A DNA stretch of 64,000 nt from Amphiscolops sp. MND2022 (taxonomy: Eukaryota), in the NCBI GenBank assembly GCA_964187785.1, contig OZ076414.1, positions 39,990,001-40,054,000 on the forward strand, written 5' to 3'. The notes below the pieces were generated by a model. It saw nothing but the letters and a program-made list of their open reading frames with translations, ran no database searches and was not told where the DNA came from. Below are positions 1-64,000 of this stretch, one piece after another. Position 1 is the first letter of the stretch; the number at the start of each line of letters is the position of its first letter. Both the position numbers and the translations under genes were made by a program.

Positions 1-935
1 TCTCCTCTCCACGGATCACTGACTCGACGACTAACTCTACCTCAGCCTCACTCTTCTTTAAGCCGATATCCTGACTTTGACACAACAAGGAATTATCCTC
101 TTCGGTGGAGCTCATGTCTCAAAACTTTCTGAAAAAGTACTAAAAATGATAACACAATGAAGATGTGGCGTAAAACTAAGGGAAATAATAATATTAGAAG
201 TTATCTACTATATAAGGAGAGTCGTTCAGTCTGCCAGCTGAACAATTCACAGCTTAACACAAACGGTGAAACAAATTTCCTAAAGCGACAGAAGTCAGTT
301 GTACTGAAAATTGATTAGTATCCAACTCGCTATTGCAATTCAATGGAGAATACAATTATGAATGATCAAACAAACGACGATGTTTTTATTCTCGACTGAG
401 ACCTGCCAGCACAGCCAAGCCAAAGGCCCAGTACACCACCACATAAATACAATATATTTATTCCACCGCGGATTTATATTACTTACGAGATTATCAAGAC
501 GCAAGACCAACATGTGGTCTTAGTTCATGAAGAAACGCCAACCGACACTACAAACGCGGAGAACGAAAACGGAGTCATAAGACGATTCACCCTGGACAAT
601 CCGGTAAATACTGATGATGCCTTCATAAGCCCAGTCAGACAGTTTGACCAAGGAAATCCGGCCATTCCTGAAGATGGCTTCCATGGTCCCATCAGTTTTT
701 ACAGCAGCTCGAAGGGATATTACTCTGGCAGCAATTGGGACACAGATTCCTCCTGGAGGTCATACGATTCGATGAGAGACGACCTACCAACGCTATTGGA
801 GACACCAGTCCGCTTAGACTCCCAATTCTTTCTCCCAGAAGAGACAGTGCAAAGAAGCCGAGGACTGTCACATCCCAAGCTGAGCTGTGAGAATTGCCAC
901 GAAACAAGCGCAGTCGACGGAGGAGGAAAATGGGA
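1..935 (+). mobile_element. Inverted partial copy of the 3' internal region of the large Gypsy element (divergent promoter + small ORF)
   Basis: Near-exact reverse complement of ~28047-28983 and of the matching part of the 40.6-41.5 kb copy. Homology stops after GGAGGAAAATGGGAG at 935. Confidence 0.9.
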
Positions 936-939
936 GTAG
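343..939 (+). CDS. Small acidic accessory ORF of the Gypsy element (copy A) with in-frame TGA at codon 19
   Basis: ATG 343 (MENTIMNDQTNDDVFILD), TGA 397-399, then open in the same frame through the listed 514-939 ORF. TATATAA at 209-215. Confidence 0.55.
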
Positions 940-974
940 GATGAAAGAAAGAAACCAGTGAAACAATCAACATA

Positions 975-1174
975 NNNNNNNNNNNNNNNNNNNNNNNNNN
1001 NNNNNNNNNNNNNNNNNNNNNNNNNNNNNNNNNNNNNNNNNNNNNNNNNNNNNNNNNNNNNNNNNNNNNNNNNNNNNNNNNNNNNNNNNNNNNNNNNNNN
1101 NNNNNNNNNNNNNNNNNNNNNNNNNNNNNNNNNNNNNNNNNNNNNNNNNNNNNNNNNNNNNNNNNNNNNNNNNN
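975..1174. other. Assembly gap (200 N)
   Basis: Run of N of fixed size. Confidence 0.99.
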
Positions 1175-1986
1175 GGAGGAATTGCGCCCCGTTAAAGTAA
1201 AGCTAGTTAACTGCTTTTGAATAGCAATTAAAATGATGTAGAACGCCAATATTGCGCAAAGTAAACAATACGGCAGTGAGATCAAGACTACACGCATATT
1301 CGTCGTCAATAAGACGCGGACAAGTTTTGAAGGTATACCAAGTGACGTCACTACTTCGTCTATGCATACCAGAAATTCATTCCAATTTTCCGCCTATACT
1401 AACTACCGTGCTAGGAAATCATTCCAATTTATCGCCAATGTGACGTCACGACATAGGCAACTAGCTAGAGATCTGTTTTAGAATACTCGTCAGCAATACG
1501 TCAAACTAGTCACAAATGCGTTGACTAGTCGTTGACAAGTTTATGAAGATGAACAAAAGTGTACATACGAGATTAACTAGATTTTTTCCATCGCCTTTGA
1601 AACACAATTCAGTAAGGAAAAACGATTTCAAGATAGTCCAGGCTTTAAAACGAACGTTCCAATTAGTATTTGCAATTTAAGGAAAAGTCCCGAATAACAA
1701 TTCTCACTTACTATGTGACCTAATTTCCGGCGCCTAATTGTCGTCATATTATTTAGCAATAAATGAGTTAACGCGAATGAATAAACGAAAGTCACAGTTT
1801 ATAACTCTCAGATTGAATGAACAAATGTATTTTAATACGCAGAATATTTTTGTACAATAACATGATAATGCTGTTTGTTGATATTTTTATACTAGTCAAT
1901 TTCATGTGACGTAGTATTAACGCCCTCCTGTGCCCAGAATTTTGCTCGTAACCCAGTTTATCTGTACAAAATCATACATGTCAGTG

Positions 1987-3192
1987 TGGTATCAGATAAA
2001 TGAGACTGCAAATGCTAAGAGTAAGAATTGGAGCTGTTGATCTGAGATTTTACACTTCATTGTATTTGTTTGTAAACCAATTCGTACTTGACACGACAAA
2101 TCAATACCGTTGATAATCTTTGTAATTTTGGCGTCATTGTCTCGACTAGCCAAGATCAATGTTTTTTTTACCTTCTATCTGTTAAAAATTCGAATGTTAA
2201 TTTCATACTTGCACTATTGTTGATTCCCAAGATATCTTTCTAGCATCGTTTAAATAATCCCAGTTTGAAATTAGTCATAGCATTTTGTCAAGTTGAAATT
2301 CAAAATCAGGTATTAGTTGTTCACGCCGGCGTCATCTCAGCGTCAATTTTCCCGCGAACCGAAGCAGTAAAACAGGGAATTATTTCCGGTTTGATAGACT
2401 GAAGTACTATCTACTTCCTGCTTGGGAGGAAACAAAAGGACGCCGGGATGAAATGATATGATCATGGTTGATGACTAATACAAAATTAGTATTGTCGTGT
2501 CCCAAAATTTGACGAGATGTCGACGCAAATTCGGGAACAAAATGAACTTTTCATCGATAATACAGGAAATGACTAATTGTTCGAGGAAGATTAGAGATTT
2601 ATTCGTGATCAAATGATGCTAGGAGGGTATAAATATGATGGATTGCTAGTGCTAAGGGACTCAGTCTTTTCAAGTGCTACAACTCAGTTGTTTTCTAACT
2701 TGTAATTTTCAAGCTTTCCATTTTCAACTTTGTTTAAAAAAGCAGAGAACAGAAATTGAATTCTTTGAGAATAAAATTTTATTCAACAACATGTCTACAA
2801 CAAGAAGTCAGAAGAGAAAGAATGTTCAGCGTGAGGCTGACGACAACGTAAGTGAAGGATTCATTTCACCAATAATCGTAGGAAACCCCCGTTCTTTGGA
2901 CCAGGACGTAGATGAAGCAGGACCGTCAAAACCTAAGTCCCCCAGAGTAGAAAATAGTCTTTTAGAAAGTCTAAGATCCTCCTTGAAGGAGGAAATAACA
3001 TCAGAGATTAAAGCTCTGTTGCTTGAATCACAAAAGGAGATGTTGAAACTCTTGAACCCTGAAACAAGAGAAAACGTGAGGGATCACGCAGTAGAGGGGT
3101 CAGAAAACGAAACAAGAAGTTTTTATACGCCTACAACAAAATCAGTTCGGATTTTTCAACTCAAAATAACGACCAGGACTTAAGTCGTAACA
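1987..3192 (+). mobile_element. Gypsy-type solo LTR containing the gag N-terminus (5' boundary uncertain)
   Basis: TATAAA 2628-2633, AATAAA 2770-2775, ATG 2791 (MSTTRSQKRK...). Ends GTCGTAACA at 3192, identical to the end of the TSD-defined solo LTR at 23889. Left end is only a candidate (AGTG|TGGT.. at 1987 vs AGTG after 3192). Confidence 0.6.
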
Positions 3193-3890
3193 AGTGTACT
3201 ATGGTAGCACCATGCATGATCAAATAAATTGGCGATTTGAGCCGTGGACGAGAAAAATCCAATTCACAGTTCAGTTTGTATTGGTATTTATGTTAGCAAC
3301 TAAGTATCATACAATGGCACAAAACCCAAGTTATATCATCTCAAAAACAAAGGTTTGAAAACAAGCGGAGCACTGCTGTCAACGTTCGACCAATTTGCAC
3401 CTGAAATTCATGCTATTCAGAAACGTGCATAAGTATTCTAATTGAAAATAATTCAAAGAAAATGGCACAGAAAATGGCAAAATTCTGGACCAACAACAAA
3501 GTTTTCTGTGCCGCCCCTGATTGGTTTCAGATATAAAATCTCTTGTTCAAGTGCTATTGATTAGACCATAGATTTCATGAATTTCATCTGACAATAAAAA
3601 GCAAGTTTCATTGGCTGTGAAGAACGCTTTGACAAACTAGATCATCAACTTTTATCAAAAAGAGTGAGCGGATATGGATTATAACTCCGATCCTCAAAAA
3701 CTTCCAACTTTATGGCGCAGTCAAGTTCACTGATCTCAGTAAAAAAACTTGCTGTCCTTACAAAACGTAACATCTGGTGTTCTCTTGGGGTCTGTTTAGC
3801 TCATCTAGTACATCAATTTTTACGTCTGCTAGGTAGATTAACTAACCAGGCTTTACGACGGCCCTCGTCTTCACTTTGGAACAACCTCTT

Positions 3891-4477
3891 CTAATAAGTT
3901 TTCCAGGAAAGACACTTGCAGGTTCTTTTGCACTCGATAATTTGCAAATATCCTTCTTCTTCCAATTCAGGACGAAAACGTTTGCAAAGAACTTTGGATT
4001 TTAGGATATAACCAACTCCACTTAAAGCGTTAGAGCTCAAATGGACGTTATCCTTTTTCAAGTAATTGTCACTATAAATCTCTCTAGAAATGCCTCTGAA
4101 TTTCCAGCCTTCTTTACGAGAAGCTAATAGTGCGTTCACATTTTTGGATTTCTGAGGTAGAGAATGGCGTAATGGTATGCCAGGAACAAAAATACTTTTA
4201 ACTTTGGTAAGTAAGAAAATAGCGAGATCTGATAGTTCCTGCGATAAATCTTTCGCAGATTTTGTGGAAGGGACGTTATCGCAAAAAGATCGTTACCTCC
4301 AATGAACAGAACAACAGTATCGTAAGTGTCCTTTTTCGGGATGAAATGGTAAACTTGTCTTACACAAGCTCCTGGTAAAGATAAAACGTTGAAATTAGCT
4401 ATATCAAGCTCTTTACCTCGACTATCGACAATTAGCAAAATTCGCGACCTTGACGATTTACATAGATGATAATGCAT
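3891..4477 (-). pseudogene. SGNH/GDSL hydrolase-like ORF inside BEL 3' LTR (one frameshift)
   Basis: Blocks IVDSRG (I), LPGA (II), FIGGND (III) and DNVH (V) appear in the correct order across ORFs 4136-4477 and 3891-4139. Confidence 0.75.
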
Positions 4478-4485
4478 CTGTTTTT

Positions 4486-4841
4486 AGTCGGCGCCTTTTC
4501 CCTTAAGGAAAAAAGCCCGACTCTTACAGTGAGTAGTTTTTTTTTCAGTTGACAATCTCACTCTGAGTGGTCCACTTTTCTTACAATTTTTGTTCATCTT
4601 TCATTATTGTTCATCTTTCATCTTCGACCCAGCCGGAGAGCGTGGGTTCGAATCCCGCACTAAACCATAAATTTTTTAATGAGTTTTTCGGCATTGTGCG
4701 ACCTAAAAAATACTTTTTTTTCGAAAAAAAATCAAAATTTTTTTTTGAAAAAATTTTTTTTTCCAAATTTTTCCAATAGTTGTTCCTTGAATATTTTTGA
4801 GCCTAAGATATGGCGCCGACTTGGGACGTTCCCGTCTTGTT
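4486..4841 (-). mobile_element. Helentron-associated non-autonomous element (HINE/DINE-like)
   Basis: Absent from the 5' LTR, where the site is a T-run near 16930. Sub-terminal inverted repeats AGTCGGCGCC (4486-4495) and GGCGCCGACT (4812-4821). Starts AACAAGACGGGAACGTC on minus. No TSD. Internal tRNA B-box GGTTCGAATCC at 4645-4655. Confidence 0.7.
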
Positions 4842-5860
4842 TTTGGTTAGAAAGACTATTGGGCCCAAAGAACAAGCATTCGTAGTTGTTGAAGCGATGA
4901 CTGCATCTTTGACTGCTGCTCGTGTTTTCTATAAAACATGAAATTATCTAACCTCTGAGAAATAAATTGTTTTCTAGAAGATCTACGATATCTATTTTCA
5001 TGTTCACAAGAACTATAACAAAACCTGTTGATCCGATGACGATGAAACGAATAAAACCATAAGATCAATTACTTTAATTGAAAATGGAACATCGAATCAA
5101 CTTGTTTTCCTAGGCAATAATCATTTGGTCAAAATAAGATCCAATCTATGCTCGAAATTAGTGAAATCTTGAACGATCATTTTTCAAAAGATGTCTTTTT
5201 GAGGTGTTCGAATCGAAATTAAAGATGAACTGTTCGGTAAGGTACTTAGGTCTCTCCCGAACTTCTCGTCGGTTTTGTGGCCAGATTGGAGTCTATTAGG
5301 ACCTACAGGAAAAAACTTACACTGTCATGTTTACACTCAATTATACGGGCACCATAAAAAATCTTCTAAGATACAAAAAGTTACCAAATTGCCCACTTTC
5401 GAGGCTATAAAGTATATAAAGATATTTGTATATTAGCATCTAAAGCAAATATTTACAGATTTTGTTGTACAAGATTATATTTGTTATTTGCCCTCAAATC
5501 TATCAGATCGCAAAAGCTCTATAGGCTTCCACTTGAATTAGATATAACCAAATATGGCCTAATTGAAAGCTTATTTACACAAGCAGAAGGATAAAACACC
5601 AAGTTTGTATTACATTAGATGAAATGTCTCATTTCGCCCCAGAAAGTAATAATATTCAAATTTTTGCTTTCGATTCTCGGTTTTTTAATCTAAATAGTTA
5701 AGTTGGCCAAAAACACGTCAGTTGCTGACCATCCTAGAGTGTGATTCTCAAATCCCAATCTTTTACAGCCATCGTTTGGGAGCTTTTTCAGGGCACCTTT
5801 CAAAAATGTAATATTTCAGTCTTTGTTCGAGGCGCCGACAATGCCGGCCCCTTTTTCAGC

Positions 5861-8800
5861 CTAAAAACGCTGATTGAACACTGGCGCCAACTTTACTACA
5901 GGTCTTTTGAAGGTACCTTCACGAGTTTTGATAAGCACTCATCTCACTACACCATCTGTTGCTGGATAAATTCTTGGATTCGTGCCATCTTGTTTTGAGA
6001 CCTTTTCACATAGTTATCCACCAACCAAACTAAGTCGCCAACTTCAACATTGGCCTCTTTTTTACTCCATTGGGTTCTGACATTGTTTTTTGGTAGGCAT
6101 TGTGCAACCCATCGTTTCCAAAACATATCCGCATACGCTTCACACGATCTAAACATCTTGCGATGATTGGATTAAACTTCAGCATTGGGGATAAAGGGTA
6201 TAAAAACATTAGCACGTCCCAAAATGAAATGGTTATGTGTAAGCGCATCCAAGTCTGAAGGATCATCACTTGCTGGGTTAAGAGGGCACGCATTAAATGT
6301 TTGCTGAACCAAGCAAATAGTTGTAGTCAAAGATTCATCAGTCAAGGATCGATTACCAAGAATAGCCATCATTGCTTTTTGCAGCTTCTGACCTACCGCT
6401 CCTTAACACCTCCAAAGTAAGGAGCCCCAGGAGGGTTAAATTTCCAAGCGATATGCTTTTGAGCCAATTTTGATGTATTTTGATCCTGATTCCAAGAGTT
6501 GATATATTCTTTTAACTCTCTGGCGTTTCCAACGAAGTTAGTACCATTATCACATATGATGGTCGTTGGCTTGCCACGTCTGGCAGTGCATCTGTTGACG
6601 GCTACCAAGCAGGAATCTGTGTCGAGGCTTCGAACCACTTCGATATGTACTGCTCTGGTAGTCAAACATAAATTAACAGTACCATCGTCTCATGGATCTT
6701 CGTAACAATTTAACCTCGAATGGACTGAAATAATCCATTCCTACGTTGGTAAAAGTATAGGATTGATTATCAAGCCTCTCTGCAGGTAAATCTGCCATGA
6801 GAGGCAAATTTATCTGCGCACGTAAATTGCGCCAGTAAATACAGCTGCTTTTGATACTCTTTAGAGCATTTGGTACCCCCTAAATCCAAAATTTCTGTTG
6901 GATTACGCTTCTCACATTTTCTACTCCTTCATGATTTTGTCCCAGATGTAAATATCGTAACAAAACATTAACAAAATCGTGTTTTGTGGACACGAGAATC
7001 GGATGTTGCTGTTGAAAGCTCAAATTTGCATGTTTGATGCGACCTCTTATTTGAATAATACCGACTTCATCGAAAAATGCAGAAAGTTTTGCAAAGTCCC
7101 CACCTTTGCTTGTCTACCAAACGTTTGCTTTCCATCATACACATAAGTTATTCGTTGGATTAATTTCAGAACCTTTTCTACCGCTCGTTTCACTTCACAT
7201 GGAAGTGAAACCTTTTATTGACTCTTGAACTTCAAACGTAAGCAAAATGCAATAACTCGCACACATTTGGAAAAACTGCTAAATCTGCTCCAATCAACTA
7301 TCAACTCCTGAGTCATGCTTGTGTTCGCAATTACTGCAACTGCAGCATGGTCATCAGACACCAAATTATTTGGTTGTAGAGACAAAGGACAATCGTCAGA
7401 TTGGTTTTCGAGCCAATTTGGTCCAGATAACTGATAACTTTCTGTCAGTTTTCTATCGTAATTCCACGCGTTCCAATATCGGATGGATTCATTTCACCTT
7501 TAACGTGCTCACACTCGTCAATTGTGGACGTTTCCAAGATCTCAGCTGCTCTGTTAGCTTGAAAAACATATTGTTTTTGTCAGCTGAATGTAACCATTGA
7601 AGCACAGTAATTGAATCAGTCCAATGAGTAACACTGTCAATGTGTAAGTCATGTTCTTGAACAATCAAGGTTTTCAGTCTCATAGAGTAGACCGCTGCTT
7701 AAACCCTAGACGCTCTATAGACAATTGATTGATGGGAGCTAATCTACATTTGCGCAAAACAAAGGAGACTTCAACTCCATCATTGACTTCCGCTCGAAAG
7801 AAAGCGACGATGCTCATAGCTTCTAGAGACGCATCACTGAAGATGTGTAGTTGAACCTTTTCAGGGTTATCGGAGAAATAATTTCAAGAAAGAGAGGTGT
7901 TTTCTTTTGTTTGAATTTTGATTACCCAATCTAGGAATACCTGTTTATCATCATTCGAAATTTTTTCATCCCATGATTGACCGAAGCGAATCCACATACT
8001 TTTCAATAGCATTCTCATCCGCATGGTAAAAGGTGCCAAAGTTCGCATGGGATGAAACAAATGAAAACACTACTCGTTCAGTGATATCTTGCGGATATTC
8101 TTTGCTAGCTCCTCGACATACTTGTAGACAATCTTTGTCGATTATCCATTCCAGACCTAGAATGGAAGATTCTGTGTTAAGCGTGAATTTGTTCGCTTCC
8201 AATCGATCGTCCACCAGAATTTATTCTAAAACTTCCGAACAATTGCTAGCCTATTTCTTCAATGTGAATCCACTACGTTCGAGAGTCTCTACCAATTCTT
8301 GGTAACAAGTAATAGCTGCCTGAAGACTTTCAAGACTTTTCACTAAATCGTCCATGTAGAAGTTTATATGTACGGTTGATGCTACTGAAGGAAAATCAAC
8401 TTTGTTGTCTCTGCATCCCTGTTGAAATCCAGAGTTCGCCCTTCTCAATGGTAGCTTTGTAAACTTTTTTCAACCCTGCATCATTGCCTAATCTTTTCTT
8501 CATTGACAGAAACTGTTGGTAAGCAGAATCATAGTTGTTCGGCAGATTGGGGTCGTCGTCGGCTCAGAGGAGTTCTACTTCATAACGTTCGTCTTTATGC
8601 TTGGTAGCCTTTTCCAAGATTTCCTGGGCTTTTTTCTTCCTTAGAAGGTCCTGAGACGTCACACACAGACACATATGCCTCCATGTCCCACTATTTTTAA
8701 ATCTGGTCTACTAAAGCATCAGATTACACCGAAAGGTTACAAGAATCTGCCATACAGTTCGTTTCTGTTTTGGGTAATGCTCCACTGACAGTCCATCCCA

Positions 8801-9483
8801 AGGAGGCTTTGACTGCCCACGGTTCATTCTTATCAGCCGGCTTATATTCGAGAGGCCAGATAAGGTGATACGCATTTTGATCCAGAAAAACCTTGGCATC
8901 CAACCATTGAGATTTTTATATCCGGCAAATCGATCAAGTAAGCATAGTTCTCTTTCATTTTCGTAAAGTCGTACATTTTTTCACCGACATTCAAGTTTGG
9001 GTGACCGCAGAATCTGTTTCACTTGGACCAATTCTTGGTAAAAATTTCATGTCAGATTCCCATGAACTCCAGCTACCGACATCACCGATCTTTACTTTTC
9101 AACTTAAAAAGGTTGACCAAAGTTTTGACCAGAAAAGATACCATGGATCCAGTATCACAAAGTGCTATCGTTTCAACGCTTCGTTTCTCGTTTCCGATTA
9201 AAATTAGTCCCAACTGTGAGAAACCACTGCAACCTGTTTTGAGGCAAAGATCCTCCGATTTCTTGTCTTTTTCAGGTTTCCTAGAATCCGGATGCAAAAG
9301 CTTATTATGTTGCTTGGTGAATCCGTTTACACAACAATCTTTGTCCGACTTGCAGTCTTTCATCAAATGAGAGTTTAAACAACCGAAACAAAATTTAAAT
9401 TTCTTCAGTGTTTCGAATCTCTCATAAACTCCTTGTTGTTTGACTTTTACACACGACCAGATTTTAGGGTCGCCATCTTTCAA
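5861..9483 (-). pseudogene. pol: BEL pol (aspartic protease, RT, RNase H, integrase, C-terminal FWKRW domain), many stops/frameshifts
   Basis: ALCDTGS (9082-9483), NFYMDDLV (8251-8448), HWTDSITVLQWL (7489-7683), TTRAVHIEVV..RRGKP..CDNGTNF (6393-6665), FWKRW..VGDLV (5947-6156). Confidence 0.92.
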
Positions 9484-12400
9484 TGGATATTGCTTTGTTG
9501 ACGCAGACGTTGATTTGTTCTGCTCATTAGCAGCAAATTTTGAAGTTTTTACTTTTTACGTATAACTGTAGCCTTTTTTCGCTGATTGATACTTGAATTG
9601 CACTGTCAATACATCGTGGACATAAGCAAATTCGTTTAGCCATTCGCTAAATTTGCGAAGATTAGCATGGTTGTAACCTTTGTTCTTAGCAAGGAAAAAC
9701 CACTTGGTTTTCAATTCAGTTGGTATTTTCCTCAGAGTTGAATTCAGAACAGACTCTGATTACAAGTCGCCTGTAAAACCAAACTGTTTTAACAGTTGGA
9801 CAGATGTAGTGATCAACTGAGCGTACTTTTTAATAGCAACCAAATCATGCGACTTGATGAATGGACTCAAATGGATATTTTTCATCTGAGCACTCACAAT
9901 AGTTTGTGGACGTTCAAAATTAGTAACCAAAGCATTCCACGCTGCACTGTGAATGACTACTGAGTATCCGAGACCCGCAATATCCGCCTTGGCCTTGCCT
10001 TTAACGAGTGTTTTCAAATTTTCATTTCTGCATTGTCATGGGTTGGTGCGTTGTGGATGGTAGCTTTGAATAAGCTCGACCATTCTGACCATTCCAATGG
10101 GTCTCCATGAAATTCAGATAATTTTAACTTGGGTAAACTTGTTTGAACGAAAATGTACTTTCTCATTGCCTTGCTGGAGCAAGGTGTCTGTTTTCGGAAA
10201 AGTTTTTCCAGTGTTTTTTTTCTGGAGTGACTTACTCGTACCTCTGCTTTGAGCTCGCGGTAAGAGGGGTTTTTGTGGTCAAATCTTTTGTACTTCTAAG
10301 ACAGTTTACTTGACTCACCTTCATTTTGTACTTCTCTGCTAGATTCCTTCGATTGCGAGAAGCACTTATCGAAATCCTCCTCCAGAGTGAGAGACATCAG
10401 GCTGGCACATATTGAAGAAGCACAAATTGATCCTTCAGCATCTTCTATTTGCAATCACATTTGCTGTTTTGCAAAAGCTGTCTTACTCTTCAGTTCAGCA
10501 ATTTCCGATTCTGCTTTCATGGAGCCTCTTCTGCATCTTCATTTCCTTTTAAGTTTTCTCTAGATCCAACTCAAGTTTTCTGTTTTTTTTTCTATTTCCA
10601 TTTGTAGTTTTTGATCCATCAATTCAGCTTGTATCTCTCTCCAATTGTCTTCGGTGGTTTATTTTCGAAGCATATTTTTGAACCGGCTTTTTTTGCTGAC
10701 CAACTCGCTAGCTAAGGTTTTTGTAGGGGAGTAGTCTGCCAAAAAAGATCTTTTACGAGAACCTGAGGTAGCCGATTGAGGTTGACAAAATGGGTGATCT
10801 AGTCGATCATAAAATTTGAGGAATAGCGCTGATTGATTGGCTTCCTTAAGCAATTTCAATCCTTTGTCAAGCGTTTCATTTGCATTTGTTTTCGTTGGAG
10901 CATGTGGACGGATCCCATCGTTCTTTGATAACTCCGAACCTTCCACACCAGACACTTCAGGTGTTTCGATGTTTTCCGATGGATCGTTTGCCGCTGCATT
11001 GCAGCTATCATCATAATTCAAAGCGTCAGTCATTGACTGTAAAATAAAGTTCGGTTCTTTGACGATGCTTTGAGCTTCCCGCAATGTTTTGATAGAATGG
11101 TCAAGGCATCAGATTTGAGAAGATTGCGTCTACCTTCGTGACTTGTATCTAAAACGCTTTGTTGTCTTCAAGTTTTTGAATAGCCATTTTAACTTTACTT
11201 GACCTCGCGCCCTGCTCGATTAGGGTACCTATTGTAGTTTTTTCTTCGGTAATGGCGCGTTTGGCATCGTAAAACTGATCGCAGAGTTTGAAATACTTCA
11301 AAAAGTCACTTTCTGACATTAGATGCGAGGAATACGTAGTCACGCTCCTGAGAACTTCGAATGATTTGCTCCAGTTCGCAAAACGTTTTTCAAGTTCGTA
11401 CTACAATTTATTCAGGATCCCCATACGACTGCTTTGAAACTTGTCATTCAGCATGAGAGATATAATCCGAACTCTTTGCGCAACTTGTCCTCTGACGATG
11501 AGTACGTTAGGAAGAACTTACCAACGTCAATCCAAACAGTTGGATCCTGACCATGCAGATCCTGGAACTCCGCGTCTAAGTTTCGGAAAATCCGGATGCA
11601 AAAGCTTATTATGATACTTGGTGCATCCGTTTACACAACACACTCTGTCCGACTTGCAGTCTTTCATCAAATGAGAGTTTAAACACCAGAAACGAAGTTT
11701 AAATTTCTTCTGTGTTTCCTATCTCTCAAACTCTATGTTGTTTGACTTTTATACACGACAAGATTTTAGGGTCGCCATCTTTCAATGGACACTGCTTTGT
11801 TGACGCAGACGTTGATTTGTTCTGCTCATTAGCAGCAAATGTTGAGGTTTTTACTTTTTCCGTATAACTGTAGCCTTTTTTCTCTGATTGATACTTGAAT
11901 TGCACTGTCAATACATCTTGGACATAAGCAAATTCGTTCAGCCATTAGCTAAATTTGCGAAGATCAGCATGGTAGTAACCTTTGCTCTTAGCAACGAAAA
12001 ACCACTCAGTTTTCAATTCAGTTGGTAACTTCCTCAGAGCTGAGTTCAAAACAGACTCTGGATACAAGTCGCCAGTGAAACCAAACTGTTTCAACACTTG
12101 GACACATGTAGTGATCAACTGAGCGTACTTTATAATAGCCACCGAATTATGCGACTTGATGAATGGACTCAAATGGATATTTTTCATCTGAGCCTTCACA
12201 ATAGTCTGTGGACGTTCGAAATTAGTAACCAAAGCTTTCCACGCTGCACTGTGAATGCCTTTGGGTATTCGAGACCCGCAATATCCGCCTTGGCCTTGCC
12301 TTTAACGAGTGTTTTCAAATATTCATTTCTGCATTGTCATGGGTTGGTGCGTTGTGGATGGTAGCTGTGAATAAGCTCGACCAATCTGACCATTCCAATG

Positions 12401-15400
12401 GGCCTCCATGAAATTCAGATAATTTCAACTTGGGTAAACTTGTTTGAACGAAAATGTACTTTCTCATTGCCTTGCTGGAGCAAGGTGTTTGTTTTCGGAA
12501 AAGTTTTTCCAGTTTTTTTCTCTGGACTGACTTATTCGTACCTCTGCTTTGAGCTCGCGGTGAGTGGTTTTTGTGGTCAAATCCTTTGTACTTCTGAGAC
12601 AGTTTACTTGACTCACGTTCATTTTCTACTTCTCTGCTAGATTCCTTCGATTGCGAGAAGCACTTATCGAAATCCTCCTCCAGAGTAAGAGACATCAGGC
12701 TGGGACATATTGAAGAAGCACAAATTGAGCCTTCAGCATCTTCTATTTGCCATCACAATTGCTGTTTTGCAAAAGCTGTCTTACTCTTCAGTTCAGCAAT
12801 TTCCGATTCTGCTTTCATGGAACCTCTTCTGTATCTCCATTTCCTTACAAGTTTTCTCTAGATCCAACTCACGTTCTCTGTTTTTTTTTTCTATTTCCAT
12901 TTGTAGTTTTTGATCCATCAATTCAGCTTGTATCTCCAATCGTCTTCGGTGGCCTTTTTTGATGGCCAAAGCATTGGAGCCTATTTTTGAACCGGCCTTC
13001 TTTGCTGGCTCACTCGCTCGCTAATGTTCTTGTTTTGGAGTAGTCTGCCAAAAAAAACTTTTACGAGAACCTGAGGTAGCCGATTGAGGTTGACAAAATG
13101 GGTGATCTAGTCGATCATCAAATTTGAGAAAGAACGCTGATTGATTGGCTTCCTTAAGCAATTTCAATCCTTTGTCAAGCGTTTCATTTGCATTTGTTTT
13201 CGTTGGAGCATGTGAACGGATCTCATCGTTCTTTGAAAACTCCGATTTTTCCACACCAGAAACTTCAGGTGTTTCGATGTTTTCCAATGGATCGTTTGCT
13301 GCTGCATTGCAGCTATGATCACAATTCAAAGCGTCAGTCATTGTCTGTATACTAAGGTTCAGTTCTTTGACGATGCTTTGAGCTTCTCGCAATGGTTTGA
13401 TAGAATGGTCAAGGCATCAGATTTGAGAAAATTGCGTCTACCTTCGAGACTCATTTATGGTACCTATTGTAGTTTTTTCTTCGGTAATGGCGCATTTGGC
13501 ATCGTAAAACTGATCGCAGAGTTTGAAATACTTCAAAAAGTCACTTTCAGACTTTAGGAATACGTAGTCACGCTCCTGAGAACTTCGAATGATTTGCTCC
13601 AATTCGCAAAACTTGTTGCAAGTTCGTACTCCAATTTATTCAGGATCCCCATACGACTGCTTTGAAACTTGTCTTTCAGCATGAGAGATATAATCCGAAC
13701 TCTTTGCACAACTTGTCCTTTGAAGATGAGTAAGTTAGGAAGAACGTACCAACGTCAATCCAAACAGTTGGATCCTGACCATGCAGATCCTGGAACTCCG
13801 CGTCTAAGTTTCGGAAAATCCGGATGCAAAAGCTTATTATGATACTTGGTGCATCCGTTTACACAACACACTCTGTCCGACTTGCAGTCTTTCATCAAAT
13901 GAGAGTTTAAACACCAGAAACGAAGTTTAAATTTCTTCTGTGTTTCCTATCTCTCAAACTCTATGTTGTTTGACTTTTATACACGACAAGATTTTAGGGT
14001 CGCCATCTTTCAATGGACACTGCTTTGTTGACGCAGACGTTGATTTGTTCTGCTCATTAGCAGCAAATGTTGAGGTTTTTACTTTTTCCGTATAACTGTA
14101 GCCTTTTTTCTCTGATTGATACTTGAATTGCACTGTCAATACATCTTGGACATAAGCAAATTCGTTCAGCCATTAGCTAAATTTGCGAAGATCAGCATGG
14201 TAGTAACCTTTGCTCTTAGCAACGAAAAACCACTCAGTTTTCAATTCAGTTGGTAACTTCCTCAGAGCTGAGTTCAAAACAGACTCTGGATACAAGTCGC
14301 CAGTGAAACCAAACTGTTTCAACACTTGGACACATGTAGTGATCAACTGAGCGTACTTTATAATAGCCACCGAATTATGCGACTTGATGAATGGACTCAA
14401 ATGGATATTTTTCATCTGAGCCTTCACAATAGTCTGTGGACGTTCGAAATTAGTAACCAAAGCTTTCCACGCTGCACTGTGAATGCCTTTGGGTATTCGA
14501 GACCCGCAATATCCGCCTTGGCCTTGCCTTTAACGAGTGTTTTCAAATATTCATTTCTGCATTGTCATGGGTTGGTGCGTTGTGGATGGTAGCTGTGAAT
14601 AAGCTCGACCAATCTGACCATTCCAATGGGCCTCCATGAAATTCAGATAATTTCAACTTGGGTAAACTTGTTTGAACGAAAATGTACTTTCTCATTGCCT
14701 TGCTGGAGCAAGGTGTTTGTTTTCGGAAAAGTTTTTCCAGTTTTTTTCTCTGGACTGACTTATTCGTACCTCTGCTTTGAGCTCGCGGTGAGTGGTTTTT
14801 GTGGTCAAATCCTTTGTACTTCTGAGACAGTTTACTTGACTCACGTTCATTTTCTACTTCTCTGCTAGATTCCTTCGATTGCGAGAAGCACTTATCGAAA
14901 TCCTCCTCCAGAGTAAGAGACATCAGGCTGGGACATATTGAAGAAGCACAAATTGAGCCTTCAGCATCTTCTATTTGCCATCACAATTGCTGTTTTGCAA
15001 AAGCTGTCTTACTCTTCAGTTCAGCAATTTCCGATTCTGCTTTCATGGAACCTCTTCTGTATCTCCATTTCCTTACAAGTTTTCTCTAGATCCAACTCAC
15101 GTTCTCTGTTTTTTTTTCTATTTCCATTTGTAGTTTTTGATCCATCAATTCAGCTTGTATCTCCAATCGTCTTCGGTGGCCTTTTTTGATGGCCAAAGCA
15201 TTGGAGCCTATTTTTGAACCGGCCTTCTTTGCTGGCTCACTCGCTCGCTAATGTTCTTGTTTTGGAGTAGTCTGCCAAAAAAAACTTTTACGAGAACCTG
15301 AGGTAGCCGATTGAGGTTGACAAAATGGGTGATCTAGTCGATCATCAAATTTGAGAAAGAACGCTGATTGATTGGCTTCCTTAAGCAATTTCAATCCTTT

Positions 15401-16039
15401 GTCAAGCGTTTCATTTGCATTTGTTTTCGTTGGAGCATGTGAACGGATCTCATCGTTCTTTGAAAACTCCGATTTTTCCACACCAGAAACTTCAGGTGTT
15501 TCGATGTTTTCCAATGGATCGTTTGCTGCTGCATTGCAGCTATGATCACAATTCAAAGCGTCAGTCATTGTCTGTATACTAAGGTTCAGTTCTTTGACGA
15601 TGCTTTGAGCTTCTCGCAATGGTTTGATAGAATGGTCAAGGCATCAGATTTGAGAAAATTGCGTCTACCTTCGAGACTCATTTATGGTACCTATTGTAGT
15701 TTTTTCTTCGGTAATGGCGCATTTGGCATCGTAAAACTGATCGCAGAGTTTGAAATACTTCAAAAAGTCACTTTCAGACTTTAGGAATACGTAGTCACGC
15801 TCCTGAGAACTTCGAATGATTTGCTCCAATTCGCAAAACTTGTTTCAAGTTCGTACTCCAATTTATTCAGGATCCCCATACGACTGCTTTGAAACTTGTC
15901 TTTCAGCATGAGAGATATAATCCGAACTCTTTGCACAACTTGTCCTTTGAAGATGAGTAAGTTAGGAAGAACGTACCAACGTCAATCCAAACAGTTGGAT
16001 CCTGAGCATGCAGATTCTGGAACTCCGCGTCTAAGTTTC
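9285..16039 (-). repeat. Triplicated BEL gag region (units 9285-11584, 11589-13812, 13817-16039)
   Basis: ORF pairs are offset by 2228/2227 bp. Units 2 and 3 are nearly identical and unit 1 is clearly more diverged. Identical junction CTAAGTTTCGGAAAATCCGG at 11584 and 13812. Confidence 0.93.
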
Positions 16040-16268
16040 AGAGAATCAAAATTAGATCTGAAACGCGTTTTTCGTGTTCAATCCATTCTTTCATTGTTGA
16101 TGAGTTTTTCAAGCAGTCAGTAAAATAGACCTTTCTTTCACATCCGTTTTTTGATGAAATCACATATGTGGGGTACAACAAATTGCTCACAGTCAGTTTT
16201 GCCATTTTTTGTCTTTTGCAAATCAAATCGAATCCCGCATAGTGCCTTCCCGAGTCGCAGCAACAAAC

Positions 16269-17932
16269 TTTTACGTCGGCTAGGAAGAATAATTAACCAG
16301 GCTTTACGACGGCCCTCGTCTTCACTTTGGAACAAACTTTTCTAATAATTTGTCCGGGAAAGTCACCAGCAGGTTCTTTTGCACTCGATAATTTGCAAAT
16401 ATCTTTCTTCTTCCAAGTCAGGACAAAAAAATTTGTAAGAAGCTTTAGATTTTAGGATATAACCAATTCCACTTATTGCGTTAGAGCTCAAATGGACGTT
16501 ATCCTTTTTCAAGTGTTTGTCACTATAAAGCTGTCTGGAAATGCCTCTGAATTTCCAGCCTTCTTTACGAGAAGCTAATAGTGCGTTCACACTTTTGGAT
16601 TTCTGAGGAAGAGAATGGCGTAATGGTATGCCAAGAACAAAAATACTTTGAACTTTGGTAAGTAAGAAAATAGCGAGATCTGATAGTTCCTGCGATAAAA
16701 CTTCCGCAGATTTTGTGGAAGGGTCGTTATCGCAAAAAAGATCGTTACCTCCAATGAACAGAACAACAGTATCGTAACTGTCCTTTTTCGGGAATGAAAT
16801 GGTAACCGTGTCTTACACAAGCTCTTGGTAAAAATAAAACGTTGAAATTAGCTATATCAAGCTCTTTACTTTGACTATCGGCAATTAACGATTTTCGCTT
16901 TGACGATTTAAAGAAATGATATCACATATATTTTTTTTCGGTTAGACTATTGGGCACAACGAACAAGCATTCGTAGTCGGTGAAGCATTTACTGCATCTT
17001 TGATTGTTGCTCGTGTTTTCTTTAATACATGAACTTCTCTAATCTCTAATAAATAAATTGTTTTTTTTTAGTAGATCTACTTTATCTACTTTCACGTTCA
17101 CATGAACTATAGCAAAACTTGTCGATCCGATGACAATGAAACGAATAAAACCACAAGATTGAAGCAATGAATCTAATTGAAGATGGAATCTCGAATCAAC
17201 TTGTTTTTACTAGGCAATAATCAATTGGTCAGAGTAAAGTCCAATCTATGCTCGAAATTAGTAAAATCTTGAACGATCATTTTCCAAAAGATGCCTTCGA
17301 TGTATTCGAGTTGAAATTAGAGATCAACTGTTTGGTAAGGTACTTAGGTCTCTCCCCATCTTCTCGTCGATTTGGTGGCCAGATTGGAGTCTAATAGGAC
17401 CTACAGAAAATAACACACACTCTCATGTTTACAATCAAGTATACGGGCACCAAAAAGGCTTTACTAAGAAACACAAAGTTAACAAATTGTCCACTCTCGA
17501 GGCGATAAAGTATATAAAGATATTTGTATATCAGCATCTAAAGCATACATTTACACGATTTTGTGGTTCAAGATTATATTTGTTAATTGCCCTCAAATCT
17601 TCTATCAGGTCGCAAAAGCTCTACCGGCTTCCGCCTGGATTCGATATAACCAAATATAGCCTAATTGAAACGTTAAATACACAAGCAGAAAGATAAAATA
17701 CCAAGTTTGTACTATATTAGATGAAATGTCTGATTTTGCCTCAGAAAAAAATGTTTTTCGAATTTTTGCTTTTGATTTTCGGTTTTTCAACCTGAATGGC
17801 AAAAAATATGTCGGTTGCCGACCATCCTAGAGTGTGATTCTCAAAACCCAATCTTTTACAGCCATCTTTCAGGAGCTTTTTAGGGTACTTTTCGAAAATG
17901 CATTTTTTCAGTATTTATTCGAGGCGCCAACA
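16269..17932 (-). repeat. BEL 5' LTR (1.66 kb) followed by tRNA-His-like PBS
   Basis: Starts TGTTGGCGCCTCG at 17932 and ends GACGTAAAA. Downstream GTTGCTGCGACTCGG resembles the complement of the tRNA-His 3' end (TGGTGCCGTGACTCGG). Confidence 0.85.
16363..16910 (-). pseudogene. SGNH hydrolase-like ORF inside BEL 5' LTR
   Basis: IADSQS..GGNDLFCD..KKDNVHLSS. In frame across the site that is shifted in the 3' LTR, and shifted at a different site. Confidence 0.72.
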
Positions 17933-19555
17933 TCAATGAAGCGCAAAAATGTCAAATAATATTGTTCGCGAACATTGTCACAGATATCGTTTTGCTATGA
18001 AAAGACGTTTTTCGACTCGTTGAGAAGGAAGGGTCCAAAACTTTTCCAAAACGGTCTCTCAGAGCACGAAATCAAATTCACTTTTGAAGACTACGTTATT
18101 GGAACCGCTGTCAATACAGTTGTGAGGAAAATTGAAAAGTCACAGAGAAGAGTTTAAGATCTGGTTCTCCAAGCAAAATTTTGAATCATTTGCAGCTGCC
18201 GTCTTTAAACAGCAGGACTCCATTTTTGAACATCTTTTTCTGAACAAAATTTTCCCAGCCATTTACGCGTTGAGACACATGTACGATCAGTGAATTTTGA
18301 CAATTGACAATCTCAATTCTCTAAGCACTGGAAACATAAATGTTTTCCAAAAAACTGAAACTGGGTGTATATTTGTTGCAAAAATTCTATTCCTCGACAA
18401 CAAATAGCGAAGCGTAGTTGAAATATATGGAATTAATACCGATTAACTTGCCCAAATGTCCAAGACAAATTTTCTGGTCAACAAAACATGTCAATTTTAT
18501 GTTATCGATACCAAGGTTATTTTCAATTTTTCAGGGCCCAAACAGAGGGAATTAGTTTTTTTTTCAATTTTGTCCAAGAAAGTTTTGAAATTTTCGCGAG
18601 AATATAGGAAGCAACACAGCATTTAAATCATTCATGTCACTAAGAAGTATTTGAAGTTTCTGAATCAATTTTTATATCATAAATTAAATCAGAGAACAAA
18701 AGCTATGATTTTCAGATATTGTTCAAGCTTAGGGTCTAGTTCAAGATGTCAGATGTTTTTGTTTGTTCACGTCTTTTCCCGTTTTTCCATAAATTTTGGA
18801 ATCGAGGGGAAAACCGACTCGTTAGCGTTAATCAGTAATATTTTCAATTCAATTAATTTCTCAGAAGCAGCGAGTCTAAAAACAGCTCAGAAAACTCTAT
18901 TCGTCCTTTTTCTTCCCTCTCGTTCATTGTTCTTTTTAGACCTTTTTTGAATGTTTTTGTCGACTGTGCGAAAACCCTTTAGCCACACAAAAGGTAAGAC
19001 ACAACCCTTTAGCAACTTTTTGTATAATTCAATCAATACCTTCGAGGCATTCGTTTCGAAAAACTTAAATTGCTTGATTTTCAGCAGTTCAACTTTTCCA
19101 ACCTTTTTGTCCGCATTCAATGATTCAAAAGTAAGTGTTACTTTGAAAAACTGAGGTACTGATTACGATACTATTGTGTGATAATATTATGTTTGGAAGT
19201 TCTAGTCAATTTTTGAATATGACAACTAGATGATGAAATAATATTCAATCGAAACAATATAAATTTGATACCTAAATCAATGATGGGTTTCGATGCAGCT
19301 ATTCAGGGAGCAAACTTTCAAACTATTTCAAGGCAATACTTTGATTATGACGCTTAGTAGCTCCTGCCCTCTCAGTATAGTTTCAAGAACAGTATCAATT
19401 GAAGTTTTCGAAATTAGGGTAACAGCTAGTTGCCTTTTGTTAAGAAAGGTTTTGGGAGAATGTTATAATTTGATGGTTCCAAATATATGTTTCCATTTTA
19501 AATGCTTTGGATAAGAGTTCAAAATTGATTAAAATATGATCAATCTGGGCATGCT

Positions 19556-20415
19556 TCATAAACTCGTTGGTTCTGAATCAAGTCTTAGAAAAGTCCGAGA
19601 CCTTTCATCATATTTTCTATGAGAGTCTTCAGTGAAATTATTTCTGTACACTTTACTCAGCCAGTATTTCAAATTTACTGCAGGAGTAAAGATAGTTGTG
19701 AAAAAGCCTTCAGTGTGACAGTAAGATGTGAAGCTGGAAGAACCCATTAGACAAACCGCTATACCTCTCTTCTTGAAAACCATCGGTTCACTAAAGTCAC
19801 CGTCACTCAGTGACGATTTTTCTGAAAAGTGATAACAGTAATTCCCTGGAAAAATCCTCGATTTATTGTTAAACCCAAGTCGTTGACAATCAATCTTTTG
19901 CAAAGTTGTTTCCATCAGTCTTTCAGCACGTGAGAATGGAGTTCCCTTAATCAAACCCAGCCCAATGGCAAAACCAAGTTTTTTCCCCATTTTTGATCAT
20001 CCTGACTACAAAACGGAAGAATTGCATGCTGAGAGGAACTTCGTTGAAGCACTTGATCCTCAAGTTTGATAACAGCGGCGTCATACGGGTTTCGAGGTCC
20101 TTTTCTGGAAGCCTCATACATGAAATGAACCCAATATCGTTCACAAGAATGATACCTCACTCGCCAATTGTTGGGACTGGAGAAATCTCCGTGAAGTATG
20201 TAAACTTCGAGAGGAGAAGCCCATCGGTTCTCAGCTCCAAAGTAAAGACAATGGGCAGCAGTTAAAACTGCATCTAGCCTTACAAGAGTACCACCGCACT
20301 GGTGAAACCCTCTGTTAACCACTACGAAGAAAGGGTAGTCTGGTGCTGGTTGGCCTCCAATAATCCCAAAGGTCACTTTCGAACTGAATACCACAACTGT
20401 TATCACAAAAAACAT
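19556..20415 (-). pseudogene. Intronless trypsin-fold serine protease homologue, frameshifted, catalytic Ser absent
   Basis: Hydrophobic leader, then IIGG, CGGTLV, TAAHC, YDAAVIKL, GDFSEP. Frameshift in an A-run near 19985. Confidence 0.88.
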
Positions 20416-20619
20416 TTCCCAAAAGCAAAACTGGGAATTGATGGCTTTCGAGGTTCAAGATGTTTCCTATTCAATAAATAAACTTTACTGATCTCGAATT
20501 GATTGTTTTACTGAATGAGATGTATGAACTTCGAAGTTGTTTGCTTCTCCCGATACTCACTGGGTGTCACTTTCATTTTCGTGTTCCATTTCATAAAACG
20601 TAATATAAAGGAGATGTTT

Positions 20620-23600
20620 AGCAAGTTATTCAATTATTGAGTTTAACTTTTTGAGGTTTATATACGTTTTAAATCAAGAAAAACTATTTTTCGACCCTAA
20701 AGTGTCTGGGTTGGCGCTAAGATTTCTGGGAATTTTATCAATAATTGCGTCTCAGCATATAATATTTGTGCATGACTTTTTCGTTCTAATGAAGTGTCCC
20801 AGGCTGCCGCCTGGGATGATAATTTGTACCCCATCCAACACAACTATCACAGGGCGCTTTCGGGGACAATACCGATGAATTAAAACTGAAAAAATGTTCA
20901 ATGTTCAACAAACGGTTTATATACTCTTGCATATGATATTGTTTTACGATTTTGTAAACAGTTACTTTTGTTATACTTAGAAACGTAATATATAGGAGAT
21001 TTTTAGTTAGTGATCGTTGGTATCATTTTTCGTTGGTAAGGACTTCGAAGCCTAGTGCAGCCCTAAGTTCACAGCACTTACCCTTTGAATGAGCTGCTTG
21101 TACAGAAGTGAACGCTTAATAGTTCGAACTCCGACTGTTTTGTATATTTACAAATACAGAAAAGAAAAAACAGATAATAATAAATACGTAATACAGAAAA
21201 TTGTGAAACGAATTTTAATATCTTAACCATGCAACGGTGTCGGCAATTTGCACTAACAAATGTGATATATGAACGAACAAGGTCAGACCAAGCAAACGTT
21301 TTTTCTCATGCTATTTTTATTCATAAAAAGATATCTTTCTTTTGAGATTATATGGGTGTCACAACCTAGTCTCAGTTGAATTAACTTAAAAAGTTAATTT
21401 TTTCATTCAACTATTGAGTCTAAGTTTTTGAGGTTTTTATACGTTTCAAATCAAGAAAAACTATTTTTCGATCCTAAAATGTCTGGGTTTGTCGCAGTGA
21501 GAATTCTGGGAATTTTATCAATAATTGCATCTCTGGAGTTAATATTTGTGCATGACTTTTTCGTTCATAGGAAGTTGTCGCGACCCGCTCCCGGTCGCAA
21601 TTTTACTTGCTGTTCTGGCATCCCAGCATTTACTCGAGGCCAAGGACACGGAAGCACTAAGTATTTAAACTAACTTTAAACTAACAAAACTAAGCAACCA
21701 ATTCTACTTGCAGTACAGTTAAGTGTTTGATGAACGGACAGTTTCTCGAATAATAAAATTAAACGTACACGTTACCGGAGTATTCTCGAGAAATGATTTT
21801 AAATTAGCCAAAACTTCCAGTCCGGCGGTTCTACGCGTGATTATTTTATTACCCATTTCGTCTTCTGAAATTCCATACTGATCTAACTAACAAAACATGA
21901 ACAAAGTTGGGAAAGGAAATCATTTCTTTTTTGACAACCTGAAAAGAAACATTCAAAATAGTTTTTAGTCCGCAATCTCAACGATCGAAAATCAAAAGAG
22001 ACGAACAAAATAGTATAGTGGAGTGATTTCCAGTACCGAGAATAGTTGTTAGAATTCACTTAAATCACAGTCAAGTAATTTAGGCAAACAATTACAACGT
22101 TATGACAGCGTCGCTCAATCAGGCCAGTAACCGGGATTTCTATTTTACGAACCAATAGCGTCGTCTCTTAACCTAGTCATTTGAGCTCATTCCAATAAGA
22201 ACGTCGCCTCTACGGCGCCGCTCTGCTGAGAAAAAGAGAATGAACGCCTACGCTCTCCGTTATATCTCCGCCAGCCTTCATTCAACTATACCTAATATTA
22301 ATACCTACGGAGCGCTTACGGAATGAATTGTAAAAATGTAAAGCTATACCTAATCTTAATACGTACGGAGCAACTATGGAGCGAATTGTAAAATGACGAA
22401 AATGAAAAAAGCTCGATGCTAATTCTAAGAATGATTTAACAGGAAAACAACGTACTTTATGAATATGATTCAACATAACAAAACCTGTACTGTAAGGGAG
22501 AATATAGTGGGAGTCTCCTTGAAATCTGTGCTCTTTTAAAAGTGCGTCTTTGATGATAATTACAAGCGTTACGTTTACCTTACAATGCAAGTATTCTGTT
22601 TTAGGAAGAATTTTAAGTCATAATCAGATATTTTATCATATGCATAACTTATAAGGTAATTAGATGACCGAAGTCGCAACGTAAGATCATTTTTTCCAAG
22701 GTGTAATTCCTTGAGCCGGGATGTCTATTTTTACTATGCAATTGATCATAATCATGCAATGCTATTAAAGACGTATTTATTTTGTTAGTTGGGTTTGTAC
22801 TATCTCGAAATAACGGATTATTTCCGTTGAGGTCAAGTTTTGTTTTTGCTTTGTTAATTATTAAGAATAGTACAATTTGGTATTGTTTTGAAAACTATCT
22901 TAATCAGTGCAAAAGTGTTTCATGTCATTAACAATAATTGGAGTACGTTATTCCAGCATCATTTGTTCCTATCAGTATCTAAATATTTCCATTCCCGAAA
23001 TTCTTTGGTCCGTTTTAGTTCTGTTGTCAATTTTGAGTGTCATACTTTTATACTTTTACTTCAAATCTCAGCTTCCCAAGTTGGGAATTGACTAATTGAT
23101 CATGCCGGCGGGCCTACGCCGATGAAAAAATCAACTAGACTTTTATTTTGCCGCATTTTTGAAGCCCAAAAAGAAAGTGGAATTTCCTGAACAAAAATGA
23201 ATTCTACAAGTATTACGGAGCAACGACGCAACTGGGAATTTCGATACCTGGTTTTTTTATGCGGATCTGAAATAATCTGAATCATAGGAGATTTTGGTGA
23301 ACAAATCCGATTTTTGCGTTACCTAGGAATTTTAGGTGAGGAAAAAATGATGCTAGGAAGGTATAAAAACGTTGAACGTCAATGTTAGTAAAAGTCAACG
23401 AAATTTTAGTCAATACTTTTGCTGTTTTAAAAACGAAATAACCGTTGTTGAAACCAAAATCTTTTCATTAAGAATTTACTCTTTACCGAAAATCTAAACT
23501 TTTCATCTATATAAAATGACAACTAGAAGCCAGAAAAGGAAAGCAATATCTGAGCTAGCTTCCGGAGAACCCGAAACTTCAATGGTAGAAGGTTACCAAT

Positions 23601-24250
23601 CTGAGAACCTAATAGCAGGCCCTAGCAAATCCTTTAGATTACAACCTGAAAACTTGGAAGAGGTAAAAACATCTTTGAGGAAAGAAATACTGTCCGATTG
23701 GCAACAATGTTGGCAGACAATCAAAAGGAGATGATGAAACTCATAGTGCTTTCGACCAAAAATCACCTGCTCATCAACATAATCAGGACACTGATTTTCA
23801 AACTGAAAACATCTCCGTAGCCCGAACGTCCACCCCTGTGAAAACAAATGCGGCTACAACTAAAACTACCCCGGTAAGTAGTCGTAACAGAAGTGTCCCA
23901 GGCGGCCGCCTGTGGTGATAATTTGTTCAATTTGTACCCATCCAACAGAACTATCACAGGGCTCTTCCAGGGACAATCCCAATAAATTAAAACTGCAAAA
24001 AGGTTCAACAAACGGTTTATATACTCTTGCCTATGATAAATATTTTTACGATTTTGTAAACAGTTAGTTTTATTATACTTAGAAACGTAATTTAAACGAG
24101 ATTTTCAAAGGGATCGTTGGTGTCTTTCTCCGTTGGTAAGGACTACGAAGCTTCGGCAACGCTAAGTTCACAGTATTTACCCTTTGAATGCGCTGCTTGT
24201 ACAGAAATGAACACTTAATAGTTAGAACTCCGAGTGCTTTGTGTATTATG
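20620..24250. repeat. Tandem duplication of a ~0.6-kb non-coding unit; second copy split by a solo LTR
   Basis: 20641-21250 aligns with 21410-21575 joined to 23890-24250. Confidence 0.8.
21576..23889 (+). mobile_element. Gypsy-type solo LTR (2314 bp) containing gag start
   Basis: TGTCGCGAC...GTCGTAACA termini. 5-bp TSD GAAGT (21571-21575, 23890-23894). The empty site is visible in the sister repeat at ~20801. TATA-like GTATAAAA ~23362 and ATG 23516 (MTTRSQKRK). Confidence 0.92.
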
Positions 24251-24707
24251 CTGTCAGCGTGCAGTATTTTTTTATTCAAAGACGTTGCTTGAAATCAAGG
24301 ATATGGCTGTGTCAGGCTTTGCACCGTAACCGGCCTAGCTTTGAAATGTTGATGGATTAAGGACGTGGTTTCTGAATCAAATCTCGGTGCTATTATTCAA
24401 AAGTGCAATCTAATTTAGTGTTGAAAAATTACGTCCAAACCAGGTGGTCAATGATAAACTTCCTTTCCCCCTTTTCTAAAACAATTGATGCAGTTGTAGT
24501 GAATTTAAATACACTTGATAAATAGATTGTTTATCAATGCAGATTCTTAGCCCTAAATGTCAAATTTCATGAATTGCCTATGTAAATGTAGCACTATAGT
24601 ATAGCACATGTAAAATTGTTGCATATTACATGTGGTGTTGATATGTTGTTCTCACCTCGTTCACGGCTTTCACAATACTAACAAGCCGAATACGGCCTTG
24701 CGGCATG

Positions 24708-26247
24708 TGAGGGTTTGGAAGTTTGTTCATAGCTAGAATTTTAATGTTGTTTTATTGCTCTTTTAGCATGCATCGTAGCTGTATTTAGATTCAGGACGCT
24801 CATTTTATTGACTGTCATCTTTCTCAGGGTATATAAGCCCAGCATGAGGAGGCTCGGACACAAATTGTGATTGGCAAACTGTTTGAGTACGTTCAATTTT
24901 TGTAGTAGCATCTACTGGTTCAACTAAATCACTCGAATTTGCAAATTTGACAATTTCATATTTTTTGTCAAAATATCTAAATCAATGTGTGAAGTAGCAC
25001 TGAGCATGTGATTACTCTTTTCGCTGTTTCTGTAATTTGTAATGCAAAACTGAGACGAGAGAAAACCGAGCAAGAACACAGAGAAAGACATGGTTTGAGA
25101 GCCCATAGAGACTATGAAAACTCACATTAGGACTTTTTTGAGATCGTAACCACCGGTTTTTGTTGTTTCAGCATTATGCTACCCTTCGTAGCGGAAACCG
25201 TAAAATGAGTCTTTTCGCCTAAAGATCCTGGTTTGGTACTTCAAGCACCTTCTCCTTAGCTTGTAGCTGTGTGGTCTGTCAGATTCATGCGTGCTTTGAT
25301 GTATTTCCCCTGGTTTTATCTATATTTGCTAGCTCGAGAACTAGTTTTGGCAATTTTAGATACTGTTCCCAATTTTAGATACTATCCCCAAGTCACCCTG
25401 AAACTGGAAACTTAGCTCATTCTTGGCCTTGTTGTAGTTGCCTTGCCATGTGCTAGTTAGGCGGTGGTCTTTAGAGTGTCAGGAACATGCCCGTTACTAT
25501 TAGCAATCAAAGACTAGAGCCGGTTGAACAGTTTTCGTTGAAGCACCCACGGCACATTTGTGGCGACGTTCGCCTGTCGCGAGCAATTCACCCATTCCCA
25601 CAGGTTCCTCCACCCCTGTTAACGCGTTAAGCAACCGATTTTAGATTGCCGTTACTTTGCCGTTTCAAGTTGAAACGATTCAAAGTTGATAAAAACCTTT
25701 TCAGGAAATACTTTTTTGCCTTTCTGAACTACGTTTTCATGCCTTCAACTAGAAGTCATAAAGCTGAAGAAAAGATTAAGAGAATTGAACATATTGTCCG
25801 ATTACGGAAATATGGACGTAATACTAAGCGAGGAAAACTCAAACTCACTTTAAAGAGAATTGGGAAATGTGATAAATAGGGTTCAGGTCACAGCGAACCT
25901 GATGCTCTTCCTCATCTCCTGGGAAAGATCATTTCAGGAAAAAGAGATCAGGGATATCGACGCTGGAAATGAGGCTCCCAGACTGGATAGACTGCTAGAA
26001 TCTATAGAGCTTCGGTCATACGAAATGAATATGAGACTTTCCCGAGGGATGGACTCTGCTATTAGCGCCATGGTTATACCTGAAATACAAAGTATTATGG
26101 GAACTTTGCCTTTAGGACAAAGGGTCATAGAGTCTGGTACGTCAGCTAACAATCAAGGGCTTGCTGAAAAGGGGTTAAACACAAATCTAACAAAGAAGGA
26201 TACCAGGTCTGCTCACGATCTTAGAGATACTGTGGATCTAATCCTCA
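24708..26247 (+). mobile_element. Gypsy-type solo LTR (~1.54 kb) containing gag start
   Basis: TGAGG...CCTCA flanked by CATG on both sides (alternatively TGTGAGG 24706...CCTCACA 26249 with no TSD). ATG 25739 (MPSTRSHK) and gag-like ORF 25860-26252. Confidence 0.75.
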
Positions 26248-26369
26248 CATGAAGAGAACTCGGATACATCGCTGTCTTTTTGTTTGCTGAGAATTTGTTC
26301 CCAACAATCTTTGAATTTTTTATCTTGTAAAAACCGGAAATTTGAGACTGAGTTATTTTTCTTGGATTG

Positions 26370-28030
26370 TGTGTTGACCCTCTAATGGGGGCAACAAGTT
26401 TATCACAGTTGACCGGGATGTTGAAGCTTGATTTTCAATATCTTCATGATATACTTCTGAATTTTCAGTCCTGGGAGTTTGACCGGACAATGAATCTATT
26501 TTTGAAGATAGATTTTCAATCATCTTGAGGATTTCTCTTTGTCCAAACTCGGTAACTTTTGTCCTTTTATTACGGATTTTTCAATCTTTTCTGATATTTC
26601 AGAGAAGTCTCAGTCAGAAATGCTAGGCACGTTTTCAGTCTTTGGCTAGTGGTTTCAGGGTCACCTAGTGAACTAGATACAGAAGCTCTTCTTGCTTTTC
26701 TTTTAGACAATCTCTCAGGCATTTTGGCTTGGGATTTTCCAGAAAGCTAGAGATTATTCGACGAAAATGACAAAATGAAGACAGTTGAGACTTTTGAGAT
26801 TTATTGACTATCGAAGAACGAAGAAAACAAAATTGTTTTACAAGTAGGATTCAAATTTTCAACTCAAATTAATTGAAATTTTCCAGGTATATATACTTTC
26901 CGCATACGTGAAGCAGGAAAAATCCGCGATACTTTCACACCTCGTTCAGCCCGGCGTCCTTCCAAGGCGAAGAAACAGGAAGTTCAGTTCCGCTTTGTCG
27001 AACTCAGACTCTCAGTTTGTTCATTCTTTTCGGGGACAACAAGCGTCCACTTCCTGTCTGAGTTGGGACTCCGCTTCCCTTCGCCTCCAATTCCCGCCTC
27101 TTCGGAACGCCGAAGCTGAACAAAATGTCAAAAGTGAATCACTGCAAGCGCCCAAAGGGCGAAATAATGAAACAAAGCAACAATGAAAATAAGAAATTTC
27201 TCATATATATCCAATTAATTTAATCACTGCATAAACTGATGATCAATCCAGTTATGTTGATGGACCAACAACCAGAAATATAATTTCACTCACAACACGT
27301 TAGCAGCATTGATTGAGAGAGGGAGATGAAAATCTTGGACCTGGGCTGCGGTCCAGGACGATTAGGAAAATAAATAACTTCTCATAGTAAAAAAGCTGAA
27401 ATAGCAACACCTGAAATTTTACATGAAGCAAATAGTCTATGGGGCATTGTTCAGGGTACTGATTATTCCAATTGAACGAAAAATTGGCTTGAAAAAGGTA
27501 GCACAAATCATTTATAGTAATTAAATTGCGCGGATTGAAAATTCAGTTTCAGGCCAAGGTCTGGGCCGTGATTTCATATATTTATCAACTATACTTAGTT
27601 TACATGAATAAATAGCATCGTACTTTTCTTTCAACTATCAATCAATATTTTTAATCACTGTTATTAGTTGTTAGGCTCATTGGGAGGGAAAATTACCAAT
27701 AACATTTTCCATTTCGACAATGGATTTCATAAACTTTCCATTTCATGCCGCGTCCTAGGTCACGGTACATTGGTATTTTCAAATTTAGCACTCGTGTTCC
27801 TTTATTTGCACAATTGCCAGTATAGCGCTTTGTCAGTCATCTTTCCAACACTAAAAGTTTTACATATATTCGTTTTCAACTCGTTCGCATATTGGATTAA
27901 CGCGTGCCGTGCTTTCAGTTCTTAGGCCGCTTGCCAGGCCGACGCCTCACAGCTCGAATTTGAGGCCGGCTGCCAGCAGTTCCGCCATTAATTTCTCAGG
28001 TCGCCTGCCGCCTCGGTATTGGTTGGTACA
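26370..28030 (-). repeat. Gypsy 3' LTR (proposed 1.66 kb; could be longer)
   Basis: TATA palindrome GTATATATAC 26887-26896, AATAAA (minus) 26800-26805, gag-like ATG 26722. Homology to the 38915 copy ends exactly at the PBS junction. Confidence 0.7.
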
Positions 28031-28641
28031 CCTTCTATATATGTATTCTCCCATTTTCCTCCGTCGTCGACTGCGCTTGTTTCGTGGCAATTCTCACAGC
28101 TCAGCTGGGGATGTGACAGTCCTCGGCTTCTTTGCGCTGTCTCTTCTGGGAGAAGGAATTGGGAGACTAAGCGGATTGGTGTCTCCAATAGCGTTGGTAG
28201 GTCGTCTCTCATCGAATCGTATGACCTCCAGGAGGAATCTGTGTCCCAATTGCTGCCAGAGTAATATCCCTCCGAGCTGCTGTAAAAACTGATGGGACCA
28301 TGGAAGCCATCTTCAGGAATGGCCGGATTTCCTTGGTCAAACTGTCTGACTGGGCTTATGAAGGCATCATCAGGATTTTCCGGATTGTCCTGGGTGAATC
28401 GTCTTATGACTCCGTTTTCGTTCTCCGCGTTTGTAGTGTCGGTTGGCGTTTCTTCATGAACTAAGAGCACGTGTTGGTCTTGCGTCTTGATAATCTCGTA
28501 AGTAATATTAATTCGCGGTGGAATAAATATATTGTATTTATGTGGTGGTGTACTGGGCCTTTGGCTTGGCTGTGCTGGCAGGTCTCAGTCGAGAATAAAA
28601 ACATCGTCGTTTGTTTGATCATTCATATTTGTATTCTCCAT
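27988..28641 (-). CDS. Small acidic accessory ORF (copy B), in-frame TGA at 28585-28587
   Basis: 218 codons from ATG 28641. Same frame as listed ORF 27988-28470. TATA (minus) at 28769-28775. Confidence 0.55.
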
Positions 28642-28868
28642 TGAATTGCAATAGCGAGTTGGATACTACTCAATTTTCAGTACAACTGACTTCTGTCGCT
28701 TTAGGAAATTCGTTTCACCGTTTGCGGTAAGCTGTGAATTGTTCAGTCGGCAGACTGATTAACTCTCCTTATATAGTAGATAACTTCTAATATTATTATT
28801 TCCCTTGTTTTTACGCCACATCTTCATTGTGTTACCATTTTTAGTACTTTTTCAGAACGTTTTGAGAC

Positions 28869-31800
28869 ATGCGCTCCACCGAAGAGGATAATTCCTTGTT
28901 GTGTCAAAGTCAGGAGATCGGCTTGAAGGAGAGTGAGGCTGAGGTAGAGTCAGTCGTCGAGTCAGTGATCCGTGGAGAGGAGAGAGTGGATGGTAGTGGT
29001 GACACGGATGAGAGTGATGAGGCGAGTGTTGCTGGTAGTCAAGACGGAGAGGCTGTTGCAGGCGTAGTGGCCGAGACGACAGGACGTGGATTTGGTGAAA
29101 ACGATGCCACAGAAGATGAAATTGTTGAAGCGGATGTTGATAGCTGCCCTGAGAGTGGGTCCTACCGTTCTGCCACAAGCTATGGTCGTCATGACATAGA
29201 TTACGTGGCGAACAAGAAAGGTAAGCTTTCCTAGAACTTAAATGGGTGGCCGGCTCTTTCTAGTTTTGTTTGAACGCGTTCTTTTCACATCGACTTTCCG
29301 CAATTACTGATGATGATGAGCTTGATGAAAATTATTGTCCAAGCGCCAATACAAAGTCGCAGCACAAGAAGAAGAAGAAGTGTTGCTCCAGTCGGATGCT
29401 TTCAACGAGCAGTGTCCGGTCAGCTAAGCGTGTGCGATTGGCTGATGTTGTTGCAGGGGTCATTCCAAGGCCTCCCACTTCGATGGACAGCTCTGGCGAG
29501 GATTATGATCCGCTGACTATTTCTGCTTCTAGAACTCTTGAAAGTAGGTATACCTTCATCCTGTTTTCTTGTTTGTTTGCTGCATCATAGATCTGGTTAT
29601 TGATTGAAGATGTTCTGTTTTAGAATATGAAGAACTGTCTCGGTTATTGAAACAGAAAGTGATTGATGCCAGTGATCCTGGGCGTGTTTTGGACCCTGTC
29701 GAACTCAAAAACGAACGGCTTTTGGCTAGAGACGAGGAAGGCGCAAAAAAACAGACTGAGAGGCATAAACTAAAGCCACGACCACCCACCTGATACCAAG
29801 GCTATTTGTCAGTCGTCGGAATGATAAAAGCCCGAACGGCTTGAATTGCTCTGTGTGCCGGAAGGATGTGTCCTTCCTGTCCCGTGGGCCCCTAGGCATT
29901 TGGATGCACTTTAAGTGCAGAGGCGATTACGCAAAGGATCGGTGTTACCGGTTCGAGCACGAGGACTTCATCTATACTGAGAAGTTCGATGCCATCCCTG
30001 TTAGTGAAGTGTCATTTGAATTGCGAGCTGAGATCGAAAAGACGCCACCAGTAACTCTGATAAAAATGAAGAACTTTGTTGAGGACGAGGTGGATGCATT
30101 GGTTGGCGTCCCGTCCAATGTGCCCCCCACTATACTTGTTGGTTGTTTGTTTGAGCTTTTGAGGAGTGGTGGCTCACAGACGTTCGTTTCTTCGTCGTCT
30201 GTGCGTCAATTTCGTACCACACTTCTAGTCGATTGCCTAATCGTATGCCTGTGTTACCTGGAGCAAGTCTGAGACCTTGGTTGTGATTGTTCAGACCCTG
30301 TACCCACGCGTACTTCGTCGTTTGAAGTCATGGCTAGGTGAGAGCCCTTTTAGCTTGTCAGCGCAATCGTTATTCTACGGGGTGCGATTTACCGTCCGAT
30401 GCTGTCCCGATGACTCTTTGCGGGAAGTATGTCTCGTGGATGAAGACGTTGGAGTTGCTTCCTGTGAATCAGAAATTCGGTGTCTATCCAGCGTGTTGTC
30501 CTTGGCGTCCACTCGCCGTGGGCCTATTGCTATTCAAAACTGCCCTCCTGTATTATTTAACGCTTATGTGGATTGGTGTCGTTCTGTCGGTCGACCTGTG
30601 CCTGTTGTTGCTGCCATCTTTGACTCCGATCTTCTCCGTCGTTTAGTTCGCGATGCTAGTTCGGTGTGTGCTGGGTCCGTGGATCCCTTTGCAGCCATAG
30701 AGTATCTGGCATAACGTTTGAAGAAATTTTTTCACCAGGCCTGGCTTCTGAACTTGCCACAATTCCGTCTCTGCTTGGAGTCTGGGGTTGTTCCTTGTGA
30801 GACCTTGAGTGATGTATTGCAAGAGCTCCTGGACAATTGGTCCGATGTCAAAATGTGTCTATCGAACGATGTCTTGCTGATGAGGAAAAACATCAATGTC
30901 GTAGATCTGCATTACCTCCTGTGTTCAAACTGTTTGGGTCTGCCTCGACTAGCTTTGTTGGACGTTCTTTTGCTGTTTTCGTTCGAATTGCAAGAAGTTG
31001 TTTGAATCGGGAGTTACAGATTACACGAGCAGGAGTTTTCCTGATTTTTGATTTTTTTCTATTGGAGTTTTATGAGTAAGGTGAAAAAGATAAGCCAGTC
31101 ACCTTCTATCGACAATTGGTCTTACTACATTGACAAGCCATTGAACAGTTCGGCAAATGTGACTGCTTCTGAATGTCTGCAAGGACAACCCAGTTTCATG
31201 AAGGCACTGACTGGTCTTGACGAGGGTCCCGGCGGTCATTCCTCCGTGAATGTCTAGGATATTTATCAGAATTTTTAAAGGTTCTTGGTTCGTGCTCTTA
31301 CGCCAAATTTCGTGTTGCTCGATCGCTCAGTTGCTTGAGTGTCGACATGCTGTTGGGTGGTGACGCCGACTATGTCATGGATTTATTCCAGGACCTAGTC
31401 CTCTGTCTCCAGGAATCCGGGTGTCTGGGCGATGTGGAGCGGGATGCCGCAACAAACGAATTTAAATTTTTGGTTGTGGATTTACGTCAACGGTGTGTTG
31501 ATTGCTCACAGATTTCTGATGTGTTCAACTATTTGGAGGGGATTGAGAGTTACCAGTGTTGGGCCTATGTAAAGCAAATTGTGCAACTGGTTCGTGTGAT
31601 TGTTTGCCCTGCTCCCAAATCATTGCTCTTGTTGATATTTCCACTAGTGGGACGAGCTTGCCTCCGTCTGTGATTCGGTCAGGTCTCCGTGGTGTACAAT
31701 TGTTTGTGTTGCAGCCTAATTTCATGTCGTCTGATTTACTGTCTGTAGAATGCCTGGAGGAGTTGAAACTGAATCTGCCTAATGGACCTCATTTTTTGGG

Positions 31801-32068
31801 TTGTGGCTCTTTCAATCCATGGGCTGGCGTGAATCGTCATTCCAGTGAAGAGATCTACAGTAGTTTGTTTGAGTGCTACACTGCCTATTATTCTGGGCAG
31901 GTGGAGGATTGGAGGACACGGAAGTCGTCTGGTGCTGCAGTGCGTTCGGGCTCTACTGTTGGTCGTGTCTCTGCTGATTGTAGCCAGCCTGAGTCGTGTT
32001 CGTCATCTCAGGCGGGAAAAGGAAGTAAGCGTGCTGCGCGTCAAGGAAGTCATGTTGAACTCTTTTAG
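28869..32068 (+). pseudogene. Antisense, intron-containing ~1000-codon gene within the Gypsy element (acidic N-terminus, basic NLS-like tracts, CxxC..H Zn-finger-like motif)
   Basis: ATG 28869. Introns 29221-29303 and 29544-29623 restore the reading frame. KKKKK, RSAKRVRL, CSVCRKDVSFLSRG..WMHFKC. ORFs 29841-32068 are contiguous, broken only by stops and shifts. Confidence 0.75.
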
Positions 32069-32399
32069 AAAAAAAGAGTGTCGATGGACTTCTTGTTAAC
32101 TTTGTTTGATTTGTATTTCTAATTTTTGCTTCTGATGAATTATTATTTGTTTTTTCCGTAAAGTTCGGTTCCGCGTTTTGGTTTCACTAGTAAAAAAAGA
32201 AAAAAATTGGCATGCTCTGGTAGTATAGAGATATGTACAAAGGAGCAAAAAAATCGAGGCGGTTCAATGATCCGCAGGGTCAGTTAATTTAGTATTTAGT
32301 CTCTGTATCGTTTTCATCCAAGTTGTAGAGTAAGAGAGTGTGTGAGAGAGTCATTGTAGGTTGAGGAGATTTGAAATTTAGACGTAGGATTGCCGTCCA

Positions 32400-35300
32400 T
32401 GTCAGTGCCTGGGGCCAAACTTTGTATTTCTGAACCATCGTCCAGGTTTTTGTTCGAATTTGCAAAATCTGCAGAATTGACTTCTAGAGCGTTGTAGTAT
32501 GCATAGTCTGGTTTCCAGTTTGAAGCTGGGTTTCTTCGAAGATTGTAATGAGATTTTCGGGGGATTTAGGAACAGGTGCATTGTCGTCGGGTTCATCGGC
32601 AATATCTAGGGTTGGGTCATCTGCCTTGTTTCCTGGTTGGTTACCGATGTTTTCAGGTTCGTGCATCAAGTCGGGGCTCGATGAGCTGGGTGGGTGGTAG
32701 CCTTGTCTGTTTCTGGAGTTGGCGGTATCAGTTCGGGTTCGGGTGTCTATTTTCGGGGTGGGTAGGGTGTTCTTGGTGGAGTTCTTGCCAAGCCATTGCG
32801 AAGAGGTCGTCGTGTTGTATGGCTACCTCGGTATCCTGTTGAAAATCTTTAGGTGGGACTGAGATGTCAGGTAGTTTGTGGCTGCTTGCGAAGGGTCGTA
32901 ATCGGATTCTGTGCAGGATCTGTGTGAGGTTTGTTTGGAGTTTTCGTATGAGGTAATTATTGTTGGGTTCTGACCACGCTATATGGGTTTTGACCACGAT
33001 ATATGGTCCCGCCCAAAAGTATTCCCGAAACGGCAGTTTTGTCGCTTGGCTGTGCGCCTTTGGATGTAATGCATAGCAGTAGTCGTTTACTACCAGTGGA
33101 TGTGCTGATGCTTTTCTGTCATAATAGCGTTAATGACGAATATAGGCTTGCATCAAAGCCTGCTGACTCTGGTTGACGATCTGTTGTGTTTGTTGCAACA
33201 CTGCCTCAGCTAGTTCGTGATTGATTGGAGTAGTGGGTGGTGGTTCAAGACCGTACTTCAGGTCGAGTATGTTGTAAGCACTCTTCCGTAAAAAACTCTG
33301 CTGGTTTCGCATCCCAGGGATGTGTGGTATGAGGTAGTGTAGTTCAATCCTGCCATCGGTAGGAATTGGTGCCACATTGTGCGTCTTTCTCCCGTCATTA
33401 TTTTGAGACTTTTTTTAGGGAGGCATGCGTCCTTTCCAGGATGACTATCGTCTGGGCGTGTTTTTTGGTAGCGTGTTTCAGCTGGATTTCCAAGATTGCG
33501 GTGGTTTTTTGCATTGCTTCTGATGTAAATTGGGATCCTTTATATGTTGTTATTGTTGTGGGTAGGTAGCAATGCCTGGTTAAGATGTCTGTTTGAACCC
33601 GGGTGACTGTTTAGGTATCATATCTAGCAACGCTTTATGCAAAGAGATATCTGGAGAACACGTCCATCGCCGTAATGACTGCGCTGTAGCTTGCTGATGG
33701 GTCGTCAAATGGTACTATTTTCAATTCAAGTGCATCTTCGGGTCCCATTGCTATTTTTGACAAATCAATCAGCGGTGGTGTAATGGTACTAATGGGTGTC
33801 CTTTTAGTCTTGGTGCTTTCCATGCATTGCGAGATGTGGTTAGCTCTTCTGGTGGCAAACCCTGGGAAGTATTACTTCTCGCGGCATTGTTGGATTGTTT
33901 TGGCTATTCCTGGGTGTTTTCCATATTTGCCATGGTGGTGTTGGATGAATTCGTTGACCAATTGTTGAAGGAGCAGCACTTGTGAGTATTTCATTTTTCC
34001 GGTATCTCCAAAAATTTGTCTGTACAGAAGTCCGTTTTTGATGATGATTCGGTCCTCTTGGGCTAAGTATTTTGCTGCTCTGGGGTCATCATTTAGAACT
34101 TGGCTGTCATATAGCTCCTTCAATATTTTGAGTTTGAGGTTTCTGAGGACGGGGTCCTGATCTGGGTGTGGTCTCAGGCTGCGTGGAAAGTTTATATCGT
34201 GATGTAGCTGGCGCCTTTGTTCTTGTTCCGGGTCTTGGATGTTGTTGCAGACTAATGGTAAATTCTCCGTTTGGGAGTTCGTTTTGTTTGTATCGGTTTG
34301 AGGATCAGTTTGTTGTTCTTGGGGATTGTAGATTTTCTTTCGGGTTCGTTGTTTTCGCTCCCAAATGTCCTTTTCTGTATCAAAGTTGTCTTTCGGCAAG
34401 AAGTAGAACTGGTCTTCTTCGTGTATATCGGCGGATTGGATATTCACTTGGATTGGCGTTGTTTGGATATCTTCTCTTGTTTGGAGGAGGACTTTTTCTT
34501 CGGGGCTGATATCCAAGCGGGAGAGGAAGTCCGCCGCTGTGTTAATTCTCCCTGGTACATGGGCGATTTTAAAGTGAAATTGCAGCACGATATCCCAGGC
34601 GCTCCAAAGGGAGGGTGGAATCATTTTGATTTGAAAAAACCTGGTGACTGATTGGTTGTCCGTTAGGACAATTGTTGGCTTGGAGGAGCCCCACAAGATA
34701 TAGCTATACTCCATGAAGGCAAAGTGGATGGCTAAAAAAATCCTTGGCATAAATTGTTATTTTCAATTGTGACGGAGAGCCAAATGCCAGTGGAGCATAG
34801 GTTTTCTTGGTAGAAGTTATTTTCTGATCCGGGTCCTCCTCGGTCATTAAGGCGTATTCTGTATTCTTGAAGTTGGCATCAGTCAATAGTGCATACTGCC
34901 GGTTTGGCAGTGGCTGTTTGAGCCAAAGCCCACATGCGTTGTCTAGCGACTTGTTGATGGCTTCAAAGTTGGTTATAAGTTCTTGGTCTAATTTTGCTGG
35001 TTTGTCCGACTTGATGAGTTCATGAAAAAAAAGCAATCTTCTCTGATAATCGGGGATTGTAACTTCTACAAATCCGATGTATCTTTGACGTCTTGTCTTC
35101 GTTCGGGGGGAATTTGATGGTCTGTAGGTATTTCTGGATCTTGTGACTCTGGTGTGCCACACCTGATGGGGAGATCGTCCACCCAAGGAATTCGACTTCC
35201 TTGTCGCCGAACAGATTTGGCCATTGTGAGCCGGAGTCCTGCTGCGCGGATGCATTGGGAGACCTCTCTCAAATTGTTTTTCAACTCCTCAGGAGTGTTT

Positions 35301-37330
35301 GTGGCAATTCCGATGTCATCCACGTATTGGGCACATTTGTCCGCCTTAATGGCCTTGTCTAGATACTCCCTCATGAAGCTTGAGAACGATGACAGTGAGC
35401 GACTCGGCCCCTGGGCCAACCTGAGGTACGCGAACGTCCTGCTGGCGAAGTTGAATGCTAGAAGTTGGACTGACTTCTGATCTGCCATCTGCAGTACGTG
35501 ATAAGCTTGTGAGCAATCAAGCCTACAAAACAACTTCTTGCCGGCGAGGTGCTGCGCTGCATCTTTTAGCGTGCTGACCGGATGATTATTGTTAATGTAA
35601 TCAACGAAAATCAGGTTATTGATCTTTCTGAGGTCTATTAGGAGTCGCAGTCGGCCGTTCGACTTGCGCTGATTGAAGATTGGGCTGGCATACTTGCTGA
35701 ACGGGAGGGTTGTTATGATCCCAAAGTAGTGCATTAAGGCCAGTTCAACTGTCAGGTCCTCGTTTATGTTGATGGGGCAAGGCAGGCTCTGTGCGTAGAC
35801 TGGTTCGTCTGTTTTCGCCGTGAGTTTAATTTTGAAATTGTGGTTGATTCCAATGACCAGTCAGTGCTTTTCCAAGATATCATTGAATTCTATTATTATT
35901 TCTCAAATGTCTTGAAGTTTTTCTGAAAGTTTTGAATCGTCCCATTTGAAATTTTGAAGGAATGCTTCTCGTTCTTTGGCACTGTTGTTTGGGTTGAGTT
36001 TCTGGATCTCCTCCAACTGTTTAATTACTCTCAATATTCGGCTTTGGATCGGAGTGTGGGTATTAGGATCTCCGGGATTGTCTGGTGTGGGGAACCAGAA
36101 ATTTTGATTACTGGACGGTTTATCGGGAGTTTTCAGAAGTTCGTTGATGTATATTTTTGCGTCTTCTGAATCATCCTCAGTGAGCACTTTAAGTGCTGCC
36201 GTGTTGAGTGGTTTGAGTTCTTCTGCTTCTTCTGGTGACATGATTTTGAACTCTGCAACTGTTGTATTCTTTTTGAAGGTGTAGGGCGTGGGGGTAGTGT
36301 TGGTCACCCTGACATCAATTTTTCGGTTTGAGGCCGTTGATATTGAGCTAGCTAACACCAGGGGGTCACCGCTGCAATGGTTGGTGGCTGGGTTGATGAC
36401 ACCGGTTGTGTCGATGGTGGATGATATATCCGTGTAGGCGGCGATTGTCTGCGTTGTCTCAGGTGGGATGGTGAGTGGGTTCTTTCCTTGGACTTTGCAT
36501 AGCTTCCTGTGCGGGTATATTCACCGGTTTCAATCGAACATGTTAGGTGGGGGAAGTTTAGCAGGCCCTGACTCACGTCCAGGATAGCGCTGTTTTTTTT
36601 TGAGAAATGTGAGGCGGAGTATTGGGCCTGTGAGACGTTTGGCGACGATAAACGTTTCCTCAAAGTTCTAGTCCCCGATTTCGAATTGGAGGATTGTCGT
36701 TTTGGTGGGGGTTTCGAGGTCGCCATTTGCGACTTGAAGTTTGAAAGGGGTGGATCCAATTTTTAGACTATGTCTTTGGGAGATATTTGGAGGATTTTGT
36801 TATAGTCCGTTTCGGACATACAGTTGACAAGAGCGCCGGAATCAATGAGTGCGTCCAGGGTCAGGTCCTGGAATTCCATTGGGGCGAATTGCATTTTCTT
36901 TTTCTTTTTGAGTGTCACCGCTGAGAAGATTGGGATGCTTTCTTCTTTAGTTACAGGGTCTTTGGTGAGGTATTCTGCAATCTGAGCAATGGGGTAGGAC
37001 TGGGGTTCGTCCTGTGTTGGTGTGTCGTTTACAGCACCTGAGGGGGATTCAGATTGCATGTTAGTTGCGGCAATCATGATGGGTGGAGGGTTCTCGACCT
37101 CATTTCCGGACTGCCTGATGATAGAGGAGAGAGGGGTTAATGTCCCTCTGTCTAGATGATTTATGCTCGGGTATTCTGCAGTCTGGTCTGCGGGGTAGGA
37201 CCAAGCTTCGTCCTGTTGAGGTGTGTCGTTTGCAACACCTGATGAGGATTCAGGCTGCAAGTTAGTTACGTCAGTCGTATTGGGTCGGGAGTCCTCGACC
37301 TCATTTTCGGACTGGCTGATCTGGGAGGGG
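32400..37330 (-). pseudogene. pol: Gypsy pol (protease, RT, RNase H, integrase), fragmented
   Basis: ALIDSGA (36763-37260), RLLIDLRKIN..LDCSQAY..YVDD (35066-35734), LLTDA and VLTDNQS, HHHG..HPG..C Zn finger, MDVFSRYLFA. Confidence 0.93.
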
Positions 37331-37334
37331 GGCT

Positions 37335-39269
37335 TTAAGAGTAGAGACCTTTTATTCTTTTTGTTTTCGGTTTGGAGGTGGTTGCCTCCGTGTTGATTGT
37401 GGGTTGTGTCGGGTCCACGGCTTCAATCGTGGTCCTGCCGGTGAGATGTTCATGTAAGAGGCAGTGGGATGCCACCTTCATTGTTGGAGACCGTATGGTT
37501 CCGGCTCTGATGGGGTTTAATGGTTGATCTTTCGATGGTGATTCTGGAGCCGTGGTATTGGATCCATGGTTTTTGAGTATGGATTTGGCCTTGTTGTTCA
37601 TATTATCGACTAGTGTTTCTGTCACTCGTTCCGTGTCCTTGTCGCAGTCTGGGACAGGTTGGACTGTTTTTGGTCTGCGACGTGGTTTCGTTGAGATGTT
37701 CATTCCGGTTTTCTTGATGTACTCCTCGGTTGGCGTGCACTCTCGCTGTTTGAAGGTTAATGTCACTTTGTCGTAGATTTGGGGATTGTGGCAGGGGTCA
37801 CAGTTGAAGTAGGGGTCGTGAATGTAGGTTTCGGGAGAGGTACTTTCTGGTAAGGGTCGTTTTGGAGTAGTATAGTCGGTCGTCGGATTGTCAAGGTACC
37901 ATTGCGGGCAGTCGTTTTTGGTCGTTGTTTGGCGGTTGTATTTGTGGAGCTTGTGAATTTGCCATCTTCGCTGCCAGTCGAGAGATCGTTGTTCACGGCG
38001 CTCTTTATGTTCATTACGTGATCGTATGTGTTTGGGGGTTCAGATGTTGTGAGATGTCGCATTTCGACAATTTCCCCAAACTGAAGATGTGACAAAGCTA
38101 GTTTTTTGGATGAGTTTGATCTTGGGGTTGGATTTGGGTTTGAGCTGCCATTTGGACAGGGGGTAGATAGCACATTTGGCCGGTTGCCTGGTGGTGGTAT
38201 TGAGGTTGGGTCGCTTGTAAGTTATCTTTTACGAACTGACCTTGTGGTTGTGGTGGTATCGGATTGTTGTTTGGGGACGTAGTCTTGGGGCTTTCCACCA
38301 CTGTGGTCTATTTGCCCAATCGGCACCCGAGTAGCAGTCTTGTGTTGTGTGGTTCGACAATTTTGTTGGGTACTCTGTTGCCTCTATTGCGAGCTTTGCG
38401 GGCTATTTTCTGGCAATTCTTGACAACGTGGCCAGTTTGTCCGCATCCATAACATGGGCCTGACAGTTTGGGAGGATTTGGGGCTTGTTGCTCACATTTG
38501 CAGCGGCTGTTGCGATGGAATGGGGTCGTACATATCGACGTCGGAATGTTGCAATGATGTCTTCCAGGCTGGCACGGTTTCTGTTGGTCATATTGCGGTA
38601 GGTTTGAAGCGCATCGTCCCTGAGTAGGGAATGGAAGTAATGAATTTGTTCTTCCTCAGAGATGCTAGGGTATACATTGAGGCTTGTCATGAAGAGGTCG
38701 TCGAAATGCTCGAATTTGTCATTCCGTCTGTTGAATGTAGGCATAGTTGTTGACAATGCCTTCGGCAATCTGGGAAGTCCGATGTTCTCTTGGGTAACAT
38801 TTTGGAGTGATTCAAGCAGTTTGTCGACTATGTGGTGCGGATATTTCTGGTTGGGAGGCTGCAGGCTCGATGACCGGGGCGGTATTTCTGTTTGGGGGAA
38901 TACTCCTGTCACCATGTGTTGACCCTCTAATGGGGGCAACTCGTTTATCACAGTTGACCTGGATGTTGAAGCTTGATTTTCAATATCTACATGATCTACT
39001 TCTGAATTTTCGGTCCTGGGCGTTTGACCGGACAATGGATTGATTTTTGAGGATAGATTTTCAATCATCTTGAGGATCCCTCTTTGGCCAATCTCGGTAT
39101 CTTTTATCCTTTTAATGACGGATTTTTCAATCTTTTCTGATATTTCACAGAAGTCTCGGTCAGAAAAGCTAAGCACGTTTTCAGTCCTTTGACTAGCGGT
39201 CTCAGGTTCATTTAGTGAACTAGATACAGAATCTCTTCTTGCTTTTCTTTTAGATGATCTCTCAGACAT
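37335..39269 (-). pseudogene. gag: Gypsy gag, starting inside the 5' LTR
   Basis: ORF 38403-39269 (MSERSSKRK...LPKALSTTMPTF..KFEHFDDLF..IHYFHSLLRDDALQTY), continuing in fragments to 37335. Confidence 0.85.
38903..38914 (-). promoter_or_regulatory. Primer-binding site TGGTGACAGGAG (first 7 nt match the tRNA-Trp 3' end)
   Basis: Directly follows LTR terminal CA. Marks where the 26370 and 38915 copies stop matching. Confidence 0.65.
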
Positions 39270-40575
39270 TTTGGTTTGGGATTTTCCAGAAAGTTCAAGA
39301 TTATTCGACGAAAATGAAGACAGTTGAGAGTTTTGATATTTATTGATTATCGAAGAACGAAGAAAACAAAATTGTTTTACAAGTAGGATTACAATTTTTC
39401 AACTCAATTTATTTCAAAATTTCCAGGTACATATATTGTCCGCACACGTGAAGCGGGAAAAGTCCGCGATACTTTCACACCTCGTTCAGCCCGGCGTCGT
39501 TCCAAGGCGAAGAAAAAGAGAATTCAATTCCGCTTTGTCGAACTCAGACTCTCATTTTGTTCATGCTTTTCGGGGAAAGCAAGCGTCCACTTCCTGTCTG
39601 AGTTGCGACTCCGCTTCCCTTCGCCTCCAATTCCCGCCTCTTCGGAACGCCGAAGCTGAAAAAAATGTCAAAAGTGAATCACTGCACGCACCCAAAGGGC
39701 GAACTAATGAAACAAAGCAACAATGAAATTGAGAAATTTCTCATATATATCCAATTAATTTAATCACTGCATAAACTGATGATCAATCCAGTTATGTTGA
39801 TGGACCAACAAACAGAACTATAATTTCACTCACAACACGTTAGCAGCATTGATTGAGAGAGGGAGATGAAAATCTTGGACCTGGGCTGCGGTCCAGGACG
39901 ATTAGGAAAATAATAACTTCTCATAGTAAAAAAGCTGAAATAGCAACACCTGAAATTTTACATGAAGCAAATTGTCTATGGGGCCTTGTTCGGGGTACTG
40001 ATTAATCCAATTGAACGAAAAATTGACTTGAAAAAGGTAGCACAAATCATTTATAGTACTTAAATTGCGCGGATTGAAAATTCAGTTTCAGGCCAAGGTC
40101 TGTGCCGTGATTTCATATATTTATCAACTATACTTAGTTTAGCTGAATAAATAGCATCGTACTTTTCTTTCAACTGTCAAACAATATTTTTAATCACTGT
40201 TATTAGTTGTTAGGCTCATTGGGAGGGAAAGTTACCAATAACATCAACATTTTCCATTTCGACAATGGATTTCATAAACTTTCCATTTCATGCCGCGTCC
40301 TAGGCCACGGTACATTGGTATTTTCAAATTTAGCACTCGTGTTCAATTATTTGCACAATTGCATGTATAGCGCTTTGTCAGTCATCTTTCCAACACTAAA
40401 ACTTTTACATATATTCGTTTTCAACTCGTTCGCATATTGGATTAAAGCGTGCCGTGCTTTCAGTTCTTAGGCCGCTTGCCAGGCCGACGCCTCACAGCTC
40501 GAATTTGAGGCCGGCTGCCAGCAGTTCCGCCATTAATTTCTCAGGCCGCCTGCCGCCTCGGTATTGGTTGGTACA
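38915..40575 (-). repeat. Gypsy 5' LTR (proposed)
   Basis: Direct repeat of 26370-28030. Confidence 0.7.
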
Positions 40576-41186
40576 CCTTCTATATATGTATTCTCCCATT
40601 TTCCTCCGTCGTCGACTGCGCTTGTTTCGTGGCAATTCTCACAGCTCAGCTGGGGATGTGACAGTCCTCGGCTTCTTTGCGCTGTCTCTTCTGGGAGAAG
40701 GAATTGGGAGACTAAGCGGATTGGTGTCTCCAATAGCGTTGGTAGGTCGTCTCTCATTGAATCGTATGACCTCCAGGAGGAATCTGTGTCCCAATTGCTG
40801 CCAGAGTAATATCCCTCCGAGCTGCTGTAAAAACTGATGGGACCATGGAAGCCATCTTCAGGAATGGCCGGATTTCCTTGGTCAAACTGTTTGACTGGGC
40901 TGATGAAGGCATCATCAGGATTTACCGGATTGTCCTGGGTGAATCGTCTTATGACTCTGTTTTCGTTCTCCGCGTTTGTAGTGTCGGGTGGCGTTTCTTC
41001 ATGAACTAAGACCACGTGTTGGTCTTGCGTCTTGTTAATCTCGTAAGTAATATTAATCCGCGGTGGAATAAATATATTGTATTTATGTGGTGGTGTACTG
41101 GGCCTTTGGCTTGGCTGTGCTGGCAGGTCTCAGTCGAGAATAAAAACATCGTCGTTTGTTTGATCATTCATAATTGTATTCTCCAT
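40533..41186 (-). CDS. Small acidic accessory ORF (copy C), in-frame TGA at 41130-41132
   Basis: ATG 41186, same frame as listed 40533-41015 ORF. Confidence 0.55.
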
Positions 41187-41413
41187 TGAATTGCAATAGC
41201 GAGTTGGATACTAGTCAATTTTCAGTACAACTGACTTCTGTCGCTTTAGGAAATTTGTTTCACCGTTTGTGTTAAGCTGTGAATTGTTCAGCTGGCAGAC
41301 TGAACAACTCTCCTTATATAGTAGATAACTTCTAATATTATTATTTCCCTTGGTTTTACGCCACATCTTCATTGTGTTATCATTTTTAGTACTTTTTCAG
41401 AAAGTTTTGAGAC

Positions 41414-42661
41414 ATGAGCTCCACCGAAGAGGATAATTCCTGGTTGTGTCAATGTCAGGAGATCGGCTTGAAGGAGAGTGAGGCTGAGGTAGAGTCAGTC
41501 GTCGAGTCAGTGATCCGTGGAGAGGAGAGAGTGGATGGTAGTGGTGACACGGATGAGAGTAATGAGGCGAGTGTTGCTGGTAGTCAAGACGGAGAGGCTG
41601 TTGCAGGCGTAGTGGCCGAGACGACAGGACGTGGATTTGGTGAAAACGATGCCACAGAAGATGAAGTTGTTGAAGCGGATGTTGAGAGCTGCCCTGAGAG
41701 TGGGTCCTACCGTTCTGCCACAAGCGATGGTCGTCATGACATAGATTACGTGGCGAACAAGAAAGGTAAGCTTTCCTAGAACTTAAATGGGTGGCCGGCT
41801 TTTTCTAGTTTTGTTTGAACGCGTTCTTTTTACATCGACTTTCCGCAGTTACTGATGATGATGAGCTTGATGAAAATTTTTGTCCAAGCGCCAATACAAA
41901 GTCGCAGCACAAGAAGAAGAAGAAGAAGTGTCGCCCCAGTCGGATGCTTTCAACGAGCAGTGTCCGGTCAGCTAAGCGTGTGCGATTGGCTGATGTTGTT
42001 GCAGGGGTCATTCCGAAGCCTCCCACCTCGATGGACCGCTCTGGCGAGGATTATGATCCGCTGACTATTTCTGCTTCTAGAACTCTTGAAAGTAGGTATT
42101 CCTTCATCCTGTTTTCCTGTTTGTCTGCTGCATCAAAGATCTGGTTATTGATTGAAGATGTTCTGTTTTAGAATATGACGAGCTGTCTCGGTTATTGAAA
42201 CAGAAAGTGATTGATGCCAGTGATCCTGGGCGTGTTCTGGACCCTGTCGAACTCAAAAACGAGCGGCTTTTGGCTCGAGACGAGGAACGCGCAAAGAAAC
42301 AGACTGAGAGGCATAAACTAAAACCACGACCAACCACATGATACCAAGGCTACTTGTCAGTCGTCGGAATGATAAAAGCCCGAACGGCTTGAATTACTCT
42401 GTGTGCCGGAAGGATGTGTCCTTCCTGTCCCGTGGGCCCCGAGGCATTTGGATGCACTTTAAGTGCAGAAGCGATTACGCAAAGGATCGGTGTTACCGGT
42501 TCGAGCACGAGGACTTCATCTATACTGAGAAGTTCGATGCCATCCCTGTCAGTGAAGTGTCATTGGAATTGCGAGCTGAGATCGAGAAGACGCCACCAGT
42601 CACTCTGATTAAAATGAACAACTTTGTTGAGGACGAGGTGGATGCATTGGTTGGCGTCCCG
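41414..42661 (+). pseudogene. Second copy of the antisense intron-containing gene, cut by the gap
   Basis: Canonical introns 41766-41848 (GTAAGC..CCGCAG) and 42092-42171 (GTAGGT..TTTTAG). Confidence 0.78.
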
Positions 42662-42861
42662 NNNNNNNNNNNNNNNNNNNNNNNNNNNNNNNNNNNNNNN
42701 NNNNNNNNNNNNNNNNNNNNNNNNNNNNNNNNNNNNNNNNNNNNNNNNNNNNNNNNNNNNNNNNNNNNNNNNNNNNNNNNNNNNNNNNNNNNNNNNNNNN
42801 NNNNNNNNNNNNNNNNNNNNNNNNNNNNNNNNNNNNNNNNNNNNNNNNNNNNNNNNNNNNN
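42662..42861. other. Assembly gap (200 N)
   Basis: Run of N of fixed size. Confidence 0.99.
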
Positions 42862-44118
42862 TAACATAATTTGAATCAATGCACTAATTGTTGATGACTG
42901 AATCTTTTAGTCGTTATTGAGGATCAACGCACTATACATTGAAGGTTACAACTAATAAAAGAAAAAATGATCCGATGGTTACTGCTGATAAATGGAAAAT
43001 GGAAAACGATTCTCATGGATACTAATCGATGCACTATTTAATCATGTAGCATAATTTAGACTGCAAGCAAAATTTTAGACAAAATGACGACTGGATAAGC
43101 CGGTCGTTCTTTCGTTAAAAATAGTTTGTGAATTGCCAGTTTGTGTTGAACCGCAATTAGAGTCTTTGACGGCTGGGTTATATCGCCGTTAAACTCATCA
43201 TGCCGTGAGGCATGACACTTCACATCTCTTAAAAGAAAAGTGAAGTATCGGTGAGGAAACTCTAGGATGAGTACTTCAGATATAGCTGAGTTGGTGTGAG
43301 CTGTGGATGGATCGGTTGTGACGACTTGAGGGTGCAGTTGTTAAGTATCCTTGTATTGTGTAGTAGTCAGTTGTGATTCGTTGGTTGGCTAGTTGTCGTT
43401 GGCAATTTCTTGTGATAAACAAAAATAATTGGAGAGTATCAGCAGGGGAACGACTAGCGGTAACAGTCGTGAGCGTCGTTGTTTTTCTTCAGGTCAGAAA
43501 TAAGTAACAATTCTGCAAGCAACGGAAAGGAAAGAGTGAATTGTGACGTCACTAAACAGTTTGTAGGGAATGATGGGAAAGTAGGGAATGATGATTTTAC
43601 TAAGTTGGAAGTAATGTGATAATTTTTATGCCATATTTAAGTTATATCGACTGAATATCACGGTAGCTAAAGGTCAACTGGTTGCTTTCTATTTCGTAAT
43701 AGCACCTTCAATATCTTCAGTCATGCGTAGGTGACGCTTAATTGAGTGCATCTACCTATTTGATATTACTGCTTAAATCAGCAATTATAACTTCAAGGTG
43801 CGTTAGACGACTGGTTACTTCAGTCGTTGTAAATCTTCATCACTGCACTTTCGCACCTGTTACCACATTACTAACTTTTCCACGCTTTAGTTCCGACCAA
43901 TTTACGATTTAAAGTTAAGGTGGTAATTATGGCTGTAAAACTTTAACATAATTTGAATCAATGCACTAATTGTTGATGATGACTGAATCTTTTAGTCGTT
44001 ATTGTGGATCAACGCACTATACATTGAAGGTTACAACTAAAAAAAGAAAAAATGATTCGATGGTTACTGCTGATAAATGGAAAATGATTCTCATGGATAC
44101 TAATCGATGCACTATTTA

Positions 44119-45702
44119 TTCATGTAATTATTATTGAACAGCAACAAAACTTTTGAATTGTTTATTTTTTACAAACTCCACTGATCTGTAATTGATTGTT
44201 CAAATAGTTGCTATAAGTCAATTTTGTTCAATTTCGCTAATTTATCATTTTCGCGCTTCTTTATTTAGAGATTTTAAACCTTAGCTTTACTGAAGATTCT
44301 AAAAAGTGATGACTGCCGTCAACCATCTCCAAGAAGAAAGTTAGAATCTTCCATGCAAATCATTTCCATCCATAATCTAGTCATTGACATTTCCTACGAC
44401 CTGAGTACGATACGATGGTTGAAATACTTTGGTTGCTCGTACCCGAAGGGCAAAAAGGACATAAGTATCCACACCCGATCAATTTCAGCCATGAAAAGCA
44501 TCAAGAAGTGCTAGTCACAAATGTTTAGGGGTAGGAGGTATATAGCACTATACACTAAAACTAACCTTTTTGGAGTACTGGACGCACTAAGAACCGAGCA
44601 AGTAGAAATTAGACTGCATGCAAAGTTTTAGGCAAAATGACGGCTGGATAAGCCGGTCGTTCGTTTCGTTAAAAATAGTTTGTGAATTGCCAGTTTGTGT
44701 TGAACCGTGATAAGAGGCTTTGACGACTGCGGCATGACAATTGGTGTATTATGAAGAGTTGAACTCATCGATGATACAAAAATGTTTATGGATATCCATT
44801 TATGATTCCGGATCAAGTCCATAGCATGGCGAGCAATGAATCATGGTTAAATCAGGGATAGAATTGGATGGCCGGACAACCTGGGTGCTCGTTGAAATCA
44901 CAGAGTAATGTGACAAATTTTGTGTTCACGGTCTGGATCTCTGCAACCACTGTGGTCTTGCGATATTCTACAATATTGTTTAGTCTAGCCTTTCGACTCG
45001 CGAGCTGCTCTGCTTTTTAACCGCTTTTTTTAAGTTTGTACGGAAATATCTGATGTAACCATAGATTTTGAAAAAGATAGTTCAGTCACAAGAAACAACT
45101 AGCGTAAACAAATTGTTCCCATTCTGCTAACTTTCCAACTATCTATCACTCATCAAAACAAAGTGTTGAACGTTCCTAGTTTCTATATCTATGCAGCAAA
45201 AAAGCCTCAATAACTAGGACACACCTTTCACTTACATGCGTCCAGTACTCCAAAGTGTTTAGTTTTAGTGTATAGTGCTATATCCTCTTACCCCTAAACA
45301 TTTGTGACTAACACTTCTTGATGCCTTTCATGGCTGAAATTGATCGGGTGTGGATACTAATGTCCTTTTTGCCCTTCGGGTACGAGCAACCAAAAGCATT
45401 TCAACCATCGTATCGTACTCAGGTCATAGGAAATGTCAATGACTAGATTATGGATGGAAATGATTTGCATGGAAGATTCTAATTCTCTCCTTGGAGATGG
45501 TTGACGGCAGTCATCACTTTTTAGAATCTTCAGTAAAGCTAAGGTTTAAAATCTCTAAATGAAGAAGCGCGAAAATGAAAATTAGCGAAATTGAACAAAA
45601 TCGACTTATAGCAACTATTTGAACAATCAATTACAGATCAGTGGAGTTTGTAAAAGATAAACAATTCAAGAGTTTTGTTGCTGTTCAATAACAATTCATG
45701 AA
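44119..45702. repeat. ~465-bp inverted repeat (arms 44119-44586 and 45237-45702)
   Basis: The arms are reverse complements by eye with few mismatches. The right arm ends at the ATG of the protease homologue. Confidence 0.88.
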
Positions 45703-46544
45703 GGCAGCTTTTGATTTTGGCAATAATGCATTTCATAATTAGTTTTGGCATTGTGTTCGAAAGTGACCTTTGGGATTATTGGAGGCCACCAGCACCAGAC
45801 TACCCTTTCTTCGTAGTGGTTAACAGAGGGTTTCACCAGTGCGGTGGTACTCTTGTAAGGCTAGATGGAGTTTTAACTGCTGCCCATTGTCTTTACTTTG
45901 GAGCTGAGAACCGATGGGCTTCTCCTCTCGAAGTTTACATACTTCACGGAGATTTCTCCAGTCCCAACAATTGGCGAGTGAGGTATCATTCTTGCGAACG
46001 ATATTGGGTTCACTTCATGTATGAGGCTTCCAGAAAAAAAGGACCACGAAGTCCTTTTGATGCTGCAATAATCAAACTTGACGATCAAGTGCGCAGACAA
46101 AGTTCCTCGCAACAAGCAATTCTTCCGTTTTGCCGTAAAGAGGGCCATAAGTGGAAGAAAGGCAGACTTGGCTATGCCATTGGTTTAGGTATTACTAGTT
46201 TCAATCCAATATCACGAGCTGAGAGACTGATGGAAACAACGTTGCGGATGATTGAATGCCAAAGCCTTGACTTTATGAAGCAAGGAGAAAATTTTAGGGA
46301 AAGACGTTGTTATCGCTTTCAGAAAGAATCGTCACTGAGTGACGGTGACTTTGGTGGACCGATGGTTTTCAAGAAGAGAGGTATAGCGGTTTGTCTAATG
46401 GGTTCTTCCAGCTTCACATCTTATTGTCATAATGGAGACTTTTCTGCAACTATCTTTACCCCAGCAGGAGACTTGTGGCATTGGCTAAGCAATGTATACA
46501 GATATAATTTCACTGAAGACTCTCGCGCAGCCGAAATTTCGTAA
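45698..46544 (+). CDS. Intronless trypsin-fold serine protease homologue, catalytic Ser->Phe; indel(s) in the leader/IIGG region
   Basis: CGGTLV, TAAHC, PFDAAIIKL, SDGDFGGPM. One base is missing after ATTATTGGAGGCC relative to the paralog at 20.3 kb. Confidence 0.85.
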
Positions 46545-47364
46545 AAAAGAATACCGAACTGTTCTAATACTTTATCCAGGAACAACAATTGTATGAAGCT
46601 GAAAAACGATCCTAGTTTGGCCCCATTTTAAACTCTCATCCAATGATTTTTGGAATATGTATTTGAAGGCAAGCGAGGGGTTACATTGTCGCGAAATTAC
46701 TATTAAATGAGCGGAAGGTAGTTGCCACAAACTTTTTACAACCTTTTTGGGGCCATCTTATCAATTGCATGACTTTGAATACAAGGTATGAGCATTGTAT
46801 AAACATAAAGCTTCTTGATGAAAATTTTCCGAGTCTATTCTGAGCCAACTCGTCAAATAGCAGATGTAGAACAGAATAACGATCCGAATTGATGCTCAGA
46901 AACTAACCAGGAACTTCACCATACACAGCCGTATTATTTAAAGATTGTTTCAACAAGCTGCCCTGACTAACTGTTGAAAAAAGTTTCAATTATCATACAG
47001 TCACGCTGAAGTATTTCTATCAATTTTTTAACTTCCTAAACAGTCATTGGTAAATGATCCGACAATTTGAAGAAAATTGAAAAGTGAAAGAAACTTCATT
47101 CTATGAAGCTAGCTATCCGTTTTTGACGCAAGTCAGTAAACAGTACCCAGTAACTCTATCGTAGCAACAGCATTTATGCAGTACCCTCATAAAGTTAATG
47201 CCTTACACGTCACTATGGCGTAAGCAGAACAACGCCTTTGGATATTTGCCCTGAACTCATTATCCTAGAAACCGTTAAAACGTTAAAACCTTTCTTTTTT
47301 CACAGTCAGGTGATTTCATTTTATGGTATATTGATAATGATCTTTGGATCATTTGAGCAATATA

Positions 47365-48499
47365 TAGATCGTTTCAAAAAGTTCGGGAGACTAGGTACTA
47401 GTCATTTAATTAGCGATGCTGAATCACTTCAATTTCGGCAACCATGCGAAGCAAACGCGCATCTGAAGACCTTGCAAAATCAATATACCGTTTTGAAGAT
47501 GCAATCATGGATTATGCAAACTCAGCAATTGCTCGGATTTTATCGATTTCCGAGTCAACACATAGAGGAATCCTGAAGCGACGTATTAGGCGGTCTGACA
47601 GACAAAAATAGTCAAATTGGGTCGAAAAACTGTACTCACAAGAAGAATCAAGAGTCAGCTTCTGGGCCGCGTTAATCGAAACCCAAAATTCCGGCTTTCT
47701 GACCTTCTGCTTACAGCCAGACGACTTGTCTCCAAAGCCACGTCACACTGGTTTCTGCAAAATCGCGGTGTTTGGAATCGTGTTGCTGTACAAGACGTTC
47801 TTACGAATGCTCAAAAAGATAGACGAGTTAACTGGTGCCGTCGACATTTATTTGTTGACTTCACAAATACTAATTTTCAGCGACGAAACTGTTATTTCCC
47901 TTCGACCTGGTAAGAAATTCGGAAGCATTTACGTTTACAGAAAAGCTGCTCAAAAATTTTTACCCCGATTCCTTACCAGCACACCCCAAGAATTACAGCG
48001 AGGATCCGACACAATATGGGGCTGCATGTCGTATTGCGGTTTCGGTTGCTTGGAAACGTTTATTGGTACCATGGATAGCCAACATTATGTGGAGGATACA
48101 TTGGAAAACTATTTGAGACCGAGTATTGACTTGTTGTACCCCTTTGGAGACAGTATTTTCCAACAAGACAATGCCCCACCTCACAGTGCAAGAATCACGA
48201 AGCAATGGCTTGCGAACTACGGTATTAATGTTCTGGATTGGCCACCATATGCTCCAGATTTGAACCCTATCGAACACGTGTGGGGACATTCGAAGGAAAA
48301 ACTTTATACTTCGATGCCTTCAACGACACAAAAAGTTATGAACACTTTTTTGAGCCTATGGAACGAACTTCGAACTCAATATGCTGAAACTTCAGTTTTT
48401 TCAAATTATAGTCGAATGGATAATGTAATTCAGACTAATGGATTACGTCATTGGAAAATTAATTAGTTCTAGTCTCACGAACTTTATGAAACGGGTCTA
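47365..48499 (+). mobile_element. Tc1-family DNA transposon (DD34E), frameshifted transposase 47444-48466
   Basis: SDET..FQQDNAPPH..WPPYAPDLNPIE with 34 residues between D and E. TIRs TAGATCGTTTCAAAAAGTTCGGGAGACTAG / CTAGTCTCACGAACTTTATGAAACGGGTCTA. TA flanks. Confidence 0.93.
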
Positions 48500-48622
48500 T
48501 ACCTGCCAGAATTCATTGTCGCGGCGACACAGCCGCTCATTGCAGAAAGTTGCCTTGCATAAACTAAAACCATTTAATAGCGCAATTGTTTCACATTAAT
48601 GCTGTTTCACTTTAATTGTTTC

Positions 48623-49066
48623 ACGTTTATTGGTACCATGGATAGCCAACATTATGTGGAGGATACATTGGAAAACTATTTGAGACCGCGTATTGACTTG
48701 TTGTACCACCTTTGGAGACTGTATTTTCCAACAAGACAATTCCCCACCTCACAGTGCAAGAATCACGAAGCAATGGCTTGCGAACTACGGTATTAAGGTT
48801 CTGGATTGGTCCCCATATTCTCCAGATTTAAAACCTATCGAACATGTGTAGGGACATTTGGAGGAAAAACTTTATACTTCGATGCCCTCAACGCCACAAA
48901 AAGTTATGAACACTTTTTTGAGCCTATGGAACGAACTACGAACTCAATATGCTGAAATTTCAGTTTTTTCAATCTATAGTCGAATGGATAATGTTATTCA
49001 GACTAATGGATTACGTCATTAAAAAATTAATTAGTTCTAGTCTCGCGAATTTTTTGAAACGGTCTA
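48623..49066 (+). repeat. Duplicate of the 3' half and right TIR of the Tc1 element
   Basis: Aligns with ~48057-48499 and ends ...GAAACGGTCTA-TA. Confidence 0.9.
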
Positions 49067-49206
49067 TACAAATCTGACAAATGCCGTGAACTATCAAGTT
49101 TCAAAGCCACGCACAGCATAAGAAAAACTCCGTGTACCGGTGTTCTGATTTGATTCTATGATTCTACGACGTAACAGTCATGTGTATATATGCAAATATT
49201 ATAATT

Positions 49207-52200
49207 CCCCCTTTTCGGAGCTCGATTACAAGTTATATTCTCCGGAGAGTCTTTTGCTGAACATATAAACCTTAACTTTTGCTAACGGTTGTTAGCATGT
49301 CAACAATCATTTACCTAGTTGGACAAATCTCAACATCCAAGTGTTGCAATTCTGCTTTTTCTTGCAAGAAGTTCAACTTGATTGCAAAATGCTTCACTTA
49401 ATGAGAATTCACTCTATTTTTATTTATGACGATAAAAACCTGATTGTCTTCATGTGTCTTATAGGCTTCTCCATTTCTATTCGGATCTGGTTTACTAGGC
49501 CTCGCAGAAACTCAAGTTCTAGAGAAGCTGCAAATAACGACATTGCTTCTGCCTCAGCTGTTGAGGTTGCTACCGTTGTCTGTAACTTAGAACTCCAACT
49601 AATATCTACTGATTCTGAGTTCAGAACGAAATAAAAACCACTGGTGGACTTTCTTTTTATCATCTAGCTTTCTTGCGCAGTCGTCATCACTGAAACCTCT
49701 GGGCTCGAGTTTTTCGGATTTCCTATATGTCAGTTTCCTCCAATTGGTTGCCTTTCGATACATCAAAAGGAGTTTTTCTCGTAATCAATGTCTTCGGTCT
49801 GAATTTTCAACGTATCGACTTACAGCTCTCACTACGAAAGATGAATCAGGTCTTGTTGTAATCGCTAAGTTATACAAACAACCAATCATCCCACGATTAT
49901 TACATTTTTTCATCTTTTGTTCTTGGCTGCCTTCGTCAGGATAGTCTGATTTACTGTTTGTTGCTTTACAGCATCTTTTTCCTCTGGCATCCTTCGTTTC
50001 AAAATTTTGCTTCTACAAAAATTTCTTCCTCTATATCTGCATTCAAGTAGACGGCTTTATGTCTAACTGTTTCAACTTAAGTTCTTTTTGAACTGCCAAA
50101 CCCAGCAAGACTCGAAGTGTTACCATTTTCACAGTAGGACTATATGCTTAATCGTAGTCAACACCTTGTTTATGTTCGAATCCTCTAGCTACGTATCTTG
50201 CTTTGTGCTTTATAAGTTATCCTCTTTTGTTTCGCTTAAGTCTTAAGTGTCAATTACCTGTTACGAGGTTTTCTCCTTAGGGCAATTCAACAAGTTCCCG
50301 CACTTCATCATTCTGGAACGATTCGTATTCTGCTTCCGTCGCACGATACCACTCTGGAAAGCGCTTCTCTTCAATGCCTTTAGGTAACTCTTGAACAACA
50401 CAATCACAATGGTATGCGAGCGTTTTAATTTCATCGAACTCAGACGAACCTAAATCGTAAGAAAAGTTGTTGCTCTCACCTGGGATGTACCTGTTAGGCG
50501 GCTTCACTTTTTTCCGTATCTAGTCGTAGTATGCACAATCGAACTATGCGGTTGAATTTGTGTTATACTCTTGTCTGACCTTTCGGTAACCAAAGTTTCT
50601 GGATTACTGCCAAAATCACCGTTTCGCAACTTATTCAACTCGCTTATCAAGTTTTGTGTATCAACGACTGATTCCGTGTGTTGAAACACTATCGTACTCG
50701 CCCTTTCGCTGAGTTCGAAGAAACATTCACTGTCACTTTCATTGTTTGCGAAGTGTGTTTTTCCTGGAAAACTAGTCTCGTTGAATTCAACGTTGCGGCT
50801 ATTTTTTGTGATGAGCTCTGCGCAATCAAAAAATCCAATCGAGTATGACTTAGAAATGTTGCTTTAGACGAGTAATAAATCTTCTTGTCGAAAAATTCTT
50901 GGACGATGTTGTGCCATGAGCAGAGTGAAGGTACCGAGTTTTGATTTGAAAAGCTGCTCGGTAAGCAAACGACTATAACGATTCAGGCAAGCCTGCTGTT
51001 ATCAACAGACATCCATCTATCGCGGCCATGCTTCTCCAAACTCGTGCTGTTTTAACGTTTTTGTCTGGAGTGTAGTCACAAGTAATCTCCTGATGAATTC
51101 TTGTCAGTACTCAAATATCCGCAAAACTTCCCGATTTGAACTCTTCAGCGTTATCAGTGACAATCTTTTGAGGTTTTCCAAGCTCAGCTATAAACTTTAA
51201 AAGCTTCTTTCCGAGTTCGGCTCTGATTCCTAGTAGATAAACAGCACCGAGTCTTCTGATGTATATCAACGAATCCTTTACCGTACTTGCATTCATCTAT
51301 GGACGTCTTGGTTACTGGCGAAACGTCTACGTGGACTATGTCTAAAGGTTTATTTTCTCTAGTTGCTACTTGATGGCTAATCAAGAACCGCTTGGCTTTT
51401 TCTCGTGTTGCACACAAGTACCGGCTAGTTTCCTTCGTCGACTAACTTCATAACGACTACATCTTTTTCCAACTTTTCGAACATCAATTTTGTTATTGTG
51501 AGCAAGTCCTTCATGCCTTAGTTGCGGCATTGCTTTGCTCATGCAAACAATCAACTTGTAAACAAAACAAGCACTTTAACATCTATCATCCTGAACTATG
51601 CGAAGGTTCGCATCAATATGAACGCTCGTTTTTTTGTTTTTTTTTGTTTATTGGAGAATGCACAATAATTCAAGTTGCAAGAATTGATCTCAGCCTTGAT
51701 TGTCTTTTGCCAAAAAACTAACGGACCCTCTACCCTCAATACTGGATTCAATTCCGTTCGCCTATTCACCTTTAATCATTTTCGAAACTTCCAAGTCTCT
51801 GAACAAGTCAGCGTCCTTTATAATGTGACTCGTGCGACCACTGTCCAATAAAGGGTCAATGTTCTCACACGTCGAATATAATTGACTAGTATGAAACGAG
51901 AAACGTTGTTTTTCAGCTGTTAGATTACTCTCATTTCGTTTCGCGTAAAAACGTTCATTTTGAGCCGTCTCACGCGCAGCTCCTGCTTTCGACTTATTGT
52001 TTTTTGGGCACTCATTCGCCTTGTGGATCTTTCACCACATTCTTAGCACACTACTGCAGACACTTTCGCTCTGCATTCACTTTTTCGGTGGCCAATTTGA
52101 CCAAACTCGAAGCATTTCACGTCTTTAGTGAAATGAGAACTTGTTCCCCGGTCTGTTTGACCTCGGCAACTATCAGTATCGAAGTTCAGAAGATCTTGTT

Positions 52201-52236
52201 TTAAATCTGCAAATGTTCCTCTACTATGCAAAGGTC
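49207..52236 (-). mobile_element. Ty1/Copia relic (gag knuckle, integrase, RT with central deletion, RNase H)
   Basis: CFEFGQIGHRKSEC, LDIVHVDV, IVTDNAEEF, KARYVARGF, TTRPD, SWSSKLQTTVATSTAEAE. IN lies before RT. PPT AAAAGGGGGA ~49206-49215. Confidence 0.9.
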
Positions 52237-54960
52237 TTCTACTGCTATGTTCCTGTTCATTTGCAGACATTGGCATACTAAAAAATCTTTTGTTTAATAC
52301 TTTTCATCAGTCGTCACTGTGTGTTTACTGGCCGGTATTGCTATTTGTAATTTATCAGATTATGCATTTTTGAATTCCTTTTTGATTTTTTCCAAGAAAA
52401 ATGAATAGGAAGTGAAGCTACGAACGCCTTTGGTTCCTTACGTCCTTTCTCCGCCAGCTCCGTTTGAAGAATATGCCTGTACTGTAAATGGGACGAAATA
52501 CCACCTTGTTAGATTTTCATAGGTCTCTAGTTTTAAAAAGGTACAAATCTCTGTCTTGGGTTTTCGACCATAATGTAGTTCAAAGGTGGATTTTCAAAGT
52601 CTAATGTGGAGATTTTCTCTTTAACTCTTTCCAGAACTTTGCTGAAGTTTCCTCACGCCTTTGTTTGTTGGCAATTTTTCACTCAGGGTTCTAACTCTAA
52701 TATAACAGTGTACCGTATTTTAGTTTTATGTAGTGATTCTTGCAAAATTCCCTAAAGATGCGTACTGTTTGTTTCTGACTGCATGGTGTAGTAACATTGC
52801 ATCGTTCACTGGAAGAAGGATTGCTTCTATCTGCTGTGACTTCTCATCGAAAGTTGAGAGCAACCTTAGTTTCAGATGATTGGTTAAGGCCGCATAACCT
52901 CTTTGGAATTTGAGGCTGAGTGAGACGAAGAGTTTCCAGTTCAAATTCAACTGTATTCACCACAGAAGTTAACAGAAAATAATTTACAAAATAAACATCA
53001 GAAGCTAATGATTATCTCCAGCTAAAATACAAAAAAGCGTGACTTGTGCTAACGAGAAGTTGTTCAAACATATAATGAAACTTGTTTCTAGCTTCGAAAC
53101 ATGCAATGACTTCTCTATATTTTGAAATTTACTCAATTAACGCTTTTGCTGAAACGAGCGTTTTCATTTGAGAGCCATTTTTACCACAACTGAATCTGTA
53201 GTGTTGAAAGCAGTTACAACCTTAACAGCTACTACAGACCTTTTGTATAGGTAAGAAACGTAAGTAATTAAAAAGCACAATTGAGAACAAAAATATAGTT
53301 CATTCCCTAAGTCCACTTCATTCCCCCTCTTTGATTGATTGACAGCTGACCAATTGGGAGCCCTCATTTTCTTTATGGCGGTCTGAAGTCCCTTGCTGTA
53401 TGTGTTATTGGTCATTGGTGTTCCGTGGTAGATCGATTTTGGTTTCCCGAATGCCGATCTATTATCTGTTGTTGGATTGATTTGGATAGAAGCTGGGGTT
53501 CTCGTCCCTTTCCAAATTCGTGTCTGGTGTGTTCTTGTTCTTTGCTTCCATTGCATTCAGCCTTCTGACGGTATTACCGGTGATCAGATGGTGCAGGATT
53601 ATTTTTAATTATGCAATTAGTTTTGGTCAGGCGTTTCGATCTACGCAGGTTGATTTCTTTACTCTCATTTTCAACGTCTGTGCTTGAAATCAAGTTGCTA
53701 AATAGTTCCAGATCAAATGCTTCCGGATTGCCTTCTCCCGCTGGGATTTGAGACGGAACTTTTTAATACTTACTGTTCTTGTCTCTTAGTTGAAGTTTTT
53801 ATTAGCACTTCTAGCGTCTTCAATGACGCGGTCTATTTCCGCGTCTGTCACGTTTCATATCACCACGGTGTGTTGCTTTTTGAATGGTCCATTTGTTCTG
53901 GTGAGCCTGTTGGTGATACGGAGCTTTGACAGTTTTCTATCACTTCCGAAGGAGCCGACTCTCTTTGCACACGTAATTGCTCTGGTGGGGTGAACGTTAG
54001 CACTTTGTCTTGGGTGGTTGTCGGTATGGCTGTCCCACAAGCGCTCTCTTGATTCTGGACCTGTTCGTTGGTCTTTGGTCCCATTTGTGACTTGATAGAT
54101 CTGCCGTCCGGTACGCGCAGGCCAGCTCTCCTACTGTTATGTTCCTGTTCATTTACAGAAATTGGCATACTACAAAATCTTCCCTTTAATACTTTTCATC
54201 AGTCGTCACTGTGTGTTTACTGTCCGGTGTTGCTATTTGTGGTTTATCTTATTTGTGCATTTTCGAATTCCGTTTTGATTCTTTCCAAGAAAAATGAATA
54301 GGAAGTGAAGCTGCGAACTCCTTCGGTTCCTGACGTCCTTTCTCTGCCAGCTGTTTGAAGAATATGCCTGTACGGTATCTTGGACGAAATACCACCTTGT
54401 TAAATTTTCTTAGGTCTCTAGTTTTAAAAAGGTACAAATCTCTGTCCTGGGTTTTCGACCATAATGTAGTTCAAAGGTGGATTTTCAAAGTCTGATGTGG
54501 AGTTCTTCTCATTTAATCTTTCCAGAACTTTGCTGAAGTTTCCTCACGCCTTTGTTGGCAATTTTTCATTCAAGTTTCTAACTCTAATATACAGTGTACC
54601 GTATTTTGGTTTTATGTAGTGATTCTTGCAAAATTCCCTTAAGGTGCGTACTGTAAATGCGTTCGCTTCGTCCGTTGTGATGATTTCCGGAAAGCCGTTC
54701 GTTGGATGTACTGTTCGAGAAATCTTACCACCGTTTGACCGTTTGTTTTGCACAGCAAAATACAGAATCTTTGGTTTTTTGGGTGATTAGTTCGATGTTC
54801 CTATGTGATTGTTTAATTTGGTCCGTTCAGAAAAAGCCACTCATTTTTTTCCTTCCTAGGTGAGTTGGTTGACTAGTCCTACCGGAAATTTGCAGGGGAT
54901 ACAAATGTCGCATTTCGTTTCGATGATAAATTCTTGGTTTTATAAACAACGGAAGGTATG
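52237..54960 (-). mobile_element. Fragments of a second Gypsy family (integrase C-terminus twice, PPT and probable 3' LTR at ~52766-53320)
   Basis: 52237-52765 aligns with ~54130-54655. GFPEIITTDEANAFT integrase core. AAAGAGGGGGAA|TG at ~53320. Confidence 0.7.
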
Positions 54961-55083
54961 CGTTCCTTTCTGCTCGAATACATCTCTGCGCTCACTGTTT
55001 TTTGTTTCTGCCTAAAGAGTCCATGTTTCACAGGCATATAACAGGTCGCTATTTCCGTACAAATAAAATCAACAGCGGATGTC

Positions 55084-57284
55084 TTCTAACGGGATTCTCT
55101 CTGCGTTCGAGCTTCATTAAGTTGAAATTTTCTAAAAACGTCTGCCAATTTTGTTTCGAGGCCTTTGCGGTAATATAAATCTATGGACATTGGCCGCTGT
55201 ATTTATCTGCGAAGTAAAAGTAAGTTTTCATTTCAAATAACAATAGGATTGTTCCGAAAAGACAGTCTTCGTAAAGAAGAAATCTTCGTAGTTTCCAATT
55301 GTGTGGAAAACGTGAAACGATATTTTTTGCTGAGAAATATTCCAAAATAAGTGAAAACCCAGACTCCAATAAATGTGATGCTGTGAAAATTTTTCAAAAT
55401 TGTTCGATTTTGATTTTACGTATCAATCTGCAGTTTTTGGAAACATTCATCTATTCCATTTAAGACGTTCTATCCTTTTTCCACGGGGCAGCTCATGGTG
55501 ATTAGTAGCATATTGATCGACATGATTCACCGTCCGGCCCAAAAATAGCAAAGTCTCTTTAATTCGCACAGGTGTGCCAAAAATTCGCACATAGGCCCTT
55601 AGGTCTCAATTTAGTTGATTGAAATTTTAAAAATAGGCCCCTCCGGGGCTCAGTACTATTTCTGCTTTAATCTTTAATTTTTTTTGAAACAAAAAAATCA
55701 TTAATAAAAGAATCATATCTGGAATACCAATAAACTCCTGTTTAATCATTACTTAGAGCACAATTAATCACTGTACAAGTTTACACCGCCTTTAATTCTT
55801 CTCGGACTAAAGAAAATATAACTACTAAGCGTAGGCGAAGTTTCGCATTCGCATTTGAATGCAGGCGAAGCTCTCAACGAACGAATAATTAACACTCATT
55901 CGCTTCATCTCAATAACTCGGGGCAACGAAAGCACAATTACGAACATTCGCTCGCTTCATCTCAATGACGTCAGCATACGAATGGATAATTACCACTCGC
56001 TCGTTCCATCGCACTAGAATTGAATTGTCTTCGGCAGCTCTCTCGCTTACACTCACTGCTGAACCAGCTGGACCCACCACAGAAATGAAACAATGATGAT
56101 TTGTACTGATTCTCTTGTTCATGATGTTTGACCAGATAAAATATGACCTATGCAAGCTGATAGAATCGCTAGAATCCCGGAGGTGTGTTCTAACGGGATT
56201 CTCTCTGCGTTCGAGCTTCATTAAGTTGAAATTTTCTAAAAACGTCTGCCAATTTTGTTTCGAGGCCTTTGCGGTAATATAAATCTATGGACATTGGCCG
56301 CTGTATTTATCTGCGAAGTAAAAGTAAGTTTTCATTTCAAATAACAATAGGATTGTTCCGAAAAGACAGTCTTCGTAAAGAAGAAATCTTCGTAGTTTCC
56401 AATTGTGTGGAAAACGTGAAACGATATTTTTTGCTGAGAAATATTCCAAAATAAGTGAAAACCCAGACTCCAATAAATGTGATGCTGTGAAAATTTTTCA
56501 AAATTGTTCGATTTTGATTTTACGTATCAATCTGCAGTTTTTGGAAACATTCATCTATTCCATTTAAGACGTTCTATCCTTTTTCCACGGGGCAGCTCAT
56601 GGTGATTAGTAGCATATTGATCGACATGATTCACCGTCCGGCCCAAAAATAGCAAAGTCTCTTTAATTCGCACAGGTGTGCCAAAAATTCGCACATAGGC
56701 CCTTAGGTCTCAATTTAGTTGATTGAAATTTTAAAAATAGGCCCCTCCGGGGCTCAGTACTATTTCTGCTTTAATCTTTAATTTTTTTTGAAACAAAAAA
56801 ATCATTAATAAAAGAATCATATCTGGAATACCAATAAACTGTTTAATCATTACTTAGAGCACAATTAATCACTGTACAAGTTTACACCGCCTTTAATTCT
56901 TCTCGGACTAAAGAAAATATAACTACTGAGCGTAGGCGAAGTTTCGCATTCGCATTTGAATGCAGGCGAAGCTCTCAACGAACGAATAATTAACACTCAT
57001 TCGCTTCATCTCAATAACTCGGGGCAACGAAAGCACAATTACGAACATTCGCTCGCTTCATCTCAATGACGTCAGCATACGAATGGATAATTACCACTCG
57101 CTCGTTCCATCGCACTAGAATTGAATTGTCTTCGGCAGCTCTCTCGCTTACACTCACTGCCGAACCAGCTGGACCCACCACAGAAATGAAACAATGATGA
57201 TTTGTACTGATTCTCTTAGTCATGATGTTGGACCAGATAAAATATGACCTATGCAAGCTGATAGAATCGCTAGAATCCCGGAGG
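55084..57284. repeat. Near-identical 1.1-kb tandem duplication (55084-56183, 56188-57284)
   Basis: Identical ORFs at 55181 and 56285 (offset 1104). Confidence 0.95.
57161..57223 (-). pseudogene. N-terminal stub of a Polinton-type packaging ATPase, truncated inside Walker A (second copy 56060-56122)
   Basis: MTKRISTNHHCFISVVGPAGS, then unrelated sequence where GKT/S is expected. Follows the PLA2-like and membrane ORFs. Confidence 0.55.
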
Positions 57285-57573
57285 AAACTTTGTTGTCGTT
57301 TTCACAAAGAGTTAGGAAAAGAATACAGAACGTAAAAACTGCAATAAGTATGAAATAATGTAAAAAGACCAACACCAGCGACCTTTCGACTCGGGAATTA
57401 CAACAACAAAAAGTGTAGGGTGGTCTTTCGTTGTCTGTTTGGTCGAATATGATTCTTTCAAGGTTCGGAACCGATAAATTTCCGTGATCGATTTGATCCT
57501 CTTGATCGCTTCGGTTGTTCAACGACCAGTTACTGTAGTAGCCACTAGTATGGCTCAAATCAGGGCCGCTCAT
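57220..57573 (-). CDS. Small membrane protein with two C-terminal hydrophobic segments (Polinton/adintovirus-like)
   Basis: FCCCNSRVERSLVLVFLHYFILIAVFTFCILFL..SGILAILSACIGHIL. ATG start. The stop overlaps the next ATG (ATGA). Confidence 0.6.
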   Translation of the reverse strand: MSGPDLSHTSGYYSNWSLNNRSDQEDQIDHGNLSVPNLERIIFDQTDNERPPYTFCCCNSRVERSLVLVFLHYFILIAVFTFCILFLTLCENDNKVSSGILAILSACIGHILSGPTS

Positions 57574-57658
57574 AACCTAGCGTAGTTTTGAATCAAATTG
57601 ATATATCTCCACTTCAGGATGCAACTGAACGGAATAATATTCAAAGTACAAATGATTG

Positions 57659-58033
57659 TTAAAATGGAAAAGCATCGAAATGCTCTCGATGGAACAATTT
57701 GACGAATAACCAATATGATATTCCTGAGAAATGTCCTAGAAGCATATTGTTGTGGAAAGACTGAGACTTTGTGAGAGTGTAGACGTAACCTGGGCCAATT
57801 TCCTCGAAGCTGCGCATGTACTCATAAGCATCATGGAAAATTGCATGCATCCTAAAAATTTTTGAAAACTTTAGATAATTATCCAACTTACTATTGCCTG
57901 GCCCTATCTTGCCTCCGAATGGTGCTTTAAGGTTAACTTCCCTCAAATCAACATTCTCGTCTATATAACGACAAACTGCTAAGAAAGCGTTTTTGGTGGT
58001 GCTGTTTTTAGGAAAGCAGTAGTTAACTGCCAC
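57659..58033 (-). CDS. Viral-type phospholipase A2-like protein (start codon unclear)
   Basis: KIGPGN Ca-loop-like motif and HAIFHDAY catalytic HDxY-like motif. Confidence 0.7.
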   Translation of the reverse strand: MAVNYCFPKNSTTKNAFLAVCRYIDENVDLREVNLKAPFGGKIGPGNSKLDNYLKFSKIFRMHAIFHDAYEYMRSFEEIGPGYVYTLTKSQSFHNNMLLGHFSGISYWLFVKLFHREHFDAFPF

Positions 58034-58150
58034 AAAATTGTCTCGCAGAAAACGTTACAGTTTCTCTGAAAGTTTGAATTGTAAAACAAGCCAACTGTTT
58101 TCAAATTGAAATTAATTATAAAAGAAGCCAACTGTTTCCAAATTGAAATT

Positions 58151-59083
58151 TTACAGAAATGAAATATCGATTATGGTGTCTTCATTATAAGGGGAAAACA
58201 GTTGAGAGCTTGATGGTGTGTTGTCGATAGCTTCGTCGAGTTGCAAAGGTTGGTTCAGACATTCAAAGCACATGCATTGAGCATTTGAGACTCCCAGATC
58301 AATATCCAATATTCTACTGTGCTCTGATAGAAAAAGTCGTCCGATACCTCGTTGTAAAAGTTCAATATAAGATATCACAGTATCCTTGAAAGGCGCATCA
58401 CTTTTTTCAAGTTCCACGAGCTTTTGGAAAATGTATAAAGCCTTTTCATTATCGGGACAGTCACCCAAGGAATTGTGTCTGTTAAGTTCCCAAACGCAGT
58501 TGAAACTACAACCCAAACTTTCAGTTGTTTTCCGAGTCATTAGACTCTTCATTCTCTCCCCTTCTACAATGAGAGATCTATGACAAAAAGTTGACGTCTC
58601 TGTTTTCAGAAAGTTTTCTGGATACGAAACTGTGAGAAGTCGTACCATTGCCCATTGTTCATTGGACAAAACTTGTGAAATGGTTTGTTTCAACATTGTT
58701 TCTGCGTTAGTTGATTGTGGGAGGTACAAGAGAACATGATGATGATTTGTAGGCATGGCTTCACAAAACTCGTCCAGCGATCCATTAGTAGAGTCCTCTT
58801 TAGTATGAACTCTTCCAATGAATTGGCATTTGTGAGAATTGGAGAGTATTTCCAGCAATTTGGAAAGACTTGTTGGTGATTTTGAGTTGCTGTCCTTCTC
58901 GTAGACATCACTGTAGATTTGGGATTCTTCCGTTGAAAACAAGAGCAGCCAATAATTACTCGGTATTTCGCGAAACACTGAAGTCATTTCGCGCCTAGTG
59001 GTAAGGCTTGTTAACTGTTCCGGAGACGATTTCAAGTTATAATGACGATTTTTCTTATCACACGTATCATCAACGGTAAACAT
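58151..59083 (-). CDS. 310-aa intact ORF with HUH-like motif (NHHHVLLYL) and CxCxxC
   Basis: ATG start, no interruptions, first gene inside the AGTAGT terminus. HUH assignment is by motif only. Confidence 0.55.
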   Translation of the reverse strand: MFTVDDTCDKKNRHYNLKSSPEQLTSLTTRREMTSVFREIPSNYWLLLFSTEESQIYSDVYEKDSNSKSPTSLSKLLEILSNSHKCQFIGRVHTKEDSTNGSLDEFCEAMPTNHHHVLLYLPQSTNAETMLKQTISQVLSNEQWAMVRLLTVSYPENFLKTETSTFCHRSLIVEGERMKSLMTRKTTESLGCSFNCVWELNRHNSLGDCPDNEKALYIFQKLVELEKSDAPFKDTVISYIELLQRGIGRLFLSEHSRILDIDLGVSNAQCMCFECLNQPLQLDEAIDNTPSSSQLFSPYNEDTIIDISFL

Positions 59084-59464
59084 GAAAAATTCCTTTGGAA
59101 GATGCCAATGGAAAGTTCCATGTAGAAAGCACAGTTTCTAGGTTTGTGATATTTAGATACTGCCGGCCCTGTTTTTTTTCAGTTTCGGGAATCAGAATTA
59201 TCTTCTAAATATATCAATGTGTCATTTTCGGAAATTTATTTATATTCCCATTGCTGCTGCTGTCAGAGGACGAAAGGTTAGAATTTTATAGTGAATTTCT
59301 TTGCACTGCAATAATGCATGAATAAGAAGCTATTTCTTTCAATTCAAGTTTCAAATACTTAAAAGTCGGTCTGCTCGATAGTTTAATATCATTAGTTTGC
59401 ATTAGTAAACATTCATGACAATTGGCATACATTCCGCTCGGTATGGTTAAAATGAACTTTAACC

Positions 59465-59581
59465 TTTCTGACTTAGAATAATTTCGGTTGGGAGCCCTAA
59501 AAGTGAGATAGGTTTCTGACTTAGAATAATTTCGGTTGGGAGCCCAAAACATCATTAAACCCCCCCCCTGCTATTACTACT
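59465..59581 (-). mobile_element. Probable Polinton/Maverick terminus with 48-bp-period direct repeats
   Basis: Minus strand starts AGTAGTAATAGCAGGGGGGGG at 59581. A 33-bp repeat lies at 59465-59497 and 59513-59545. The flank GACATCGATTATTTT is the middle of a repeat seen intact at ~63886. Confidence 0.55.
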
Positions 59582-59820
59582 GACATCGATTATTTTAATA
59601 TGCGTATATATTATTTTAATCGCATGCGTATATTTTCAACAGTTCAACTTTGTTCAATAACGTCCCTATGGCACAGTGGTCAACACTTATGCCGTGCAAT
59701 CGGGAGGCTGCAGGTTCGAATCTCTCTGGGGTTTTAGCTTTTATCTAAAAGGCGCTCATTATGAAGTTGACTATAGTGGAAAAAAAACTTACTTAGCTGG
59801 ACTTCGTCATGTGCAATAAA
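59582..59820 (+). repeat. tRNA-derived interspersed repeat, 5'-truncated copy (tRNA-like core 59662-59731)
   Basis: A-box TGGCACAGTGG, B-box GGTTCGAATC. Poor cloverleaf pairing. Three copies in the window. Confidence 0.75.
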
Positions 59821-61084
59821 TCCGACAAAAATTGGCTTGATTAGCAGGCTAAGGGTAGTTGCAACTGTTTTCCTTGGGAGCACCGGTAATTATTTCAGTA
59901 ACAGAGACTAGGTTTCTGGAGGAAAATGCACGATGCAAGTTTAGCGCGAATTTAGCTTTAAATTTTTATGCAAAATTATCAAGTAGCTTAGAATTCACTA
60001 TAGCAACTTCACAATGATTACTGTCGAAAGTTGTCCGAAAGCTTCACCAAAAAAGATAACCTAAGTATCAGTGTCAAGAAAAAATGAAACCTTGGTAAAA
60101 GATTGACAGAGTCGGGAAACAAAACAGCCTCTGACAACGGCGTTGAAAGTCAAAATTTTGAAACCCCGGGGACTTCCGAGCACCTCAAAGATGTTTCTGA
60201 TTGACTCCTGTCACACTTTTGAAGCATTTTGAGAATTAGTTCAATTATTAGAGTTTTATTCGGGATCTAATAGTTTTCGGACGGGAGCTTTGTTTCCACA
60301 ATTCACTATGCTACGATCGAGGTATATGGCAACTTGAAATGGAAACAGTCCCTGCGTACTGAGTCGGTAGTTCTGCAACTGCGTAAAAGTTGCAATTGAA
60401 AATAAGTAGGTATATCATTTCTACAAAAAATTCCCAAATCTTGTTCAAATAACTGTCATCTATAAAAAAAATAAATCCAGTTCGGCTGTTTATGGCCTCG
60501 CCATTCGTTTGTAGATCCCTTTCACTTGTTTTCAACCAGCAGCTGAACCTCCCTGGCACTCTAACCATGACGTCATGGGTAGAAACAGAAAATAATTTGG
60601 GTTCGTTTTTCACGAATCAGCAGTTTCCTCGATGCGCACTACTTGATGTTTTTATGGTCTTCGTCAGACGTTAAACAGAACAACTCCACAGATGATTAAA
60701 CTGATTCCTACACACCACTGCACCCCAATCGTTTCTCCGAATACCAAGGCACTCAACAGTCCCTGAAATATCTCATATTATACAGCACGGCTGGCATGAC
60801 AAACAAAATCAACCCCTATAAAATTTCAAAACATGCGATAATTTTTTATATTTGAAGAACCGCCGAGAAATATTAAGTCATTGCATCAAAAAGACTGAGC
60901 TCTGCCATTTGTACTCTTTGACACGATTCTTGCATTTTAAGGATTATCAATGATTTACATGCGTATTTGAAGTTTTTGAAATGAAATTTCCGTGTTAACT
61001 ATACAATATGCATGTTTCTAACCATTCATCATTAGGCATAATTGAAGTCAGAGTACCGTTCAAGCCACATAGCGCAAAATGAAT

Positions 61085-61580
61085 TGGACCATGTGATCTA
61101 TTCCCCCCCCCCCAGGTACACCTTGTTAGGAATCCCCCCCCCAAAAAAAATGAAAACGGCTTTTTCACAAGTATATTAATTATTGAATGAATAAAACAAG
61201 TTGATATGCTTACAAATATTAACAAACGCGTGAATTTAAACTTCGTGGCAAAAGACCCAATTTTTTTAAATGCTGAATGCAAAGTTCGTAGTTTTGTAAA
61301 TATGGAAGTATGTCCGTTTGGAAGCACATTTCAAAGAATAATGATTGATTTTAACTGTCAATCAATGTAAAAGATATGATTATGTCGACATCAATTATTT
61401 TATTGGACTAAAATTTCAACGCAATGATGTCGACATAATGGTATTTGACTATTTAAAATGTTATGTCGACATAATTGATTCGTTTAAAACTAGTTTTTGA
61501 ACCTACTGTATTAAAATTCCCCCAAACCCCCCCCCCCCCCCCCCGCCGCAGTTTGGGGGGGAAATAGATCACATGGTCCA
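61085..61580. mobile_element. MITE-like element with TG..CA TIRs and 6-bp TSD
   Basis: TIR TGGACCATGTGATCTATT(C/T)CCCCC at both ends. TSD ATGAAT at 61079-61084 and 61581-61586. Confidence 0.88.
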
Positions 61581-61676
61581 ATGAATTTAATGATAAATAT
61601 AGTATCGAAAACTATACATGGAGAACTATCCAGACTTACATGGCTTTTATTTCATCGCAAAATGTCGAAACATTAA

Positions 61677-61975
61677 CACAGAGGCGAAGCGGTGCTTCGC
61701 AACACATGACGAAGACGAATCATGGCTAGACGAATGCCGAAAAATCGTATATATTCAATCGCATGCGTATATATTCAACAGTTCAACTTTGTTCAATAAC
61801 GTCCCTATGGCACAGTGGTCAACACTTATGCCGTGCAATCGGGAGGCTGCAGGTTCGAATCTCTCTGGGGTTTTGGCTTTTGTCTAAAAGGCGCTCATTA
61901 TGAAGTTGACTATTGTGGAAAAAAAACTTACTTAGCTGGACTGCAATGCACATTGACTTCGTCATGTGCAATAAA
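61677..61975 (+). repeat. tRNA-derived interspersed repeat with GCGAAGC-GGT-GCTTCGC hairpin (core 61801-61870)
   Basis: Core identical to 59662-59731, preceded by the hairpin. Confidence 0.75.
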
Positions 61976-62697
61976 GAACTCTTGAGTGACTGAGCCACAA
62001 ATTATCAGCGCTGCAACCACGTGTCACCCAGTAGGCTATAGCTACGCTGTATTTCAGCAGCGTTTGTTCTGTGTGAAACTATCGCTGTCCCGATTAGCTA
62101 ATGCTTTTCCAAAACTTTTTGAGCCCGTGTTTAATAAATCCCACTCAAGTTTTGAGTGAGAATGAAGTCTAAAGCTTCATTAATGGAGTTGGTTTAGTTA
62201 GTACAGTTTTTTTGTGTCTCATGTAAGCAAACGACAAAATTCCTTCTTGACCCAAAAACAATGAAATTCGCAGAAGCGTGTCATGTTCAACTGAACAAAA
62301 TGGGACCACCTAACTCAACTCCTCGTTCAGGACTCAAAAATCGCCAAGACTTGAATTTGCTCCGGTTGGCTTTTAAAATTTTCTGGGAAATCTAACACCA
62401 TGGAATTCATCGAAAAGGACTTTTCAAGCTCGCAAAATCTTTTCCCTAACTTGAAACATCAGAAAAGTCACAATAGTGAAAAAAATGTTTTTGAAATTGA
62501 GAAGATGCCATTCATATGGCCATCTAAGTTCTTTAGGTTCAAAGTACCTGCCATAGAAACACTTATCGTAGAACATTCAGTGCCGATGCTAACAATAGAT
62601 ACAGTTGTTTGTATAGAGACACGAATCTTGTTAACTCACTTTGCTGTTGAGATCCTAGTTTTTAATTCAACTCTTACTTATCCATCGGTCATTTACA

Positions 62698-63700
62698 TGG
62701 CGCAATCAGCAATCTAATGGACACCCAAACAGACCCGAATACTTCGGTACAAACGGCACAATCGGCCACGAATCAAACGATGATGAATCAGACAACAGCA
62801 GACCGAATGGAAAAGAAATACAAAATTTCAATCCTATCGGACAGAGAAACCGATCTGACGAAAATAAACCCACGAATGTGGTGGGAACAAATTTCCGAGT
62901 ACATACATCTCACGTACAATCGAAACCTAGACGAAATGCTGGATCAAGGCACCGATCAAATGGACCCACTCACCGTATATCACATCAAGGGAGATGTCAT
63001 TTGGGCACTAGGCCCCAACGCCAAACACGAAATCATGATGGATCAATGGGGCAGAGAGTTGAAAGACGTCGACTTATCAGAATTATTGAAACTATTCAAG
63101 AAAACATTCATAGCCGCGAGAAATGTTTTTCACCGTCGAGCCCAATTCTTCAACATCAAACAAGAAGATAATGATACATTAGATGAATACTGGAAAAGAC
63201 TTCTCGACATCGAAAGAAAATGCGAATTTAACAGAATCACACCAGAAGAGATTATCACGTACAAATTCGCAGCAACCATCAATGACAAAAAAGCCCGAGA
63301 TAAATTCAAAAAGGGGCCACTAAAGCTCCAAATGGTCCTTGAAACGATCGAACAGGACAACTACAATCGCAAATACGGAAACAAAAAGCCGAACAGAAAA
63401 CACAGAAACTCCCATCCGATAGCTCGTCAAGCGAAGAACAAGTCGCCTACACACACCCAGCACGAAAACGAAAGACAACAGAAACCGGGAAGAAGCTATC
63501 GAACCGTAACTGCCACTTTTGCGGCAAACCAAATTGTGGCAAGATCGCTTTGCTGCCTTAGCGTTGTGAAATCGAGGGCACTTCTCCTGGAAAAGCAGAA
63601 TGTATAAATGACTCTTCAAAACTTTCATCCCGATCGGAACCTGCTTGAGTCGTGGTCCGAGCATTCTCAAGAATACTGCTTAAAAAATGACCGGGCTATA
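62698..63700 (+). mobile_element. gag: 5' part of a Gypsy element: PBS (TGGCGCAATCAGC) and gag ORF 62717-63607
   Basis: ...TTTACA|TGGCG junction resembles the tRNA-Ser complement. gag-like FFNIKQEDNDTLDEYWKRLLDIERKCEF. Degenerate CxxC downstream. Confidence 0.75.
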
Positions 63701-63776
63701 TCACTTCAGCAGATTCGGGTAAGAACACCAGTCATACAATGAAGGCAAAACTCATAGTAGATTCATTTCCATTTTC

Positions 63777-64000
63777 AACAAGACGAGAACGTCTAAAGTC
63801 GGCGCCATATTTAAGGCTCAAAAAAGTCGCCTAGAGTCGAAAAATATACACAGAGGCGAAGCCGTGCTTCGCAACACATGACGAAGACATCGATTATTTT
63901 AATATGCGTATATATATCATTTTAATCGCATGCGTATATATTCAACAGTTCAACTTTGTTCAATAACGTCCCTATGGCACAGTGGTCAACACTTATGCCG
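63777..64000 (+). mobile_element. HINE-like start joined to hairpin and tRNA-like core (runs off the window)
   Basis: AACAAGACGAGAACGTCTAAAGTCGGCGCC matches the minus-strand start of 4486-4841. Hairpin at ~63855-63872 and tRNA-like core from 63968. Confidence 0.7.

Follow-up and report, generated by a model that had tools for sequence, protein, structure and literature searches.

Within the window, the 64,000-nucleotide stretch of the Amphiscolops sp. MND2022 genome analysed here, lie three copies (A, B and C) of a cassette in which two accessory genes are arranged head to head inside an LTR retrotransposon. The cassette belongs to a large family of Ty3/Gypsy LTR retrotransposons: its pol has the order protease-RT-RNase H-integrase (by Pfam in the sister element L092, with RT also found in the window), its LTRs end in TG...CA, PBS and PPT are present in family elements, and 5-bp TSDs flank all five elements tested, which are relatives of the window unit. 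That unit has no testable TSD because it is arranged in tandem and adjoins an N gap. The cassette is positioned between pol and the 3' LTR, and the main features are as follows.

26370..28118, minus strand: 3' LTR (TG...CA), from self-repeats of other copies, ends and TSDs
27988..28641, minus strand: small sense orphan ORF of copy B, interrupted at codon 19 by a stop
28119..28135, minus strand: purine-rich, PPT-like tract adjoining the LTR within the small ORF, recognised from sequence
28585..28587, minus strand: premature stop of copies A, B and C, in 3 of 30 loci
28869..32068, plus strand: antisense gene with introns and a predicted hAT-transposase fold, from sequence and fold comparisons
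38915..40663, minus strand: 5' LTR, followed by a primer-binding-like site starting TGG
115..936, opposite orientation: copy A of the cassette (antisense-gene ATG at 115, minus strand; small-ORF ATG at 343, plus strand)
40533..41414: copy C of the cassette (small-ORF ATG at 41186, minus strand; antisense ATG at 41414, plus strand)

LTR pairs in other copies, together with TSDs, place the edge of the 3' LTR at 28118, where TGTCAC follows the purine tract. This LTR contains the start of gag, is about 200-250 nt shorter in copy B than the LTRs of other copies, and is 93.9% identical to the 5' LTR of the window unit, which at the same time forms the 3' LTR of a tandemly arranged unit truncated by the N gap at 42662. 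The small ORF spans the PPT into U3; its overlap with the LTR, put at about 40 nt in the first-pass annotation, is in fact 131 nt in copies B and C, where an LTR deletion carries the frame to a stop at 27988, and about 74 nt in copy A and most other copies. The start codons are located where that annotation had placed them, at 28641 (minus strand) and 28869 (plus strand), 227 nt apart. Preservation of this layout in three copies had been offered as support for the cassette, and the layout is indeed present in all three, but the copies, which are 96-97% alike (copy A being cut by an N gap at 975), carry the same lesions and so provide no independent evidence; the evidence for conservation comes from diverged families instead. 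The frame from the ATG at 28641 runs for 18 codons before a stop in every window copy, and the three loci with this stop among the 30 are all window copies, while the window antisense gene is missing about 650 nt near 29573 and has a split last exon. The cassette copies in the window are dead or broken; the layout itself is genuine and much older than they are.

Among diverged relatives, unbroken versions of the small ORF encode 194-216 aa. Loss of this ORF in diverged subfamilies had been named as an outcome that would speak against the cassette; it is carried by 58 of the 60 sampled loci. Both genes are kept in all ten sister elements, each with the small ORF open, and both are under purifying selection. 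For the small ORF, dN/dS is 0.17-0.43 in its own frame (pairs above dS 0.15), compared with 1.1-1.6 in four shifted frames, and the mirror frame gives 0.24-0.49, as expected. The protein is about 38% identical between clades, with conserved motifs far from the PPT. It has no Pfam family over the cut-off and no usable Atlas match, an env-like transmembrane segment was not found in nine proteins (maximum 19-residue hydropathy 0.31-0.79), and its predicted model is poor (pLDDT 39.6) and unfit for a fold search. One search gave 51 matches, all unnamed and from one source, and a separate search returned 37 matches without names. The encoded protein is probably an acidic, disordered regulator that works through motifs.

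The antisense product could be placed by its predicted structure. It had no Pfam match over the cut-off and no PDB sequence match under E 0.15, and a search with PF14291 gave no match anywhere, controls included. The best 10 Foldseek rows for its model are all Hermes (best E 5e-4), with a Hermes match at Z 13.5 (rmsd 5.1, 410 residues aligned) against Z 5.2 for the next unrelated entry, and Atlas gave 0.94 to hAT clusters. The model has a Hermes-like fold with an RNase H core and helical insertion. With positions assigned from secondary structure, a comparison of 19 sequences with host hATs found no invariant D/E of the DDE triad at strand ends 254-260 and 314-316 or at 688-700, and no CxxH at 334-348; the catalytic residues have apparently been lost. 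An invariant N-terminal C2H2 finger (C-x2-C...H-x5-H) is kept, and the protein is likely a DNA-binding, non-cutting derivative of a transposase. On the question of a free hAT element, with TIRs and an 8-bp TSD around the gene, all 10 extended sister loci lay in Gypsy elements, and the core palindrome described below had no copy 3' of the antisense gene in 8 regions. Intron 1 is unexpectedly conserved, at 81%.

Both start codons could be located in 48 of 60 loci, and the gap between them is 217-231 nt in the clade that carries a TATA (the TATA clade) and 260-351 nt in its sister clade. The following elements lie in this gap.

28659..28673, minus strand: place of a branch-like YTGAC with a YAG acceptor ahead of the small-ORF ATG, decayed in copies A, B and C
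28707..28725: GTGTGAA/GCGTGAA block, in both clades, mean identity 86.7% among 25 copies
28736..28765: inverted repeat with an 18-nt core common to both clades, 91.3% identity, decayed in copy B
28768..28775, minus strand: TATATAAG, a TATA pointing to the small ORF, in 36 of 37 TATA-clade loci and 0 of 23 sister-clade loci
28810..28825, plus strand: TTTACGCCAC block, in both clades, 56 of 60 loci, 91.6% identity
28851..28855, plus strand: TTYAG acceptor following U-rich sequence, 13 nt upstream of the antisense ATG, present in 52 of 55 loci

Across 25 copies, the inverted repeat, TATA and TTTACGCCAC blocks average 91-92% identity, compared with 62-69% in the spacers, and exceed the second codon positions of the small ORF (85%) as well as third codon positions (64%, 49%). 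Such conservation in non-coding sequence fits a promoter. The 18-nt palindrome is exact in five of six sister elements picked by protein, with one mismatch in the sixth, and has 366 exact matches in the genome against 0 for the control. TTTACGCCAC is not enriched genome-wide (1362 matches versus 1397 for the control), and was rejected as a general host promoter word. Three words common to the gap and the LTR promoter (AGCTGAA, TGAACA and GTGTGAA) occur at about chance level and are a weak lead.

The first-pass annotation had proposed an internal promoter for two genes with a TATA and a downstream Inr-like motif. Its head-to-head pair of genes holds up and its named signals do not. The TATA is present between the ATGs as described (TATATAAG at 28775-28768 on the minus strand; 209-216, plus strand, in copy A; 41320-41313, minus strand, in copy C), but it was rejected as a family-wide signal, being absent from all 23 loci of the sister clade, a clade that keeps both genes; TTACGTCA stands at its position in 18 of these loci. 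TCAGT, said to follow the TATA in copy A, lies downstream of it in all three copies (28758-28754 in B), and was rejected as an Inr: its A is spaced 19 nt from the initial T of the TATA, it forms one arm of the inverted repeat, and it arises by chance in 48% of 5000 resampled gaps. TATAWAWR does so in 14%, so neither word is evidence by itself.

Splice signals adjoin both genes. The acceptor before the antisense ATG shows CAG/TAG exchange and is present in both clades, and a donor-like word between the core and this acceptor was seen in only 8 of 52 loci. A GTAAGT at about 28498 was dropped as an antisense donor, its GT being missing, by eye, in about a third of 30 copies. Upstream, a GTTCAC column is kept in 54 of 60. 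Before the small ORF, the branch and YAG pattern occurs in every one of the 32 TATA-clade loci whose ATG could be located, against a shuffle rate of 0.15%; in the sister clade it occurs in 0 of 19, and any YAG 3-25 nt before the ATG in 10 of 19. The host genome contains spliced-leader (SL) RNA genes: the SL motif of PMC9911081 has 2355 genome matches against 0 for the control, and in all of three array units the sequence is SL|GTAAGT, accompanied by an Sm-like site. An unpaired acceptor before the antisense ATG is found in a host with SL RNA genes, with the qualification that a weak donor may still be present. A search for genomic retro-copies in which the SL is fused to one or other accessory gene gave 0 matches for each pattern, which is not evidence of absence.

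Our preferred reading, which we hold tentatively and at somewhat short of an even chance, is that the gap is a divergent internal promoter and that both transcripts are finished by SL trans-splicing. The conserved gap between two selected genes would be the control region starting both messages, and host trans-splicing would finish each at the acceptor just before its ATG. The antisense gene cannot come from the sense transcript of the 5' LTR. Env-like splicing from the 5' LTR could use the small-ORF acceptor just as well, so the LTR independence of the cassette is putative. The sister clade, with neither the TATA (0/23) nor a fixed small-ORF acceptor pattern, weighs against this reading, as do the lack of genome-wide enrichment of TTTACGCCAC and the conserved GTTCAC column. 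True donors can be weak in the antisense gene family (GTGGGT and GTTATT, by eye in L091), and missing consensus donors are therefore a soft argument. Since the inverted repeat can also fold as RNA and intron 1 is conserved as well, RNA elements may be among the conserved blocks.

The same observations give substance to an alternative that we regard as unlikely but serious, in which the gap drives just the hAT-like gene, probably trans-spliced, and the small ORF is expressed in env-like fashion by cis-splicing from the 5' LTR. The acceptor and branch-like word before the small ORF would suit such a message, as would the absence of the TATA from all 23 sister loci, most of which keep the ORF, and a spliced sense accessory mRNA is described for the LTR retrotransposon Cer1 in the cited part of PMC10309623 (CERV). 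A perfect, correctly oriented TATA block that is 92% conserved in one clade argues the other way, as does the lack of a shared consensus sense donor in eight LTRs. True donors can be weak in the antisense gene family (GTGGGT and GTTATT, by eye in L091), and missing consensus donors are therefore a soft argument.

It is quite improbable, in our estimate, that both genes depend on the LTRs, by sense splicing from the 5' LTR and an antisense promoter in the 3' LTR like that of HTLV-1 HBZ, with the conserved blocks acting as RNA export or packaging elements. Antisense LTR promoters are known (PMC7264820). Read as RNA from either strand, the inverted repeat folds into a hairpin, with -10 to -16 kcal/mol for each of the seven cores folded, and a similar conserved hairpin occurs in intron 1. 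The strand favoured by G-U pairing, however, differs between clades, which suits a DNA palindrome; Rfam gave 0 matches in 26000-29500; and a consensus antisense donor is absent from four of eight LTRs, with none at a shared place. That the small ORF is no gene, kept just by PPT, LTR-end and RNA constraints, would agree with its lack of a Pfam family or usable Atlas match, its poor model and its broken state in the window, but is hardly tenable and already largely refuted by the in-frame dN/dS set against that of the shifted frames, the ten open sister elements and the motifs conserved far from the PPT.

Returning to the divergent promoter, the two products together might form an LTR-independent switch-on or anti-silencing module, with an internal promoter resembling that of foamy viruses (Tas/Bet), a step that we consider rather doubtful. 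The fullest form of the reading, in which a palindromic internal promoter runs an LTR-independent, SL-spliced cassette of a tamed hAT gene and a nef-positioned orphan, with the dead transposase binding the palindrome, is improbable as a whole. The HIV/SIV nef ORF also spans the PPT and ends in U3, and is expressed by cis-splicing from the 5' LTR; no homology to nef was found, and the small ORF overlaps the LTR by only 74-131 nt. The foamy-virus internal promoter is one-way, in the sense direction, and we found no sequence relation to foamy viruses and saw no env in this family. The likeness lies in the 3' accessory genes Tas and Bet, which use an internal promoter distinct from the LTR according to the cited part of PMC13220597. 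CERV of Cer1 in Caenorhabditis elegans is likewise an orphan sense accessory protein in the env position of an animal LTR retrotransposon, but has 517 aa and is spliced from gag-frame exons, and the cited passages describe no antisense partner (PMC10309623). The antisense product resembles hAT proteins (Hermes; ZBED5/GTF2IRD2-like) in its fold over about 410 aligned residues and N-terminal C2H2 finger, and differs in its apparently empty DDE and CxxH positions and in that, at the sister loci extended, its gene sits within LTR elements (5-bp TSDs in those tested) and not in a free element.

The closest arrangements are those of Grande gene23, RIRE2 and Retand TRP28, where a family-conserved antisense gene occupies the interval from pol to the 3' LTR, as described in the cited parts of PMC7264820 and PMC11963269. 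Maize Grande gene23 has an upstream promoter of its own, a precedent for the internal promoter proposed here, plant Gypsy antisense extra ORFs show no similarity to other TEs, and the origin and expression of antisense or 3' extra ORFs in LTR retrotransposons have been stated to be open questions (PMC7264820). Unlike the plant ORFs, the antisense gene described here has introns, a predicted hAT-transposase fold, a head-to-head sense ORF and an unpaired acceptor before its ATG, and our searches of the open-licence literature gave no paper on a hAT-derived antisense gene, or on a cassette with this divergent layout, in Gypsy elements. This family gives an origin, a DNA-transposase fold, for one antisense extra ORF, and offers a concrete expression route through two acceptors whose positions are known, the host having SL RNA genes. 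If the preferred reading is true, SL trans-splicing would let elements express downstream genes without splicing the genomic RNA from the LTR, and a simple retrotransposon would have reached gene regulation like that of complex retroviruses by a different route.

One decayed Gypsy element, made up of LTRs, gag and pol fragments, lies on the minus strand of the window (the pol order, read on a sister element, is PR-RT-RH-IN). LTR edges were set from self-repeats in other copies and 5-bp TSDs (5/5 elements tested), and the element and its neighboring cassette copies are laid out as follows:

40663-38915, minus strand: 5' LTR, 93.9% identical to the 3' LTR
28118-26370, minus strand: 3' LTR, edges via self-repeats in other copies and TSDs
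39269, minus strand: gag start, inside the 5' LTR
Copy C (40533..41414): part of a tandem unit upstream of the Gypsy element, truncated at an N gap (42662)
Copy A (115..936): tail of a third element, oriented opposite to the main element

The gag start falls within the LTR, about 350 nt ahead of its end (26724 and 39269), and was so located in 7/8 LTRs. An LTR promoter region (~26890-27130, minus strand) is conserved across clades, with GGCGGGAA, CAGGAAGT, GCTGAAC..GGTGTGAA and then GTATAAATA, about 230 nt ahead of gag; the E2F, ETS and T-box labels for these words are putative, as are our TATA-consensus, CRE-like and Sm labels. Tandem units or internal duplications with a common LTR occur in several copies (window 40664-42661; G000:C12:11094501-11110600; G000:C2:41057001-41074400); the window unit stops at the N gap, so an assembly join may explain it. 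Elsewhere in the window lie an inverted pair of ORFs (19507-20430 and 45709-46643, 82%), presumably trypsin-like serine proteases; a duplicated fragment (4136-4477 and 16266-16941) with a GGNDL motif that we take to be SGNH-like; a 219-aa ORF (47807-48466), presumably a Tc1/mariner-type transposase fragment; and local tandem duplications, 92-99% identical (9276-16047 and 55080-57284).

The head-to-head ATGs of the first-pass annotation (28641, minus; 28869, plus) are present in copies A, B and C, as is the TATA box between them, which reads TATATAAG on the minus strand (28775-28768). The small ORF keeps its ATG in all three, but not the open frame claimed for it, which meets a stop after 18 codons (3/30 loci, window copies only); its frame takes in the PPT and extends into the LTR, for 131 nt in B and C and about 74 nt in A and most other copies, rather than some 40 nt. 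Some 650 nt near 29573 are missing from the antisense gene, whose last exon is split. Because their lesions are common to them, A, B and C count as one case, and these cassette copies are dead.

Elsewhere the small ORF is, on sequence grounds, a real gene. Among the best 30 of 58 DNA matches, the 28641 column holds ATG in 20 loci (four read by eye, the alignment having split the codon), ATA in nine and neither in one. Pairwise dN/dS across 29 copies (L021, a rearranged locus, omitted) fell from 0.43 through 0.32 to 0.17 as the dS class rose, and was 0.78 for the 6 closest pairs; four shifted frames gave 1.1-1.6. Contrary to the refuting condition that the annotation set for its cassette, the ORF is conserved in diverged elements: it stands at the same place in 10/10 sister elements chosen by their antisense protein (a 44-50% identical clade; E at most 6e-37) and in 58/60 core-matched loci. 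LTR pairs are 99.2-99.9% identical in nine of these ten, so the sister families are young. The protein (198-216 aa, acidic, 27-33% S/T/P and no membrane segment in the nine read) shares about 38% identity between clades and has invariant motifs, including YEII...H.VL.H and GY.SGSDW.TDSSW; it is predicted to be disordered (pLDDT 39.6), and no named relative was found in Pfam, Atlas or sequence searches. Small ORFs 94-98% identical adjoin clearly different antisense first exons (loci L091, L130, L132 and L097), which suggests that cassette halves have been exchanged between families.

Judged by its modeled fold, the antisense gene derives from a hAT transposase. At locus L058 its last exon (831 codons) has no Pfam match; Atlas features of the protein lead to hAT/ZBED5/GTF2IRD2 clusters (0.94), and the model (pLDDT 72.7) matched Hermes (Foldseek E 5e-4; Z 13.5, with rmsd 5.1 over 410 aligned residues, vs Z 5.2 for the next unrelated entry). 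Across 19 sequences, mapped by secondary structure, no invariant acidic residue or CxxH occupies the catalytic D, D, CxxH, E positions of host hATs; C89, C92, H109 and H115 are invariant. Exons 1 and 2 show dN/dS of 0.18-0.47 above dS 0.15. Intron 1 is 81% conserved (window 29221-29303; L091) vs 49-64% at third positions, with a small hairpin around TGGCCAG and an ACGCGT word in both clades, possibly an RNA element.

Identity in the gap was compared over 25 copies, two window copies and three rearranged loci having been dropped from the 30: it is 91-92% in the inverted repeat and in the TATA and TTTACGCCAC blocks and 62-69% in spacers, vs 64% and 49% at third codon positions. The 18-nt palindromic core, exact in 5/6 sister elements and with a single mismatch in the other, has 366 genome matches vs 0 for a control. 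Our locus sample comprised 60 of the first 69 core matches listed (nine omitted as already seen or adjoining another match), a choice circular for the core only; 37 of the loci belong to the TATA clade and 23 to the sister clade. A TATAWAWR aimed at the small ORF occurs in 36/37 and 0/23, respectively, with TTACGTCA in its place in 18/23 sister loci; none of the 60 has an antisense-strand TATAWAWR within 40 nt of the core, and TTACGCCAC is found in 56/60. By these clade counts the palindrome and TTTACGCCAC block are the family-wide signals. The proposed cassette is real and its signals were partly misread. TCAGT, reported for copy A, occurs in A, B and C alike, where it forms an inverted-repeat arm 19 nt from the TATA; among resampled gaps, 48% contain TCAGT and 14% a TATAWAWR.

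Our leading, still tentative, reading is that the gap is a divergent internal promoter with both messages SL trans-spliced. In 52/55 loci a U-rich stretch ending in TTYAG is found no more than 40 nt from the antisense ATG, and a donor-like word separates the core from this acceptor in only 8/52, at no common place. YTGAC..YAG precedes the small-ORF ATG in 32/32 TATA-clade loci (shuffles 0.15%) and 0/19 sister loci; in ten of the latter a YAG of some kind stands 3-25 nt ahead. Unpaired acceptors ahead of ATGs are the appearance of outrons. In the TATA clade, the usual spacing of about 30 nt from the TATA would put the sense start near 28745 and give an outron of about 85 nt. SL trans-splicing is reported for 30.2% of genes in an acoel (PMC9911081), and the leader described there has 2355 matches in the host genome. 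An SL RNA gene array (L222; period 0.7-0.9 kb) carries the leader abutting GTAAGT and an Sm-like site in 3/3 units read; dispersed copies run on into non-GT sequence (4/4 fetched, L138-L141) and are likely retro-copied mRNAs. Together these make it likely that the host is an acoel with working SL splicing.

A promoter for the antisense gene only, with the small ORF expressed by env-like splicing, is the main rival and somewhat less likely; eight LTRs share no consensus donor on either strand, but real donors here can be weak. Since both readings place the antisense promoter in the gap, that component is probable. Expression from the LTR only, with the conserved blocks as RNA elements, is improbable.

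In position the small ORF resembles nef, and Cer1 CERV is similarly placed (PMC10309623). The cassette would work like Grande gene23, which has its own promoter (PMC7264820), and like the foamy-virus internal promoter (PMC13220597). Retand elements have antisense TRP28 ORFs (PMC11963269); by sequence the cassette belongs with none of these, nef included. Among papers listed in searches of the open-licence literature, none describes a Gypsy element with an antisense gene of hAT origin or with a divergent cassette of this kind. The function that we favor, with low confidence, is that of a switch-on or anti-silencing module, which would pair a DNA-binding dead transposase with a motif-driven disordered protein.

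Follow-up and report, generated by a model that had tools for sequence, protein, structure and literature searches.

A conserved first gene with a predicted HUH-Rep fold in a Polinton lineage from Amphiscolops

Introduction

For the recognition of Polinton ends and for the exit of these elements from the chromosome, the literature examined names no protein beyond the polymerase and the integrase. In a stretch of 64,000 nucleotides from Amphiscolops sp. MND2022 (contig OZ076414.1, positions 39,990,001 to 40,054,000; hereafter the window), a first-pass annotation described, on the minus strand between 57161 and 59581, a Polinton/adintovirus-like module headed by a weakly called HUH-like gene of suggested parvoviral or bidnaviral origin. 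What is this first gene, here called ORF1, and what might it do in an element that has a polymerase and an integrase of its own?

The window contains the truncated left end of a young Polinton

The module is the broken-off, truncated left end of a young, recently spreading Polinton, and is otherwise an ordinary copy. Its left terminal inverted repeat (59388-59581, minus strand) starts with AGTAGT (59581-59576), the terminus first reported, continues with a run of G and corresponds in sequence to a full copy's right end; full copies have one 48-bp unit more. The internal direct repeats, also noted at first reading, consist of two units of 37 nt spaced 48 (59465-59549), as against three units in the full copy L021. 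Such repeats lie near the terminus in 8 of the 9 other loci examined as well, those of several loci share by eye a GG(C/A)TCCC-like core, and they are candidate protein-binding sites. A terminal hairpin was not found, the left 252 nt folding worse than 192 of 200 shuffled sequences (z = +1.77). Beside the left end stands the host flank GACATC (59582-59587, plus strand), as expected at first reading and presumably one copy of the target site whose partner was lost with the right end. The flank is itself repetitive (59582-59803, with further copies at 61746-61942 and 63886-64000) and shows by eye a tRNA-like box.

The genes that follow are all on the minus strand. ORF1 (58151-59083; 310 aa) is open, as first stated, and contains the motifs KCQFIGRVH (residues 85-93), NHHHVLLYL (113-121) and CMCFEC (270-275), the last being the CxCxxC of the original description; its relatives mostly begin at the position of M33 (58987), the probable start of the family. 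The next gene (57659-58060) had been called PLA2-like. The IGPGN and HDAY motifs behind this label are present, and GPG and HD are invariant in 9 of 9 sequences; the 5' end, however, is broken in the window copy, whose only ATG frame comprises 63 aa (57659-57850) versus 135 aa in sister copies, and searches of Pfam and the PDB gave no PLA2 match, the name resting on the motif and on PMC8502044. In a database protein, P0162, the PLA2-like protein is fused to the C-terminal half of a relative of ORF1; it is probably a degenerate copy. The third frame (57220-57573; 117 aa, open) occupies the same slot in sister families; of the two membrane helices attributed to it, one is strongly hydrophobic (19-residue hydropathy up to 2.7), the other less so (1.4). 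Last come the first ~21 codons of an A32-type packaging ATPase gene (57161-57223), recognized from the start as a Walker A stub; the sequence breaks off behind GPAGS at 57161, and its counterpart in the sister copy is Pox_A32.

The break is joined, at 4-5 shared bases, to an internal part of a high-copy repeat that is unrelated to the element (56760-57160, minus strand), and the window contains no further part of the element beyond it. Since the junction lies within the high-copy repeat and over a short shared stretch, it fits a deletion; insertion of a second transposon at 57160 was rejected for the same reason. The window copy is a deletion remnant. A 1.1-kb tandem duplication (55080-57284, 99% identical) spans the last 123 bp of the remnant together with the deletion junction and is therefore younger than the deletion.

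Full copies have the gene set of animal Polintons

A DNA search of the same genome with a 2.44-kb query gave 451 candidate places, 40 of which were scored; in 38 of the 40, among them the window, the match extends over more than 2 kb of the query. The left end is common to all 20 loci compared, and all of them diverge from the window sequence at 57158-57161. Ten copies were followed further: they measure 13.9-14.3 kb and have inverted ends of ~240 bp, both ends being found in 10/10 and an exact 6-bp target-site duplication in 9/10. Seven of the nine copies compared with L021 match it in a single piece at 99% or more. The order of genes in the annotated copy is ORF1, PLA2-like, membrane protein, A32 ATPase, two unknowns, rve integrase, genes of 325, 169 and 417 aa, and C5 protease, with the protein-primed DNA polymerase B (pPolB) on the opposite strand. 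In this copy (L021/L022) Pfam identified the packaging ATPase (PF04665, E = 3.9e-7), the retrovirus-like integrase (PF00665, E = 1.2e-9), the adenovirus-like cysteine protease (PF00770, E = 4e-5) and the polymerase (PF03175, E = 1.3e-15). The proposed Polinton identity is thus borne out by full copies with terminal inverted repeats, 6-bp duplications and these four genes. The capsid genes that complete copies had also been expected to carry are less clear: the 325-, 169- and 417-aa genes, of which the first and the last are conserved, are assigned to the penton, core and hexon slots by position, and a weak Capsid_N match is all that was obtained (E = 0.058, in 2/8). Scattered breaks are frequent: 9 of 10 right-hand stretches have an interrupted polymerase frame, and at least one of the eight left-hand genes tested has no full-length frame in 7 of 10 copies. 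Two minor features were seen by eye or in passing: the frame that precedes the polymerase core (L022:2065-3564) opens with several C2H2 zinc fingers, and the integrase (L021:4406-5560), for which Pfam named only rve, begins with a stretch rich in Cys and His that resembles a PHD finger.

The closest known system is the animal Polinton/Maverick (adintoviruses, Eupolintoviridae), putatively of the PLA2-bearing Alpha or group 2 type, as presented in the available parts of PMC8097293, PMC8502044 and bioRxiv 10.64898/2026.06.19.733378. Shared with it are the (AGT)2 ends, the terminal inverted repeats, the 6-bp duplication, pPolB, the rve integrase, the A32 ATPase, the cysteine protease, the PLA2-like gene and a size of ~14 kb, in agreement with the Polinton definition in the accessible text of PMC8097293. 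What sets the present elements apart is their first gene, constant in position and of predicted HUH-Rep fold, which those parts do not name for Mavericks.

ORF1 is a conserved, unannotated gene

ORF1 is a real, conserved, unannotated gene. Fifty relatives were found by word search, none with a Pfam domain or name, and 129 representatives by profile. ORF1 itself had no Pfam match past the cut-off (a weak DUF7050 hit, best E = 0.01, lies far under it), no match in PHROGs, no usable match in the ESM Atlas and no relatives in viral_contigs. Rows for FGF1 and reverse gyrase among PDB sequences (E = 0.02-0.03) were discarded as chance, and they misfit the predicted fold. A profile built from the most diverse alignment recovered no more than two members, both already known, and did not enlarge the family.

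With two distant members as queries, searches of the Amphiscolops genome listed 137 and 150 matches, respectively. At 14 loci fetched from the first list, an ORF1-type gene precedes the PLA2-like and ATPase genes in 14/14, and the integrase was reached in 13, the stretch fetched for the 14th having run in the wrong direction. Among 8 loci from the second list, an ORF1 match precedes the PLA2-like gene in 7; the eighth, L077, has no match to the window protein. A metagenome scan with A1 gave two loci, of which L097 has the identical four-gene order and L098 was dropped as a chance bacterial match; a scan with P0116 gave no relatives. Because loci were chosen through their ORF1 gene, these counts mean that the gene resides in Polintons, not that every Polinton carries it. 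The most distant members (P0103, P0116, P0141, P0159 and P0169) are sequences without genomic context, P0116 and P0169 being at most ~34% identical to anything in the Amphiscolops genome. A relative of 59% identity, P0009, lies on a contig of 14,262 bases, the size of a whole element.

Three unsaturated family pairs gave dN/dS values of 0.18, 0.21 and 0.16 for ORF1, a range that excludes the saturated pairs L021-L053 and L054-L055 and the near-identical pair L050-L060; the gene is under purifying selection. Supported groups agree between ORF1 and ATPase trees of nine loci, and pairwise identities of the two proteins are correlated (rho = 0.93, the pairs not being independent). Concordant trees and correlated identities point to an old gain, inherited since, and on this comparison ORF1 is best regarded as a long-standing, constant component of the Polinton lineage and not as a recent capture.

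The N-terminal domain of ORF1 is predicted to resemble Rep and origin-binding domains

The description of ORF1 as HUH-like and helicase-less finds moderate support in fold searches, which concern its N-terminal domain (about residues 40-190; 58514-58966, minus strand). This domain, in which H93, C107, H114 and H116 are conserved, has a predicted HUH-Rep/origin-binding fold. The C-terminal domain (about residues 194-276; 58256-58504, minus strand), with conserved W198, H255, C270, C272 and C275, was barely covered by the fold searches. Superfamily 3 helicase was not detected on ORF1, and the members, of 224-341 aa, match no P-loop family (longer fused forms were sought among representatives only). 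Structurally, plasmid RepB and the origin-binding domains of polyomaviruses match best, parvovirus NS1 and NS2 coming close behind; a specifically parvoviral or bidnaviral origin, as initially suggested, is thus not upheld. A search of the genome for parvovirus NS1 gave no match, and a control search was equally silent.

The domain might instead be an ordinary ferredoxin/RRM-like zinc-binding fold that merely resembles Reps, its HxH zinc site having arisen independently. I consider this unlikely: Rep-type chains align with ORF1 over ~100-134 residues, including elements after the fourth strand, whereas most generic folds align over 70-95; the HxH lies on the central strand (82-88 of model 2), in alignment with RepB H55/H57, and the third His lies one strand earlier, where RepB has it too; and the family profile scores a mean of 8.5 bits on 120 RepB-family proteins versus -1.4 on shuffled and -1.6 on reversed sequences, the 120 being related and not independent. 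The gene probably derives from a rolling-circle initiator.

Densovirus NS2 deserves separate mention, its models being among the best rows of the BFVD search (E = 2.2e-4 and 9.3e-4, ~250 columns). ORF1 could accordingly be a Rep-derived, inactive accessory protein of the NS2 type that does not act at the termini, and would instead regulate viral or host expression or use its zinc-binding C-terminal domain to contact a host protein. An early regulator would suit the first-gene position, the Cys/His set of the C-terminal domain is invariant, and ORF1 diverges faster than other genes of the element, with identities down to 22% versus 51-56% for the ATPase and capsid-slot genes (56% for the hexon slot). 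TM-scores to the NS2 models are low, however (0.18-0.24), and lie under those to NS1 nuclease domains (0.35), which leaves this reading doubtful.

Putative metal-binding residues are conserved and the catalytic tyrosine is not

In RepB, according to the available text of PMC5030251, the metal is held by H39, D42, H55 and H57, and Y99 is the attacking residue. Across 18 diverse members of the ORF1 family, H93, C107, H114, G175, W198, H255, C270, C272 and C275 are invariant. The HUH motif has H114 in 18/18 and H116 in 17/18; its middle residue, H in the window copy, is Y in 8/18. No Tyr occurs in the helix after strand 4 (columns 155-165) in any of the 18, nor in 59 of 60 rows of a larger alignment, so that the missing catalytic tyrosine remarked on in the window copy is a family trait. 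F158 was considered as its replacement and dropped, because C, F, T, A and S all occur in this column among diverse members and its register is not fixed. As the family does not have this tyrosine, ORF1 is not classed as an HUH endonuclease, and it has probably lost nicking. The His-Cys-His-His set would form a closed, structural zinc site of four ligands instead of an open, catalytic one; H255 and the CxCxxC motif are a likely second zinc site.

Could ORF1 nick nevertheless, by means of Y154, another nucleophile or a partner, cutting the ends of the element so that a single-stranded copy is released from the chromosome? Y154, just before the helix, is present in 9/18 members, but the other 9/18 have N, T, D or E there, among them a family with many open copies in the Amphiscolops genome. 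No other column contains an invariant Tyr, the metal site would be closed by the additional Cys, itself invariant, and a hairpin origin is absent. Continued nicking is on these grounds quite improbable.

A possible role at the termini

ORF1 has neither a conserved catalytic tyrosine nor a helicase, and is therefore likely a nuclease-dead DNA-binding protein. The simplest reading, and the one I put first, tentatively and at a little less than an even chance, is that of a disarmed, metal-stabilized Rep-fold protein acting on the terminal direct repeats. It would descend from a rolling-circle initiator of the HUH Rep type, would have lost nicking, and would bind the direct repeats in the termini; once bound, it would assist the onset of protein-primed copying or of early transcription. 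There is no indication of rolling-circle or rolling-hairpin copying, since the element itself encodes a polymerase and an integrase, ORF1 has no helicase domain and a terminal hairpin is lacking.

Origin-binding domains of polyomavirus large T and papillomavirus E1 offer a precedent. They belong to the fold class predicted for ORF1 (Z = 7.1-7.7), are nuclease-dead and of Rep type, and bind repeated origin sites; they are fused to a superfamily 3 helicase and are not known to have the metal histidines, whereas ORF1 has no helicase and retains the histidines. A terminus-binding ORF1 would be another rolling-circle initiator turned origin-binding protein in a dsDNA virus, here with the metal histidines kept. 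The pMV158-family RepB (PF01719), the best structural match, is likewise without helicase, has a small C-terminal domain, and carries its His on strand 2 and HxH on strand 3; ORF1 differs from it by the absence of equivalents of Tyr99 (as a conserved residue) and Asp42, by the invariant Cys and the C-terminal H..CxCxxC, and by belonging to a linear integrating virus with its own polymerase. With the parvoviral matches, NS1 nuclease domain and densovirus NS2, it contrasts in having no helicase and no hairpin end on its element. Mriyaviruses, in the accessible part of PMC11253617, resemble the present case in having a stand-alone HUH protein in a mid-size dsDNA virus, but lack a DNA polymerase and keep the Tyr motif, whereas this Polinton has pPolB and integrase and misses the motif.

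A bolder version is that domestication of a rolling-circle initiator gave a whole lineage of animal Polintons a permanent first gene, whose product is used at the termini, possibly still cutting through tyrosine-free or shifted-tyrosine chemistry. This would supply the missing step by which Polintons exit the chromosome; I regard it as a long shot. A conserved first gene of predicted Rep fold beside repeated terminal sites is a concrete, small and soluble candidate that can be assayed in vitro.

Gene exchange between parvoviruses and Polintons has been proposed for bidnaviruses. In these, according to the available text of PMC4061559, PolB came from Polintons and the endonuclease disappeared, the reverse of the direction considered here. 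Mriyaviruses, in the consulted part of PMC11253617, and related protist viruses are reported to carry HUH genes; the available text of bioRxiv 10.64898/2026.06.19.733378 does not mention any for animal Mavericks. PMC8502044, in its accessible part, names PLA2X and unassigned "Adintoc" genes, among which the ORF1 family could hide; the term HUH is absent from one supplement file of that paper and from PMC11161782. No description of the ORF1 gene was found in the literature on Polintons, Mavericks and adintoviruses with HUH, rolling-circle or origin-binding proteins, or on NS2 structure.

Other features of the window

Elsewhere in the window, long direct repeats 12.5 kb apart (~26370-42206) surround broken reverse-transcriptase-like frames (33872-39398, minus strand), by appearance an LTR retrotransposon. 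A trypsin-like protease frame is present in two inverted copies (19951-20454, minus strand; 45702-46544, plus strand), and a Tc1/mariner-like transposase frame lies at 47612-48466, both labels being given by eye. Three tandem units of ~2.2-2.3 kb each occupy 9276-16082.
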